From Lobosporangium transversale (Eukaryota): a DNA stretch of 64,000 bases. The stretch covers positions 186,001 through 250,000 of the forward strand of contig NW_019029015.1 of NCBI RefSeq assembly GCF_002105155.1, written 5' to 3'. Both the position numbers and the translations under genes were made by a program. Shown one piece after another: positions 1 through 64,000 of this stretch. The stretch's first letter is position 1; every line of letters starts with the position of its first letter. The notes below the pieces were generated by a model. The model was not told where the DNA came from. It saw only the letters and a list, made by a program, of their open reading frames with translations, and did no database searches.

Positions 1-137
1 TACAAGGCTTTTTATTTTTTAATTCTTTCATTATCGATTCCGATCCACGGACTTGTATGGGAGAAAAGGAACAATGTCAAAGGAAAACCAATTGACCGGA
101 CTGACTGATGTCTGATGTCTGGTATTCGATTTTATAG

Positions 138-2214
138 TCCTTACCGTTCACAGGTCAGGTTTTATGGTAAGCTTTGCTTTTTTCTTATGCTGTTTGTAAT
201 ATGAAAAAAGTGTGAGTGCATGATGACGAAGATACAGCGAATATTATTGATTTACACTATAATCATCAATCGATACTTTTTTCCACTAGCCGATTATGTT
301 GTCAAGGTCCCCCATATGGCCGATTCCATCTCTGAGGGTTCTTTGAAGCAATGGAACAAGAGTACGTGAGCTTTATTTTTAATTTTCATTTTTCGGCTTT
401 CCCTGAAATGGACACGTAATTGCAGTTGCCGCGATCAAGTCCGAAATGAACTTTGTAAAAGTAACAAGACAACTGATCTCGACTTTATTTTTTTAAATCA
501 ATTCGCACAATCATTAGAGGTCGGCGACTTTGTTGCTTTGGATGAGGAAGTTGCAAGCATTGAAACTGACAAGGTAAAAAAAAAATAAATAAACAAAAAG
601 ATTCAAATGGAGCAACAGATCTCAACATTGGGAAGGGGGAATAATGCACAAAACGGCAATTCATGATGGGTTAGAGCCCATCTTACTCCGCAAGAATGGA
701 GCGCGATACAAAAAAAAAAGCAAATTCATGTTACAGGATAAAGACGTTAATTGCAACAAGAAGCCTTGTCTCCTTGGGAAAAGGCTATGCAAGGCAGAAG
801 ACAGGATTCAATTCTGGAAGAATGTTCATGTACACAGTGTCATAAAAAAAGGAAAAAAAAGACTTGGCTGTGTTTCAGATCACAATTGTAATGTTGAGCC
901 ATGTCAAAAGATTTTTTTTTGGCATATTCAATCTTGTCAAGCCTCGTCTGTGTTTTCTCCTGAGCCTACTGTCTTTTTTTTTTTTTTTTTTTTTTTGAAC
1001 AAACGCGTATTGGACACATTTTTAACTTTTTATTTTATTTTATTTTACAATATTGCTTTTGTCTATTGCTCTAGGTTGATGTTGCTGTCAACTCTCCCAA
1101 ATCTGGCACTATTGTCGAGTTGTATGCCAAGGAGGAGGACACCGTGGCTGTCGGCGCTGATCTTTTCAAGCTTGAGCTTGGAGATTCCCCATCTGGAGGT
1201 ACTTACCTGGTCTTTTTTGTTTTAAAAACTTTAATCTTTTAACATATTATAATGACTCTTTACAACACAAAAGTTCATTAACATCGTGATCGTGTTTTGA
1301 TCTTTATAGGTGCTGGTCCCGCCAAGGAGGAAAAGAAGGCAGAAAAGAAGGCAGAGCCAAAGGATGAGCCAAAGAAGGAAGAGCCAAAGAAGGAAGAACC
1401 CAAGAAGGAGGAAAAGAAGCCTGAGCCAAAGAAGGAGGCCCCAGCTGCTCCAAAGCCCGCCCCTGCCGCCTCAAAATCCAGCCCTGAGCCTTCGTCTGCA
1501 CCCGTCGCTTTCAGCCGCGAGGAACGCACTGTAAAGATGAACCGCATGCGTCAGACCATCGCCAAGCGCCTGAAGCAATCTCAAGAGAACGCTGCCTCTC
1601 TCACTACTTTCAACGAGGTCGATATGTCCAACTTGATGAAGCTCCGTGCCAACTATAAGGATGCTGTTTTGAAGAAGCACAACGTCAAGCTCGGATTCAT
1701 GTCAGCCTTCGTCAAGGCCTCATGCTATGCCTTGAAGGAATTGCCCGCCGTGAACGCCAGGATTGAGGGCGACAACATTGTCTATAATGACTATGTTGAT
1801 GTCTCCGTAGCCGTTGCTACCCCCAAGGGTCTTGTAACTCCCGTTATTCGCAACGCAGAGAGCCTTTCATTCGTCGAGGTGGAGAAGAGTATTGCTCAGT
1901 ATGGTGCCAAGGCACGTGATGGACAGCTTGCCATTGAAGATCTCAGCGGCGGCACCTTCACCATTTCGAACGGAGGTGTCTTTGGCTCCATGATGGGTAC
2001 ACCCATCATCAATATGCCTCAGAGCGCCATTTTGGGCATGCACGCCATCAAAGAAAGGCCCGTTGCTGTTGATGGCAAGGTCGAGATCCGCCCTATGATG
2101 TACATTGCCCTCACTTATGACCACCGTATTATTGATGGACGTGAGGCCACTACTTTCTTGGTCAAGGTCAAGGAGATCATTGAGGACCCTGTTCGCTTGT
2201 TGTTGGATGTTTAA
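138..2214 (+). CDS. KGD2: Dihydrolipoamide succinyltransferase (2-oxoglutarate dehydrogenase E2), spliced; 5' end lies upstream of the window
   Basis: Exons at approx. 138-166, 290-361 ([14 protein letters not shown]), 518-573 (lipoyl motif IETDK), 1075-1198 and 1309-2214, bounded by GT..AG. Lys/Glu/Pro/Ala linker, then the catalytic domain with TFTISNGG and YDHRIIDG. Confidence 0.96.
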
Positions 2215-2739
2215 AAAGAACAAGAATTTTATTATTATTACCTTTTTTTTTTTCCAACTCATAGAAACAACAAATTTTACCAGACAAAAAAGAAAGAAAG
2301 AAAGAAAGAAAAAAAAAAATCATAATGTTCATTCAACACATATTTCAACTTTATCTCTCTTTTTTTCGTATTTGAATCAGTTTATTATTATTATTATTAT
2401 TGCAGAAACAAGGAACAGCGAAGAACAACATTTTCCCTCCTTGTCCGTGGATTTATGAAGTGTTGGTATTATACTCCAGGCATTTGGTGATGCTTGTATG
2501 CAGGAGGCTGAGTAATATTAAAACGTCAGTATATGGCATGATACTTTGATGGAGTCAAGGTGGAAAGAGATGGTTTTATTATGGATAGCATTACAGCCTC
2601 CCGAGGATGATAGTTAGAGAACTAAGATGCTGCTAAGCGTAAAAAAAAAAGACCCAAACGTTAAACAATGAAGAGATCTTGCAGGAGGGTAAAAGGCAAG
2701 TACTCATCGCTGCAGGCGCTTCAGTGTCAAATACGTTTA

Positions 2740-2775
<36 letters not shown>

Positions 2776-2951
2776 CTTCGTCATTGTAACAGTACAATAT
2801 TAGTAACCTACTGTAATAATAATAATAATAATAATAATATAGTAATAAAAAGCATCTCGAAACGCAATGTTGCTCTGTTCTGAGTTTTATTATCCTTGGA
2901 ATTCCAACTAAGAATGATGTGCTTGATATAGTTTTTTTTTTTTTTTTTTTT

Positions 2952-3163
2952 TTACTTGTAAAATTCAAAATCAGTGTCCGTCTTCTTGACATTACTCTTA
3001 TAACCCTTCTCTAGATCCTTGGCCAAAATAACATAACGGTTCTTACGCACAGCAAGCATACCAGCCTCCTGGCAAATTGCTGCAATTTCTGCTCCTGACA
3101 ATTTGTCTGGTCGCGACACGACTACAGAAGTAAAAATAATAATAATAATAATGTACATATTAA

Positions 3164-3194
<31 letters not shown>

Positions 3195-3234
3195 AGAAAA
3201 TAATGCTTCATACTTTCATAAACACGATGTGGCC

Positions 3235-3265
<31 letters not shown>

Positions 3266-4488
3266 AACACTATAACTTACAGTCTTCCAGATCTACTTCG
3301 TCTGACAGGTTCATCTTGGCAGTGACGGTGGCAAAAATTAATCGCTTCTGACGGCGATCTGGTGTGGGGAACTCAATCTTACGATCCAATCGACCAGGAC
3401 GCAGGATAGCGGGATCAAGTGTATCGGCACGGTTGGTAGCCATAATGACCTTGACATTCGATCCTTGATCGAAACCATCCATTTGGTTCAACAACTCTAA
3501 CAGTACACGCTGGACTTCACGATCGGCTCCTGTCTGTGCATCGAAACGCTTAGTTGCAATAGCATCCACCTCATCAATGAAAATGATTGCAGGAGAGTTC
3601 TCTCGAGCCATCCTGAATGCATCTCTGACCATCCTCGGACCTTCGCCCAGGTACTTTTGCACAAATTCTGATCCAACCATACGGAAGAATGATGCTGAGG
3701 TATGGTGAGCAACTGCCTTGACCAACATAGTTTTACCTGTTCCGGGAGGGCCATAGAGTAAGACGCCTCGTGGAGGATCGATACCGATCTGACGATAGAG
3801 ATCGAAATGTGTGAGAGGTAATTCCACAGCTTCTCTAATCTCCTGCTTCTGCATATCCAGTCCTCCCACATCTGCGTAGGTCACATCGGGTTTCTCATCC
3901 TGTCCCAACATCTCGACACTCGAGTCTGCATTGGGTGGCAAGACATCGACCAGGGCATTGGAGTGGCGATGAAGAGCGACTGAGCAAGATGGTTTGAGCA
4001 ATTCACGATCGATCGTGCTCAGGATACGGACAACGTGTTGAGCGCCTGTGGTGGAGGAGACAATACCCGTGTGCTGATCAATCGGTTCCAAGAACTGCCC
4101 GATGACTAAGGGGACAGACTGGATCCTCTTCACTTCCTCCTGTGCACGGATCAACTCTCGCTTTAAATTCTTTTGCTCATCCTTGATGTATTCCTCCTGT
4201 AACTGTAAAAACTCAAGGTGACGCTGAAGGTTCTTGTAGCGGGTGTAGAGATCGTTTGAAGCCAAGTGAGCAAGGGGTCCTTGCTCAGGCTGGTCAATGC
4301 TGCTACTAGCCTCCTAATGAGAAAAAAAAAAAAAAGATAGAGCAAAAAGTAAAACATGTCAGTTCCTCGTCTACAATGAAACCTGGAAGAAGGCGAATTC
4401 GTCAAGGTAAAAAATGTGTAACACATCGCACCTTTTGCTTCAAGGTTGCCTCTGCAGTGACGGCGGGTTTAATTCCAAGTTCCTCCAT
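2952..4488 (-). CDS. RPT3: 26S proteasome regulatory AAA-ATPase subunit 6B (3 exons: ~4488-4432, ~4313-3280, ~3122-2952)
   Basis: Starts MEELGI. Walker A GPPGTGKT, Walker [24 protein letters not shown]-terminal HbYX tail EFYK. Confidence 0.97.
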
Positions 4489-4839
4489 GTGGAAAGTGTA
4501 TATGTGAGGGATTGGGAGGGAAAAATAGGTGTTTTCGGGAAGAGTAATGAGTGGGAGATAAAAATTGAAAATGCTTTTCGAATTTACAAAAGAGAAAAAG
4601 ACATTTCACTTTGCATTCTAATGAACTTGACACGCGTCGCCTAACCTTTTTTTAGTGACATGAGTAGCTGAATATACGCCACCTTACTAGTCACAAGGTG
4701 ACGTAATAGAGCTAGGATTGTGCCATGCTCTGATCCCTAACACACAGAGAAAAAAATAAAAAATTTGAAGGGAAGGGTATATGATCAGGGACATTGTTCG
4801 TCTGTATCATCCCCTCTTTCCATTCTCATTCACACAGCC

Positions 4840-7003
4840 ATGTCTGCCTTTAAGCTGCCCCCTGTGTCCGACTCACAGAACGGATGGGGCCCTGTTGGTC
4901 TTAGTTCCCAGTTCCGTGACATTCCATATGCTCCATACTCCAAGGCTGACAAACTTGGCCGCATTGCCGACTGGTCTGCCGCCGAGGGCACCCAGGGCAA
5001 GGACGGCCGTGGGGCTGGTGGCGATCAACGTGGAGGTCGCTCAGGTTTCCGCAACTTTAGAGGTATCAGTACAACTTGTCACTCTACACATACATTTATT
5101 TTTTTTTTATTTTTTTTTTTTCTTTCCATCACCTTTAGATCAATCAAATCAAACCAGCATTTCCAACTCGAATTTGATCCAAAATCTGATTTATTAATTT
5201 AAAAATATTTATTACAATTATTATCAACAGATAACTATGTCCCATTCGGAAGCAATGCCGCCAATGCCTTCAACTACCAGCACACCGAGGATGAGGCATC
5301 TTTCTCGGTTGTAGACAATCGCTCAACTGCCCAAAAGAAAACAACTGGCTTCAAATCCTCCTCTGGCCAACGTGGAGGCCGTGGTGGATTCCGCCAGCAA
5401 GGCCAGCAGCGCACCCAGTTCCAACGTTTGGGTGCGAACCGTGGAGGCTTCGGAGGCGCCCGTCAGCAGCAGGGTGGGCAGCGTGGTGGTCGTCGCGGCT
5501 ACAGCAACTGGAGGGACTTTGACCGTAACCAACGTGTCCGAGATGCCTCTGTCAAGGTTGGCTCTGACTGGTCTATGCTCGAGGAGATTGAGTTCTCTCG
5601 TCTCAATAAACTTCAGTTTGAGGTCGAAGAGCCTGAAGATATGTATGTATCTGCACTTGACTACAGATTTCGTTTCTCTCTCTCTTTCTTTCTTTCTTTC
5701 TCTGGAGCAGCAAAGCATCGAAGAATAGCCTAATGGATAACCTAATGCACAACACCTACTCATTTACTCTGAACCTGCATCAATTGCAACTAGTGCGCTC
5801 TACGGTGCTGTTGGAACCTACGACAAGGCTTATGATCGCGTCAACACCAAGCAGGAAAAGATTCTTCAACAAGTGGATCGTGAGCGCGACAATGTTACCA
5901 CCTCAGAGGATCCTATTCTCAGCAACTTGGCATCTGAGCCTCTTGCCGAAGGAGAGCAGCGTGTTTTCGCTACCGATACCATTATTGGCGTTTTGATGAC
6001 TGCACCTCGTTCAGTTTATCCATGGGATATTGTCATCACAAAAACCGACAATAAGGTTATTTTTGATACTCGTGAAGGCAGTCAACTCGACTATGTCTCT
6101 GTAAATGAGAACTCAACTGACCCACCCATGGACACTGGTGACAAGGATAACATCAACTCACCCAGCGCTCTTTCCTTGGAGGCCACCTATATCAACACCA
6201 ATTTTGCAGCACAGGTTGCTAGCTCAGAGCAGGTTGTCGAATTGGAAAATGCCAATCCATTCTATAACCCTGATGAAGAGAATGTTCCTTTGGTTGGATA
6301 CCGCTACCGCAAGTTTGACCTTTCGACGACCGAGGAGGAGAATATCACGCTTCTTGTTCGTACTGAGGTAGACGCGGTCGTCAAGTCACCCCAGGGTGAA
6401 GACACATATATCACTGTCAAGGCATTGAACGAATTTGACTCACGTGCTCAAGGTGCAGGTGGAGCAATGGAGTGGAGACAAAAATTGGACTCTCAACGTG
6501 GTGCTGTTGTTGCAACAGAGATGAAGAACAACAGCTGCAAGCTTTCTCGTTGGATTGTTCAGACCATGCTTGCCGGTGCTGATCACTTGAAGTTGGGGTG
6601 AGTAAACCTAGGGTTGTTATTTATTTTATAGTTGTTATTATTGTCATCATCAAGTGTTGTTGATACTTAACAACAGACCGATGTAATAGACTGACGAGAT
6701 TTGCTATAATATGTTCTATGTAGATTTGTTTCCCGTACAAACCCCAAGGACGCTTCTCGTCATGCCATTCTTGGAACTCAGATTTGTCGTCCAAAGGAAT
6801 TTGCAACACAAATGAGTCTTCAGATCACGAACGGATGGGGTATTGTCAAGACTGTTGTTGACCTTGCTCTGAAATTGCCAGATGGCAAGTATGTGTTGGT
6901 CAAGGACCCTAACAAGCCCGTCATTCGTCTTTACTCCGTTCCCAAGAGTAGTTTTGAGGAAGCTGAGGAAGAGACTGAAGGAGCTGAGCCTGAAGCTGCT
7001 TAA
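4840..7003 (+). CDS. EIF3D: Eukaryotic translation initiation factor 3 subunit D, multi-exon
   Basis: N-terminal GWGP...[17 protein letters not shown], then [31 protein letters not shown] and [21 protein letters not shown] introns separate the ORF pieces. Confidence 0.95.
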
Positions 7004-7143
7004 ATTTAAGTTGAGATATCGATATTGGTGAAGAGAAGTTTTTTTTTTATTTTTTTTTTTTTTTATTTTTAATTTTCTAGTTCAGAAGTTAGACATGGGG
7101 AGCTATTAAAAAAGAAAAGGAATCATATTTGTTTTTAGCATTT

Positions 7144-7177
<34 letters not shown>

Positions 7178-7840
7178 GCGAACAACTTTGGAAAGACATG
7201 CTTTATGTTACAATTGAAAGAAAATTTTGTCAAAATGAGTTTTCCTGATTTTTATTTTGAACCTGACAAACAGCTCATATGCGACATACATAAAGATCTC
7301 ATCAATCAAGATGGAAGTTTACACTTTTGTTAATGAGATCAATGTGGATAACCACTGAGGATTTTGGGCAACACTTCCTGAGGAAAAACGGCAAGCAAAA
7401 GAATTGAAGACAGTGCTTCTCTTCATAACCATTTCAAAATTTTATGTCCCTGACCTAATCTCCTTTCAAGCGAGTGCACCCCCAGAAGAAGTTTGGACAT
7501 GCCAAGATATGACTATGTTTGCTTCTCCACTAGATATCTCAGTCAAATGCTTGCCTTCATTCAAACTTTTCCGTCTTTGCAAAGAACTCAGTTAATACAA
7601 AAAGCTTTATTGGGTGTTCCTTTATTATGTACATCAAGGCGAGCTGTAACATATATATCAGGACCCTTGGACACGACAAAGTTTATACTCGTACGCACTA
7701 TTGATTATCAGGAGACCCCACAAAGGTCGAGTTAGCAAATGCATAGTTATACGCACAAGAAAAGCGAATATCCTTAAACATCATTGGAGAAACGAGCTTA
7801 CAGAAATACTTTGTGTCAGAGCGTCATGTCTCCTGAACAA

Positions 7841-8080
7841 TTAGTAACAGACGCCTCCAACATAGCATCGGCTATACCACTCTGAATTGTCGCTGCCAAC
7901 ATCGCAATACCATATGCCTAAGAAATTCTGCACCATCGTGCCAATGTTTCTGCCGGGATTTCGTGTCGATGGGGTGCCGCAGAGAGATGAAGTGGGTAGG
8001 TCAATGCACTGACACCAGTTTGCTTCCACCACCATGCTTGACATGACAGCGGCAAGCAGGACAACAGCAGTGAATTTCAT
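7841..8080 (-). CDS. Small secreted cysteine-rich peptide (79 aa; signal peptide plus 6-Cys mature region)
   Basis: MKFTAVVLLAAVMSSMVVEA looks like a signal peptide ending V-E-A. It is followed by NWCQC..C..WYC..C..C. Single exon. Confidence 0.75.
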   Translation of the reverse strand: MKFTAVVLLAAVMSSMVVEANWCQCIDLPTSSLCGTPSTRNPGRNIGTMVQNFLGIWYCDVGSDNSEWYSRCYVGGVCY

Positions 8081-8844
8081 TGTAGCAGTGTCAAAAACAC
8101 AACTGAGGCAATAAGGAAAACAAGGGATGTGGAGATGAGAAGTGGGTGTATGAGTATAAGGGTGTTCTTCTGGGAATGATCGTGCCAGGAAATTTACTGA
8201 GAGGAGGAGCATCTTTATCGCCAATTTCATTTGGTCATGATACCTTATATTTTTAATCTAAAAACGATGATTGAATTGTTCTGGTGGCATTTCACTACGT
8301 GACGGACTTGCAACAATACTCGCAACAAGCGAGCCAATTGGCTGCCAATACACTCGAAAGTATTCAAAAAATATAAGGTATCATGACCAAATGAAACGGG
8401 CTATATATAAAGAAATAAATAATAGTCGCCTTGTGTGGTCTACCGTCTACAATCTAGTGTGAGTGAGGTAAAGGAAAAGGAAGATCCTTTTGGTGAACTT
8501 CAGTCTCTTGATAAGGGATAAGACCAAGATCAGTCGCGTAGTCGCATGCAATTGCTCGTTTAGTACTAAAAAGGAAGGGGTGCATGTGTTAAAAGGATGG
8601 GTATAGAACTGGAGGAGCACAGCAAAAAAAAAAAAAAAAAAAAAAAAGTGGAGGGATGGGAGAAATAGTCCCAGGGATATCGGAAAGGAATGTGAAAAGT
8701 TCGTGCTCGTTCGGAAAGAAAGTCGAAAAGGAGAGGAACAGACGCAACCTCATCCAATCAATTAATAAATTAATTATTGTGAGGTTAGCAAAACATTAAC
8801 GATACAATGTTGGTCTGTGCTTTCATAGTTCTGAAATTAGTTCG

Positions 8845-8876
<32 letters not shown>

Positions 8877-9430
8877 ACATCGCCTGGCCGGCCGCTACAA
8901 GTCAGTTATAACATGCACTTCCTTCAGTAAGCCTGGTTCTCAAATCCCCGATTGAGCCAAGGAGGAAAGATATGCGAGTCCTATATTCGAGGTCGCAAGA
9001 ATTCGAAAGGAGTTGGTAACCATACCAAAGAGGATCACCCGATGAAGTTTCAATACACATGGTTAATGAAATGGAAGGGCCTTGCTTCTATTTAAAGAAG
9101 GGTCCGAATCAACATCCTAGCACACTCATTCATTGCCTGTGGACGCTTCAGAACATTCAGTCATCAATGATACAAGAGAGCTCGAAATCTCGAAGCAGGC
9201 TAAGATTGAAAGCGAAGGGCTAATATCTTTGGCTCCTCTAATTGCAGCATGCTGCCAAGTGGATGGCTCCTGATCCATATTATTTAACTTGGGCAAATAA
9301 AGAAGCCAAAGACATAGGCTTTATGATGGATTAAACAAAATAAAATAAAATAAAATAAAAAGAAAGTTTGCGGATTCCCCCTGCGAGTATTAAAGTTCTA
9401 GTATCCGACTAAACAATGGTCTATCCTCGC

Positions 9431-9461
<31 letters not shown>

Positions 9462-11346
9462 ACGCCATGAAGCACAGTGAAATGGCATTTTTTAAAGGTT
9501 CACTACAAGGAAAAGCCTTTCGTGTTATCTATCATCTTCAACGGATCCAGTGACACTTATTCGTGAGGATTCGGCCAATTCGGGATGAATATTGCTCAAG
9601 TCTTTCTGACACCTTCGTCAGAAAGAAATATCCATGCTCTTCACACAAGTAGCTCAATGAAAACCACGGTCGTTAGGGTTCTTGGGTAGCACTTACTATT
9701 ATTACTACTATTGTTCCCGATGGCTCTATTGAAGGCGATGAGGTTGCTGTTGTAGATACGGTTGTTATTGTTACTACTGTAGCTGCTATAGTTGCAGTAG
9801 CTGTGATAAATACCGTCGCTATTGTCGTTGTAGTTGGTGGAGCAACTCTGTCTTCTACTGCATCTGCAGCTGAAGACGCCTTCGAGCTTCAGGCGCACGT
9901 TCATCTTGCGGATTGTGACATATCAGTCATATGTAAGTAGTAAAGTAGTAATTTCACTTATCAGAGATTGTCCTTTACCCTACTTAAATCAATAGGAGCT
10001 GATCAATAAAGGGATGAACGTTTCTCATCCACTTTCCTATCCATATGATTCATATTGATCAATGAATTAACCTCTCATCCTAAGCAAAAAAAAAAAAAAA
10101 TTCACACGCATATACAAATCAACAATCGCAAAGCTTTATTTCTTTCCTTTGCGGTTGTTATTTCTACTGGGAGTAAGACGCAGATTATACGTATCTAAAA
10201 AAATGGCCACTAAGACATCGGAGAGACATAAAATGCACCGTTCTCGCTGATATCAATATTGAATATGTTATTAAGCTTTCCTGAGCAGCTTTTTGATTGA
10301 AACACTTACACAGAATAGCTATTCTTCTTTCGCGCACATAAAATAATAATAATAAAAAAACCAATATAAAAAGGACCCTTATTTTTTCTTTTCTCCCTTC
10401 ACACAATTTGTTATCCAATACCTTCATTATCGCCTCATTACCCATTCTTAATCCCCGATTATAAAAACTATTTAACTATTTACTATAACTTATAAAAATA
10501 TAGCCACTACACGACTAGGGCGAAGGCTCCTAAATATCTCTTATCAAGGTAATGGTGCATCTATCGTTATTTTATTGAGGAAAGTGCTTCATTCCTCTTT
10601 TTTTTGGGCGAAAGCATTGGTGACCAGTATCAGTAGCAACATCAAGTTCCTATCCATACTGTATTTGCTTCGATGCAATGCTCAATACGTTACACGCCGG
10701 AAAGGAAAGATATAGTTGTTGACATATATTCGCAACACGAAAACTCAGACTTCCTTGTTTGAGTTTCTTCCTCTCCCTGCCTGGAATGCAGTTATTGTGT
10801 AGTTGTTAACCATTACATTTTCTTTTTGGTATATAGTTAAAATGGGGATAAGAACCAACGCATCAATCGAATTAAAAGCACAGAACCAGGGATTGGCTAC
10901 TTCTTGAGCTTGCCAACTCCAACGAAACTCAGCGCAAAATATTTCGCTCTCGATTATCACAGCTTATTCCCGATGCCAGGGACAAATGCATCGTTGGCGA
11001 TTGGCACTATTGGAAGACTTTCTATTCCAATGACCACGAATGGACTCTGGCATTCACAAACAATAAATTATCGATCCAATGTACTAGACGTTGAAGGAAG
11101 GGTATGTCCAATCGATGTTTAAAAAATCTCAACAGATTTGACGGAGGCTCAACTGGATACCCTTCGGGTCCATTATTTTAGAGACAGTGGTAGGCCTGCT
11201 ACTTCGTAAGAGCAGTGTCCAGTTGTGGTCTCTAAACGTGAATTTTTAATTGAAAATTCCTATTAACGCCGCATTGCTCGTCAATAGAACGAAAGAAGCA
11301 AGAGCTTAATGCGAATAGACGGGTCACCAGGTCGTCCAACAATGGT

Positions 11347-11556
11347 CAGTGCTCCTATTCCATTCGAACATATCGAATTCGAATGGGTTTGAATGCATTC
11401 GAATCGAAAACGAATCATGGTAAGCTCGAATCGATTCGAATGACGCCTTAAGTTACAGATCTCTGGATATTTCGAGTCGTTCGATTACTTCGAGTATCGA
11501 ATTTAGATATCCATTCGAAAACGAATCGAATTCGAATGGTTCGAATAGAAGCACTG
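11347..11556. mobile_element. hAT-type MITE, 210 bp
   Basis: TIRs CAGTGCTCCTATTC / GAATAGAAGCACTG (13/14 match). Flanking 8-mers ACAATGGT and ACAAGGGT (7/8) are a TSD of hAT length. The interior is dense in TTCGAA/TCGA subterminal repeats. Confidence 0.85.
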
Positions 11557-11615
11557 ACAAGGGTCCGGACCTTGAAAAGGATACGCCAACCAACGATTCT
11601 GGCTTTGAACAGGAA

Positions 11616-12107
11616 ATGTCTCATGAATTAACAAGTCCTGACGATATCTCGACATCCAGTTCGGTGCCGCCCGCATCTTCCACTTCGAGTTTATCTTCTG
11701 GATCAACGTCTTCGACTTCGAGCGGTTCCAGTCTTTCGCCTATTGGGATACTACATTTACGAGCTTTCTTCAAAGAAATTTATTATCGTTACCTTGGCCC
11801 AAGACGGCTCACAGATTCTGGAACAGATGTGGGCGAGGCTATGTTTCCATACATTATGGATATGGTTAGAGAGTCCTTGCTACATTCCTTCATCATCGCA
11901 GGCAATCCAGACCCTGCACCATTTCTTTCTGCTGAAGATCAGACTTACAGTCGAGAATACATCCAGACATCAGACAATAATCATATCGAAGCCGCCCTCC
12001 TCGAGGATTGGATGCAAAACGAGTTATCACAGTATCTTCTGTCTCCATCAGACTTAGGCACATTGCTACGGAATGGGGAAAGTAATCTCCAAACCCCGCA
12101 CAAATAA
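11616..12107 (+). other. Hypothetical ORF / gene fragment of unknown function between the two MITE copies
   Basis: 163-aa open frame with a Ser-rich start and protein-like composition. No family recognised; neighbouring frames are broken. Confidence 0.3.
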
Positions 12108-12317
12108 GCGACAGCATTGACCGTGATACTTTCGATAATTTCCGGCTCTCAACTTATCCGGCCATTTTAAAAATATGGAGAGTTTATAACAGAAATCAAT
12201 TCAAACTTCCAGCGAGTCTTGATACGTCAAAGAGCTCTGGGAATTTACTTATGAGATTCTCACCGAAGACGAGTTCAACCATGGCGAAAAATCCTCCACA
12301 GCATCAAGCATCCGTAA

Positions 12318-12478
12318 CAGTGCTCCTATTCGAACCATACGAATTTGATTCGTTTTCGAATGGATATCTAAATTCGATACTCGAAGTAATCGAACGACTC
12401 GAAATATCCAGAGATCTGTAACTTAAGGCGTCATTCGATCATTCGAGCTTACCATGATTCGTTTTCGATTCGAATGCA
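12318..12478 (-). mobile_element. Truncated inverted second copy of the hAT-type MITE
   Basis: Begins CAGTGCTCCTATTCGAACC and is the reverse complement of 11394-11556. It is cut off exactly where the long inverted-repeat arm begins. Confidence 0.85.
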
Positions 12479-12742
12479 CGTATAATCTGCGTCTTACTCC
12501 CAGTAGAAATAACAACCGCAAAGGAAAGAAATAAAGCTTTGCGATTGTTGATTTGTATATGCGTGTGAATTTTTTTTTTTTTTTTTGCTATAGGATGAGA
12601 GGTTAATTCATTGATCAATATGAATCATATGGATAGGAAAGTGGATGAAAAACGTTCATCCCTTTATTGATCAGCTCCTACTGATTTTAAGTAAGATAAA
12701 GGACAACTTCTGATTGATAACTGATAATTGATAAGTGATCTA

Positions 12743-13056
12743 ATCCTCATGACAACCGACGTTTTGCTCTACTGGTTAAAAAAGGAAGTCTTTTAGTTCT
12801 TTAATTTTTTTTTTTTTTTTTTTTGAGTGGAATTTTAGAGCCGACAAAATCCCAATGGGAGAACATCAAGTCGAGCACCCCGAGGCCAGTAAACAGTATT
12901 TTTTTTTAATATAACAATTGAATAGCTGAGACTAAAAGAATTATATCTTTGCGAGACCACACAAAGGAAATGTCCAAATCAGATCCATTCAGCCAGAGTC
13001 GTATTCACTTCGCTGATTCACCAGCTGGGCTTTCTTCAAAAATCAAGCGAGCTGTC
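12743..13056 (+). pseudogene. Fragment of a mitochondrial/bacterial-type tryptophanyl-tRNA synthetase gene
   Basis: Three collinear pieces separated by intron-like AT-rich spacers: ILMTTDVLLY (cf. VLMAADILLY), ADKIPMGEHQVEH (cf. VPVGEDQxQH) and LRDHTKEMSKSDPFSQSRIHFADSP..KIKRAV (cf. KMSKS region). No N-terminal HIGH region; motifs are degraded. Confidence 0.75.
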
Positions 13057-14104
13057 ATGGCACATTATGGTTTTGCCAACAGTGGTAAACGAGAAATTTC
13101 TAGTCGACCATGCCATCAGGCACTATATGTCATTGGAATAAAATCATCTATGTAGAGGCCACTCTTCTATGACAATGGTGTATGCATACTTTTTAATGGT
13201 ATTAGCTTCGCATGTGATATGCATACGCCAGCCACAGGCAGCCAAGCTCGCCTCTTGGCTAGAGATAGGAACCGAGGATTTTATCATAAATGCAACAAAT
13301 AAATAAATAAAACTGGAAACAGGGGTAACACAAGAATTGTGAATAGTAGTTGGCTGATAATGTCTCTCGTCTCATAGGAAGATAATATATAGACAACCTC
13401 GAGGCCCATGAAGACGGGCTATACTGCCAGGTCACACTCAGAGTGCAGGAACGTAGGCGGGCACTCATCGCGTAAGCATCTGCCTTGTGCAATGACGCCA
13501 AAGAGTTGTCTATTTGACAAGGAACGGGACCAGAGAATCCAAAATGTTTTTTAGGTTTTCTAAACAGGTTTCATATTTCTGGAGGGAAAGGGGGGGAGGG
13601 GTAAAATGGAAAAGAAGGTTTGTGCAAAATCTGGTTGCATTGGCTACGTGGTCTGTGCGCGGCGCCAGCGAGCCTGCTTATGAATGTTACATTAATGATT
13701 TAAAATTGGTTTGCTTATGTTGGATAGGGTAATAGGGTATGACAAATTTTCTGGGTGGCTTAATGGGTGTGGCTTTGGCTGGCTTCTGCTCTCGTCTCGC
13801 TTACACTTTTGGTTTGTAAAATTCATTATTCATTTCGTCTTAAAAAGAAAGGATCACACCACTAAAGACCCTAAAACTCTAAAATAGCCCTCTCTTCTTT
13901 ACTACCGGAAAAAAAAACACGTTGGGGTGAAAAAGAGTGATAATCTCATTGTATAAATAGTAGGCGATCTTCCTCTTTATTTTTTTGTTCCTCATCTTTC
14001 TCAACACATTTTCTCTTATTCACACAGTTTGAATCTCACATTTTCTTTACTCCACTCCAATTTCTTCTCACCTCTCTTTTATACATCTCTCCAAACATCA
14101 AACA

Positions 14105-15074
14105 ATGTCCGCCCCTCAGAATACCAACCTTGCTGAGACTCACGCTGAGTTGACCAAGAATGATAGCCAAGTACATGGCTTGGCTGCCTCCCACTACTCC
14201 AAGGCTGCCTCTGCCGATCGCATTAACACTGCCAAGGCTGCTCTTGAGGCCAATGGATTCAAGGTTCACGTCGTCAACACTCGTTATGATGCCTTTGAGG
14301 CCCTCAAGACCTTGATCCCAGCTGTAAGCGAAAAAAAAAAAAAAAAAAAAAAAATCAATTTCAAGCCACAACGTTAGAAGAAAGGGGTTAGCACCAATTT
14401 CATTTTGTCTTGCATTATTTTTCTAATGTAATGCTTCCTATTTTTTATTTTGATTCATCTAATAGGGCACCTCAATCAACAATGCTCACTCTACCACCTT
14501 GGAAGAGGTAAAAAAAAGATGAAAAAAACTTGAACAGGATGCCATCCTTTACTTATTATTATTATTCCCTATGGAAGTTGAACTACGATCATGATTTTAA
14601 ACTTTCACACGCTTTCTCATCTTTTAATAGATTGGTTTCATCACATACATCAAGGGCCAAACCCCCTGGAAGAATGTCCATGGTGAGATCTTGGCTGAGA
14701 AGGACCCCGCAAAGCAGGCAGAGCTTCGTCGCACCCTTGGTTCAACCGTTGATTATTACTTGACCTCAGTTGCTGCGATCACAGAGGATGGTCATCTGGC
14801 TCATGGTGATTTGTCAGGATCGAAGGTTGGAGGAGTTGCATTCGGCGCTGGTAACGTCATTGTGGTCGCTGGCTCCAACAAGATTGTGAAGGATGAAAGC
14901 GAGGCGTGGAAGCGTCAGGAGGAATATGCGTTGCCTTTGGAGAGTGCACGTGTGAGAATCGCTTATGGACTTCCTGCTTCTGCGATCACTCACTATGAAG
15001 TCATCCGCAAGGCCAACCCCTTCAATGCTAACCGCATTCAAATCATCATTGTCAACGAGGCTCTCGGATACTAA
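14105..15074 (+). CDS. LUD-domain (LutC/YkgG-like lactate-utilisation) protein; exons 14105-14323, 14466-14507, 14631-15074
   Basis: Splicing stays in frame. Motifs ALEANGFKV, STTLEEIG, DYYLTSVAAITEDG, GAGNVIVVAGSNKIVKD and RIQIIIVNEALGY match LUD-domain proteins. Confidence 0.8.
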
Positions 15075-15420
15075 GATCTTTTCCTCCTTTTTTTTTCTAA
15101 AAAGAAAGAAAATGTATAACAAAAAATAAACGAATGAAGGAAGACTCGTTTTTGAGAAAATTAAAGATTAATAAACCATAAAAGAATATATACTATAGCG
15201 AATGTTGATTGAACAATAATAGTCTATTCCTGTTTAATGGTGATAGAGGCAGTGCAGATGACCATGAAGGGGGAGTTAAGAGCAATGGCGTGTTCTGCCC
15301 AGGATATGAGGGCAATAGACAATTGATGAGATCTACACATGTAGATTTCTTTTTTCCTTGTGTTCAATAAATCGTCATCGTCATTTGTTCAAACGATTGG
15401 CTAATTGAAATCGGAAATTT

Positions 15421-15453
<33 letters not shown>

Positions 15454-15585
15454 CAATGCAAAGACAATCTTGGAAGAAAAGCTTTCATGACAATATACTA
15501 CGCCGATTAAGGGAGGTGGGTATTTTTATGCGTATATAAATATGAGTGTATGTATATATATGTAATTTTCTGTTATTTTTTTCTT

Positions 15586-16712
15586 TTACAATTTCTGCAG
15601 CTCAGCACACTCCTTGCGTGCTTCGAACAATTCATTCGAATTGACTTTCAAGTGGCAGGCCAAATCATCTGCATTCGAAACATGGTAACCCAACTCGGAG
15701 AGTAAACCTCTTTGGATGTCATAGACCATCCCAATGACTTCGATGGACTGTCCACGTTCCCATGCGGCTCTAATGATGGGCGATTTAGCAACAGTGAGGA
15801 CTGAGTTCCTGCAGTTGATCTCGACCAAGGCACGACAGCGATCCTCTTGGTCCCTAATCTTCTCTAGATTGAGGAGGTGTTGATGTTTGACTTCCTTAAT
15901 ATTGGCAAGCCAATGATCGATCAATCCATAGGACTGGTCACCAAGTGCAGCAGCGACGCCACCGCAGCCATAATGACCACAGACGACCACGTGCTCAACC
16001 TTCAGGACATCGACAGCGTACTGCAATACAGAGAGACAGTTGAGATCTGTGCTAACAACGACATTGGCGATGTTACGGTGAGTGAAGACTTCACCAGGCG
16101 CTAAATAGATTGGGATTATAGCAGGAGTGGAAAATGATAGTAATTCAGTTGAGTGCAAGATAAGGTTAGTTGTGCCGATCAAGTCCTGGGATGCATAACT
16201 TTGATACACAGATACGCAAAATTCTTATCCCCAAAAAAAAAAAAAAAATTACCGAGTTGAAGCAATTCATTCTCAGGGACACGGGAATCAGAACATCCGA
16301 TCCAAAAGACCTTGGGTTGTTGGCCTTTTGAACCTTTTTCAAAGAAATCAGGCTGGCGCTCTCGGATGGCTTTGGACCATTTGCGATTGTTCTTCAACAG
16401 ACGAGCCAAACCATGTTCATGACCGATTGATGGGCTAGGACCTAATGTAACTGGTGACCTTGGACAGCAAGCATCATCATCACTATCATCATCCTCTTCC
16501 ATGTGGTGATGAGTATGTTCTGGACTACCATATTTATGAAGCAAGGCGCTAGATTGATGGTGATGACTATGATTGTGCTGGTGTTTCTTTTCAGGAACCT
16601 CTGCTGGAAATGTTGGCGATAGGGCTTCGACATGACCGGCGACATCAGGAACCTCAGCAACTACAATAGAGCGAGGGAATCCGTTGGGGATAGCGGCCGG
16701 TGATGATGACAT
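15586..16712 (-). CDS. Beta-class carbonic anhydrase (NCE103-like); intron 16252-16101
   Basis: Zn-ligand motifs WIGCSDSRVP, GEVFTHRNIAN and CGHYGCGG. His-rich N-terminal extension. Confidence 0.95.
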
Positions 16713-18440
16713 GACTTGACACTAGCAATCGGTGAAAGGAAGCTAAAAAATAAGAGTTCCAAAATTAGGAGACAAAGAGAGGGAAAGGAGAGAATGAAAG
16801 AGAAAGGAGGAAAAAAAAAAAAAAAGAAATGTGAACTGAGCCAAGGCTTCCTCTACATATTTGTACAAATATAAGACGTCCATAAGAGCTTTGAGAAGCG
16901 TGATTGTTTATATTACCTGAGGGGTAGGCTTACACAAATCTGGAACGGATGCTTTACACCTTTGTTTGATTGGATAAAAATGATAGGCTATAGAATAACG
17001 AAAAGATGAAGGAGTAAAATTAAGAGATAAAGAAATGAAAAGAAAAAAGAAAAGAAAAGAAGGTCAACGGTTGATTTATATAACAAATTTGAGCTATTTT
17101 ATTCTCGTAGATTACGTGGTTATCATTGCAAAAAAGAACAAGGTTCACCACCAATTGTTGGATCTCAATGCCTTCGAAGCCGAATGCTCAATTAGACTTT
17201 ATCCGGTCTGGACTAGACGTCGGCAATGATAAAAAAAAAAAAAAAAAAACTCCGCACATGCATGGAATCATGTATAAAGTAATCAATGAATAATGTAGCG
17301 TGTATCTCTTTGCATTTTTAAATAAATATATTAGATAAACCTTGCAATACTGTACGGTCGTTAAACTTTTTTGTTACCTAATGCATTAGTTGCAGGATTA
17401 GCATTGTGCATTGATTGTTTTATGTAGGTCAAGCAGAAAGTATTTTATCAGGGAAAATCTCGGACACTACGCAGCAGAATATCTATTTTGATCTATGAAG
17501 TGGCACACCGTACATGTAGCTAATGACAAGGTTTTTTTTTACCTGTGAAATTCATAGAATACAAGACAGAGTTTCCGTTCAATTAAACTCAAGCCTCAGG
17601 AACTTTAACATGATTATCATCGAACAAAATTTGACCGCGATTACAACCAGGTACATCCTTTGGATGCCCTGAAACATCAAAAGGAAAAATGGTGACCACA
17701 TGGCATGGGTACAACCACTTTGCAAGTTGTCGCTCAGTTGATTTAGACGTCAGCAAAAGGGTGTCCTGAGTTTTTGTGTCCAAATTATTTTGCTTTTAAG
17801 AAACAGTGTGGCACTTCATCAATTAGGAGCGAAATCTCTCTTACTTTGAGAAGAGTATTTAAAGACTTTGGTGAAAAATATTTTGCGGATAGATAGTAAC
17901 AGTAGAAAAAGTAAGTGAGAATAAGATGTGGGTCCACACACCACACCCATGGATTCTTTATTCATTTCTGGTAGAGGGGCTTGTACCAGATAACTACATA
18001 TCTATCTATAAGACAGCATGGGTTCTCATGTCAAAGATTTGTCGCGTCTTAGTGTGACGCTTTATTGCCACTAGTTTCTACTGCTAGTTTTATTTTTTTA
18101 TCGTACTATTTCAGTTGAAATTTCTCTAGTGTGTTTTTTTTAAGATCTTCCTTGTTTTTTAGTCGGACCATTATTAAATTGCATATTGAAATATGCAACA
18201 TTTGGATAATGGCGTGGTGTCTTTTGCCATTAGCAAATTATACACATATCGTGCGCCAAAAGTTTGGCCTACGGAATCACGTGGTTATGTTTAATTCCAC
18301 ACATGGAGTACAGCACAATCTTGGCCCTATTACATTACTGAAAACAGTCACGCAAATGGTCCTCGACGCCTGCACTCCGAACTAGACTAGTGTGTTTGCT
18401 GACACGCAGATATTGTCTACACTATGTAAAACTATGTGAG

Positions 18441-21400
18441 CTACATATGCTCAATGTGAATTCTCTTGCTACCTCTAGGCTCCTCTCCTTGCTCGGTCGG
18501 CGCCTGTCGCTTGATCGCTCTCTTTTCTCCGCTGTCCATGGAAATATTCTTATTTTTGTTTGGCACAAGGTAGGATGGTCGTTCTTGATAAAGTAGATGG
18601 CCTTGGACAATGTTGGCTATGTTATGCCCTGCCATGATGTCTCTGTGCATAAATGCCTTGCAGCTGCTGCAATACAGTCGACGGATCTCAACCTGACCAA
18701 CAAATTCTTGACAGATAGGACATTTTTTTGAGGTGTAGTATTCGTTTACGCCAACAACGATGTACCCAAAAGATCGGGCCTAATGAGGTAGGAGAGCAAG
18801 ATAAGTTACAATGTGACAACAACGGCAATATAAAGCAATGACCAACAGTTTTCCCATGGCTAGCTTGGCCGGCCACTGTTTCAACTACTACTTGAAACAG
18901 TATAGCCACCGGCCAAGTTTATTTTGTAATATTGAGCGAGTCCTTACCTTATTCACAAATACGATTGGAATGATTCGTGTAACGAAGACAGCCTGGTATT
19001 AGACGAAAACTTGCCAAGACCCACTCCGATCACCACCTTATCTCCTTCATTTACCTTCGCTCCAATTGACCCGCCAACTATCTTGAGCAGACTGTTGGCA
19101 ATCTTCTTGTATTCTTCAACCCGAGCCCTTTTCGCATCCCACCTATGTTTCTTGATGACATTGTTGCTGCTATAGAAGGAATCTAGGCCTTTCTCCACGT
19201 CTCTAAGCTTCTCAATGTAGTTTTTTATGCTTGCATCATTTCCACGAAGAGACGGTAGGCTACTCTCAATGTCACTAATGGACTGTGAACCGTAGACCGC
19301 TGCTGCCTTCCGCTGCTCCATCCAATGTCGGTATTTGAGAGTGGGCTGGTACGCTGCCTTCTGCTTGACGGCCAAGTTGTAAAATCTGGATGTCTGGGTC
19401 GCCGTGTTGGTGAGCTCACTACTTGGTAACAACGCGCTTGCTCCGACGATGAAAGACTGCCCTAAATCTAGACCTAAAATATTGATTTCTTCTGGCTTGC
19501 AGCCCAAAGGTCGGTGATATCTTGCTTAGTACTCACTACATTCCTTATCTCGGTCACGAAATAGTCTGTGCCGCCAAGAGTGGAATTGATCCTAAAAGGT
19601 AATCTTTCCTCGGGAAGTCGCCGATATTTTACCGCATTGAGTTCGTTCAATTTGAATGCTAGCAATTAGAGACGAAACCCATCAGTTCGAATTGACCCTC
19701 GTAAAATATAACCGCGCTTGTCGTAAGTCTGAGGCCCGGGCACGAAGTCATCCTCTCGAATGTATCGAATGTGCTCTCTCATCATGCTGAGTGGCATTAT
19801 GGAAGTTGTAGCCTTAAATCCTTTGTATTTCTTACGCTCTTCCTCTTCAAAGCCACCAATGTCAGTTAGCAGACTTGTAATGAGATACCCAGGGTCCCTG
19901 CCCGAGAGCCACACTCTAAGGTCGGCTTTCGAGGGTGTGCAAGTGAAGTCACCTCTGGCATAACTTGAAGTTCAGCTTTGAGTTCATTGTCTTGCCAAAA
20001 GATCTCAATCAGTTCTAACTCTGAGAGATTTATAAAGCCATCTTCAAAAGCGGACAACGGAGCAAGTTTTCGACTGTTATTGCAGCTTTTGTTCAGGCGA
20101 ACAAAGTTCTCTACTGCGGATATGCTAGGGTCGATACTGCTTGCTGTGTCTACAAGTAGCAGACCCTTGTTCTTGAGAGCTTCGATCTGTTATAAAAGGA
20201 ATGAAGATATTAGAATATCATTCGCCGTTATCTTACTCAATGATAAAACTTGAGTGGGGATGATAGCACTCATTAGAGCTAGGCGCGCATACCTTTTCAC
20301 AAAGTGCTTGTGCGCCCTCCTTATAATTCCTCCTTAACTCAACCTTGAGTTGCGTGGCAGTTGATCTCAGGACAACTGAGCCTGGATAGCGCATTCTTGT
20401 ATTGATCGAGCCAGCATCTGCCATAGCTGGCAAAAAGTCCTTGGCCTTATGGATGAAGTTGAGCACATGAGGATCCTTTACGTTGCCAGTTGGGGGCCTC
20501 TTGTTATAGATACACATGAGAAGTGATAGCAGGAAGGTCGTGTTGGCATCATTCGTTTCGTTCTCATCATTCTCTACATTATCCTTCTTCTCAGCTCCAT
20601 TGGGGCCTTCATTGCCGGCCACACTCTTGCTAAATATACGTGGGCAGATAAGATCGAGCAGTTTTCTGTCTGTGTTGCTGACATCGGTAGCTGAAAGCTG
20701 CTCAATGTACTGGCCAATAGCTCTCTCAAGTGCGCTTGGTCTTCGAAGCATGGCGAACGACTTCTTGGAGACAGGCTTTAATCTTGGATCTCAATTGGGG
20801 CTTATCAGTCAATATTCTATTCAGGTTGCCGTTGACCGCCCCAATGTCAAGAGTCCTAGTTGGGTGTTCATACTGCATAGCCCTAACCAAGTCTGTTTTA
20901 TCCATTCCGTCCACCGCTTTTTGTGGCTTTTTCGACTTTTCCTTCTCTTTCTTTTTCTTCTGCTTGCTAGAAGCAAGGGCATTCGTATTGGGATTGTCTT
21001 TGTATTTTTTCTGTTTGTATTGCTTCATGATCTCCGGAGGGACATGCTCGAGCTTTCGGGAGCGAGTTTTGAATGAACATCGCTCTCGGTACTTGCATTT
21101 TCTCCCTGAAGAGTGAGAAGGAGGCCATTGGACAGGAGCTCGGTCAACAGAGCGAAAGATATTGAATGTATCCGAGTGATTGTTCGACTGGGATGAACTA
21201 TCGACGGAACCAATGTCCATGTGAAGGCTGTAAAGGCGGGTTAGTTCGATGAAAATGTAGGGAAAAGGGATAAAAAGTAAGGCTAATGTCAGTGCATTAC
21301 CTCTTATCTATTCTCCTATTCATTTTTAATTGCTCGCGGATTGACGCCAGTCTCTGTAGCAGGCTTTCATGAGTCACGGGAACGTGTATGGAAGTCTGAA

Positions 21401-21536
21401 ATGCAACAGGAAGAGATTTTCTCTGTTACAGATCCACGAAAACCCTTATAGAGTCTTCAAAATATCCGTCAGCTACCTCCTTTCCCCTCACCTCATTGTG
21501 TCTCAAGTATTCCTGGATCATGTTCCTGGGATCTTT

Positions 21537-21572
<36 letters not shown>

Positions 21573-22374
21573 AAAGAGAGAGTTTGATGTGAAATTCAGT
21601 CTTTTAGAAGCGTGCAATCCTGTGGTATACCATTGCCTTCTCCAACCTGCTCCTTGACAATTCTGTAGTTGGTGACACTTCCAAGCCGGGAAATGTTGCT
21701 TGTGTAGTCGTTCTTGCTCACGATACACAGTACCGTCAATTGGGATCGTGTAATGTTTAGGGTGGTGAGTACGTCTGCAAGCTTGTACACTAAAATGTGA
21801 TCTCTTGAGATAGGGCGCCAAACCGTTGAGATATTCTTGTATGCGAGCATGTCACTGTCTCGGGAGACAACTACATCCTCGAGCTGGCAATCAGTCGCAT
21901 GTATTTCGCGAATGATTCTCGTGCTTCTTTTGACCAATGAAAGGCCATATCCAACGCCTTTATTACGGCAACGAACTGTTCCTTTCGGACTCGACTCTTG
22001 CTTTGCACGCGTTGGTATAGTTCATCGAGCCCTTGTTGGGCGTCCATCAATGCCTTGGCTCGTACTTCCTCTCGATATATATGAGTATGTTTTTTTTCCT
22101 CACAGGCGTCACCGTCAAGATACAGGATAAGGTTTTCTGGTGTTCCATACTTCCCCAGCTCTCTTTCCATGATCTTGTGGGCTGTATCGAGGGAATGATT
22201 GGAATATGCGTTTTGAATTATGGGATGTAAGGTTCCTAGGACATCGAACCTTATGTAGGCGTTGCAATTGAAGGGATTGAAAGGATTAGAGGTGGCGCAG
22301 ATTAACGAATGGTAGTGGAGAGTTGCCTCGTAGCCTGTCTTTAGAAGAAAAGACCAGAGGCCCTCGATTCCCAT
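18441..22374 (-). pseudogene. Copy A: XPG/FEN1-like PIN nuclease fused to a Fanzor/TnpB-like RuvC nuclease; spliced, disrupted by several frameshifts and stops
   Basis: PIN part: MGIEGLWSFL, RFDVLG, YLDG..EEK, VVSRDSD, H3TH-like CIVSKNDY...G. Fanzor part: SIRTDG, RuvC-I ILGLDLG, VVIGVGLG; after intron 18947-18780, ARSFGYIVVGVNEYYTSKKCPIC..YCSSC..MHRDIMAGHNIANI (RuvC-II E, zinc finger, RuvC-III D). Confidence 0.85.
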
Positions 22375-22748
22375 TGCTAAGAAGTGATATCAATATGGAT
22401 ATGGGAATATCGATGGAGCTGTTAGAGAGAAAGAGGTGTTGAAAAAAAATCGTGTGAATTTTTGCATGGTGTTTCACGTGGCATCTTTCCAAAAAAAAAA
22501 AAAAAAAAAAATTGACTGGTGTGAACGGGCATGGTGTTTTTTAACATAAAAATTGGCAAATACACTAGCGAGTCAGTGAAGCATCACACAAGGAACCGTC
22601 GGCGGCACTTGATGGTATTATCATTGTCAATATGAATATATATAGATATATATATATGCCTAGCGCGCTGCCGCACCGAAGCAAAACTTACCAGTGCTTG
22701 CTGCGTGTTCTTCTCTGCTCTGTTTGAAATCTTGATCATAACCTAGGC

Positions 22749-25380
22749 ATGGACCTCTTGACGATAAAATACATCTTACCATACTCGCTAAATTTTAATC
22801 CACATCAGTCGGTAGCCCCCTATCCCATTCCTAAGGAGATACCCGACCCTTTTACTACGGCTTTCACATTCAACGCGTTCCGTGAATTTTGGAGCCAAGA
22901 AAGACTTGCGTACCAATGGGCAGAGTGTTCGGAAAAGAACTCTCGATTCATTCTTGCCCACAAAGAGAATCTGGATAAACCACTTCCTACGCACAGTAAG
23001 GCATATCCTGGCCGCGGTCGTCCACGTGAATTCGATTGGACAATCAAGTACGTCTGTTGGCGCCAAGGTCCGAAAGAAGAGTTGACCATTCACCGGGAAT
23101 CAGTTGGTAATAAATGTCCGGTCTATATCAGGATTAAAAAACCTGTTGAGCAAGACTGGGTCATGGTGGAGTATTATAGACATCACAACCATGGAACTTC
23201 AACAAAGTCTAGGGTCGCTCTTCCTCTGAGCCCTAACGAGCGTAACTGGATGAAGTCAATGGTCTCCAGCAGCCATGACTGGAAATATATCAAGAATGAA
23301 CTGAGGCCAAGTGAAGAAGCTCTTCAGGCGGTAATGGTCGTCCAAGCATGTATTAAATATTTTTGCATTTACTTAGGCAATGACTAATATCCCATGACTT
23401 ACAGGTTGAGGCAGAGACGAAAAGTGTCCCTCCAAGCTTCCTTATCACTTACAACGATGCACGCGCAACGATTTATCGTAAACAGATAAAGGAATTTACA
23501 AGAGGTGATAGCGTTGTTACCAGTGTTGAGGGATGGATGAAGGAGATTCAAGCAAACGGGGGTAAAGGATAGTTTGCTAATGAAATTGATGTCAACGACC
23601 CTCAAAGCTATTTGATTGCCTGGTGTACGAAGTTCCAATTGGAGGTAAGGATTGCTCAGATCCGATATGATCCAACTGGCGTTAACGTTACTTATCGTCC
23701 TCGTTTCTGTCTTCAACAGGTCGCAAAGGACAATAGCTTGATAGCCTGCATGGACTCCACACGGAGAGTCGCTATGTCTCTGAGAGAAGATAAGGATAAA
23801 AAGGGCAATAAGGGAAAGGGCAAAAAGGATAGCAGTTCTTCAGCCTGCCTGTTTACGATCCTTGTCAAGGATCGAGTTTTGAGAAAGGCGTTCCAGTTGC
23901 CCATATGCTATGCAGCTCAGAGTCATCGTATGTTTGAGCATAGTCTAGTAACGATGTGAAGAAATTGTTTATCAAACTGAGACCATTGTATTATGTTCAA
24001 CAACAGGTTCCTCATAGAGAGATGGTTATCATGGCTCAGAACCGAGTGCGGTTTCAAGATGTCAAAGTTCATGGTAGACTGTTCTGTGACACAGAGTAAG
24101 GCCATTCAAGAGGTATTCCCTTCCGCATCAGTTTACTTCTGCCACTTTCATGTGCAGAAGTTATGGAAAGACCGCATGAGGGATGTGTTCAAGGTAAGAT
24201 ATATCATGTTAATGCTCAACCAAGATACCTTTGGCGATAATAACATTTTAACGCGACTCCATACTCTTTAGGAGCGATAGGTTTGCTTAAAGAAATGCGC
24301 ATTGCAAGGTCTGACGAAAAAGTTAATGACATCTGGAAAGGTATCAAGGACCAATTTTATGATCCGAGCAATGACAAAACAAGCCTCTTCTTTAACTATA
24401 TAGAAAAGAACTGGATCGCGAAAGAGAAGAGACCAAGATGGGTGCTTTTCCTGAGAGAGGTAAGATAAAGCACCAGTAAACGGCGGTATTAAATGACTTC
24501 TTCGACGAATTTCAATATCCGACATCCTAATACACCTAATAGGACTACCAACACGTAAATACACACAACCTTCTGGAGTCTTGGTTCAACGCTTTGAAGA
24601 CACATGCGCTGGAAGGGAAGCGCGGTTTACGAATTGATTTCCTCATATATAAATTGCAGGGACCCATTGACCAGGACTTCAGGACACAGTATTTCAAGGT
24701 CAAAAATTGAATACGACTCGCAACGCTTTCACAGTACGGCCAAGAAAGACTGGCGAGAGCAATGGCAGTAAGTCCCGTGGAGGCAAGGGCCATGGTATGC
24801 GAGAAGTTAGTCGAGAAAGAGGTATGTGTTGAAAATCGATAATATCAAAAGTTTGATTGTATATGGATAGGTTCTAATCTCTTTCGCTCTACAAAGTTCG
24901 CGGTAAAGTCGTCCGAAGAATCTGGAGTAGAGTATTCCGTTGCCGCGGATGTAGAGAGGGGCCTCCTTCAGTCATGTTCATGCCCCGACTATGTCCGACA
25001 GAAGATCCCTTGCAAACACATGTATTTAGTGTCAAGGATTTACGACGGCTTCGATGTTCAATATGCCGCTGCTCCTTCGCACATTGAACATTAGAACAGG
25101 CACTTAGAGTTCGACTTAGGGCCTCCTCTCGAGAGCTTTATCTCACCAGTTTTACTGCGTGAGCTGGATATGATGAGAACAAAAGAGAGGGAAGAAAAGA
25201 AGAGAAAAAGAGAAGAAGTCACCACCCAAGCGTTTGAAGAGTGTGAAGAAGAGCTTATGGTCCTGTGGAAGGAGCTGGGCCGTATAGTATATAATAGGAT
25301 ATGCGAGACTCAATAGCAGAACTGAGGAATGTAATCCGTACAATGACAGCGAGGGGTGTTCAAGCACCTGAACAAATTGA
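22749..25380 (+). mobile_element. Mutator/MULE-family DDE transposase, spliced and decayed (pseudogene)
   Basis: N-terminal FAR1/WRKY-GCM1-like finger (YVCWRQG..KCPVYI..HHNH). Catalytic motifs CMDST, FMVDCS...YFCHFHV and NLLESWFNALK. C-terminal SWIM finger CSCPDYVRQKIPCKHMY (~24975-25025). Frameshifts and stops present; no TIRs identified. Confidence 0.88.
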
Positions 25381-25582
25381 CTATAAAAAGTAACAAATCA
25401 GCTGATCTCTTTGTTTTTGGGCCATTGTGCTACACCCCACACATGCAATGACGTAGATATGGCCGGTGAATTTGAGTTTGATTCCGCCCACTGATAGAAA
25501 GTTCTCTCCTCTTCTATTGTATTGCATCTTGCCTCGCCAAACAACACGCTTCAACTTTCACCTTAATCATCCTCATTTCACC

Positions 25583-27230
25583 ATGGCTACTGTTCAGGAC
25601 CTATTTGCTCAAGGCAGCCACGCCTTTGCGGACGAGGACTACGAAGAAGCCCTCAACTTTTACACAAAGGCCATTGAGATCAATGCATCTCATGTCGAGA
25701 TTTTCTTAAAAAGGTACTTATTTTTATTGTAACTTATTTCAAGGCAAAATTCATACTAAAAAACGTACCTTGAACCATTCACACGCTAACCTACATAGGT
25801 CGACTACCTATCAAAAGCTGGGTAAGGACAAAGAGGCTTACGAAGATGCACTTAAGGCATTGGAGTTAATCAAGGAAAGGCCTTCAGTCGATGTCTCTGT
25901 TGAGGCAAAAGCTCAGCTTCGAAAGGGGTAGGTGTCAACGCCAGCAATAGCCTTCAAGTAACTCTTTACGACTTTGTTGTATCTATGCAAATACGTCGGT
26001 GTTAACTTTCATGATTTCTTTTTGTTTTGCTTTGTTTTGTTTTCTTTACCACAGAGTTGCAGCTTATCATATCCAGGACTATCAAACTGCAAAGGCAGCT
26101 TTGGAAGCATGCCACGCTCTCAGCCCTGAGCAGAGAACGTTGGCAAGCTGGATGCGTAAGGTTGACCAGGAGCTTGCCAAACAGCCTAAAACTATCCCAG
26201 CCCCAACTCCTACCTCTGCGTCTGCTGCCACCTCGACTGCGGCAGCTGCCCCTGCACCTACCCCCGCTCCCGCCCCTGTTCCCGCTCCAGCAGTGACCCC
26301 CGCTGTTCACCGTGTCAGGTAAAGTTTTATAAATAAAGCTGACTTTTTTGCAGACGCGTTTTGTGTTCTGAGCATAGTGATTATTAACACCTTGCTCAAA
26401 GATAAACTGACAAGTTGAATGAAATTACCACACTTTTATTTTAATAGACATGAGTGGTACCAAAATGATACCTATGTTACTATCAGTGTTTTCATCAAGA
26501 ATGTCAAGAAAGAGTCTGTTGACATCAATATCACTGAGAATGCTGTAAGGAACTTGTTTTTTTTTTTTTTTTTTTTTTTTTTAATTCTCTCATCTTGACT
26601 CAAAACTAACCATTAGCTTTGTTTCTTATTTGATGCTAGTTGTCGGTTTCTGTCAAGATGCCTACTGGCTCGGATTATTCTCTGGAGCTTGATCCATTGA
26701 GCCACGCTATTGTGCCCTCAGAGAGTAAATATGAGGTGCTGTCGACCAAGATTGAGATCCAGCTCAAGAAGGCGAGCTTTGGTATCAAGTGGGGAGCTCT
26801 TGAGGGAGATGATGTGAATGCAGGTTCAATGGCCAGTACCACAGCATCCGCTGTGCCAGCTTATCCTTCCTCATCCAAAAAGTCAAAGAACTGGGATGCT
26901 TTGGAGAAAGAGGCTGCCAAGGAGGAGGAAAAGGCTGATGGTGATAAGGCTTTGAACCAGCTCTTTGCTCAGATTTACAAGGATGCAGATGATAACACAA
27001 AGCGCGCCATGATGAAGAGCTTCACTGAAAGTAATGGAACCTGCTTGTCAACCAACTGGGACGAGGTCAGCAAGGGAACTGTTGAGACTCGTCCCCCTGA
27101 GGGCATGATCGCCAAAAAGGTAACTTAAAAAAAAAGAAAAGGCATTTTTTTCTTCAACGTTTCTTACAGCGCAGTATCTTATTTTCGTTTTATTTTATTA
27201 TCTTTTTCGGACTCTTAGTATGCGGCGTAA
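25583..27230 (+). CDS. SGT1: SGT1 co-chaperone (TPR-CS-SGS), multi-exon
   Basis: TPR N-terminus, CS domain (RHEWYQ..V) and SGS motif YPSSS..KNWD..RAMMKSFTESNGTCLSTNW. A probable last mini-exon at 27219-27230 gives ...KKYAA*. Confidence 0.94.
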
Positions 27231-27447
27231 AGCGCTTTTCAATAGTAACAATCCGAGAGATTGCGTTTGGTTTTTTTTTACCAATTGCAAATATACAAAT
27301 ACAAATCATTTAAGCTAGGCTAGTCTGAGAGATATATTTTTCTCAGGTCAATATAATAAATTTTTTTTTCTTTTTTTTTTCTGTGAAAGGAATCCAAGTC
27401 GGTATGAATGAGAAATAGAATGCTTCTTTTTTTCCTTCTTTTATCGA

Positions 27448-28805
27448 TTAGTGGCTATCCGTAAAGGATTCGACAGCCACTGTGATGTGAGAATCCGTTG
27501 GCATGGGGATAGCGTGTTTGTCGCTGAAAGCACCATTGTGATTACTCATGTAATGACTCTGCATATGGTTGGCACCTCCATTGCCATGTGCGCCGCATGT
27601 GCCGCCACCGCCACCGCCACCAGGCTTGTCACTTCTGCTTTGGCTTTTAGCGCGAGAGGTGACCCAGTGAATGGTACAGGCATTCAAAGTGACGTCTAAA
27701 GTACAAGAAAGCAAACAGAAGACAGAGTCCTCATAGCCTTGGAAGTAGACCAATGTGAAGACATTAGCAGAGCTTAAGACCAATGCAATGACAGAGCCAA
27801 GCAAAGTACGACGAGCCACTTGACGAAGTTTGCCTTTACTGGGTCCTTGAAGGACTGAGGTAGTGCTGATCAGAGGACGAACAAAGAGCAAGGTCAACCA
27901 AGAAGAGATGAAGATATCATAAAGAATCAAGGTGATGGACGCAATGGGTTTCAGACCGATATAGCAGTATTCTTCCTCGTTCAAGACTGCTACTCGGTTG
28001 AGGATCATCAATGCCAAAATTATGGAATATGGAGTCAAAAGTAGGATGTTGACACGATAGAGCTATATTTGGGAGGTGAAGAGGAAGAGAGAGCAGCAGG
28101 AGAGTAAAAATATAATAATTAATATCAGTAACAATTTAACTACCCCTCGAGGAGGAGGAGGAGGAAACCAAAAAAAAAAAGGGAAAAGGAGAATGGGGAG
28201 AGGAAAAAGGAGTTGTTGTTACTCACCATTGTGTCTCTCCGCGTAGTTGCAACGGAACTGACGACATAGACTTTTTCAATCAAGAAAAGGTAAATAATGA
28301 TCTTGGACATGGCATATAGAGACAGACAGACAAAGATGGAGATTGTACATGAGATAATGTTGCCTCTGTTGGTAGATGTCAAGATTGCAGCAATGGTTGT
28401 GAATCCCCAAGAGACGATGTATAGGGAGATGACGAGGCCGCGTGCGTAGTTGATGTTGGCCATCGATGTACTCGAGGTCTTTCGACCGAAGAGGACAGAC
28501 ATTAGAGAAATGGATAGTAGCGACACCATCAAGGAAATGATGGCTAATAAAGTATAAAGTTTCCATTGGAGGGAAGTTGGATGATTTTTTTTAAGACGTT
28601 ACGTGTGACAGGTGGAAGTAGAAGTAAGGTTAATTGTTAACCGAAAGAGGAAAGATGTATAAAAGATAATTAGAATCGACTATGGCTCTGAAAGAATAGG
28701 ACATGTGTCGTTGATGGCGATTATATTTTTTTTTCTTTTTTTTTTTCTAAAAAAAAAAAAAAAAAAAAAAGGTGACTCACTTGGAGGATCTTGCACTTGT
28801 GGCAT
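27448..28805 (-). CDS. Seven-transmembrane (fungal GPCR-like) membrane protein, spliced
   Basis: Successive hydrophobic helices, Cys-containing loops, YLFLIEKVYVV, CYIG and DVTLNACTIHWVT. gtgagt donors at ~28780 and ~28225. Confidence 0.75.
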
Positions 28806-30782
28806 TGTGATGGATGTTTGATTAATAGCAAGGAAATTATGAAGTTGTAAGAAGCAAAAAGAAAAAAGAAAGAAAGAAAGAAAGAAGCGGCGCGACAAAA
28901 AGCAGAGGTTTGCTAGAGCGCTGAGCAACTTCTCCTTGATAGAAATGAACGAAAGAGTAGGCAATTGTGCTCGGAAGTGTTGGTCGAGATGATATTACTG
29001 TTGATTGCTTTAAAAACAAAAAATGGCGTCGATCAAATATGAAAAGAGGGAGAGAAAGAAAAGAAAAGAAAAAGAAAAGAAAAAAGAAAAAAAAGCTAGA
29101 AGCAGATGAATTGTTTATATTTCTAGGTGTGGCAATGGGCTTTGTCGCGCTCGAAATTAATGTGATGTGGCTCTGCTATATGCATAAAATGATTAGGAAG
29201 TTTCTTACGAGGAACCACCATGTGCTAATGTGTCCCTCGGGATGGATTTATGTAATGTTGTTAATGTTGGACGACAGGGAAGGTGAAAGAAAAAGCGCGC
29301 GTTAAGAGAACATCAAAGGAAAAAATACAAAGAGGCGCTTTCAAATCCACAATTTGACTGCCCTTTTATATTTATCCAGCCAAGGACCTGGGGGGGTTTT
29401 TTTTTGTCCTGGGTACGGGAGCCAACAATGCAAGGCATCTCGTGCAGTTAAGCTTCTTTTTTTCCCAAAGGCGGCATAAGCCTATTAGGGACCATGCGAA
29501 GGACAAATGATATTACAGGAAACGGTAATTGTGTGGTGGGACAGTGCGGAAAGGGGTATTGTGAATGCATGAACAGATGTGTTGACCGTGCAACGCTACT
29601 CACCCCAAAACTTCGAAGACTCTCCTGTTCTTGAGGAAAAAATAAGGAGGTCGCAAAAGCGCTCATTTCCAAAGGATTATATGATTATATGATGATGTTG
29701 CTCTTACATTATCATATTCTTTCAACCGTGCCAAGTTTACATGTGTATTTCTAACACCAACCCAATGCCGTTTATTTTTTTATTTTTTTATTTTTTTTTT
29801 TTCAGGGGAGATTAAACTTGGCATCAAAACAGGGAGATGTATATCTAGAATGGACTTCAAGGCATTACCTTTATGATGCCTATTTTTCACCGTTGGTAAG
29901 GCAGAAAAAAAAAAAAGGAGGAAGGGGGAGAGATTGAGGAGGTATTCGGCCTCCATGATCTGTGCTCATAAAAAAATGAAGCGCCAGTTCTTATTGGCCA
30001 ATTATTTATCACGGAGAACGAGACAATTGATAAGCTACATGTTGATGCAGTGGAGCCGTTTTCTAATACTCAAAGGGTGCAAAACAGGCATTGAGAATGC
30101 ATCCATCTCTAGCCGTTAGCATATTAATAATTCAAACGGACATCTCGCAATAAAGACATGCATTGATCCTTTTTTTTTCTGGCTGACAGAGCACTTCACA
30201 CACACAAGCACCTCACCCCTTGTCGTTGCCATTTGTTTTGTTTTTGACCAATCTCTCTTCTTTTGATCCCTTGCTCCCTTCGTTCAATATCGTAATATCA
30301 ACCATATACCACTATTCTCTACTTCCCTTTTTATAAATAACAACGTCCATGCACGTTTAGTGTATTACCGTTGGATTTAACGGTTTTTCCTCACTCCACT
30401 TGCCCTTTTTTTTTAAAAGCCATGAAACCACGTTATTATAGAACATGCTTTATAATATTGTCTGGCATAAAAGGAGTAAAAGACCATGAAGAGAAAGGAG
30501 GTGTTTGTGTTGTGAGCTCTTTAGCACGTTCATCGTTCACATTCCCCTTATTAGTATTTAACCCTTCTACATTGTCGCATGGCATGTAACAATTGTAAGT
30601 AGGCGTGGAAAGCGACAAAAAAAAAAAAAAAAAAAAAAAAATGCAATATTTTCGTTGAGCATTCGGCATAATAGCCGTAACTTGGTGGACCTGGTGACAC
30701 GATCTACATGTCCATTTTTCATGTCGTTATCAATCCAGACCATCCAAGGAGGACAACAATTGTAGCCCTCGTGGCTAAATTC

Positions 30783-30813
<31 letters not shown>

Positions 30814-31803
30814 TGCTCCTTCTCTTTTGCTACAATGCCCCTACTACTCCTTGTTGAACTATCTTTAGTTTCTTTGGTATCTTAGAACTGAGGTACGCAA
30901 TTGTGTGAATGGAGCTGTAATTACAAAAACTGTTTTAGTATCCTATATGAAAAAAATACTAAAGAAGAGCAGGGGAGCTGTATTGTTATTTTATTTTTTT
31001 AATAACCTATTGTGCAATTGGATTGTAGAGGGGGAAGGTAAAAAAAGGCATAAGGGGAGAGGACCTAAACTAACATCCCTATTGACGCACTTTATCCTCT
31101 GATATTAGAGGGCATTTTCACCCTTGTAGTACCACTACCTCTTCACCCACATCTGCACAATCACTACGACTATCGAGGTGGCTTCCTTTCCTGTTATAGT
31201 TGAACCGCCAGCTACACATCCTCCCCCTGCCATACCTCCATTACACGCGTCTACCAGAAGTGCGCAAGCTACTCAAAAGAAGTTCGCCGACTCGACTGCC
31301 CATCTGGATGCTACTTTTGATGAGATCGGGACTAATCATGCTTAGCGCCAACAAACCCAAAGGTATACTTCTGTCGAGCGACTTGCATACCAACAGAGGC
31401 ATCCGCAGGCTCTACAGGTGGCGCTACATATATAGACAGTCCCTCCTTCTTACACAATTCCGTTGCGCAATGAGCCTTCGGAGGAGACATGCACGACCAT
31501 TGGCCCAGTCTGCAAGGGTGACAAGGATATGCAAATCAATTTTTGACAATACCTCTTCATCGTCCTCTCTTTGGACGAGTCTATGATCAAGCTTGGCCCC
31601 ATGGCCTTCCAGTACCGTTGACATGCAGAGTCTTATATACCGATATCCATTTGGAGAGACCCATGTTCAATTACGAGTTTTTTTACCTAACAGAATATTT
31701 GTATTTGACTAAAGTCTAACCAAAAAAGGAATCGGCACAAGGCACAAGACAGATCTTAGGTGGTGGCAGCTTCTACCATATACAGTTCGGTCTCACTTTT
31801 TTG

Positions 31804-32146
31804 ACATGCATGTCAAAAAAAGTGGATTTTATATATTTTCCGTAACGCTTATTTTAAAAAATAAAATGAGTCAGAGAGGGAAGCTTGCATCTAAACGTGC
31901 AAGCCAAATTTTGTTGCAACGATATTTTGCTTCTCCTCTCAGCAAACTCGGCCTTCTACTATGCTCTGGCGATCATGTGATATTTTTACATGTAATTTCG
32001 GACGATACAAAAATATGGGCCTACCTGTGATGGGTGTTCTGTAATGCATTTTTAGAAGGAATATGATAAGCCAATAGAATCACCTCGTTTTTTTTTTTTA
32101 AAAAAAATAGGCGTTACATAAAAATCCACTTTTTTGACATGCATGT
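31804..32146. mobile_element. MITE-like foldback element, ~345 bp
   Basis: Terminal inverted repeats ACATGCATGTCAAAAAAAGTGGATTTTAT / ATAAAAATCCACTTTTTTGACATGCATGT, plus an inner pair GTAACGCTTATTTT / AAAATAGGCGTTAC. No coding capacity; TSD unclear. Confidence 0.7.
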
Positions 32147-34519
32147 ACAACAACAAGGATCTTATGCATCACTGGAGCACATAGTCAAAGATATCGATCG
32201 TGCATTTGATGCCGAATGGAGCTCCAACAGTCCTTATCCTACCAAGGCATTGCACTGTTTGATCTAATCAACAATTAGGGTTCTCTGTCCTTACAGTATG
32301 ACCGATCTCTTGCGATGTGATCCACAGGTTCGTTGGCTCCCATGAGCACTTCAAGCTAGGGAGTTGATTTGAATATCGTACCGTAAGGAAATCAGCACTT
32401 GCAAAGAGGATTGAAGCGTAAGACCGAGCCATGAACGGACACCGTACACTGAATCAAGAAGTGAATGAAGTGATGGATATGGCTCTTGTAACAGCTGAGG
32501 AATTTTTTGCTTGCAGGTCAGCAATGGATGTGCATTGCAACAGGCGCTGTTCAGGACTTTGTTCCAGACCCTGTTAGAATAGTGCCAGTTGACAATCATG
32601 GAAAGGATGAGAGTGATTCCTTTTCTGTAACAGTATGCTTTTGACGTCAAATGCAGTTACTGTACCAGTAGCCACACGTACCCGGAGGATCTACCAAGGA
32701 AAGGTAACTATAAAGCAATCCACTTGGTGGACGGAACATCAAGTACAGTACATTCTAGACTAGATCGTTTATAGGACACATTGTTTTACATCTGAAATAA
32801 CAGACATCAAAGGACATTTTATAAATACGTTCAGAACGCAGTGTTAGAGTGAAGTGCAACTGTCAGACTTGTCTGCCTATAGCCCAAAAAAAAAAAAAAA
32901 AAAAAAAAAAAACTTGATTAAGATTGAACCCAATCAGATCTGATTAATGTGATGGCTCTCAGGTTTTTTGTGCCCCAGCGGAAAAAAGAAGCTTGAGAAC
33001 ATGTTAACATTGGGATGTAGGATTAATGTTGTCACACGCCACAATACACCATTTGAAAAAATTAGAGTAAACAAAATGAATGCATGTTGCCATTGCTTTG
33101 ATATTTTGACATGACATGTATTACATGTCACAAAGTAAAACAGTAACGTGCTTCATTTATTTGTGCCATTTGCTAGGAAAGATAAAAATATCCTTTATTG
33201 TTGTAAGCATTTTTGCCTTTTAAGAAAAAGTAAAAAAAAGTGGTTTACTAAATCGCTAGGCTCGCTTGACTAAGCCAATAGGCCCTTGGTATAATATGGT
33301 TAACTAGTACAACAGTTTAGGTTCGATCATTTTATATGACTACATCAAGTCTTCCTGGATTTCAGTGCTAATGTAAAGTTTAGAAAGTAAAATGTAAAAA
33401 GAGGGGAAGACCAAGTCCGAAAATTGTGCAGTTTCTCTTTTACTCTAATTGTTGTAACCTTCTCTTAGGAAAATCAAAGAGCAAAGAAGTGAGAGCACAT
33501 GCGAACACTCTTACTCATTATATACTTTAGCCCAACGAAGGATACCCAGATTAGAGTCAAAAGCCATTATCACGTTATCTGTTTGTAAAAGGATGAAAGG
33601 ATGGAAGAACAAAAGAATAGAAGAAAGAGAGGGTCGTTGGTCTTGAACAATTGGTTTCCTGTGACTTTCTACAGATTCCGGGAGCCGACAGTGTGAGTTA
33701 TTGTATGGTTTTGAGGTCAAATAAGTTCAAAATAATAATAAAAAAAACTTGCTCTTAATAGGATTAGAGTCGGGTCCATTCATTATTACTGTAGCTGCTA
33801 CTTGTAGCTAATGCATGTTTGTGCACGAAAAAGAAATGTGTTTGCCTCAGCCATTGCTCTCATTCCCTCATGGCCTGACTCTCACGCACGAACAAATGGC
33901 GCTAAGCTTCCCAATACTCACCCACCTCTTTGCTTTCTAATCTTCTCTCTTTCTTTTCTACTTTTTCTTCTTTCTTGTTGCATTCTACACCTCCCTCCTT
34001 CCTTTCGCACATTTGTCCTTGTCTTTGACGCCCTGACTTTACTGTCGAGGGTAAAAGAAATAGACATTCCTGTCCTTGAATCTTCCCTTTTTCGCTGACA
34101 GATACTCAATCACCCCGAACCCGCCTCATCTTCTTCAGCACCCATTATTCACATATACACACTCTCTCTATTCCCTTTTCTCTTACCACTTCCGATATCT
34201 CAGCAACGATCCCAACCTTCTTTCAAGAAAAAGAAAAAAAAAAATTCTTCTCCCTCCCCTCCCCATCTCATCCTTTTTTATTTTACTTTATTTTTTTCAT
34301 TTCTTTCTATTCCAATATCTTGTATCTTTCGTCTCATAAGCGACTCCATTCAGGAACCGTTTGACGCTTTCTCTCTTGCCTCCAGACCCTATCCAATAGA
34401 ATTCCTTCGTAATCATTTTTCGTTGGATTGCAATAATAAATATTTGTGTTCGATAACAAATAGCATCAATACAATAACAACAACAATAATTTTAAAGAAA
34501 GAAATACAACCATTCCAGC

Positions 34520-35953
34520 ATGCGACTGTCAGTGAAGAAAACTACTTCCTTGTTGGTATTATGTACTGCCGTACTTCTCGCCACTTCACCCTCGGTTACG
34601 ATTGCTCAAGTCACAATCACCACCCCTGGAGGAGGAACGCAGCCAACAACGACCGATAGACCAACGCCCACTACAACAACACAACCCTCGGTGCCTTCGA
34701 GAACTTCGACTCCTGCCCAGCCTCCCCCTTCTGTACCAACCCAATCACAAGTGCCTACAACAACCAATCCTATCCGGTCGACCACACCACCAGTATCGCC
34801 ACCCTCAGCCACGACCCCGAGCACACCGCCTTCGGACCAAACATCATGTATGAGCAGCGATAGCTGTCCCGTCAACCACATTTGTGCGTTGCAGAACGCT
34901 ACATCAACCACGGGCTACTGCCAGGTGATGTCTCAAGGATTAAGTGTCTGTGTCGCCAACCCTGCAACACCATGTGAGAGCCATAAGGATTGTAACAATC
35001 CTGAATACTCGTACTGTGGGCTCGAGGAAACGACTAAAAAAAGGGTTTGTTCGGGTCTGGGTCGCCCAGGAACTGCTTCGGAATGTAAGAGATCCGCAGG
35101 AGGTGGGAACACTACGAAAGGTGACGATGGTGACAAGCTATCCAACACTCTCAAATATGCGGGTATTGGTGTTGGATCCGTGGCTCTCTTGGCCATTATG
35201 TTTGCATTGGTGAGGTGGCGTCGGAACAAGAGTCGGTCCAAGGCCCCCAACTTCAGCGAGCTGGATTATGGTATGTCACGCCGACGTTCTGAGCCAAGAT
35301 CAAGCTTGGGTGCAGCAGCAGCTGGGGCTGCTGCCAGTGGAGGGGAACAACCCTATCCATTCTCGAATAGACCGAATGCGCGTACTGCAACAGCTACGGC
35401 GGGGCAGGATGGATTTTATGATGATCAATATTACGATGACAGTTACGCAAATATGCATCCGATGGCAGGCATGGCAGGTGGTGCGGTGAAGGGCCAACAA
35501 GATCACTACTATGATCAGTCATACGATCCCAACTATGACCAAGCATATGCTCAGCATGGTGGTTACGGTCAACAGAGTTATGATCAGCAGGGTTATGATC
35601 AACAGGGTTATGGTCAACAAGGATATGACCAGCAATATGATCAACAGTATTATCAGAATGGTGGATATGACCAGCAAGGTAACTACGGAGGATATTATGA
35701 CTCGAATGGATATGATGCCTATGCCAAGGATGAAACGTATGGTAACACAGCCCCCGTAAGCAGCAATGCGGGTACCACACCTGCAGTGCCTGCCCAAGCA
35801 GTGACACGTAATGGGTCTCGTCAAGGGGCAGCAACACAGGCTACGGGTGATTATTCGGTGGATCGATATGCTGTGGAGCCTTCAGAGCTGGACTTTGGTG
35901 GCCATAATAATGGAGCAGCACAACAGCAGGGTGGATATGGTCGCAAGTACTAA
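34520..35953 (+). CDS. Type-I single-pass cell-surface protein (signal peptide, Thr/Pro mucin stalk, Cys-rich domain, TM, Tyr/Gln-repeat tail)
   Basis: 477-aa single-exon ORF. TM segment YAGIGVGSVALLAIMFALV followed by RWRRNK. YDQQG repeats in the tail. Confidence 0.88.
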   Translation: MRLSVKKTTSLLVLCTAVLLATSPSVTIAQVTITTPGGGTQPTTTDRPTPTTTTQPSVPSRTSTPAQPPPSVPTQSQVPTTTNPIRSTTPPVSPPSATTPSTPPSDQTSCMSSDSCPVNHICALQNATSTTGYCQVMSQGLSVCVANPATPCESHKDCNNPEYSYCGLEETTKKRVCSGLGRPGTASECKRSAGGGNTTKGDDGDKLSNTLKYAGIGVGSVALLAIMFALVRWRRNKSRSKAPNFSELDYGMSRRRSEPRSSLGAAAAGAAASGGEQPYPFSNRPNARTATATAGQDGFYDDQYYDDSYANMHPMAGMAGGAVKGQQDHYYDQSYDPNYDQAYAQHGGYGQQSYDQQGYDQQGYGQQGYDQQYDQQYYQNGGYDQQGNYGGYYDSNGYDAYAKDETYGNTAPVSSNAGTTPAVPAQAVTRNGSRQGAATQATGDYSVDRYAVEPSELDFGGHNNGAAQQQGGYGRKY

Positions 35954-36177
35954 GCATCATACATATAATATATAAAAAAAACCCGGCGTTTTTCCCCTCT
36001 TTCTCTCTTCTTTTTTTTCTGTTTATGAAGTATTTAATGAATTCGCATATTGTTTTTCTTTTAATAAAAAGTAAAATAAAAAAAGACATAATGAATAATA
36101 ACCGATGCAAGCAGCGTAGCAGATACAAGGTATAAAAATTGGAATAGGACCATCTTTTTATTTGTTTATTGTTGTTA

Positions 36178-36828
36178 TCATGGGGATGTAGACGTTGCTG
36201 AGAGACCAACTGTTGATGCTGCCACCGAGTTGGTTGGATGGGCTCGGATAGCAGCGCGTTGAATAGCCCAGTCAAGGATTCTGGTAGGTGCTGCCCAACC
36301 AACAAAGGAGTATGCAGAGCTACCTCGTCCAACAGCTTGAGAGACTGCAGGTCTGATTGCAACCACTGCATTGAAGACCGCTTCACATAATGCGTCAGAT
36401 GTTGAGGGCTGTTTAGTTCTGAACCATGCCTCTTTTAGTAGCTCGATAGCGAGTTTAAATGAGGATGATAAAGGTGATGATGATAATGACGAAATTCTTT
36501 TAAAATATTCTTCTTGCTGTTGTCGTGCATCGGTCTTATGGTTACTGCTGCTGCTGCTGGTATCATCCGGTACACCTGGTTTCAATGAAACGATGTTGAT
36601 CCCTTGAAAGTCCACTTCGCGCCTTAATGAGTCAACTATCGATCCGATGGCATGATGACTGGCACAAACAGCAGATTGATATGGCAATCCAAGATTTCCA
36701 GTAATTGCGGAAGTAATAAATATTAACCGAGGATTACGAAATTTGTCTGAAGAGCCAGAAAGCATTGTTGTATGCTTCAGCTGTAGCGAGTTAACACAAA
36801 GAAAATTAATAATGAAAATAATAACAAT

Positions 36829-36864
<36 letters not shown>

Positions 36865-38149
36865 ACGCCCTCAACGAAAGCGACAAAAACTCTCTCATCT
36901 TACCAAAGGTAAAAATTGTTGACTGATCAAGATAGTACCAGTGACATTGACATCTAAACAATGGCGCCACACCTTAATATCCAGGGTCTCAATAGGGCCT
37001 TGAAGGGACAGATGTGGGTAAATAATCACAGCCGATAACCGGAAAAGAGGCTCACTGTTAGTAGTGATGGATGAACTCTGTACAATTTTTTGCTGCGCAT
37101 ACTCATGGCTTTGTTCCGTATTGGTAGACATAGGAATATCGGCAATAGATGGTGGTGAGGATGTTTCATCTTCTTCAAGAAGCATGAAGGAGGATGAAGT
37201 AGAGAGCACAGGTGAAGACATCTCTGCAGCCGTCGTCAATTTGGGCGATGATCCAGGTGATGCACGTCGCCTTGTCGTTGCAGTTGTTGCAGTTGTTGCA
37301 GTCGACGCCAATTTAGGCGATGATTCGGGAGATACAGGCCCCATTCGTCTTCCAAGTAAGACTGAATTTCGGTCTTGTAAAAAGAAAGAAACACTATGCA
37401 CAAAGTTTTCGATATCAGTGACTCCATAAGGGTTCTGAACCACTATAGGATGAATGTCAGATCGATCCCAGCTAAGAACTTTATCTGCCCATGCTTGGTC
37501 AGGAACACCCACAAAGACGATGAATCCACGTGCCTCTAGCTCCAGAGCCATTTCGATACTCTCGATTGTGTCCACATTGGTCAGGACTAAACAATAATAA
37601 ATTAAAAAAGGCAATTATCAGACTGTCGAAAATAAAAACAACAACAATAGCAATAAGTGAGCAATGGAAGAGTGACTAATAAGTGATTTTTTTACCAATG
37701 ACTTCACGCTTCGATCCATCCGACCCACGTATAACTCTTGTTCTTTTTAGTTGCTGAAGATAAATCTCTCCAGCCTTATAAGCAATGGATCCGCCAACTG
37801 CGACAGCGCTAAGAAGGGTTACAGCAAGAACCGTCTTCCTTGGGTTTTTTCGACTCCAGCTCAAGAGTTGAGACAGGGTTGAAGGTGGGGGAGGCGGTGG
37901 TTGTAAAGGAAGAGGAGGAAGAGGACGAGTGGATTCTTTGAGGCCAGGTATAGAAGCGATCATGGGCTTTGAATAGGCAACAATAGTTACACCCAAGTCC
38001 CCGAGTGCTTTGCCGATGGAGGCCAAAACCCGCAGAGGGACATTACGAAGATCTTCAAGCGATGGTAATGGAGGTGCTAGCGGCGGCACTGGCGGTGAGG
38101 ACTGTTTGACAGGCTCTGGGCGGGAGAATGTCGAGTTGGATTGACCCAT
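36178..38149 (-). CDS. Short-chain dehydrogenase/reductase-like membrane-anchored protein (3 exons)
   Basis: N-terminal TM segment. SDR-like segments ALELEARGFIVFVGV, LDVNVTGTILISQQFLPL, RLIFITS and SLRREV..INIVSLKPG. The canonical YxxxK is degenerate. Confidence 0.75.
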
Positions 38150-39331
38150 GGCGTGTTATTTATAAAATAAAAGAGAAAAAAAAGAAAAAGTGAACATGAA
38201 GAATGGTGGTGTGTCAAAAAAAAAAAAAGAAAAAAGAAAACGTATTACGCAACGACACACGGGGACAACTTTAATGCACTCAAACAGTGCCACGATGTTT
38301 TACTTCAACCCTGAAGTGATTGGTTTTAAAGGATGCGTCCAATTGTCAATAGCCATGGCATTGACGGATAAAGGGCATTATAATTCGTTCGATGGATAGT
38401 TGGATGGAGAATGGAGCATCTTTAAACTCTTAAACTTCCCCTTCTTCAGAAAGTGAACCAAACATTAGCATTGAACAAAAGCCGTAATAAACTAGATATG
38501 CTCCTCTCCAACTTAAATTGCCTTTTAGATCGCCCGATATATATATAATTCTCATGCAGACACACCGACTTTTTTGAATAAAGAAATGGAGGCTGTGCTC
38601 TGCCATCGTGTGAAAAATAAATAAATAAAAAAATAATATTTTAAACACACAAAGACTTGCGACAATATGGAACAATTGTCAAGCACGGGGCAACCCAAGA
38701 GTCATCTTTACTGCGAGCTAAATAAAAAAAGAAAGTGCGGGTTAGATGTCAATGTTGAGATGATGTTGCTCTAAGTATAAAGAGTGATAGAAAGTAGACC
38801 AGGAAGGTCATCTCGAGCCGAGTCCAAATATTTTAAAAATAAAATAGCACACTAAGGGGCCTTGTATTCGGACCCACATGGTTGTTTGTGGCACTCTTTA
38901 ATGGCCGGGGGGAAGTAGAGCGCTCTCAAATGACAATGTCCCTTTTAGGGACTGTTTGGACTCGACCGGTCCAAAAGGAAAATAGTCTGCCATTTTGCAT
39001 TCAAAGAACATTCGCTACTTGCCATTTGCTCTCTGTAATAATGCATGCAACTTTATTTACCGATCAACCAACTTTTTCCTTTCTTTCTTTTCTTTCCTCC
39101 TTCCTTCTTTTTCAACATCCCTGATTCTTCCAATTCATATCCACTCCATTCCTTCAATCTATTCCCGCATTCGCCTCTTCTTGGCACTCTTGCCTTGACA
39201 TTTTCTGATTACTTACTCTTGACCTTTTTTTTTTTTTTCCTCTTCTATTTTTATTCTCGTGTATCAGCTCTATACACTCACCCCAACTTTCCAAGATTCG
39301 CGCTCAACCAATATCAAACCTCAGTCCGGCC

Positions 39332-41719
39332 ATGGTGCCGTTGACTATTACCATCCCTGCCTCAAAGGCAAATGGTAATTCCATGCCCATAACCATACTC
39401 AATAATGTTGATGCCTCAGATACGACTGATTCCGACCATAAAGCTCGTGCCTCTGAACCAAAACATGTAAACAATGATCAGAATAACCTAATCGAGGAAA
39501 AGAGTTGGCAGTCCAATAAGGAAAACAGCAATAGCAGCAGTAGTAACAGCAGCACCAGCAAGAGCAACAGCAATAGCGACTCCCTTCAATGCCTTGACGT
39601 TGATGATGAATCCATTCAGCACTATACCTTTCACAATTCACATGACTTTACAGTCAAGCCCCTTATCACAGAATCAGAATCTCCTTCGCCCATCCTCCCA
39701 ACCTGGTTACCAGCCCAACAGAATCCAGACTACCTTGCTCCTTATCATCCATCACTGCACAAAAACATCCATAACTGGTCTCAGGCTCTACTTACTCAGG
39801 TTCACCAAAAAAAGGCCCTCGCAGCAGCGAAAGCAGCCGTTGATACCAATCTTTCTGATCAACAGGCTAGCAGTGCCTCTTTCAACGTTTCTCTATCCCA
39901 CTTCCCTCTTCCTCCTTCTTCTACCCCTGAATCATCAGCTACACCTACGACTCAGAGTTCTGCTAATAATAACAGCACTGCGCCATCGTCATTTAAGGGA
40001 ATTACGATCTTACCATCTAATATAGAGGATGCAGGTGCTGTCAGCATCAATAAGCATTTTCTATTTCAAACTCACCATCGAGAGCCGCAGCAGGCAAAAC
40101 AACAAAATCAACAAAATCAACAACAACAGCAACAACAGCAACAACAACAACAGCAGCAGCAGCAACAGCAGCAACAGCAGCAACAGCAACAGCATCATCA
40201 TCGTCGTCATAGCAATAAACAAAAAAGACAAAAACAGAACAAGGACGATCAGGAACAGAAACAACATCAAAAAAAGCCTCAGCCTCGGCAACGTAACACA
40301 AACATCCGCAGGTCTGTCACACGGCCATTTAAGAGTGTAGCTCGCCTCTTTCGACGAATTGCTCGTCTTATAAAAGGAGATGGAGAGGGAAGGCCAAGAA
40401 GACATTCTTGTTTATCATCATCCTCACTTTCATCCCTACCTACACCTACCACTTCTCCTACCACAGCCACTCCTACTACAACCACTCCTACCACAACTAC
40501 TGAAGAGAAACCAATTGAACAAGTCAACTCCTCTTCGGATCCTAGTCCACAGTCGCTATCCTTACCAGAAGAGGACCAAAAAGCCCTCAATAATATCACT
40601 CAAGTTCATCAATCAGAAATAGAACAAGAACCAAAGATGATGAAAATAATTGACAAGATCGTTCACCACGTTCAGCATCATCATCATCAACACCATCATC
40701 AAGAGCCGACCCCTACAACTCCTGCTGATGCAAATGGAAATGCCGCTAGCACTGCCACCCCTAGCACCCCTATTAAGGAAATTGAAGCCGTCAAGGCTGT
40801 TGTCACTACAGCTGTGGCAACAGCTACAACATCCGTCCAAAGAAGGATAGACCGACATCGAGGACCACGGATGCATCCTAAACTACTAGAGCTGTACGAA
40901 ATCACAGACCATGTGTTGGGTGAAGGCACCTTTGCAGTTGTGAAGGAAATTAAGTTCAGAAGCACTGGTAAATCATATGCACTCAAAACTATCCTCAAGA
41001 AAAATGTGAAAGGTAAATTTTAAAAAAAAGTGTGGCGCAATGGAGATTTCATAAGCAATATTATTTATTTTTATCTTTAGGAATATTGCGACAGAGGAAG
41101 GAGCGTCTATAAATTTTGCACTAAAACAAACTTTTAACTTTTTTCTTTATTTTATTTTATTAAACAGGCAAAGGCTCAATGCTGAATACCGAAATCGCAA
41201 TCCTTTCCAAAGTCGATCATCCCAATTGTGTTTCACTTTTAGAGATGTTTGAGACTGAGGATGCAGTATACCTTGTGACAGATCTAGCGGAGGGTGGAGA
41301 GCTTTTTGAACAGCTCTTGCAAAAGGGTTATTACACAGAAGCAGATGCTGCCAGATTAGTTCAAGAGATCTTGTTGGGAGTTGAGTATCTACACGGCATG
41401 GGGATTGTCCATCGAGACCTCAAGCCCGAAAACCTGTTGTTTTCTGACAAGTCTGAAAATGCGCGATTGATGATCACAGATTTCGGACTGAGTAAGATCT
41501 TGACAGATGGGGATGATGTGTTGATGACTGCTTGTGGAACTCCTGGATATGTGGCGCCCGAAGTGTTGGAACAGATTGGACATGGCAAGCCTGTGGACAT
41601 GTGGAGTGTTGGTATCATTGCTTATACCCTGCTCTGTGGATACACACCGTTCTGGGGAGAAGGTAAAAAAAAAAAAAAAGTGTAATTCTATTTTCATTTA
41701 TGCTGATGGAGACAAAAAA

Positions 41720-41750
<31 letters not shown>

Positions 41751-42456
41751 CACTTGTGTAGATCAATCAGAATTGTTTGAAAACATTATTGCGGGAGAAT
41801 ACAGCTATGAGGAAGAATACTGGAAAGATATTTCGCCACTCGCAAAAAACTTTATTGATTCACTTTTGGTTCGACCTGCAGAACGACGATCAACTGCCAC
41901 ACAAGCACTGGCCCATCCATGGTTCCGTGCCATGCTCGATCATGATCTGTCTGTACCTTCCTCACCAACAGAGAGTGTCAATCTGTTGCCGAGCGTTAGC
42001 AAGAACTTTAATGCAAGAGGAGTGTTCAAGAAGGCTGTCAAGGCTGTGGGGCTTTTGAAGAAGATCCACGGAGCTCAATATCAGAATTTTGTTCAAGCCC
42101 GAAGACAACAAGAATTAACAACAGCGGCAGCGATAGCGACAGCAGAAGGAAGTTCGAGTCATGGAAATGCTTCTCCAACAGCTGAAGTACAACAGACTCG
42201 GATACAAGAACAAAAATTGAAGCCTGAGGAAGTCATTGTTACTGCAGGAGTCAATGGACCAAACCCGAATGCTAATAATCATGGATTGAGTTTTCATGAT
42301 GTAGTGGGCGTTGCTGTGTTGGCTAAACATGGTGTGCATGTGGATGTTGCCATTTCAGATGGTCCGGCAAGTCATATCAGAGATAGTGATGATAGCGAAA
42401 GGTGTCTTCAATATGCGAGCACTGCTTTGGAAGAGTTGGCTGTGAAAGGTGGATAG
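39332..42456 (+). CDS. Ca2+/calmodulin-dependent protein kinase (CaMK1/CMK-like) with a long low-complexity polyQ/polyH N-terminus; 3 exons
   Basis: LGEGTFAVV, YALK, HRDLKPEN, TDFGLS, TACGTPGYVAPE. CaM-binding-like tail FNARGVFKKAVKAV. Confidence 0.93.
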
Positions 42457-42464
42457 TCTTTTCT

Positions 42465-42499
<35 letters not shown>

Positions 42500-42786
42500 A
42501 TCCAAAATGTGTATATATGTAGTCATCTTTTTTTTTTTTTTTTTTTTTTTAACCCATTAAATTTAGCATATTCATCTCTCTCGTATAAAAAGAAATGCAT
42601 TTTATTTTATTTTCTTATCACTCATAAATGCGTCTGAACATTAAAAGAAAAGAATATTTACATTGGCGATTGTGGGTAAAGCAGAAATCATCATCTCCCT
42701 AGAATACATACTTGAAGAAATAAATTTACAAAAAAAAAAAAGAAAAGGACCCATTCTTGTTGTTTTGGTTCCTTGTTAGGGGTTTT

Positions 42787-45700
42787 TCACCTACGGCTGC
42801 GCCGACGCCCAGATCCAGCTGTTGCCTCATAAGGTGGACACTCACCCTGGTCGCCCAAATCATAATCAAACTCATCACCGCTGAACGCCAATCCCAAATT
42901 GTCTCGGGATAACATCCCCGGGCTATCTATTCCTGCACTCACCAGCAATGCTTCTTCATCCTCCTCCATCAAATCACCTTCTTCTGGTACGACCACCACA
43001 ATCGGGACCGACAGTCGGATTGTACGCGAATAAACCTTTTCTGCTTTGATTTTGATCACAATCTCATACGATACTTCCAAAAGAGGAGCATTCAAGATGG
43101 AATAGCCTGCACTGTGTGGGATTGGAACTAGGATCGTCTTTTGGATCTCACGATCAACTGCCAGACTACAATTGACTAGTGTTTTAGATTTCACCATCTT
43201 TTCACGCAGATGTTGGACAATCGGCAACGGTGCTTGCTGCTGCTGGTGTTGTTGTTGCTGTTGCTGTTGCTGCTGTGCAGAGGATGTCAGCGTAGAATGG
43301 CTTGATGGTGTAGGTGACGTCATACCAGAGCGGTTCTCAGAGCTATAAACAATGGTTCCTGAGCTGATAGGGGTCCCATTGCTATCACCGCTATTGGAAT
43401 GACTTGATTCCCATTGACTTGAAATCGATCTCGCCATCTGTGCACTATTGTCCTGTCCCTCACATGCATCGTCTCCTTCTGCTGGGAAGGTTGAACTGTT
43501 GGGCGATGCAGGAGGTGAAGGCATAGAGTTTTCTGGATACTGGCTTCGACTACCAGCTCTCCTCCGTCCCAATCGTCGTCTTCCACTGCCCACATTCCCC
43601 CCTTCTTCCTCTCCTCCTCCTTCAGGAATATTTCCATTATTGTTCGCAATCGGAGACACAATCTCTTCTGAAGGCTCAATGGGATCTGATTGTGTGAATG
43701 CTGAATCCAAGAGGTAACCCTGTCCTGCAATACCCATCGCACGGACCTTTGAAAGGCCAGAACCATAATGTAGGCACTTACAGAGCGTGGTCTCGACACT
43801 AACTTGCTTCGCATCTGAATGGTTCACAATATGAATCACGAGCGGGATTATCCTTCCGGGACGATACCCTTGTTTAGGAACCCATGCCCGGGCTTCCATA
43901 AACCCTGTGGACCAGACCCAATGTCCAACGTTTGCCCTCACAGCCTCTGTCCCAAATGGGATACTGTACAGAGGCATGTTCATAGGATCGTTCATGGGAA
44001 TTAGTTTGATGGCCTGAGTTGCAGAAAAAAAGGTAGGTTCGACTAACAATGCTTTGGAATTGCAAGGATCAGGACTTGGAAGGATTTGTTTCATAACCGC
44101 TTGAAGTTGGTAGTTGACACTACCAACGGGATCAGAGAATGAGCCCGGTAGGGACATGACTGAGTTGGCAGGGATTCGGATTGAGAAAGGGATCACATAA
44201 TTGCCAGGTTGCATCAACACTGCTTTAGGCTCTACTGGTTCTGCTGGAGGAGAAGCCGTTGTTACTGATGATGTAGTAGTTGTTGATGTGGTAGTAGTAG
44301 TTGTAGTTATTGATGAAGACGATGTCGATGGTGCAGTGGCATAGTCCGTTTGATCATTTTGAGAAGAGTGTCTTCTATCCATATTGACTAAAATTAAAGA
44401 CAATACAAAAAGTCAGCGTCTGCTTGGCTTTAAATCTTACAAACACACACACACAAAAAGTGATTACCATCGTCTGAGCTATGGGCAGAGTTAGCAATAG
44501 ATACTGCTGCTACTGTATCGTCAATTTGCTCCGATGTCCTCCTTTCTGAGCTACTATCGACAGTTACTGTGATAGCTTGCTCTGATGAGGTATCGGTCCT
44601 GGAAGAATCAGTTGAGGGTCGCTCGCCTCCGGTTGAGCCTACAGCGTTCTCATAATCTGGGGGGTCGTAAGATGGTGCTGCTGGCAAAGAAGGATCGTCT
44701 TCCATCATGGCATCGTGGTCATGAAATGTAGTACTAACGTTGACCATGCTCATACTGAATCCACTCCTTCCAAGGATCCCACCAGTATTACTAGTACCAC
44801 TACCGCCACTACCCCCACCACCATTGACGCTGAATCCAGCTAGCGTTGTGTCCACATTTGCAGAGAAACTCGTTCTCCTGCCACGGGAATTGGCAAGTGA
44901 AGGTGATACAGAACGGTGGAGAGACAGTGTTGAAACCGTTTGCGCTGCAGCGCCGGATGCGTAGTATGGTGAAGGATTTGACAAAGTCCTTGACATGAGC
45001 CTACTTCTGCATTCAATGGCGCCAGGTCCTCCTTGTGCTGCTAATGTAGCAGTCACAGCTGCAGCAAGAGTATTCTGGATAGGCATGGCTGGGAAGCGAG
45101 CCCTGTCCTGTGAAGTACCACCCATCATGCTGCTTCTGCGTGCACGTCCCCTATGGGAATGACCATCCTGAGAAGCAGAAGCAGTACCACTATTAGCTGT
45201 TCCTGTTGTGGGTGCGGGCGTCGTATGGCGACGGGTAGTATTTGTTCTCTGGTTTGTGATTGATGCTGTTGCCACAGTCTTGCACTCCTCCAATATCGTG
45301 ACCGTTTTCATCGAGCCCAGGCGTGTCCCATCCAATGCTGTCACAGTTCCTGTCAAGAGGACTTCAATCGAGTGTACTGGTGTGGCTTTGGGCAGCTCCA
45401 AGTGGATCTGTCCTCGAATGGACTCGCCAGGCGCCATTACTGGCGGTGAGAGAACAAGGTTCCCAGTAGAATCCTGTAATGATATGCGCAGTTGTGGTGT
45501 TCGAGAAGTCTTATACTTGGGAGGTGGCGGGTGGCTTGTACTGCGCGTGCGCTGCCTCCTGGAAGAAAAGCCCTCAGCTATTGTTGCTGATGAACCATTG
45601 TTGTTATTATACATTGAAGATCCACTGTTGTTACTGTTATTGGAGTAATTCCCAGTCGAAGAGACATTGATAGAGGAAGAACTGGCTGCTGGGTTAATGT

Positions 45701-45962
45701 GGACTGTAGAATTGGAGGAGCGGAAAAACGAGCTTTGTTGATAGAACCCGGAGCCATGTGCTGGGGGTGGAGAGGATCCGAAGAGAGAGGATGAAGCTAC
45801 TGTGTTGGCAACAGAGGCAGCTGTAAGTGAGAGACGTCGCGTGAAAATGCCGCTGGTTCGTATCCTTGTTGGTGCCGACGGGGCCATGGATGGGGAGGCC
45901 GAGCGAAGGTGGATGTCTTGTAGTTGCCCAGTGGCAGGGTAGACTACTCGAGAAGCAGCCAT
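42787..45962 (-). CDS. Alpha-arrestin / arrestin-domain protein; intron 44467-44388
   Basis: Arrestin-N motifs PGESIRGQIHL, PGNYVIPFSIRIP..LPGSF..GSVNYQL. Arrestin-C motifs KQGYRPG..IVNHS and LLEVSYEI. PY-like motifs PPDY and PPY. Splice is in frame. Confidence 0.85.
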
Positions 45963-46268
45963 GCTGCTGTTGAAGGAATAAAATAAAGGAAAATAAGACG
46001 ACTGTCGATGAATAAAAAAGAAAAAAAAAAAAAAAAAAAAAAAAAAACTTTATTATCCGTGTCAAGAGAGTAAGGCAAAGTCGAGGAAGAAGGTATGGTA
46101 TACACAGACTTCAATGGGAGCTGCAGCAAGTATTTGAGCTGGCCAGATGGTAAATAGTTTTATTGAACAATAAAAGCTCAAGGAAGTGAAGCAACGTACA
46201 AGTTGAGGGATCATAAAGGGATAAGAAAAAAGGAAAGAGAGAGAGATAGACCAGAAAGCCAAAGGAAA

Positions 46269-46304
<36 letters not shown>

Positions 46305-47224
46305 GCAGAGTCATTGTCCACGATGCCTTGTTCTGTTATTTGTGCGGGTGTCTGGATTTGTGTTGGTGATGTCGTGCATGCATGTGGGCATTGACCCTGT
46401 TTGGAAGAGCCAAAAAAAGAGCAGACTTACATTAGCCTGACACAACACCGTTCTGTATGTATTGAGTGAATATCTTGCACAAGACACGTCTTGAGGTTGA
46501 CAAACATGAAGATGATATAGAAGGATTGCGACATGAACTTTCAGCTTCCTTTGAAGTCCCTATAGTGTAAGCCATGTGCTTCACGGATACACATGCTTGA
46601 TACATATGGAGGAGCTCATCAGGCAGATCATGGATTACGGAAAAAAAGAAGACAATACACTTGCTCTTTTTGTAGGTCCTATTTCCTTGGCTTTTTGCTT
46701 TAAGTACAGCTGCACGTGTAAGGCTAACCTTGTGTTCAGAGGAAAACAAACATACTGAATAGACCATCGGCTCAAAGTGGGACAGAAAAGCAATAAAAAT
46801 ATACATCGGGGAGTTTTCCTCTTCTGCATCAATGTTGTAAAGATTGACTACTGTAAAAAAAAAAAAGTTTGACAAAGGGGACAAAGGGGGTAAAGAAAAA
46901 GAAAAAAAAAAAATAGGAGAAGCCCATAGTAAAGTTTTGCAAGTCAATAAATAGAGATAGGAGGTCAGGATGTCATTTTTCAGGCACAGGCACAAACATC
47001 ACATTTCTAACGGGGATAGGTCACACGGACACACAAACACGACTTTATTAGTCAATTATACAAGGGGTGCAGTAGAATCTGTTCCCTCGCATCTAAATAA
47101 CCTAATAACATGGAAACACATAGGAGAGCTTGTTTGCAAATAAAAAAAGCTTTTATACTCTTAGCCTTGAGTCTTGATGAGGGTTGCTTTGATGTTGAGG
47201 CTGCGCCCAATCATAGGTCAGCAT

Positions 47225-48317
47225 CTAGAGCAATGTCCCATAGAACATATTCTCAAATTTATTTCGCTGGCTATAGCCATAGGAGATCCCGTGCTCGTCG
47301 AGAAGCGATGTCCTAATAAGTAAAGCCTTATCAATAAGCACAGTAATTGGCTAAGCACGTCATACGAATAAGGATAAAAAAGAAAGAAAGAAGAAAGCTT
47401 TACATGGACTCTTTTGCTTTCTCTGGTTCTGTTGATTCGATTTCAACCTCGTATGCAGTCCCATGTGGATACTATCAAGAGCAGAGGATTTTGAGTATTG
47501 GAATTGACTGACCGATCGTGAGGATGCTAACCAAATAATCAGGCTGTTGAGGCCGTGTTTTTATCATTACCGTTGTTCGATCCACTTCGACCAAGTATTC
47601 CCGCCATTGGAACTTGTGGCGTATGTTCTTAAAGCGACCCATATGTGAGTATCCATCTGGGCATGGCACCCGTTCAACGATTTTTTGAAGTAAGCGATGA
47701 CTATTGGGAAGAATAGGTTATGATCAGAGAGGGGCCATTCACGGTAACTGATGTTTTGCGAAGATAAACTAAAAGGGGCCAGCGAGTGTACTTACGATTT
47801 TGCCGCCTCTGGGATCAGATTGGGATTATCTATGATCTGTCTCGCGATAGCGATATCAATTGGTTCTTCTTCCTAGCAATCAAACAAAATAAAAGTAAAT
47901 AACGCGCAAAGGGGATGGAATAGCCCCTCAACTCCGCAACACCATGGTTGCTATAATGCTGCAGTCTTTTTCAATTGCTTGCCTCTTCGACAGTTGCAAT
48001 GCCGTTTACAAGAACTGCATTTCCTTTCAGAGCAACAACTGCAACAGGGACCTTGTCGGACTTTTGAATAATTCTGATACGAAAGACAAGTCGGCTCTTG
48101 ATCCTACAGGAAGAGGAATTAAGCTATTAGAATTTCATCTTTCCCATGACCAGTATGCCAAAGTAATATATTGCTCGTTAAAGACATACAGTTCTTTGTG
48201 AACTCCATCAAAGAAGACATTGTTCTGGTCCTCTGAAGCTATAGGACTACCAAGTGTCTTTTCTAACATACAAGTGGCATCTTCTGAGGGCAATCTGATT
48301 TTGATCTCAATTTCCAT
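47225..48317 (-). CDS. CYTH-domain triphosphate tunnel metalloenzyme (TTM3-like), multi-exon
   Basis: Manual splicing gives MEIEIKIRL, QNNVFFDG, FRIR, ALKGNAVLVNGIATVEEEEEPID, GRFKNIR, EVDRT, YEVEIE and YSQRNKF. Confidence 0.85.
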
Positions 48318-49031
48318 GATGATTCAACAAAAATGAGGAAGAAAAATAGCCTTGGGTCCCTGAAATCCCTTGTCCCAAAAAACTACAGCAGTCACTGAGC
48401 CAATGCCAGTGTTGGCAAGTCGTGATGAATGAATTATATATTTATCTGGTCGACCTCAGGCATATTCAAGATAATCAAGGACCATCCCAACTCAATTACC
48501 GAACTGTTGGTCAAAGCAAGGCCTCTATGTAAAGATTCGGTCACTAACATTTTTTCCGCCATTACGCTTTGGTCGTGTACATGACCAAAAAAAAAAGGTT
48601 AAAAGATGACATCCCATGCAGAACACACATCTTGCTCCTTGTTCTCGTGTAATGTCATGATCAATCACAATTGTCATCTTTCAATTCAACAAATAAGCTC
48701 AAACAAACAACAACAACAATACCAATAGCAACAGCAGCAACAGTAACAGGAACAAAAACCAGAAACCAACACTCAACCGATCGCTAGAGCCAACAAACAT
48801 TTATTATTATCTTTTTTTTTTTTTATAAATACTCTCTTCTCCACACTTCGTTGCTTCTCTTTTCTCCTCCTCCCGCCCTTTTAATCCTCTTTTCCGTTTT
48901 CGTACTTTACTCTCTCTCCTGACATCATCACTTCCTGCATGAGATACGGTTCTTTACACCCAGCTCTCCTCTCTCATTTTTTTCTCCACTCCTTGTACAA
49001 CCAATCAATTTAAATAAGCTCTTACTCTTCA

Positions 49032-49757
49032 ATGGCCGGTCGAAAACCACCAACGGATGGATTGACCACAAGGCATGTCATTTACCTTGTCGTCATGCAC
49101 ATGATTGGTGCAATGATTCTAGATGGCGGCATTAATTTTGGACTTGCCACTGCAATGTACAAGAATGGTAGCAAAGCTGTCAAACTCTGGCCTTTGCCAC
49201 AGACCTTGGCAGGGGATGCTGCTGTTACCATCATTATCCAACAAGCTCTTACTTGGATTTTAGACAGACGTGCTGTCGGTGGAGACCTCAAGAAAGGTTT
49301 GGTGGCGCCTTTGAAGATGCCCAAGAACGCTCATCCGATCATCCGTTGGTTTGTGGGTCTGGAACATATTAGTGCTGATGTGCCCAAGAACACTCTGGCT
49401 AACAAAGTCGCTCATTTATTTCGTTTCCATGGCCCCCGCATTGCCGTCTTGATCCTGGCAACATTTATTTTGTATTGGCCTATTACGATCGGCATCCTGT
49501 CAGGTCTGAAGATCCATGGTGTGGGCAAGGATTACAGCGGCCTAGGGGGTGACTTTAACCTTTGGCCACTTCCAGAGATCTTCAAGGGTGTATACGGCTT
49601 CGCAGTAGGCTTGACAACGCCCTTTGTCAGCTACATTGCACTCATCTATGAAGGAGAGACAGTGACTGAGGAGACAAACTCAGATCTGACAGAACTGTCA
49701 ACGAGCGCAGGGAAGGACATTGAACTACAAGAGACGGCCGCTTCGAATGGTGTATAA
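49032..49757 (+). CDS. Hypothetical multi-pass membrane protein (241 aa)
   Basis: Intact single-exon ORF with about 4 hydrophobic segments, preceded by a pyrimidine-rich 5' region. Confidence 0.8.
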   Translation: MAGRKPPTDGLTTRHVIYLVVMHMIGAMILDGGINFGLATAMYKNGSKAVKLWPLPQTLAGDAAVTIIIQQALTWILDRRAVGGDLKKGLVAPLKMPKNAHPIIRWFVGLEHISADVPKNTLANKVAHLFRFHGPRIAVLILATFILYWPITIGILSGLKIHGVGKDYSGLGGDFNLWPLPEIFKGVYGFAVGLTTPFVSYIALIYEGETVTEETNSDLTELSTSAGKDIELQETAASNGV

Positions 49758-49971
49758 ATATTGCTCTCAGATTTTATAAATAGTCCCTTTTCACTGTATT
49801 AAGTATAATTTAAAAAGAAGGCGGCATTTCGAGAAGTGTTTAATGAGTTCTCATTTGGCTTGTATAAATTTATTGTTAATTTACAGAAGAAGCAAACAGC
49901 CCGAGATGAAAGTAGAATTCAGTTCAACGCATTGCCCTTGTCATGTCATGTCATGTCATGTCTTCTCTCTC

Positions 49972-51783
49972 TTATGAACACAAAACAAGCTTGTGGATAA
50001 GCTCGGCGGACAAACTATCGACGGGGGTTTCTGTAGTAAAATGTAGATGATCTTGCGTGATGTTCTTAAAGGGTACTGTGATTTCAAATGTTGATAAACG
50101 ATCGATCATGCCGTGTCCTCCCACTTGAGCATTGATATTGTCAATCATGCCATCCACAAGCTTGTTCCAATACAAAATTCGATGATTGGTCTTCCAGCCC
50201 GCAATGTCTCTTTGGTCGGCTGCTGTGTTATCTGTCCAAGCAGGCAGACCCATCCAGATGACCTTAAGACTGCTCATCTTGTCCTGTGGGGCACCAGCTT
50301 TAACTGCTTGTCTCATTTTTCGGAGTTCGACCAGGCCATCCAAAATGGCCTTGATTCGTTCTATAAACTGCGCTGTAGTCCAATGCCCAGCAAATGAACC
50401 AAATCCAACAACGACTGTGTCCATTTCATTCAGTACAGCTAGGTCAGGCACATTCACCTTGTCATCCTCTTGTCCATTAGCACTATATCGGATCCGAGCC
50501 AAGGTTTCATTAAGCGAAGGATCAAAGTCACTCCTTGCGACAATGTTGCCGATTTTCAACACGTGGCTCTTGCGGTCTTGGATAGGAGCATCCAGCTTGC
50601 CAGATCGTCCTTGGAGCCTCTGCATTAGTCCACTGAATAAGACCCTGACATGAGAATCACCAACGAAATAGATGGATCGTTTCAATTGCAAACATTTAGC
50701 TGCTTCTTCCTTCTCTGCCTTGACTTCTTCGCTGTCTGACTCGTCCACAGGCTCAAATGCTGTCTGAGCAGGATAGAATCGGCATCGTGGTCGGGCAGGG
50801 ATCCATTCATATGGGTGACTCACAGCCTGCCATAGCGATTCAATTGGCAATCTGGCACTGTAGATTCCGTACTGTCGTGATTGTGTGCTTGGGGTATTTG
50901 AGCAAATATCCTGTGTCCCTCCCAAACCTTCTGCTTCATCAATGGCCACCCAAGCAACGCAATGTGAACAAACATTAAATTGATAGAATCGCTGACTCTG
51001 TCGAGTTTCTTCTGCAATCAAGTCCGTATTCAAGTATTCTGGTGTCCATTGGCTCGACATGTTCTCGTTCAATGCGTCATATCCTTGGTAGGTATGCAAA
51101 ATCTTTTGGACCCAGAATCGTCCAGGTCGACTAATAAGATATGGAATTGCATATGTGCAACCTCCTAGAGGCTGCTGTTGCAACAGCGAGATCCGCTCAG
51201 GTCCAATAAGGACGATACGGAAGGTATCTGGGCCCAAATATCTGGATGTATATAAATTTGTGGTGGGGTCCTTTGCTAAAACTGTGTTGGGCTTAGGTTG
51301 GCACGCCTCGGTCTCAAGTAAAGTGTCCCCGATTCTCGCCTGTAATCGTTGAATTCGAAAGTATCCTCCAGGGTAACACTGAGCGGATGTAGGTTGCTCC
51401 TTCTCATCCTCCCTGGCCTCGTCCTCTTCCTGGATTATAGTAGTGCTCCCAGGGACAGTGCAATGTTGTACACTCCATCCTGGGATGGTCTTGAGTGATC
51501 GACACTCTGTCCATTGTCTGATAGGGCTCTTTGTAAAATCCGGTTGTGTAGCTGAATTGAAGGGTCGGTCCAGCAACATGCAGGCACGGTCCGTTTCTGC
51601 AGGATCGAGCGGATAATCTCGGGTGATGGTGTTAAGTGGTGACTGAGCGGTCTCAGCACTATAACTACTTGACCAACCGAAATAGTAAAACAGCCGAGCA
51701 GATCCAAGAACGCCGATAACGGCTATGATGCCGTACTTGAGTCGTTTCTGATGACTTGTTTTTGTTGCGACTATTTCCGACAT
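49972..51783 (-). CDS. Type-II membrane-anchored SGNH/PC-esterase (NXPE-like) protein
   Basis: N-terminal TM segment, Ig-like region (GPD..Y..PGRF), catalytic-like FVGDSHVR and DHLHF (DxxH). Likely start MSEIVATK at 51783. Confidence 0.75.
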   Translation of the reverse strand: MSEIVATKTSHQKRLKYGIIAVIGVLGSARLFYYFGWSSSYSAETAQSPLNTITRDYPLDPAETDRACMLLDRPFNSATQPDFTKSPIRQWTECRSLKTIPGWSVQHCTVPGSTTIIQEEDEAREDEKEQPTSAQCYPGGYFRIQRLQARIGDTLLETEACQPKPNTVLAKDPTTNLYTSRYLGPDTFRIVLIGPERISLLQQQPLGGCTYAIPYLISRPGRFWVQKILHTYQGYDALNENMSSQWTPEYLNTDLIAEETRQSQRFYQFNVCSHCVAWVAIDEAEGLGGTQDICSNTPSTQSRQYGIYSARLPIESLWQAVSHPYEWIPARPRCRFYPAQTAFEPVDESDSEEVKAEKEEAAKCLQLKRSIYFVGDSHVRVLFSGLMQRLQGRSGKLDAPIQDRKSHVLKIGNIVARSDFDPSLNETLARIRYSANGQEDDKVNVPDLAVLNEMDTVVVGFGSFAGHWTTAQFIERIKAILDGLVELRKMRQAVKAGAPQDKMSSLKVIWMGLPAWTDNTAADQRDIAGWKTNHRILYWNKLVDGMIDNINAQVGGHGMIDRLSTFEITVPFKNITQDHLHFTTETPVDSLSAELIHKLVLCS

Positions 51784-52416
51784 GGAGAGGGGAGGGAAGC
51801 TGCTTCTGTGAATGGAGATGACAAGAGTGATGAAGTGAAGCGGGAGACAGCTGTGGACCACTCAAGAAGCCTGTAGCAGTAAAGCTAATTTTAATGGTGC
51901 ACTCGCCCGACGCAGCCCATGCGTTCAATACGTCTTCCTTATTGTGCTGCCTGTGTTATCGTAAAACTAATCCATGTTGCTGGTCAGAATGAATGACCAA
52001 AAACCAAATAATGAGACTTGAGCACATTGCATTGATTGAACATCAGACCTGAGGCAAAGCATGGATTGGTACCTCTATTTTCTCTACCTTTGCTTCAGGT
52101 TTCTCTCGACATCCGTGTTGTCTTGCCAATAAGAACTCTTGATTCTATCATCTGTCTTTCACCAGCACTCTTTGCTTCTCTGCTTCTCTGCTTCCCTGCA
52201 TCAACCCTTTCCACGTTAGTCACTGCCTTTTGTGTCCTTCAACAAAAGTCCCTCTCCTTGAACACTGAACGCCTCCTCTGCAGGATCTCACATGTCTCAC
52301 ACCAATTTCTTCTAACTCTCTAATCTTAGGATTTGTATCACTCGAATTGTATCTTTGAAGGATCTTTATAACCATGAAATGTGTGCATGGGTCCCAATGG
52401 GAATAAGGATGTTGAT

Positions 52417-52724
52417 GCGACTCCCTACGCCGGAGTTCTGTCGGTAAAGGTCCGTTTAAACCGCGATTCCCATGTGGTGTGCCCTGTGCCCTAGATCTTC
52501 CTTGGCTGAGAGTTGGAAGCTCGTCAAAGCTCTCTTGTAGTCCGCGTGCTTGTCACATCTGCAGAGGTGAAGTACAACGCGATTCCCTACACCGGCGTTC
52601 TGTCGATGAAGGCCCGTTTAAACTACGACTTCCACATAGTGTGCTGTCTTTCCTTGAGCTTCCCTGACTGAGAACTGGGAGATCATTAAAGTCTGATGGC
52701 CCTCTTGTGGTCCGTGTGCTTGTT
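52417..52724. repeat. Diverged two-unit direct repeat, 162-bp period
   Basis: GCGACTCCCTACGCCGGAGTTCTGTCGG.. at 52417 and GCGATTCCCTACACCGGCGTTCTGTCGA.. at 52579. Both units end in ..CTCTTGTRGTCCGYGTGCTTGT. Confidence 0.8.
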
Positions 52725-55700
52725 AGCGCTCATTTTTGTGGCTCCACCTAATATGTATAGACTTTGCGCCGAAGCATCCGTTTCTTTTCAAAATTCAACC
52801 TGGTCCAACCATAGCTTTTCGCATTCTCACTTTGTGCTCATTCGGAGCTATTTACTGGCAATTAGATTTGATTTGGGGCAATACAATCTCAGGAAAGCTT
52901 CATAGACATTAAGCAGTGCATACCTGCATACTCCTGATCAAGCCTTGAAACTGGGCTTGAAGATCGACTACCTCTGTCGGCAGGTGACACAAAGACAATT
53001 CCTGCATAAGGAACACATATGATATGCTATTGACTGGCCGAGCCTGGATGGTTGTGTAGTCGCAGCCTGTTTTGTAGGAGATGTGGCTGGTCGTCACACT
53101 TCTCACGCATAGTGTACATGTACAAGTTCCCCACTTACTACCGGTATAGCCGCTGAGTAAGTCAAACTATGCTAGCCATGATTCCCTTACCCACTGCGGC
53201 TCTGAAAGGTTGCTGGCGACAAATGGATGAGGACGTTTTGGTGTAGAGGAAGTGCATGTTGTGGTTAGCGGCCGTTTATTTAAGTTTTTACTACAGTTAG
53301 CCTTTTTTTTATTAAATGAAGATCTCTGGATTATAATAAAGATCATCCGTTCTCGTTACCTATTGTAATCCTGGCATATTTCAGTGCATTAAGAGAATTT
53401 GATTGATATGATCAATCAATATAGCCTCGAGAATGCCACTGAAAGGACTATGCTATTGAACATTACCATACAATGGCTGTCTTTGTGGCAATCGTACCGG
53501 TCCGCATCACTCATCGACTCGTCATCAGGAGGAGAGACACTGTGAGGGTGGCGACCTTGCAACGTGCAAAGTCGCAATCCATTCACATACTGCAGAATTG
53601 TAATAGGTAGTTCAGGCATATCAAACAATGGCCTCTCCTTGATCCCACTCTACTCAGCGTGGTCTGGCAAGGAAAGTCATAGTGTAGGGCCTATCGTTAA
53701 TGTGGAAGATTAGGCATCAGCTACGGAACCTTTAAATAAATAATGACATCAGCAAGTTGGATTTTTACCTGACGGCAGCGCTATCCCTGATACTCGCCTC
53801 AAATAGCACACACTCAACTGCTCTACTCGATGACTACAGCACCCAGAAACGACTTTTGTAAAGACAGTTGAAGCGCTCTGTACGTCTCTGCTGTATAGTC
53901 TTTTTTCTGAGTTTCTCTTTTCTCCCTTGGTTACTAGTCTTCGCCCTTTCTCACCTTTCCTCCTCGGCCTTTATTTGCATGCTCCTTAGCATGATGCTTA
54001 CTTGTATAAAACGCTAGTAGAGACAAAAGCCTAAAGCGGTGAAATTAGTAGGGTTTGAAACCAGGATCTGTAGTAGAAATGGAGTAACGATACTTTAAAT
54101 ATACTATCTATTCCCGAGTCTTGCAGAGTATCATCTACAGGTTTCTGAAAAAAGTACCATATGATTGTTCGGTACCAGTGGGGGATCGGCTTTTCTTTGG
54201 AGGAGGAGGAGGAGGAGGAGGAGGAAAAGCAAACAATGCTGGAATCAGAAATTCTCGGAATATATTTAAATGATATTAGACTCAATTATGGTGAGAATCA
54301 ATTGCTAGATGCAACCATGGAGATCAAGGAACAGACAGAGTGCTTTTTTGACTTGGTGTATCAAGAAAGTTTTTTTATTTTTTTATTTTTTTATTTTTTC
54401 TATATTTTCATTGTTCGCTTCCTTTTAGTTCCTCAAGCAACTGGTCGACAGAATGCAAGGCACGCTGATATGCTTGGTAAAACATATACCAGAAAGCACA
54501 TGTACTGATAAAAATCAGCAACTGATAATCCGTCGCAAGTAGCGGAGTACTGTTGCGTTTGATCAATGATCCACAAAAGCTTGATTGATTGGATATGCTT
54601 GTAACAAAAGTATTTGAATTATTGACAACACGACACGATACAGCACACGAAAAAAAAAGGGTATAAATAAAAGCCGTTCTTCTATCTCCACTCATCTTAC
54701 GCTCTCATTAAAACTATGATCCTCCCATTATATATGCAATACTACTAGCAACATCCCTGCATATCATCGACGTCTCATTATCAACACGCGGATCGATGGC
54801 CCCTGGCCTTTCCTGCCTGAAAAAAGGATATGACTCCGTTGTCAGATATGGATCTACTAGGCCTCTCGGCTCGAATGTATATCTTGTTGATGTGCTTGGC
54901 ATCTTCTTTACTCTTATTCATAATACGTAATACGTATTCACCTCATACCTTGGATACCACACATCTTATTCTCGAAAAATAAAAAATAAAAAAAGCTTGA
55001 ATGCCCTCAAGATCTGGTTCTCTATTGGACGGCCCATTCGCCATTCCATGGCTCTATTAGGATCTCTTTGTTGTCACAGGTAATGAATCTGTCTCCCAGC
55101 GTGGTCATCGGAAGAATAGGCTATGTATACATTATGCGCTGGTTCCTTCTTAGTGGACCCTGTTTAGTTCGAGCGGAAAGGCGAGAATTTGAGTTAGAGG
55201 GATCATATGTTATGGATAAGTGGTTGGTTGGGCGCTTAAATCCTTGAAACAACTGTTAGCTGTTTATAGTCTCTTAACTTACTTCATTCTCTCTTACGGA
55301 CATTATTTGTCAGAATCAACTATTGCTGTTCAAGTTTAATTAGCTCAGTAATGGGACCAAGCTACGAGCATGTACACGATGCCAAGAATCGCCAAGAGCA
55401 CCTGGCAACGCAACCAGGGTGATGCTTACTAGGAGCATCAATCGGGAGTTCCGCAGATTGGCAGTCCAACAAGCAACCAGTGAAGGAAATAATTAGAGGG
55501 GCATCAGCGAGCGACTTATAAACCGCCATGTCCAGGATAAAATGAGATATCCGCTTGTTAGCCATTCTCAAGGTTTAACTGGGGAGCTGAGGAGTGGTAA
55601 GTCATTTACGGCATGTTCACATACTCTCAGATATTCATAAAATTATGTGCATTCATGTGGGGGGCAAATCATTCGAATAGAAATTACCGTAGAGTGGTGG

Positions 55701-56975
55701 CAATTTTATTACCAATGCATCACTTATCATGTCACTTTTGGTGTAAATGGATAGTGTATGTTCGTGTTTAATGGAAGCAAGGGAGAGTATGAGTACATTA
55801 CCAACGGCAGTGTATGCCTCCACCACGTCCCTCATGGTGTAAGGAAGAGAACAAGAATTGCTTTACGAAACGGAAGAACCCTTGCCATCGCTAATTTCGC
55901 CATCGACTAAGTTTGGAAGTCAATAGATTGTATTGTGATAGAGGCGTACTCATCTACCAACTGCGTTAATAGAGCGAAAGTGATGCCCCCACCCCTGCCG
56001 CTCTCTATCCAAAAATGAGCACTGCATATACTCATCTTTTCGAGCATGTCTCAAGAATTATCGGCCACTTAATAAAGATAGTCCTGCTACTTGAAGATGT
56101 ACAGTATGTGTTTGTATATGTCTATATGTTTATGTGCCATGTATTGGTGCTCTAGATGGCTTGATCTCACCAATAATACTTTTTTTTGCTTAGAGTGGTC
56201 GTGGGCTGCATTCTAGATACAGTGTCTCCAAATGCGCAGGAGTACTTCGAACATGCGCATCAAGGTCTGTTTGTTCACCCAGTATCATTGAAGGGTTTGA
56301 CGGGCGCCCATCCGCTTCGATCATCCGGGAGTATAAAGGCTGCCTGGTTAAGCATGGAAAGGCTCTTTTTTTTCTGCCATTCTCGCCGTAGAAAATGGCT
56401 TTTTTTCTAAGTCCAGACTAGGATATTGATTTGATTGAGAACGAACGAGGAATGAGAAAAAAGAATGGTATATTTCGCGTAAAAAGAGTCATCATGCTCT
56501 AATTAATCAATTAATTACCTTTAATTAAGATAGTGTGCTTAGAGATGGAAACGAGAATTGTGGAGTAGATTCAAATGTTAGAATAATAAAATGTTAGAAT
56601 AATAGATGGCAATGCAGATGATGGAAACAAGAGATGATTGGTAAAAATGAGGCTAGTGATTTGGGTGTGTGTGTAGGACCGATTAAAAAGCGCCATCCCG
56701 TTTGTCTAAAGGGTAAGTGGATAGTGATGGCTTCGTTCATAAAGGATGAACGATTGTAAAGAATACTCAATAGATATGGTATTTTCATTACAAGACAAAA
56801 TTCCTTTCACTTGATTGACATTCGACTCTTTTCTTCATGCTTGAACCTCGGCGGTCCTCCTGCATATGCGGTATTGATGTGAGTTTTTATGACACACTGT
56901 CCCGCATGTTTTAAATATTTAGGTGTTGCTTTAACATTCTGACCATTGTTGATAACGAGCTTCTGAATCTTAAGC

Positions 56976-57806
56976 TTGACGTGTATGTCGCCTGGGACCA
57001 TGAAACAGAGGAATGTGATATTGTCACTTTTCTCCGAAGTTTGGTCGGTTTCTCTTCAAGCAGGTTCCAGTAATATTATCGGCCATCCAATTATCAAGTC
57101 CCAGAAAATAATACTGGCCAGGATCAAAGATGAGCGCCATCAGCAGATAGCTAATGCAAGAAGCCTGTCCTATGAGGATTTCATGGAGTTGTGCGAGTTG
57201 CCTGAGCTCACACATGCAGATAAGTATGCAGTGTCTAAATATCGCTTGATGAAAGCCTACAATATAGCCACACCTGACATTATGACGCCTGAGTGGGTCA
57301 AGGATTATGATAATGAGAAAGAGAAAAGCGTTTACAAGAACCTGTGCTCTCTATACACCACTAATAGCACCACTTTGGAAGATAGACTAGAGGCTGTCCG
57401 ACAAAGGGAGGAGGCTAGACTAGGATTATGCCCAAAAACCAAAGTGCATCACAATCTTGAAGGCTCGCGATATGTCAAATTGCGATATGCAGCGGATATC
57501 ATGACATCATGTGGATTCACAGATGTATTCGCCAGTAATACTGTGCAAGCACAGACTCTCAAAGAAGGAATCAGAAGGATATGGGAAGGCGTTTTGAAGG
57601 AAATGGATAACACTTGCATAGCACTGGATAGAAAGAAACCAACGCACAATAATTGGATATTCAAACACCAACTAGGGTATCTAAACAATATTTTACATGA
57701 TGTGCTTGGTGTTAAGATTGTGGGAGTCAACAAACGCTGTGCGAAATATCATCTGGTGCACTACTCAAAGGTTGCTTCACTACGGCAGATGTCCTTTGAT
57801 ATTTAA
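56976..57806 (+). pseudogene. Intronless ORF resembling the C-terminal part of giant-virus-like (UL9-type) replication origin-binding helicases; N-terminus missing
   Basis: Pattern IANARSLSYEDF..L..ELTHADKYAVSKYRL..Y...PEWVKDY...VYKNL recalled from that family. No helicase motifs are in the fragment, so this is recognition by eye only. Confidence 0.45.
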
Positions 57807-58484
57807 AAAAATTGTGTTTAAATCACGGCAAAATGTCTATCCGGTGGGTAGACTTGCAAATGCATTCTATAAAAGAAAAAAAAATATTGGTCTCCTAACT
57901 AGTTTTTGAGTAAAACCTCTTTATTTGCAAATTGAGGAAAATCTGTAACAAATTTGTTCTGGAAACAGACGAAGGGATACAGCCCACATAAATAGGATAT
58001 CAATTTTATATAGAGAAAATGAATGAATAAATACTCGGAAATGTGCTGCGATCCACATTCAATTCTCACTGATCTAACAATTTCCGGTTATTATTTTCCA
58101 ATAATAATAATAATTGGTTTTGTACGTTACTACAGCCTTTAGATGACGATGACGATGACGATGGTGGTATGCTGGATGATGATATTGCTGTCGTTGCATT
58201 ATATACCGTTGCATTGTTTCGTTGCATTGCTTGCTGGCTGTTGATGATTGATGGAGCTTGATGGATTTGTTTCTGATATCCCTTCCTCTTCTTCTTCCGT
58301 CTATTATATATAGTCCGTCCCATTAAAAAACGAGACATTCCATCTATTGTAAAAAGAAGAAATGTATTAGAACACAGAAATAAATAAATTAACCAAGAAA
58401 AAAAAGTACTATCAAGCCAATACTTACAATTTTTTTAAGACGAAGGCCTTTCTGGACCTAGTCATGTTTGTAGTAGATTGTGTC

Positions 58485-61400
58485 CTACTGTTGTTGCCGG
58501 CTTGTCTCTCCCCCTCCTCCTGGACCCAGCAAAGGTCCTTTCGGTGGTCTTGATCCCTCTACTCCTCCTCCTCCTTCATCTGAAAATTTCCTTTTTCTGA
58601 TTCCTCCACTGCCACTTCCACCACTACCTCCCTCTCCTCCTCCTCCTTCCCCCGGGCTTAACAAAGGTTCCTTCGATGGTCTCGAACCCTCAACTTCCCC
58701 TCCTCCATCATCCGAGAATTTTCTTTTTGTGGTTCTGCCACTACCACTACCACTACCACTACCTCCTACCCCTGGACTCAACAAAAGCCCTTTCGGTGGT
58801 CTTGATCCCTCTACTCCTCCTCCTCCTCCTTCATCTGAAAATTTCCTTTTTGTGGTTCTGCTGCTACCACCACCACTGCCACCACTGCCACCACTACCTC
58901 CACCGCCGCCACTACCGCTAGAAGCTTGGCCTTGAGTTCCTCCGTCCGGCGGCATATATTTTGCAGGTCGTTTTTGCTCTCTTATCTGCGACTCACAGAC
59001 CCTTGCGATGTTCTCAGCACCAACAGCATCTCGATCAAAGTATGCTTTACAATTTCGACAGTACTTGGATCGAAAAGGAACATTCTCCAATATACTGTCA
59101 CAGTGAGGCCGTGGACACTTGGCAGATGTGTAGTATTCATGACAACCTGCAATGGGGTAGTCTAGAGATTTTGCCTGTTCGAGCCAGATTTAATACTCGT
59201 TAAAAAAGAGACTCAAAAATTGAATGTCATTGATCAAGGGATTTTTTTTTTACCTTTTCAACAAGCTTCTTCATCAATATCCCATGCTTCGATACTTGTC
59301 CTCGGTTTGTCTTGAATGATCCTAGTCCAATACAGATCACCACATTCGTATTGGCATCTCTTCTTCTTCCATTGCTTCCGCCCGCAAGCTTCAGAATTGC
59401 CTTGATCACATAATCAACGCATCCGTTCTGTGCTTTTCTATTATCCCAGCTATTCCGAACAAACCACCCGTCATTATAGAAATCGACAAGCGCCCTATAT
59501 ATAGTCTCCCTATTGTCGTCACTGGTCCCAGATCCACTGCTACTACTGGCCTCAACTCCACTGCTACTACCGGTCCCTGCTCCACTGCTACTACTGGCCC
59601 CAACCCCACTACCAGAGAAACTACCTCCAGTACTTGATGGAGCTTGATTTAGCGGCAAGCTCATATAAGCGAAATACTGTGTTAAAGTAGGCCTTGAGAA
59701 TGACGGAATATTGCTTTCAATCTCTGTAATTCCTCTTCTAAGCTTTCGCCTCTCTAGCTCGCCCTGAAACTTCTTGGATGGTTTGTAAAGGTACGCTCTA
59801 GAAATCCGGAGGATCTCACGTTCGTTAGGTTTCCTTGGATCCAACTTTGCAATTGTCATCGAGTACCTCTCGCCTGGATCGATCCCAATGATAATGGTAC
59901 TTTCGGGGGGAGGGCATGCTGCCTGGGTGTCATATTTAACTTCTACATTCTCGAGGAGACGGGATCTCTGCTTCCAGTTGATCTCACGCCGGGGACTGGG
60001 ACTCACCGGGGACAGTGGATTTGTGCTCGATGTACCTTTGTTGCGATTAGCAGTCATTTACATGGGTTTTTACTATAGCTAAGATTTTTACCCTTTTTAT
60101 TTAACGAAGATCCCCGGATCATAATAAACACATCTTTCTTTCGTTCTCGTTACTTATTATGATCCTGGCATATTTCAACCTTCTTCAGCTGCTTCTTCTC
60201 CCTCTTCGCCATCTAAGAATGGTTCATCAACTTCCAGCAAGTCAATATCGCTGATACCCAGCAAGATATCGTCATCTTCATTTCCGTCGTCGTCTCCATC
60301 ATCACCACCATCACCTGCACCATGGCCTGAAGACGAGGATCCCTGCTGAGCACTTGAAGAAGCCTGGACTGCTTGAGATCTTTGAGTATCCGAAGGTTGG
60401 GCAGCTTGCGAACCTCTACCTCTTTTTTGCTTCGATGTGTCAAAGGCAAGAAGTGTTAGGGCAAGGCCGTTTGTAAAGAACGATGTCCGTAGTTTCCTTC
60501 TAGGGCCATCATCAGATTGCAGTCCAACGTCCTTGTATCCTTTCAAGGAAAACAGCTCCTGCAACAATATCCCCTTGTAGTTAAGGATCTTGTCCTCTGC
60601 AGCCCCCTTGGTACTCATGTTTAGTTCCAACAATTGGACTATTTCCTCTCGAACTGTTGGATTAGACCATAATATATCCAGGAGACAGACTTCCGTTAAG
60701 CAGAGAGACCGAGGCAAGAAAGCAGACGTAGGGAAATCCAGATATTTTTTGGCAGTTGCATTTTGCTCAAAAAAGAATTGGATGGAACTTCTTCCATCGC
60801 CTGGAATATCTATGTCAAACTAGACATTATATTGAAGAAATGATTAGGAACATTTCTATAAACATATTATAAGATAACCTCAAAATATTATAATATTATA
60901 TTTACCTGCGCATTCCGATAGTGAGACCTTAGCGCTGCTTGAACAGGGACCATGACCATCCGAGACGACCTGCTGATCACCAAATCGGGATAGATCTGGT
61001 TTAAAGGACCAAGCCCTGTGTTTGCATAGAAGTTTTCGTATGCTTTGAGCTGGGACGGCTTGGCTACGTTCCCTTCGCCTTTTTTCTTCACTTCCCTGCT
61101 ATACCTAGATAATGGACTCATCACTCCGTGATACAACAACGCAGCAAGGCCGTAAATAAAGTCCCTGCTATCAAGAACTTCATCTAGGAGTTGTGGGAGA
61201 TCAGCTGGATTGGATGGCCCAGTGGTAAGCAGGTTATCGATCCACAAGGCGCAGGCCCAGAAAGCTCGAATCCGTGCCTCATTCAACATTTTAATAAATG
61301 ATTGAATGAGCCCTTGAATTGTTGCAGCAAGTTGCTCGGGATTGAGATTGGGATCGGAAGTAGAGTCCAGCTTGGCAACTACACATGTCTTCAACGTGCC

Positions 61401-62855
61401 CAGAGTTAATGCAACAGTGGGGTGGGCCCTCTTCAACCGTCGGTCCTCGGCAGTAGCCTCCTTCACTTTCCTGGTCTTATCAGTCTTTCTGATATACTTG
61501 GCCTTCCCTTTGTTCTTCTTTTTTTTCTTCTTTTCCTCCTTAACCTCCTCTTTGTCATCCTCTTTTTTTTCCTTTTCCTTTTTTTGGGGGACTTTCTTTG
61601 ACGGCTGGAGCTGACGGGACGGTCGTGTTGTTTGCAGTTGGTCAGGTCATATTTCTTAGGGGAAAGTTCCTTTTTCTGGGTAGGGAAAACAGGCCGATAG
61701 CGATTCGGCTTTGCGCGTTTAGGGATATAGAATCTAATTAGGAACAACAATGTCAAGGGTTAGATGACTTTTTTTTTTTTTTTTTTTTTTTTTTTGTATA
61801 TGCTTTGGAAAATGTTCATTTGAAGGAGCTTACCTGGGTTGAGGTTGATTATTTTTATTCTGGTACCTAGCAGATATCGCAGTCCTCATTCTATCATGGT
61901 AATGAAGGAATCTTTCAGCGGTTGGTTGCTGTGAAGCCTGGGTTTGGATCCTACCAAAGAAAACATTAATTGAATGGTCAAACTGGCCTTCTGCAGGAGT
62001 TCGACGGCTACGGGCATGGACCTCACGAACATATGATACCGTCAACTTTTCGGCATCAGTGTCAGTGAGCGCAGAGATAATCTCAGCATTTGTAGCAAGA
62101 CCAAAGGTTGGGATATTTGGGGTGTAATCGTTATCGGATATAACGCCATAGACCAGGAGTTGACTGTCCCTTGAAAACCCAAGGGCTTGCAGGACCTCTT
62201 GTTTCTCATAGAGTGCAAACATGTGATGGCGACGAGGGATTGGACGAAGAACTCTTTTTATAGAAGGATAGATGAGAAGGTCAGAGTCCCCAGACACAGC
62301 GATACTGGTTGGTGTACATTTGGCGGCAATACACACATCAGCCTCATTTCTACAATGGCAAATCACAAAGTTATTGTATCGACCGAATGGCGCCGCGAGC
62401 TCCCTCTTCTCGTTATGACTGAATGTGAAGAGCTGTCGAAGATTCTTTTTAATGGCAATCATATGGCTTCGAGATTCCCATTTGCCTTCATTGGACTTGG
62501 TTTCCATGTTGGCTATGAGCGTATCGAGTTTTGCATCCGCTGCTGTACGCTTAGCATCTCGGTCCCTATAGGCGCGCGTTTTTTCTTCGCAGCGAGGCCC
62601 ATCAATGTGTATCGTCACTGTGGCAAGAGGACCAAAGATTTTTCGAATGATACTAGCCATAGCATGGCCGCAGGCAGTGAAAGAACTCTGCCGGCTGAAT
62701 CTCCTTAGGATGATATTATGTATATCGCTGTGGAAAGTGCCAAGCAGATCCAGCTCAAAAGATGAATGGGGTTCAGCAGCAAGCTCATGTACATCAATCT
62801 CCTTTGGTGGCAGGTCTCTCCTTGAAAGGTATGAATAGAGTCCTTTAATACCCAT
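58485..62855 (-). CDS. Copy B: XPG/FEN1-like PIN nuclease fused to a Fanzor/TnpB-like RuvC nuclease, ~1320 aa, 5 exons (62855-61834, 61733-60906, 60819-60180, 60035-59254, 59174-58485); one apparent 1-nt frameshift in exon 2
   Basis: PIN part: MGIKGLYSYL, ELDLLG, HIDG..EEK, NEADV, SGDSD, GVISDNDY..G. Fanzor part: SFFTNG, RuvC-I IIGIDPG, VVICIGLG, RuvC-II CHEYYTSAKC, zinc finger CPRPHC..CRNC, RuvC-III FDRDAVGAENI. Exons sum to 3962 nt, one base short of an open frame. Confidence 0.85.
58500..58920 (-). repeat. Three ~40-aa coding repeats (KRKFSD-GGG-VEGSRP-K--LL-PG with Gly/Ser spacers) forming the C-terminal tail of copy B
   Basis: Visible in ORF 58485-59090 and in the DNA (CTTTCGGTGGTCTTGATCCCTCTACTCCTCC recurs). 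Confidence 0.9.
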
Positions 62856-63275
62856 CTAGAGAAAGTATAGTGTAAAACAGTGCAAGCAATGTTGGTTTAA
62901 GCGGCTAAAGATTGAAGCTGAAGTTGTTAGAGTAGAGATAGTTTACCTTTAAGAAAGCAAAAAGTTATGATCTGTGAGGGGATGAGGGTGTAAGAGTACG
63001 GGTGAGAGTGCGAAAGCAATGTCGTTGTAAAATGAGAGAGAGAGAGGGAAAAAGAGAAGGAGGCAGGACGTGTTTATAGGTGTATGAAAGAGAACGAAAC
63101 AAAAGGCTGATGAATTTGGAACAACTCGAAACAATAAGATTCTCAGCGACAAGTTTTAACTTTTTGGATTTCGAGTATTGTTTACAGCTCTTCTCCAATC
63201 ATCTACATTTACCAAATCAAGCCTTCGCCATGACAATCAACAAGAAATAAAAAAAACAGACTTCCTTACGTTCCC

Positions 63276-64000
63276 CCTCGGTATGTGTATCTGTCTGAAC
63301 ACGTCCTAACTGACATCCTCTCGACAATCCTTCCAAGGCTGCAGTGTTTGAATGTGTACAGGGAACAAAAGAGGTCTAGATACAGGCTCTCTTTGTGACA
63401 TTGAAGGAGATCGCATGTTTCATGGCTATCGAGACAAGGTACCCCTACAGGCACAAGACAAAGGTATAACTCGGTTCAAACTCAAAGGAACGGTTTTGCC
63501 AATGGCCTTGTTCTGAATCCACTTGCCTATGACACAGTCCAGACGAAGAGACAGCAGCAGTCTGACGTAGATGAAGAAGATCTCAGCCAGGAATTGAAAC
63601 TTTCTCAAGGATTCCTTAACACGGCGTGTTTTAAAGGCAGCCGGTGAAGACCTGACAGATAAAGACTACGCAAACATAAACTGGAAGAGGAGCCCCAAAC
63701 TTCTTGAAAACGTTGGACTCATATTCCATGAGCTAGGGCGATGCTCATCTGCAAATACCACAACTACCGTCTAATGCGATCCTGGTATTGTTAATGCCCT
63801 TACGTTTTCTTCGCTAGACCGTCACAACCCTGACCTGCGTCAAACGGTGAAGGTGAGAAGTAGGCTCGTCAACAGCCTGTGTGCCTTATATGCGTTGCAC
63901 CAATGCTCACTGACAGGTTGAGTCCAAATTCGAGATACCAAAATAGCCTTCTTTGAATCCATGGGGAGGAAAGACACCAAGCCGGCAACAACAATAGGAT
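63276..64000 (+). pseudogene. Copy C: decayed internal fragment of the same Fanzor-like family, running to the window end
   Basis: Manual translation: PRYVYLSEHVLTDIL (copy B PRSLCLTEVCLLDIL); RFKLKGT/ANGLVLNPLAYDT (RRKLRTSFFTNGLALTLLAFDT); NINWKRSPKLLENV...V*CDPG...LDRHNPD (EINWKQRSRLLENV...IGIDPG...LDPRKPN). Stop at 63772 and frameshifts. Confidence 0.8.

Follow-up and report, generated by a model that had tools for sequence, protein, structure and literature searches.

The fusion of a complete 5′ nuclease to a Fanzor nuclease is supported as a conserved, Mortierellaceae-wide protein architecture: it is a single-gene fusion in which both catalytic sets are kept, the two halves share a history, the transcript is spliced across their join and near-identical copies are dispersed. 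The evidence starts from a 64,000-nucleotide stretch of Lobosporangium transversale DNA (contig NW_019029015.1, positions 186,001 to 250,000; hereafter the window), which holds two diverged copies, A and B, and a third fragment, C (Table 1). Copy A is itself a broken gene, and its own locus matters only as evidence. We give about even chances to the reading that it belongs, as a dead copy, to a multi-copy fused family whose intact members are RNA-guided cutters of a mobile element, the head trimming 5′ strands and so favouring repair by copying of the element.

Two diverged copies and a fragment

The sequence-only reading had claimed that copies A and B share their domain order and a series of matching blocks. 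All 16 blocks that it quoted were found, in that order and on the minus strand: MGIEGLW (22374), EHPTRTLDIG (20869), INLSELELIEIFW (20033), SIRTDGFRL (19695), GLDLG (19474), VVIGVGLGKF (19036), NEYYTSKKC (18746) and HRDIMAGHNI (18647) before the stop at 18441 in copy A, and MGIKGLY (62855), AHPTVALTLG (61427), the counterpart of INLSELELIEIFW (60705), SFFTNGLAL (60483), GIDPG (59886), VVICIGLGSF (59343), HEYYTSAKC (59141) and DRDAVGAENI (59036) before the stop at 58485 in copy B. It had also seen no nucleotide similarity between the two, and blastn (word size 7) indeed matched only low-complexity sequence. The reconstructed proteins, with breaks read through as X, align at 25.7% over 553 columns (E 1e-30), a second alignment giving 25.4% over 307 columns (E 2e-23), a likeness which, judged by alignment, is far beyond chance. 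Three intron positions are common to both copies.

Copy A, with its breaks filled by X, encodes a protein of ~1150 aa. The intron between exons 1 and 2 (21630-21533) is predicted from sequence only, and the one between the head and Fanzor exons has the same phase and place as the copy B intron 61833-61734. That copy A is dead was confirmed: both reported stops are present (21428-21426 and 19668-19666), and we located five frameshifts (~21900, 20726, 19963, 19502 and 18957). The RuvC D-E-D triad does survive, as reported (D 19468, E 18743, D 18641). The head is dead too, with the E and D of its E-A-D lost, because the break at ~21900 removes ~16 codons including the C-x-x-E-A-D motif.

Copy B has two further introns, 60905-60820 and 59253-59175, and probably also 60179-60036. 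All seven head acids and the RuvC D-E-D are present, and its single frameshift, near 61600 and beside A/C runs, could be genuine or an error of sequencing. Fragment C runs from WED to RuvC-I and then continues with the C-terminal end of copy B, to whose stop region it is identical at 21 of 22 nucleotides, and is itself cut by the window edge.

Table 1 Features of the window, with the evidence for each.
Feature	Positions	Strand	Evidence
High-copy repeat	17870..18150		Summed contig depth
Structured segment that directly follows the copy A stop, candidate ωRNA-bearing region	17960..18430 (~470 nt)	minus	Folding z
Copy A, whole gene (five exons, decayed): 5′-nuclease head joined to Fanzor1	18441..22374	minus	50% identity over 1213 columns to intact P0014; motifs located
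Copy A Fanzor1 part: linker, WED/REC, RuvC, C4 zinc finger (TNB)	18441..21227	minus	Pfam Cas12f1-like_TNB, E 7e-12
Copy A introns of the Fanzor1 part	20292-20187 and 18947-18780	minus	Spliced joints/sequence comparison
Copy A GT-AG intron, head exon to Fanzor exon	21228..21300	minus	Spliced joints in run X5; alternative acceptor 21198
Copy A exons 1-2: FEN1/EXO1-like head with C-terminal helix	21301..22374	minus	Pfam XPG_I under the cut-off (E 5e-5)
Remnant of a decayed MULE/MuDR transposase, facing copy A head-to-head	22728..25340	plus	FAR1 E 0.0016; MULE E 1.7e-4; SWIM E 1.3e-7
Copy B, paralogue from the second, DPG-bearing clade	58485..62855	minus	Sequence comparison, motifs
Fragment C, third family member with internal deletion	63400..64000	plus	tblastn, E 5e-11

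A Rad2/XPG-type head on a Fanzor1 protein

The N-terminal half had been described as a PIN domain. A PIN core is there, and with it a helical arch and an H3TH-type region, so that the head is more exactly a complete Rad2/XPG-family (FEN1/EXO1-like) 5′ nuclease. The structure model of P0014, an intact relative (mean pLDDT 83), matches SpuFz1 over ~800 columns (E 2e-11) and EXO1 over ~340 columns (E 6e-9); residues 2-296 superpose on EXO1 (Z 22.8, rmsd 2.7 Å, 271 aligned) and residues 445-1122 on PpFz (Z 18.2, rmsd 3.8 Å, 481 aligned). For models of intact relatives, not of copy A, the best seven Foldseek matches were SpuFz, GtFz and PpFz, and the model of a protein from the second clade agrees with that of P0014.

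The complete catalytic domain is common to the head and to Rad2/XPG nucleases (human EXO1 7mxr; FEN1 3q8k; viral FEN1-like proteins, poxvirus G5), with Z 21-23 and rmsd 2.6-2.9 Å over ~270 residues at 14-20% identity. Fold and the E-A-D motif both put EXO1 at the top, and a second profile put Rad2/FEN1 there. Five acids were mapped by alignment, E-A-D, D-S-D and D-Y falling on EXO1 E150/D152, D171/D173 and D225 (counted from the alignment); the two N-terminal acids and the K/R pair were placed by motif and by residue numbering. These seven acids and two basic gateway residues are kept in the family and in copy B. Unlike Rad2/XPG nucleases, the head is fused to an RNA-guided-type nuclease, is multi-copy and is often dead. 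Its nearest Atlas clusters are giant-virus XPG/FEN1-like proteins, a lead only.

With Fanzor1 (SpuFz1 8gkh/9cey; GtFz1 9cer; PpFz1 9cf0) the family shares the whole WED/REC/RuvC/TNB fold, the D-E-D triad (its E lies six residues ahead of the C4 finger), the presence of introns and many decayed copies. Both copies score above the cut-off for Pfam PF07282, carry the Fanzor1 signature (E-YYTSKK-C in copy A, E-YYTSAK-C in copy B) and contain the D-X(n)-TS-XX-C4 finger-X(5,50)-RD motif of Bao and Jurka. Described Fanzor1 proteins measure ~600-800 aa, and Fanzors nearly always have DPG at RuvC-I (PMC10711439), whereas the fused proteins reach 1130-1540 aa, with an extra ~300-aa 5′-nuclease domain and a ~150-aa linker, and the clade of copy A has DLG or DGG; copy B and its clade have DPG. 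The middle residue in 22 proteins was L in 10, P in eight, G in two, S in one and a gap in one. Published Fanzor tables already contain these proteins as Fz1 with the head unmentioned: in the table of Saito 2023 all 16 motif-bearing rows are labelled FZ1, as is the sequence of the DLG member P0004. No description of the fusion was found in the openly accessible literature searched, by titles and abstract openings.

One family across Mortierellaceae

Single fused gene models occur in at least seven Mortierellaceae genera. Taken literally, the records do say that most homologues of the RuvC half lack the other half, as 56 of 68 matches are headless; these look like truncated records rather than Fanzors with another N-terminus, because all 68 start within the profile of the family and leave no more than 52 N-terminal residues unmatched. 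Among the RuvC-half matches of at least 1000 aa, 12 of 14 have the head and the remaining two begin in its tail. When heads without a Fanzor were sought, all four proteins found (range covered 598-2000 aa) were fused, and a look-up of clusters for 10 further proteins, eight of them headless models, gave one new member.

The congruence of head and RuvC trees was compared using only proteins chosen for both halves: nine of 19 splits are shared, against a maximum of three in 2000 relabellings, with no conflict at support ≥90 and a Mantel r of 0.92, a congruence partly driven by the two deep clades. Congruent trees are expected for any single gene. Although these clades are only ~25% identical, the head acids of 22 two-domain proteins are near-invariant where aligned (D 17/17, D 22/22, E 20/20, D 20/20, D 21/22, D 22/22 and D 22/22; basic K and R each 21/22). 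In RuvC the E is kept in 16/16 and the third D in 14/14 aligned proteins. Half of the proteins of at least 1000 aa (16/32) have all ten catalytic acids, that is, all seven of the head and the RuvC D-E-D. In five of the 10 clusters examined, full-length and near-identical copies (96.3-98.6%) from one named organism lie on separate contigs. The claim that retention of both domains reflects a conserved family architecture and not chance is supported by fused models, tree congruence, shared introns and a spliced link.

Word-based scans, which are weak for distant relatives, found no relative among the pattern matches in viral contigs (0/151 and 0/41) or in prokaryote genomes (0/26), and among the matches listed from a viral fold library the halves occurred only in separate proteins, none longer than 880 aa. 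A metagenome scan gave four loci from 399 matches; all four are cut off before a complete head could appear, and they carry no weight for co-occurrence.

Transcripts, element ends and possible roles

Spliced contigs from run X5, judged to be RNA from its GT-AG joints and from its having no cover on the flank, connect the head exon with the Fanzor exon, and the joints of this intron are absent from the DNA runs X1 and X3. The spliced transcript reaches 18339 and carries frameshifts of its own.

The segment just 3′ of copy A folds with z -4.0 on the gene strand and -1.8 on the other strand, and five of its 120-nt windows reach z ≤ -3, against 0 of 120 random windows; it has no Rfam match. No comparable 3′ folding was seen at copy B or at loci L001 and L004 (where the L004 stretch follows a truncated gene), and no 3′ motif common to the four was found. 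At L001 a host gene ends ~235 nt past the stop. The high-copy repeat probably forms the 3′ terminus of the element or of non-autonomous derivatives: in X1 its summed contig depth, a hint rather than a copy number, is 780 and 219, compared with 9 for the unique flank, and drops inward to 66 and 35. The flank contig ends at 17901. No empty site was seen, run X7 covering the end repeat only, neither gene nor flank. No inverted partner of 17860-18160 rose above shuffles in any of four candidate regions, nor was one seen in 16700-25700, and no 9-bp target-site duplication for the 17870 end was found around copy A; decay could hide both.

Fungal Fanzor1 elements linked to the MuDR superfamily lack a transposase gene and are bounded by inverted repeats, with 9-bp duplications (PMC3627910). 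A MULE transposase remnant adjoins copy A, but, unlike in those elements, repeats were not found and a second nuclease is fused. If the family works as we propose, an ωRNA from the 3′ end of the element, for which the structured segment is a candidate, would guide RuvC to the empty or excised site, by homology to Fanzor1. The head would then remove 5′ overhangs or flaps, as Rad2-family chemistry suggests, and the 3′ tails left behind would favour homologous recombination with a template that carries the element. Such restorative homing has been reviewed for OMEGA systems, on evidence from prokaryotic TnpB and IscB, not Fanzors (PMC13565253), and loss of the FEN1-like poxvirus G5R impairs double-strand-break repair (PMC9415595). 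For movement itself the element would depend on a cut-and-paste transposase, acting in cis or in trans, for which the MULE next to copy A is a candidate from one locus. Several results weigh against this scheme: 3′ folding at copy A but not at the other loci compared, the inverted partner, target-site duplication and empty site that were not found, the DLG or DGG of the copy A clade, and the lowered editing of engineered exonuclease fusions.

A selfish element whose one protein is both RNA-guided cutter and end-resecting nuclease, and which spreads by steering host recombination without a transposase, seems doubtful to us; if real, it would guide, cut and resect in one natural system and offer an editor, ready for use, with a bias to homologous repair. 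That the fused protein is the whole mobility machine, guided cutting and 5′ processing leading to copying by host recombination with no transposase involved, is unlikely: the dispersed near-identical copies, the inverted repeats not found, the lack of a transposase beside copy B within the window and the close host gene at L001 speak for it, but the MULE transposase stands head-to-head with copy A, Fanzor1 elements often lack a transposase of their own and have their ends moved in trans (PMC3627910; PMC10432273), and homing alone leaves jumps to new loci unexplained.

Quite unlikely, too, is a head whose substrates are RNA or R-loops and not the ends of the cut DNA, as would be the case, for instance, in ωRNA 5′-end maturation from the mRNA 3′ region or in removal of displaced flaps. 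Rad2-family enzymes cut RNA-containing flaps, and the structured segment lies directly after the stop and partly inside the spliced transcript, yet in structure the head best matches EXO1 and FEN1 bound to DNA. Known Fanzor1 proteins, moreover, work without such a head (PMC10432273). Domestication, with the nuclease serving its host in guided defence or repair, would suit a family that spans Mortierellaceae genera and is transcribed with normal splicing, but is improbable given that all three window copies are broken, the X5 transcript is frameshifted and copies are young, dispersed and multiple. Chance capture of a 5′-nuclease fragment as passive cargo beside or fused to an ordinary Fanzor, or a gene-prediction artefact, is suggested by the headless records and the intron between the halves and is very improbable, being largely refuted by the spliced junction, the absence from every record of a foreign N-terminus longer than 52 residues, the near-invariant head acids and the agreeing trees.

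Fanzors are thought to protect their elements through cutting of the empty site, after which the host copies the element back. A large, old clade with a complete 5′ nuclease on the cutter points at a missing step, control of break repair, which a pair of point mutants in a single protein would make testable. Such fusions have also been engineered by hand, and T5 or TREX exonuclease on MmeFz2 follows the same design of guided cutter plus end-processing nuclease; these fusions lowered MmeFz2 editing, with indels and not homologous repair as the readout (PMC12923547). The Mortierellaceae fusion, unlike the engineered ones, is natural and old, tuned by evolution, and has a FEN1/EXO1-type head. Intact, recently duplicated copies are present in named cultured fungi (P0014/P0082, P0006/P0096 and P0008/P0099-P0101), from which guide RNA and element ends should be directly readable.

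Copies A and B as one spliced gene family

Copy A, a decayed gene in which a FEN1/EXO1-like 5′-nuclease head precedes a Fanzor1 part, and its paralogue copy B lie in fungal DNA rich in introns. Each block quoted from the two copies by the sequence-only reading was found at its position and in the order given. Copies A and B are without nucleotide similarity, as that reading had stated, and their kinship was recovered in protein alignment, where two long segments match at approximately 25% identity (E 1e-30 and 2e-23). Copy A is indeed dead: its reading frame is broken by two stops and by five frameshifts, and at the first frameshift about 16 codons, the C-x-x-E-A-D motif of the head among them, have been deleted; its RuvC D-E-D triad is still present, beside four cysteines that are also kept. 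Copy B has a single frameshift near 61600.

The head and the Fanzor part are one gene, not neighbours. Three intron positions are common to both copies: one follows the head helix (phase 2 in A and B alike), one lies mid-gene (phase 0, a few codons apart between A and B) and one falls exactly before the A-R/K-S-x-x-Y block. Run X5, judged to be RNA, contains GT-AG joints at 21301/21227 (also 21197), at 20293/20186 and at the last intron; these exact joints are absent from the DNA runs X1 and X3, and the flank is uncovered in X5. Joint 21301/21227 connects the exon ending the head to the exon starting the Fanzor part, in contigs that need not represent a single full-length transcript. The X5 transcript diverges by about 2–3% from the window and is free of the stop at 19668 and of three of the frameshifts, but is itself broken, because it has its own deletions of 1 nt and 7 nt.

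Identity, co-occurrence and congruence of the two halves

Four HMMs were made from the long proteins themselves, which makes their E-values circular for that set; Pfam, PDB and fold results are the basis for identifying the head. Against solved chains, the family profile matched EXO1 (E 7e-5) and SpuFz1 (E 2e-4) as well as FEN1/Rad2, and a second profile placed Rad2 (3e-11) and FEN1 at the top. The structure model of P0014, an intact relative with 50% identity to copy A over 1213 columns, had a pLDDT of 83 and a pTM of 0.65; residues 2–296 aligned with EXO1 (Z 22.8, 2.7 Å, 271 aligned) and residues 445–1122 with PpFz (Z 18.2, 3.8 Å, 481 aligned). P0007, from the other clade, gave the same two families. 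The head acids are near-invariant across the family. Among the 32 proteins that reach 1000 aa, 16 keep all seven together with D-E-D, and most of the remainder are truncated models. The Atlas clusters closest to the head, giant-virus XPG/FEN1-like and poxvirus G5 proteins, are a lead only.

By record counts, most homologues of the RuvC half do lack the head, which the earlier reading had named as evidence against a fused family: the RuvC exon of copy A matched 68 proteins of 313–2000 aa, 12 with a head and 56 without. The reverse holds for long proteins (head in 12 of 14 of at least 1000 aa) and for the head of copy B, whose four matches among proteins of 598–2000 aa all have the RuvC part. 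The two headless matches of at least 1000 aa and two more near-complete Fanzor models begin at profile positions 238–288, within the tail of the head, and one of these proteins has a 96% identical sibling with a full head. All 68 matches start within the family profile, with at most 30 unmatched residues in 65 and 32–52 in three. The 54 short matches comprise 26 JGI/ENA/Logan contigs, 11 NCBI partials and 17 NCBI models unmarked as partial, among which true headless copies could occur. The full-length protein matches an Atlas cluster of 58 members, represented by a 1312-aa sequence.

The prediction that the phylogenies of the two halves agree was upheld in IQ-TREE analyses of 22 two-half proteins (20 database proteins, A and B; P0064 was excluded for its short head cover). 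The trees have 9 of 19 splits in common, against a maximum of three in 2000 relabellings, with no conflict at support of at least 90 and a Mantel r of 0.92. Both separate the A clade (DLG/DGG) from the B clade (DPG) at support 100; branching within the A clade is weakly supported in either. Co-occurrence in long proteins, shared introns, the spliced joint and congruent half-trees bear out the claim of a conserved fusion architecture, and the fusion is almost certainly a real family. Copy A is a dead example of a real, old, two-nuclease Fanzor1 variant.

All named homologues found are Mortierellaceae. Their sequences are not new; they have been catalogued, the fusion apparently unremarked. The Saito 2023 table has 16 rows with the five searched head motifs, all Mortierellaceae labelled FZ1, and the Yoon 2023 table has 42 occurrences of searched head motifs, the 18 listed being all Mortierellaceae, P0014 and P0082 among them. 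A search of the main texts of Saito, Jiang and Yoon found no mention of a PIN domain, and in that of Jiang none of XPG; neither domain is named in the searched parts of the supplements (PMC10432273, PMC10711439, PMC10530073), one scanned Saito file aside.

Dispersal and a proposed mechanism

Long copies 96.3–98.6% identical occur on separate contigs of one named organism in five of ten clusters looked up (GBAus27b twice, Benniella, M. alpina with four, L. hyalina). Contigs on the copy A stretch number 115 in X1 and 121 in X3, in four identity bands. Our data concern architecture, conservation, splicing and dispersal; the mechanism beyond these is a proposal. In the best reading, to which we give an even chance, RuvC would make a guided cut, the head would trim the 5′ ends, and the break would be repaired by copying a template that bears the element. 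Spread without a transposase is an unlikely alternative, and action of the head on RNA or an R-loop is marginally less likely again. Host domestication seems improbable, and passive cargo or artefact more so.

Element ends and neighbours

Features of the window
Feature	Position	Strand	Remarks
Copy A	22374–18441	−	
Copy B	62855–58485	−	
Third family fragment	63400–64000	+	internally deleted; reaches past window edge; head-to-head with copy B; 21/22 nt common to copy B stop region
Probable fourth copy B intron	60179–60036		in frame, branch-point-like CTAAT, but weak donor
Copy B C-terminal extension	58485–58940	−	three Gly/Ser-rich repeats, a basic RKRKFSD-like motif in each
Palindrome, copy A last intron	18875–18901		further inverted repeat around it (18820–18925)
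Depth climb	17838–17979		
Decayed FAR1-MULE-SWIM (MULE/MuDR) transposase	22728–25340	+	starts ~370 nt upstream of copy A, head-to-head
Nested long inverted repeats	9986–12687		arms 9986–10192/12478–12687 and 11394–11556/12318–12478, 95–100% complementary
MITE-like inverted repeat	8216–8405		39 nt, 92%, 112 nt between arms
279-aa ORF	56967–57806	+	tail-to-tail with copy B; no Pfam match; weaker remnants from ~55700

Summed depth in these runs, a hint only, rises from about 30 in the interior to 780 at 17838–17979, with 9 in the flank, which would fit an element end common to short derivatives or, alternatively, an unrelated repeat. The 470 nt between the copy A stop and this end gave fold z values of −4.0 (gene strand) and −1.8 (opposite strand). 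Known Fz1 ωRNAs measure 75–150 nt (PMC11423790), so a candidate scaffold would be at most part of this segment. A similar folding signal was not found at copy B or at the metagenome loci L001 and L004. At L001 (1630–1870) a convergent sorting-nexin-like gene ends only about 235 nt from the Fanzor stop, and so short a gap leaves little space in that clade for a guide RNA or an element end.

No inverted repeats were found around copy A. The decayed transposase stops just short of an apparent SGT1-type gene. At 168 nt, copy A's last intron exceeds the others in length, and its palindrome and inverted repeat are possibly a small insertion. The basic motifs of copy B are possible nuclear-localisation signals. 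The 279-aa ORF may resemble the C-terminus of origin-binding-protein-like genes carried by mobile elements of early-diverging fungi. Two gene models, P0025 (PF04188) and KAF9348689.1 (glycosyl transferase; Saito table row 348), combine a Fanzor fragment with a host membrane enzyme and are probably merged. The nested inverted repeats are a young fold-back or TIR element, enclosing a 227-aa ORF that has no Pfam match.

Follow-up and report, generated by a model that had tools for sequence, protein, structure and literature searches.

The window is the whole stretch of DNA that was analysed, 64,000 nucleotides from Lobosporangium transversale. Within it, a broken, spliced PIN-Fanzor1 gene (copy A) and a broken, spliced transposase gene of a Mutator-like element (MULE) diverge from a short spacer that is likely a two-way promoter (Table 1). 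The first-pass annotation had read them as one MULE carrying the PIN-Fanzor, in a block of about 7 kb between the genes for carbonic anhydrase and SGT1. Both neighbours were borne out by Pro_CA and TPR-CS-SGS domain matches; the SGT1 gene is spliced in run X5, and its ATG lies 146 bp past the end of the element.

Table 1. Features in and around the element (window positions)
Feature	Position	Strand	Basis
Host beta-carbonic anhydrase, neighbour beyond the left end of the element	15586..16712	-	Pro_CA, E 1.5e-41
Left target-site duplication CCACACATG	18297..18305	.	top of 3 nine-bp pairs, inverted-end scoring
TIR, Fanzor 3' end, begins GAGT	18306..18329	+	end scoring; sister-copy right end
Candidate omegaRNA scaffold	18306..18400	-	fold against shuffles
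Broken spliced PIN-Fanzor1 gene (copy A)	18441..22374	-	domain matches, tblastn with intact relatives, alignment
Spacer between divergent starts, 374 bp	22375..22748	.	sequence
Broken spliced MULE transposase	22749..25393	+	domain search, tblastn with intact relatives
TIR, transposase 3' end (end +/-1)	25416..25436	-	end scoring; read depth and contig divergence at 25424
Right target-site duplication CCACACATG	25437..25445	.	matches left copy
TGACG, host DNA, candidate target motif / TAM	25449..25453	+	in register with other insertion flanks
Host SGT1, right neighbour (3' end approximate)	25583..27230	+	SGS E 8e-35, CS, TPR
Copy B, second distant PIN-Fanzor, outside the element	58485..62855	-	about 30-43% amino acid identity to copy A

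Two damaged genes and their intact relatives

The starts first proposed for the two genes, ATG 22374 (minus) and ATG 22749 (plus) on either side of the 374-bp spacer, are where the tblastn matches to intact relatives begin. In copy A, a FEN1/Exo1-like PIN head (about 21653-22374) is fused to Fanzor1, and the domain search gave a weak XPG_I match and a Cas12f1-like TNB match above the cut-off. The RuvC-I aspartate, RuvC-II glutamate, C4 zinc finger and RuvC-III aspartate are readable in segments conserved in relatives (GLDLGQ ... VNEYYTSKKC ... HRD), in agreement with the Fanzor1 motif D-X(125,275)-[TS]-[TS]-X-X-C4-X(5,50)-RD and with the glutamate just before the zinc finger. The E-x-D segment of the PIN is missing, residues 152-168 of the intact relative P0006 having no counterpart by tblastn, and a complete FEN1/Exo1/XPG active site is absent from copy A. 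A word search with its PIN piece returned no longer relatives.

The transposase has a FAR1/WRKY-like N-terminus, a D-D-E triad (DST, VDC, LES), a CHFH and a SWIM finger. DST, VDC, CHFH and LES align between the window copy and the intact relative P0080, giving the DDE with CxxH by which such transposases are recognised. P0080 matched Pfam Transposase_mut at 23.2 bits (cut-off 21), and the MULE match of the window pieces stayed below its cut-off; in the window copy SWIM scored 30.4 bits (cut-off 19.6) and FAR1 was below cut-off (E 0.0016). The two genes are similarly decayed, as had been noted before: copy A contains four frame changes (about 21897, 20728, 19965 and 19500) and two stops (21426, 19666), and the transposase two stops (23570, 24708) and frame changes at about 23883 and 25092; it has also lost 25 nt at 25295 and is probably broken once more near 24272. 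The remaining apparent breaks in both genes look like introns.

Foldseek with a model of P0006 (pLDDT 73) returned SpuFz and GtFz as the top five PDB matches (SpuFz, E 1.8e-10), together with Exo1 (E 1.1e-8), and the modelled PIN-Fanzor relative is predicted to fold like SpuFz1/GtFz1 plus Exo1/FEN1. In an alignment of 29 relatives, the catalytic residues were near-invariant among the rows covering them. Relatives keep the FEN1/Exo1/XPG fold and its acidic metal-binding residues.

One element with common ends and sister copies

A single MULE transposon occupies 18306-25436 (+/-1; 7,131 bp) and contains both PIN-Fanzor and transposase. The length of about 7 kb given earlier held, and its limits of 18441-25380 gave way to these. 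Inspection by eye had found neither TIRs nor a target-site duplication (TSD) of 9-11 bp, but both exist: the TIRs are imperfect and about 22 bp long, and CCACACATG flanks both ends as a TSD of 8 or 9 bp, according to the placement of a terminal C. By adjacent inverted-end score this pair also ranked first among 14 eight-bp pairs, and the top-scoring combination of TSD and TIRs was reached by shuffles in 5/2000 (8 bp) and 14/2000 (9 bp) cases. The true ends were absent from the top pairs of an automated repeat search; they were spotted by eye via the metagenome family and then scored. The right TIR of the window copy lacks 3 nt that sister copies have, and the left TIR pairs better with the right end of the sister copies than with the window copy's own. 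The TIR register GCCCTA is the same in the metagenome locus L012.

We examined reads over 22700-26000, the transposase side, in four of the seven listed DNA runs. In X2 and X3, depth over the element was 28-186, compared with 7-8 on the SGT1 flank; it dropped to single-copy level at 25424, where three contigs diverged with a restored TIR and a different flank; these are sister copies with the same end. An empty site was not seen over this interval in the four runs, and X2 and X3 share the same SGT1 junction. Run X7, which looks like a bisulfite library, was left out: it gave no flank cover, and its C>T changes numbered 35, with no other change above 10. Dispersed copies with common ends and unlike flanks were found both in the L. 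transversale reads and among metagenome loci, with one common end and three flanks in L010, L011 and L012. Such copies, together with the TIRs and a TSD in the range of 8-11 bp, are characteristic of MULE/MuDR elements.

The same layout was repeated in relatives. All four metagenome loci with more than 290 bp upstream (L006, L009, L011, L012) carry PIN-Fanzor and transposase head-to-head, and they represent two families, one only 35% identical. The PIN start faces away from the transposase start in L006 and in L009 and L011 (35% identical transposase), the spacer measuring about 122 bp in L006 and about 245 bp in L011. L012, the outgroup by both Fanzor and transposase ranking, spans a whole copy between TIR-like ends but has an internal deletion; its PIN half is lost, and transposase and ends are kept. 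The other 8 of 12 loci (L001-L005, L007, L008, L010), where 0-284 bp precede the start of the transposase, are uninformative and do not count as misses; the upstream DNA present at L002 (210 bp) and L003 (284 bp) contains no PIN start. In Mortierella sp. GBAus27b, two loci (KAI8357054/KAI8357056 and KAI8362422/KAI8362424-5) place the Fanzor two accessions from the transposase; the proteins are identical at both, and this linkage by accession order could be a segmental duplication. Among the loci listed there, only 2 of 8 for the MULE and 2 of 6 for the Fanzor form such pairs. Another 20 MULE relatives, followed by accession, added no adjacent Fanzor pair, and no relatives were found in the viral and genome contigs searched. 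The ENA contigs of P0113 (MULE) and P0021 (Fanzor) are both 7,212 nt long, which is only suggestive. The layout is not general, as copy B has no MULE in 1.1 kb upstream and no TIR/TSD pair that stands out around it.

PIN-Fanzors and related MULEs are thus also found apart, and promoters attract transposons, as would be expected if a MULE had entered one promoter region independently of a non-autonomous PIN-Fanzor element, with TIR and TSD matching by chance. This reading is disfavoured because one TIR/TSD pair encloses both genes; in addition, the right end is confirmed by the sister copies, the layout is kept down to 35% identity, and the repeat search gave no other convincing pair. We regard two insertions as largely refuted and very improbable. 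Our results support 18306-25436 as one Mutator-type composite transposon, with a PIN-Fanzor head-to-head with its own transposase, in line with the original proposal. Neither outcome named there as speaking against it, a MULE that never neighbours the Fanzor or separate boundaries for the two genes, came about.

Candidate omegaRNA, flank motif and a possible homing cycle

Only the Fanzor-side end, of the two, folds better than shuffles. Its last 75 nt gave a z of -3.8 (0/500 shuffles), for a segment length picked after the fold was seen, and longer segments folded less (100 nt, z -2.0; 140 nt, z -0.6). The candidate omegaRNA comprises a long terminal stem that closes at the element's last base and a small hairpin, whose loop CAGCAA is common to L012; the Fanzor end of L012 had a z of about -1.9. 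An Rfam search of the structured end gave no match. A two-sequence consensus fold was too weak and was not counted.

At the transposase-side end, TGA(C/G)G or TGA lies 12-13 nt into the host DNA in five of five known flanks, its register differing by 1 nt between the two families. The motif was found post hoc in four of the five sites, with a chance frequency of 0/200000 for four flanks and 196/200000 for three; the fifth flank, of a sister copy in X2/X3, again has TGA. Judged from the sequence, TGA(C/G)G is possibly both target motif and TAM. Among the titles listed in a literature search on Mutator target preference and TGACG, none was relevant.

Taken together, we consider it fairly probable that in intact relatives of this Mutator transposon the head-to-head PIN-Fanzor1 cuts the empty site and that repair recopies the element, so that the PIN-Fanzor may serve homing or maintenance, as first suggested. 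The two-way promoter would drive both genes, and excision by the transposase would mostly be precise, as with Muta1 (about 90% precise; PMC5225508), and would rebuild the empty site. Read-through of the Fanzor gene across the structured end would yield the omegaRNA, with the TSD and/or the host DNA past it as guide. The Fanzor would then cut the empty but not the filled site, and the PIN head would trim 5' ends or flaps of the broken DNA, so that homologous repair with a filled chromatid or nucleus as donor is favoured. Insertion by the transposase would take place at a set spacing from TGA(C/G)G. On the Fanzor strand this motif reads TCAYN beside the duplication and could be the TAM; that of PpFz1 is ATN (PMC11423790). 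In this form the TAM step does not fit the solved Fanzor1 complexes described in PMC13565253, where the 3' TSD belongs to the scaffold and not to the guide. More tentatively, and as less likely than not, we suggest an autonomous Mortierellaceae Mutator family that is a complete eukaryotic cut-paste-and-home machine, with TGA(C/G)G-spaced targeting, the same motif as TAM despite a variable 9-bp TSD, and Exo1/FEN1-like resection forcing homologous copying, a natural nuclease-exonuclease editor.

In the same composite, the PIN could instead serve transposition (hairpin or flap opening or trimming in MULE excision, TSD gap filling) or omegaRNA trimming, with the Fanzor acting as in other elements. 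Flaps and gaps are substrates of FEN1-family nucleases. Hairpins from MULE excision are, moreover, not opened by the transposase, according to the section concerned of PMC5499845. We nevertheless hold such a role to be unlikely: the fusion partner of the PIN is the Fanzor rather than the transposase, copy B shows such a fusion with no MULE beside it, and L012 lacks the PIN half yet has ends and transposase. Less likely again is a PIN-Fanzor that is an RNA-guided binder or an anti-silencing accessory like mudrB or VANC, and not a homing nuclease. Roles of this kind are known for second ORFs of other MULEs (PMC6446971), and TAM and guide geometry is awkward with a variable 9-bp TSD, but the RuvC D, E, D and the zinc finger are retained in nearly all relatives covering them.

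Better-preserved relatives (P0080, P0006, the L010-L012 family) are at hand and make transposon-restoring homing testable in yeast. That the biological role of Fanzors is still open is due in part to the best-studied cases (Spu-1, Mucorales MuDR types), whose elements lack a transposase. The window element unites transposase, Fanzor, ends and a candidate guide RNA, and with it one could follow how a long variable TSD is handled by an RNA-guided nuclease. It also supplies a natural fusion of Fanzor and 5' nuclease, through which repair may be biased towards homologous recombination.

Comparison with known systems

The closest published elements are ROr-4 and PBl-3 along with MCi-4, MuDR-type Fanzor1 elements of Mucorales (Bao & Jurka 2013, PMC3627910). 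In the descriptions given there, they likewise come from early-diverging fungi and have short imperfect TIRs (31-42 bp), a 9-bp TSD and a Fanzor around 1,170-1,250 aa in length; in ROr-4 and PBl-3 the 3' TIR begins GAGT, as does that of the window element, and a GTCAC motif some 30-45 nt inside the end is shared with the group. In contrast, these descriptions report no encoded transposase, whereas the window element has one head-to-head inside the same TIRs. Fanzors as MuDR-type cargo, which the first-pass annotation took as established, are therefore on record, but the form with both genes is less established than it implied. Compared by description, neither PIN fusion nor flank motif is reported for the three elements, and our literature search found no published description of a PIN-Fanzor fusion.

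As in SpuFz1, GtFz1 and PpFz1, the RuvC is rearranged, with the glutamate just before the zinc finger, and the 3' end has a structured region of 75 nt, here a candidate omegaRNA (PMC10432273, PMC11423790, in the parts concerned). Identity to these proteins is 12-13%, and the N-terminal FEN1/Exo1-like domain is extra. Spu-1 elements are described as without transposase, with a TA duplication inside the CATA TAM (Saito 2023, PMC10432273; Xu 2024, PMC11423790). Relatives resemble FEN1/Exo1/XPG 5' nucleases in fold and acidic metal-binding residues; here a transposon carries the domain as a fusion with a Fanzor.

With MULE-Mucorales, Mutyl and Muta1 the element shares a DDE with CxxH, SWIM, a TSD of 8-11 bp and short TIRs, and with Mutyl the antisense second ORF, but here that ORF is a Fanzor; Muta1 is described as having no target sequence preference, whereas a motif is common to five flanks here (PMC6446971, PMC5225508, as far as their accounts of these elements go). 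Like TnpA and TnpB of IS200/IS605, a transposase is paired with an RNA-guided nuclease, and the model that we borrowed is the restorative homing of those elements, in which target preference and TAM correspond. Unlike their scarless HUH transposition, however, the window element combines DDE cut-and-paste and a long variable TSD with spliced eukaryotic genes (PMC13565253, in the portion on IS200/IS605).

Boundaries of the composite element

The block formed by copy A, a PIN-Fanzor gene, and a Mutator-like (MULE) transposase gene was located between the divergent carbonic anhydrase and SGT1 genes and stops 146 bp short of the SGT1 start. L010, L011 and L012, metagenome loci from a single family, have a common right end followed by three different flanks. 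Positions 1-4806 of L012 comprise a whole, internally deleted element with imperfect inverted ends, in which the transposase, the ends and the 3' half of the Fanzor gene were kept, and the PIN half was lost at a short shared sequence. The window ends were located by seeking the counterpart of these family ends, and every 8- or 9-bp direct repeat with one copy in each of the two intergenic regions was given an inverted-end score, which was compared with 2000 shuffles. The pair 18306/25436 ranked first of 14 in the 8-bp scan (score reached in 5/2000 shuffles) and first of 3 in the 9-bp scan (14/2000). The first-pass annotation had proposed a composite MULE without finding terminal inverted repeats (TIRs) or a target-site duplication (TSD) by eye; the search now yields ends at both positions, flanked by duplicated CCACACATG.

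In contigs of two public sequencing runs, X2 and X3, depth was 28-186 over the transposase versus 7-8 on the SGT1 flank. Three contigs per run departed from the window at 25424 into another flank, with 3 extra bases that bring the right TIR close to identity with the left one. Both runs carry the same SGT1 junction as the window, and neither showed an empty site. The composite MULE is real and well bounded, and it is very probable that the two-gene block is a single such element.

The two genes and their relatives

The starts at 22374 and 22749 and the 374-bp spacer, as first annotated, were borne out by the sequence and by alignment with intact relatives. Almost the entire minus-strand gene could be aligned with proteins of 1,186 aa, among them P0006, an intact relative; the PIN head and Fanzor tail therefore form one spliced gene. 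The plus-strand gene aligned to P0080 (617 aa), which has an intact D-D-E and whose gene lacks the introns present in the window transposase gene. The window DNA is intron-rich fungal. The sources compared were protein collections together with contigs from metagenomes and public runs, and wherever relatives of either gene came with a species name, it was that of a Mortierellaceae fungus.

The window copy is dead. Its Fanzor gene is broken by two stops and four frame changes, one of these lesions removing the PIN E-x-D segment, and its transposase gene by a 25-nt loss, two frame changes and two stops. Zero differences from X2 and X3 contigs were found at 25378-26000. Better-preserved sister copies exist, because position 24708 is G, with no stop, in 9/9 interior contigs of these runs, and the 23883 frameshift is absent from one X3 contig. 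Since contigs merge near-identical copies, some lesions may be assembly errors.

Transposase relatives were found at 12 metagenome loci, and pairing was assessable at the four with >290 bp upstream. All four carried Fanzor-gene sequence upstream on the opposite strand, so that relatives of this MULE do neighbour a Fanzor, contrary to the condition that the first annotation had named as refuting the composite. The PIN start lay about 245 bp from the transposase start at L009 and L011 (transposase 35% identical to the window's) and 122 bp from it at L006 (E 5e-7), and at L012 the PIN half was deleted; these are two families, not four independent events. The best-matching transposase in Mortierella sp. 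GBAus27b (59%) has a close Fanzor (64%) two accessions away at each of two loci, an adjacency given by accession order only, and the two loci could be duplications of one another. Pairing there involved 2/8 MULE loci and 2/6 Fanzor loci among the matches listed, and no MULE was found within 1.1 kb of copy B, the second, distant PIN-Fanzor. The pairing is old and conserved, yet not obligatory. At L010 (2640-3764), the element end and the 3' end of a second, oppositely oriented MULE family are ~170 bp apart; at L008 (1838-6925), two tandem copies of a Q-rich coiled-coil/LRR-like gene truncate the transposase.

Fanzor-side end, target motif and proposed mechanism

At the Fanzor end, the terminal 75 nt are predicted to form a long stem closing on the terminal base (z -3.8, 0/500 shuffles), a signal that weakens in longer windows (z -0.6 at 140 nt). 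Fold z was about -1.9 at the Fanzor-side end of L012 and -0.3 to +1.1 at transposase-side ends. A small hairpin with loop CAGCAA was common to the window and L012, with one C-G/U-A exchange and a differing distance from the end. We predict from these folds that the structured end is a candidate omegaRNA. Run X5, an RNA run because its SGT1 joint is spliced, holds 3' transposase pieces, mostly from diverged copies. One of them (record 12, window 24575-25130, ~83%, diverged) had contig depth 1,673 versus 810 for the SGT1 contig, although such contig depths cannot show expression level or strand. In run X7, changes across 22700-26000 were almost all of the C>T or A/G kind, the pattern expected of a bisulfite library; runs of this kind could reveal element methylation.

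Beyond the transposase-side end, TGA(C/G)G occurred at +12 in L010, L011 and L012 and at +13 from 25436 in the window, an agreement reached in 196/200000 random draws for three flanks and, when a 1-nt shift is allowed, in 0/200000 for four. The X2/X3 sister flank, examined afterwards, had TGA in the window's register (2% background per position). WRKY domains prefer TGAC. On the simplest reading of these five sites, the transposase may bind the motif in target DNA through its WRKY/FAR1-like domain, because GTCAC also lies inside the window's Fanzor-side end and in TIRs of Mucorales MuDR-type Fanzor elements (accessible text of PMC3627910). On the Fanzor strand, the flank motif reads TCAYN, adjoins the duplicated bases, and is close to the ATN target-adjacent motif (TAM) that the accessible part of PMC11423790 gives for PpFz1. 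With TCAYN as TAM, the guide would have to begin with the TSD, whereas the 3' TSD is scaffold in the solved Fanzor1 complexes (PMC13565253, accessible part).

The best matches of an AlphaFold model of P0006 (29 sequences, pLDDT 73, pTM 0.57) were SpuFz and GtFz, followed by human Exo1 and FEN1. In the 29-sequence alignment, among rows covering each position, six of eight PIN acidic positions were invariant and the other two nearly so, and RuvC-I D was conserved in 29/29, RuvC-II E in 18/19 and RuvC-III D in 18/18. Judged from this alignment, both active sites look to be under selection. In two rival accounts of the mechanism, the PIN-Fanzor would be a non-cutting accessory, or the PIN head would act in excision repair or RNA trimming. 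The most likely mechanism, which we hold with moderate confidence, is a homing chain: precise excision would rebuild the empty site (Muta1 excision is precise in about 90%, accessible text of PMC5225508), the Fanzor RNP would cleave it, the PIN head would trim the broken ends, and repair templated on a filled copy would restore the element.

Other window features and known systems

No clear element ends were found near copy B. The open frame downstream of it presumably resembles the tail of origin-binding helicase-like proteins, and the inverted-repeat region at 9960-12714 is possibly another TIR element.

Table. Features located in the window
Feature	Position	Strand	Remarks
Composite MULE	18306-25436		7,131 bp (+/-1); CCACACATG outside both ends
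Copy B, distant PIN-Fanzor	58485-62855	-	apparently better preserved; C-terminal tandem of NLS-like KRK repeats
Decayed B-type Fanzor piece, RuvC-I region	63400-64000	+	E 1.7e-7; just upstream of copy B, opposite strand
279-codon open frame, downstream of copy B	56967-57806	+	no Pfam match
Inverted repeat, 237 bp, 96%	9960-10192 / 12478-12714		within 9960-12714
Second arm, 97%	11394-11556		within 9960-12714

Comparison literature on Fanzors and MULEs comprised the accessible text of PMC3627910, PMC10432273, PMC10530073, PMC13565253, PMC11423790, PMC6446971, PMC5499845 and PMC5225508. No Fanzor-XPG or Fanzor-PIN fusion was evident in the literature searched; Repbase, subscription journals, Yoon 2023 and the Saito/Jiang supplements could hold one. 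Within the same limits, no paper matched Fanzor1 in a MULE, and broader searches gave nothing relevant among the matches listed. The MULE family described here is a new variant among Fanzor-carrying DNA transposons and offers a testable homing model. Autonomous Fanzor carriers exemplified in the accessible text of Jiang et al. are Crypton and Mariner/Tc1. The MuDR-type Fanzor elements of Bao & Jurka, as far as the accessible text describes them (PMC3627910), encode no transposase, whereas the window element carries both a transposase and a Fanzor.
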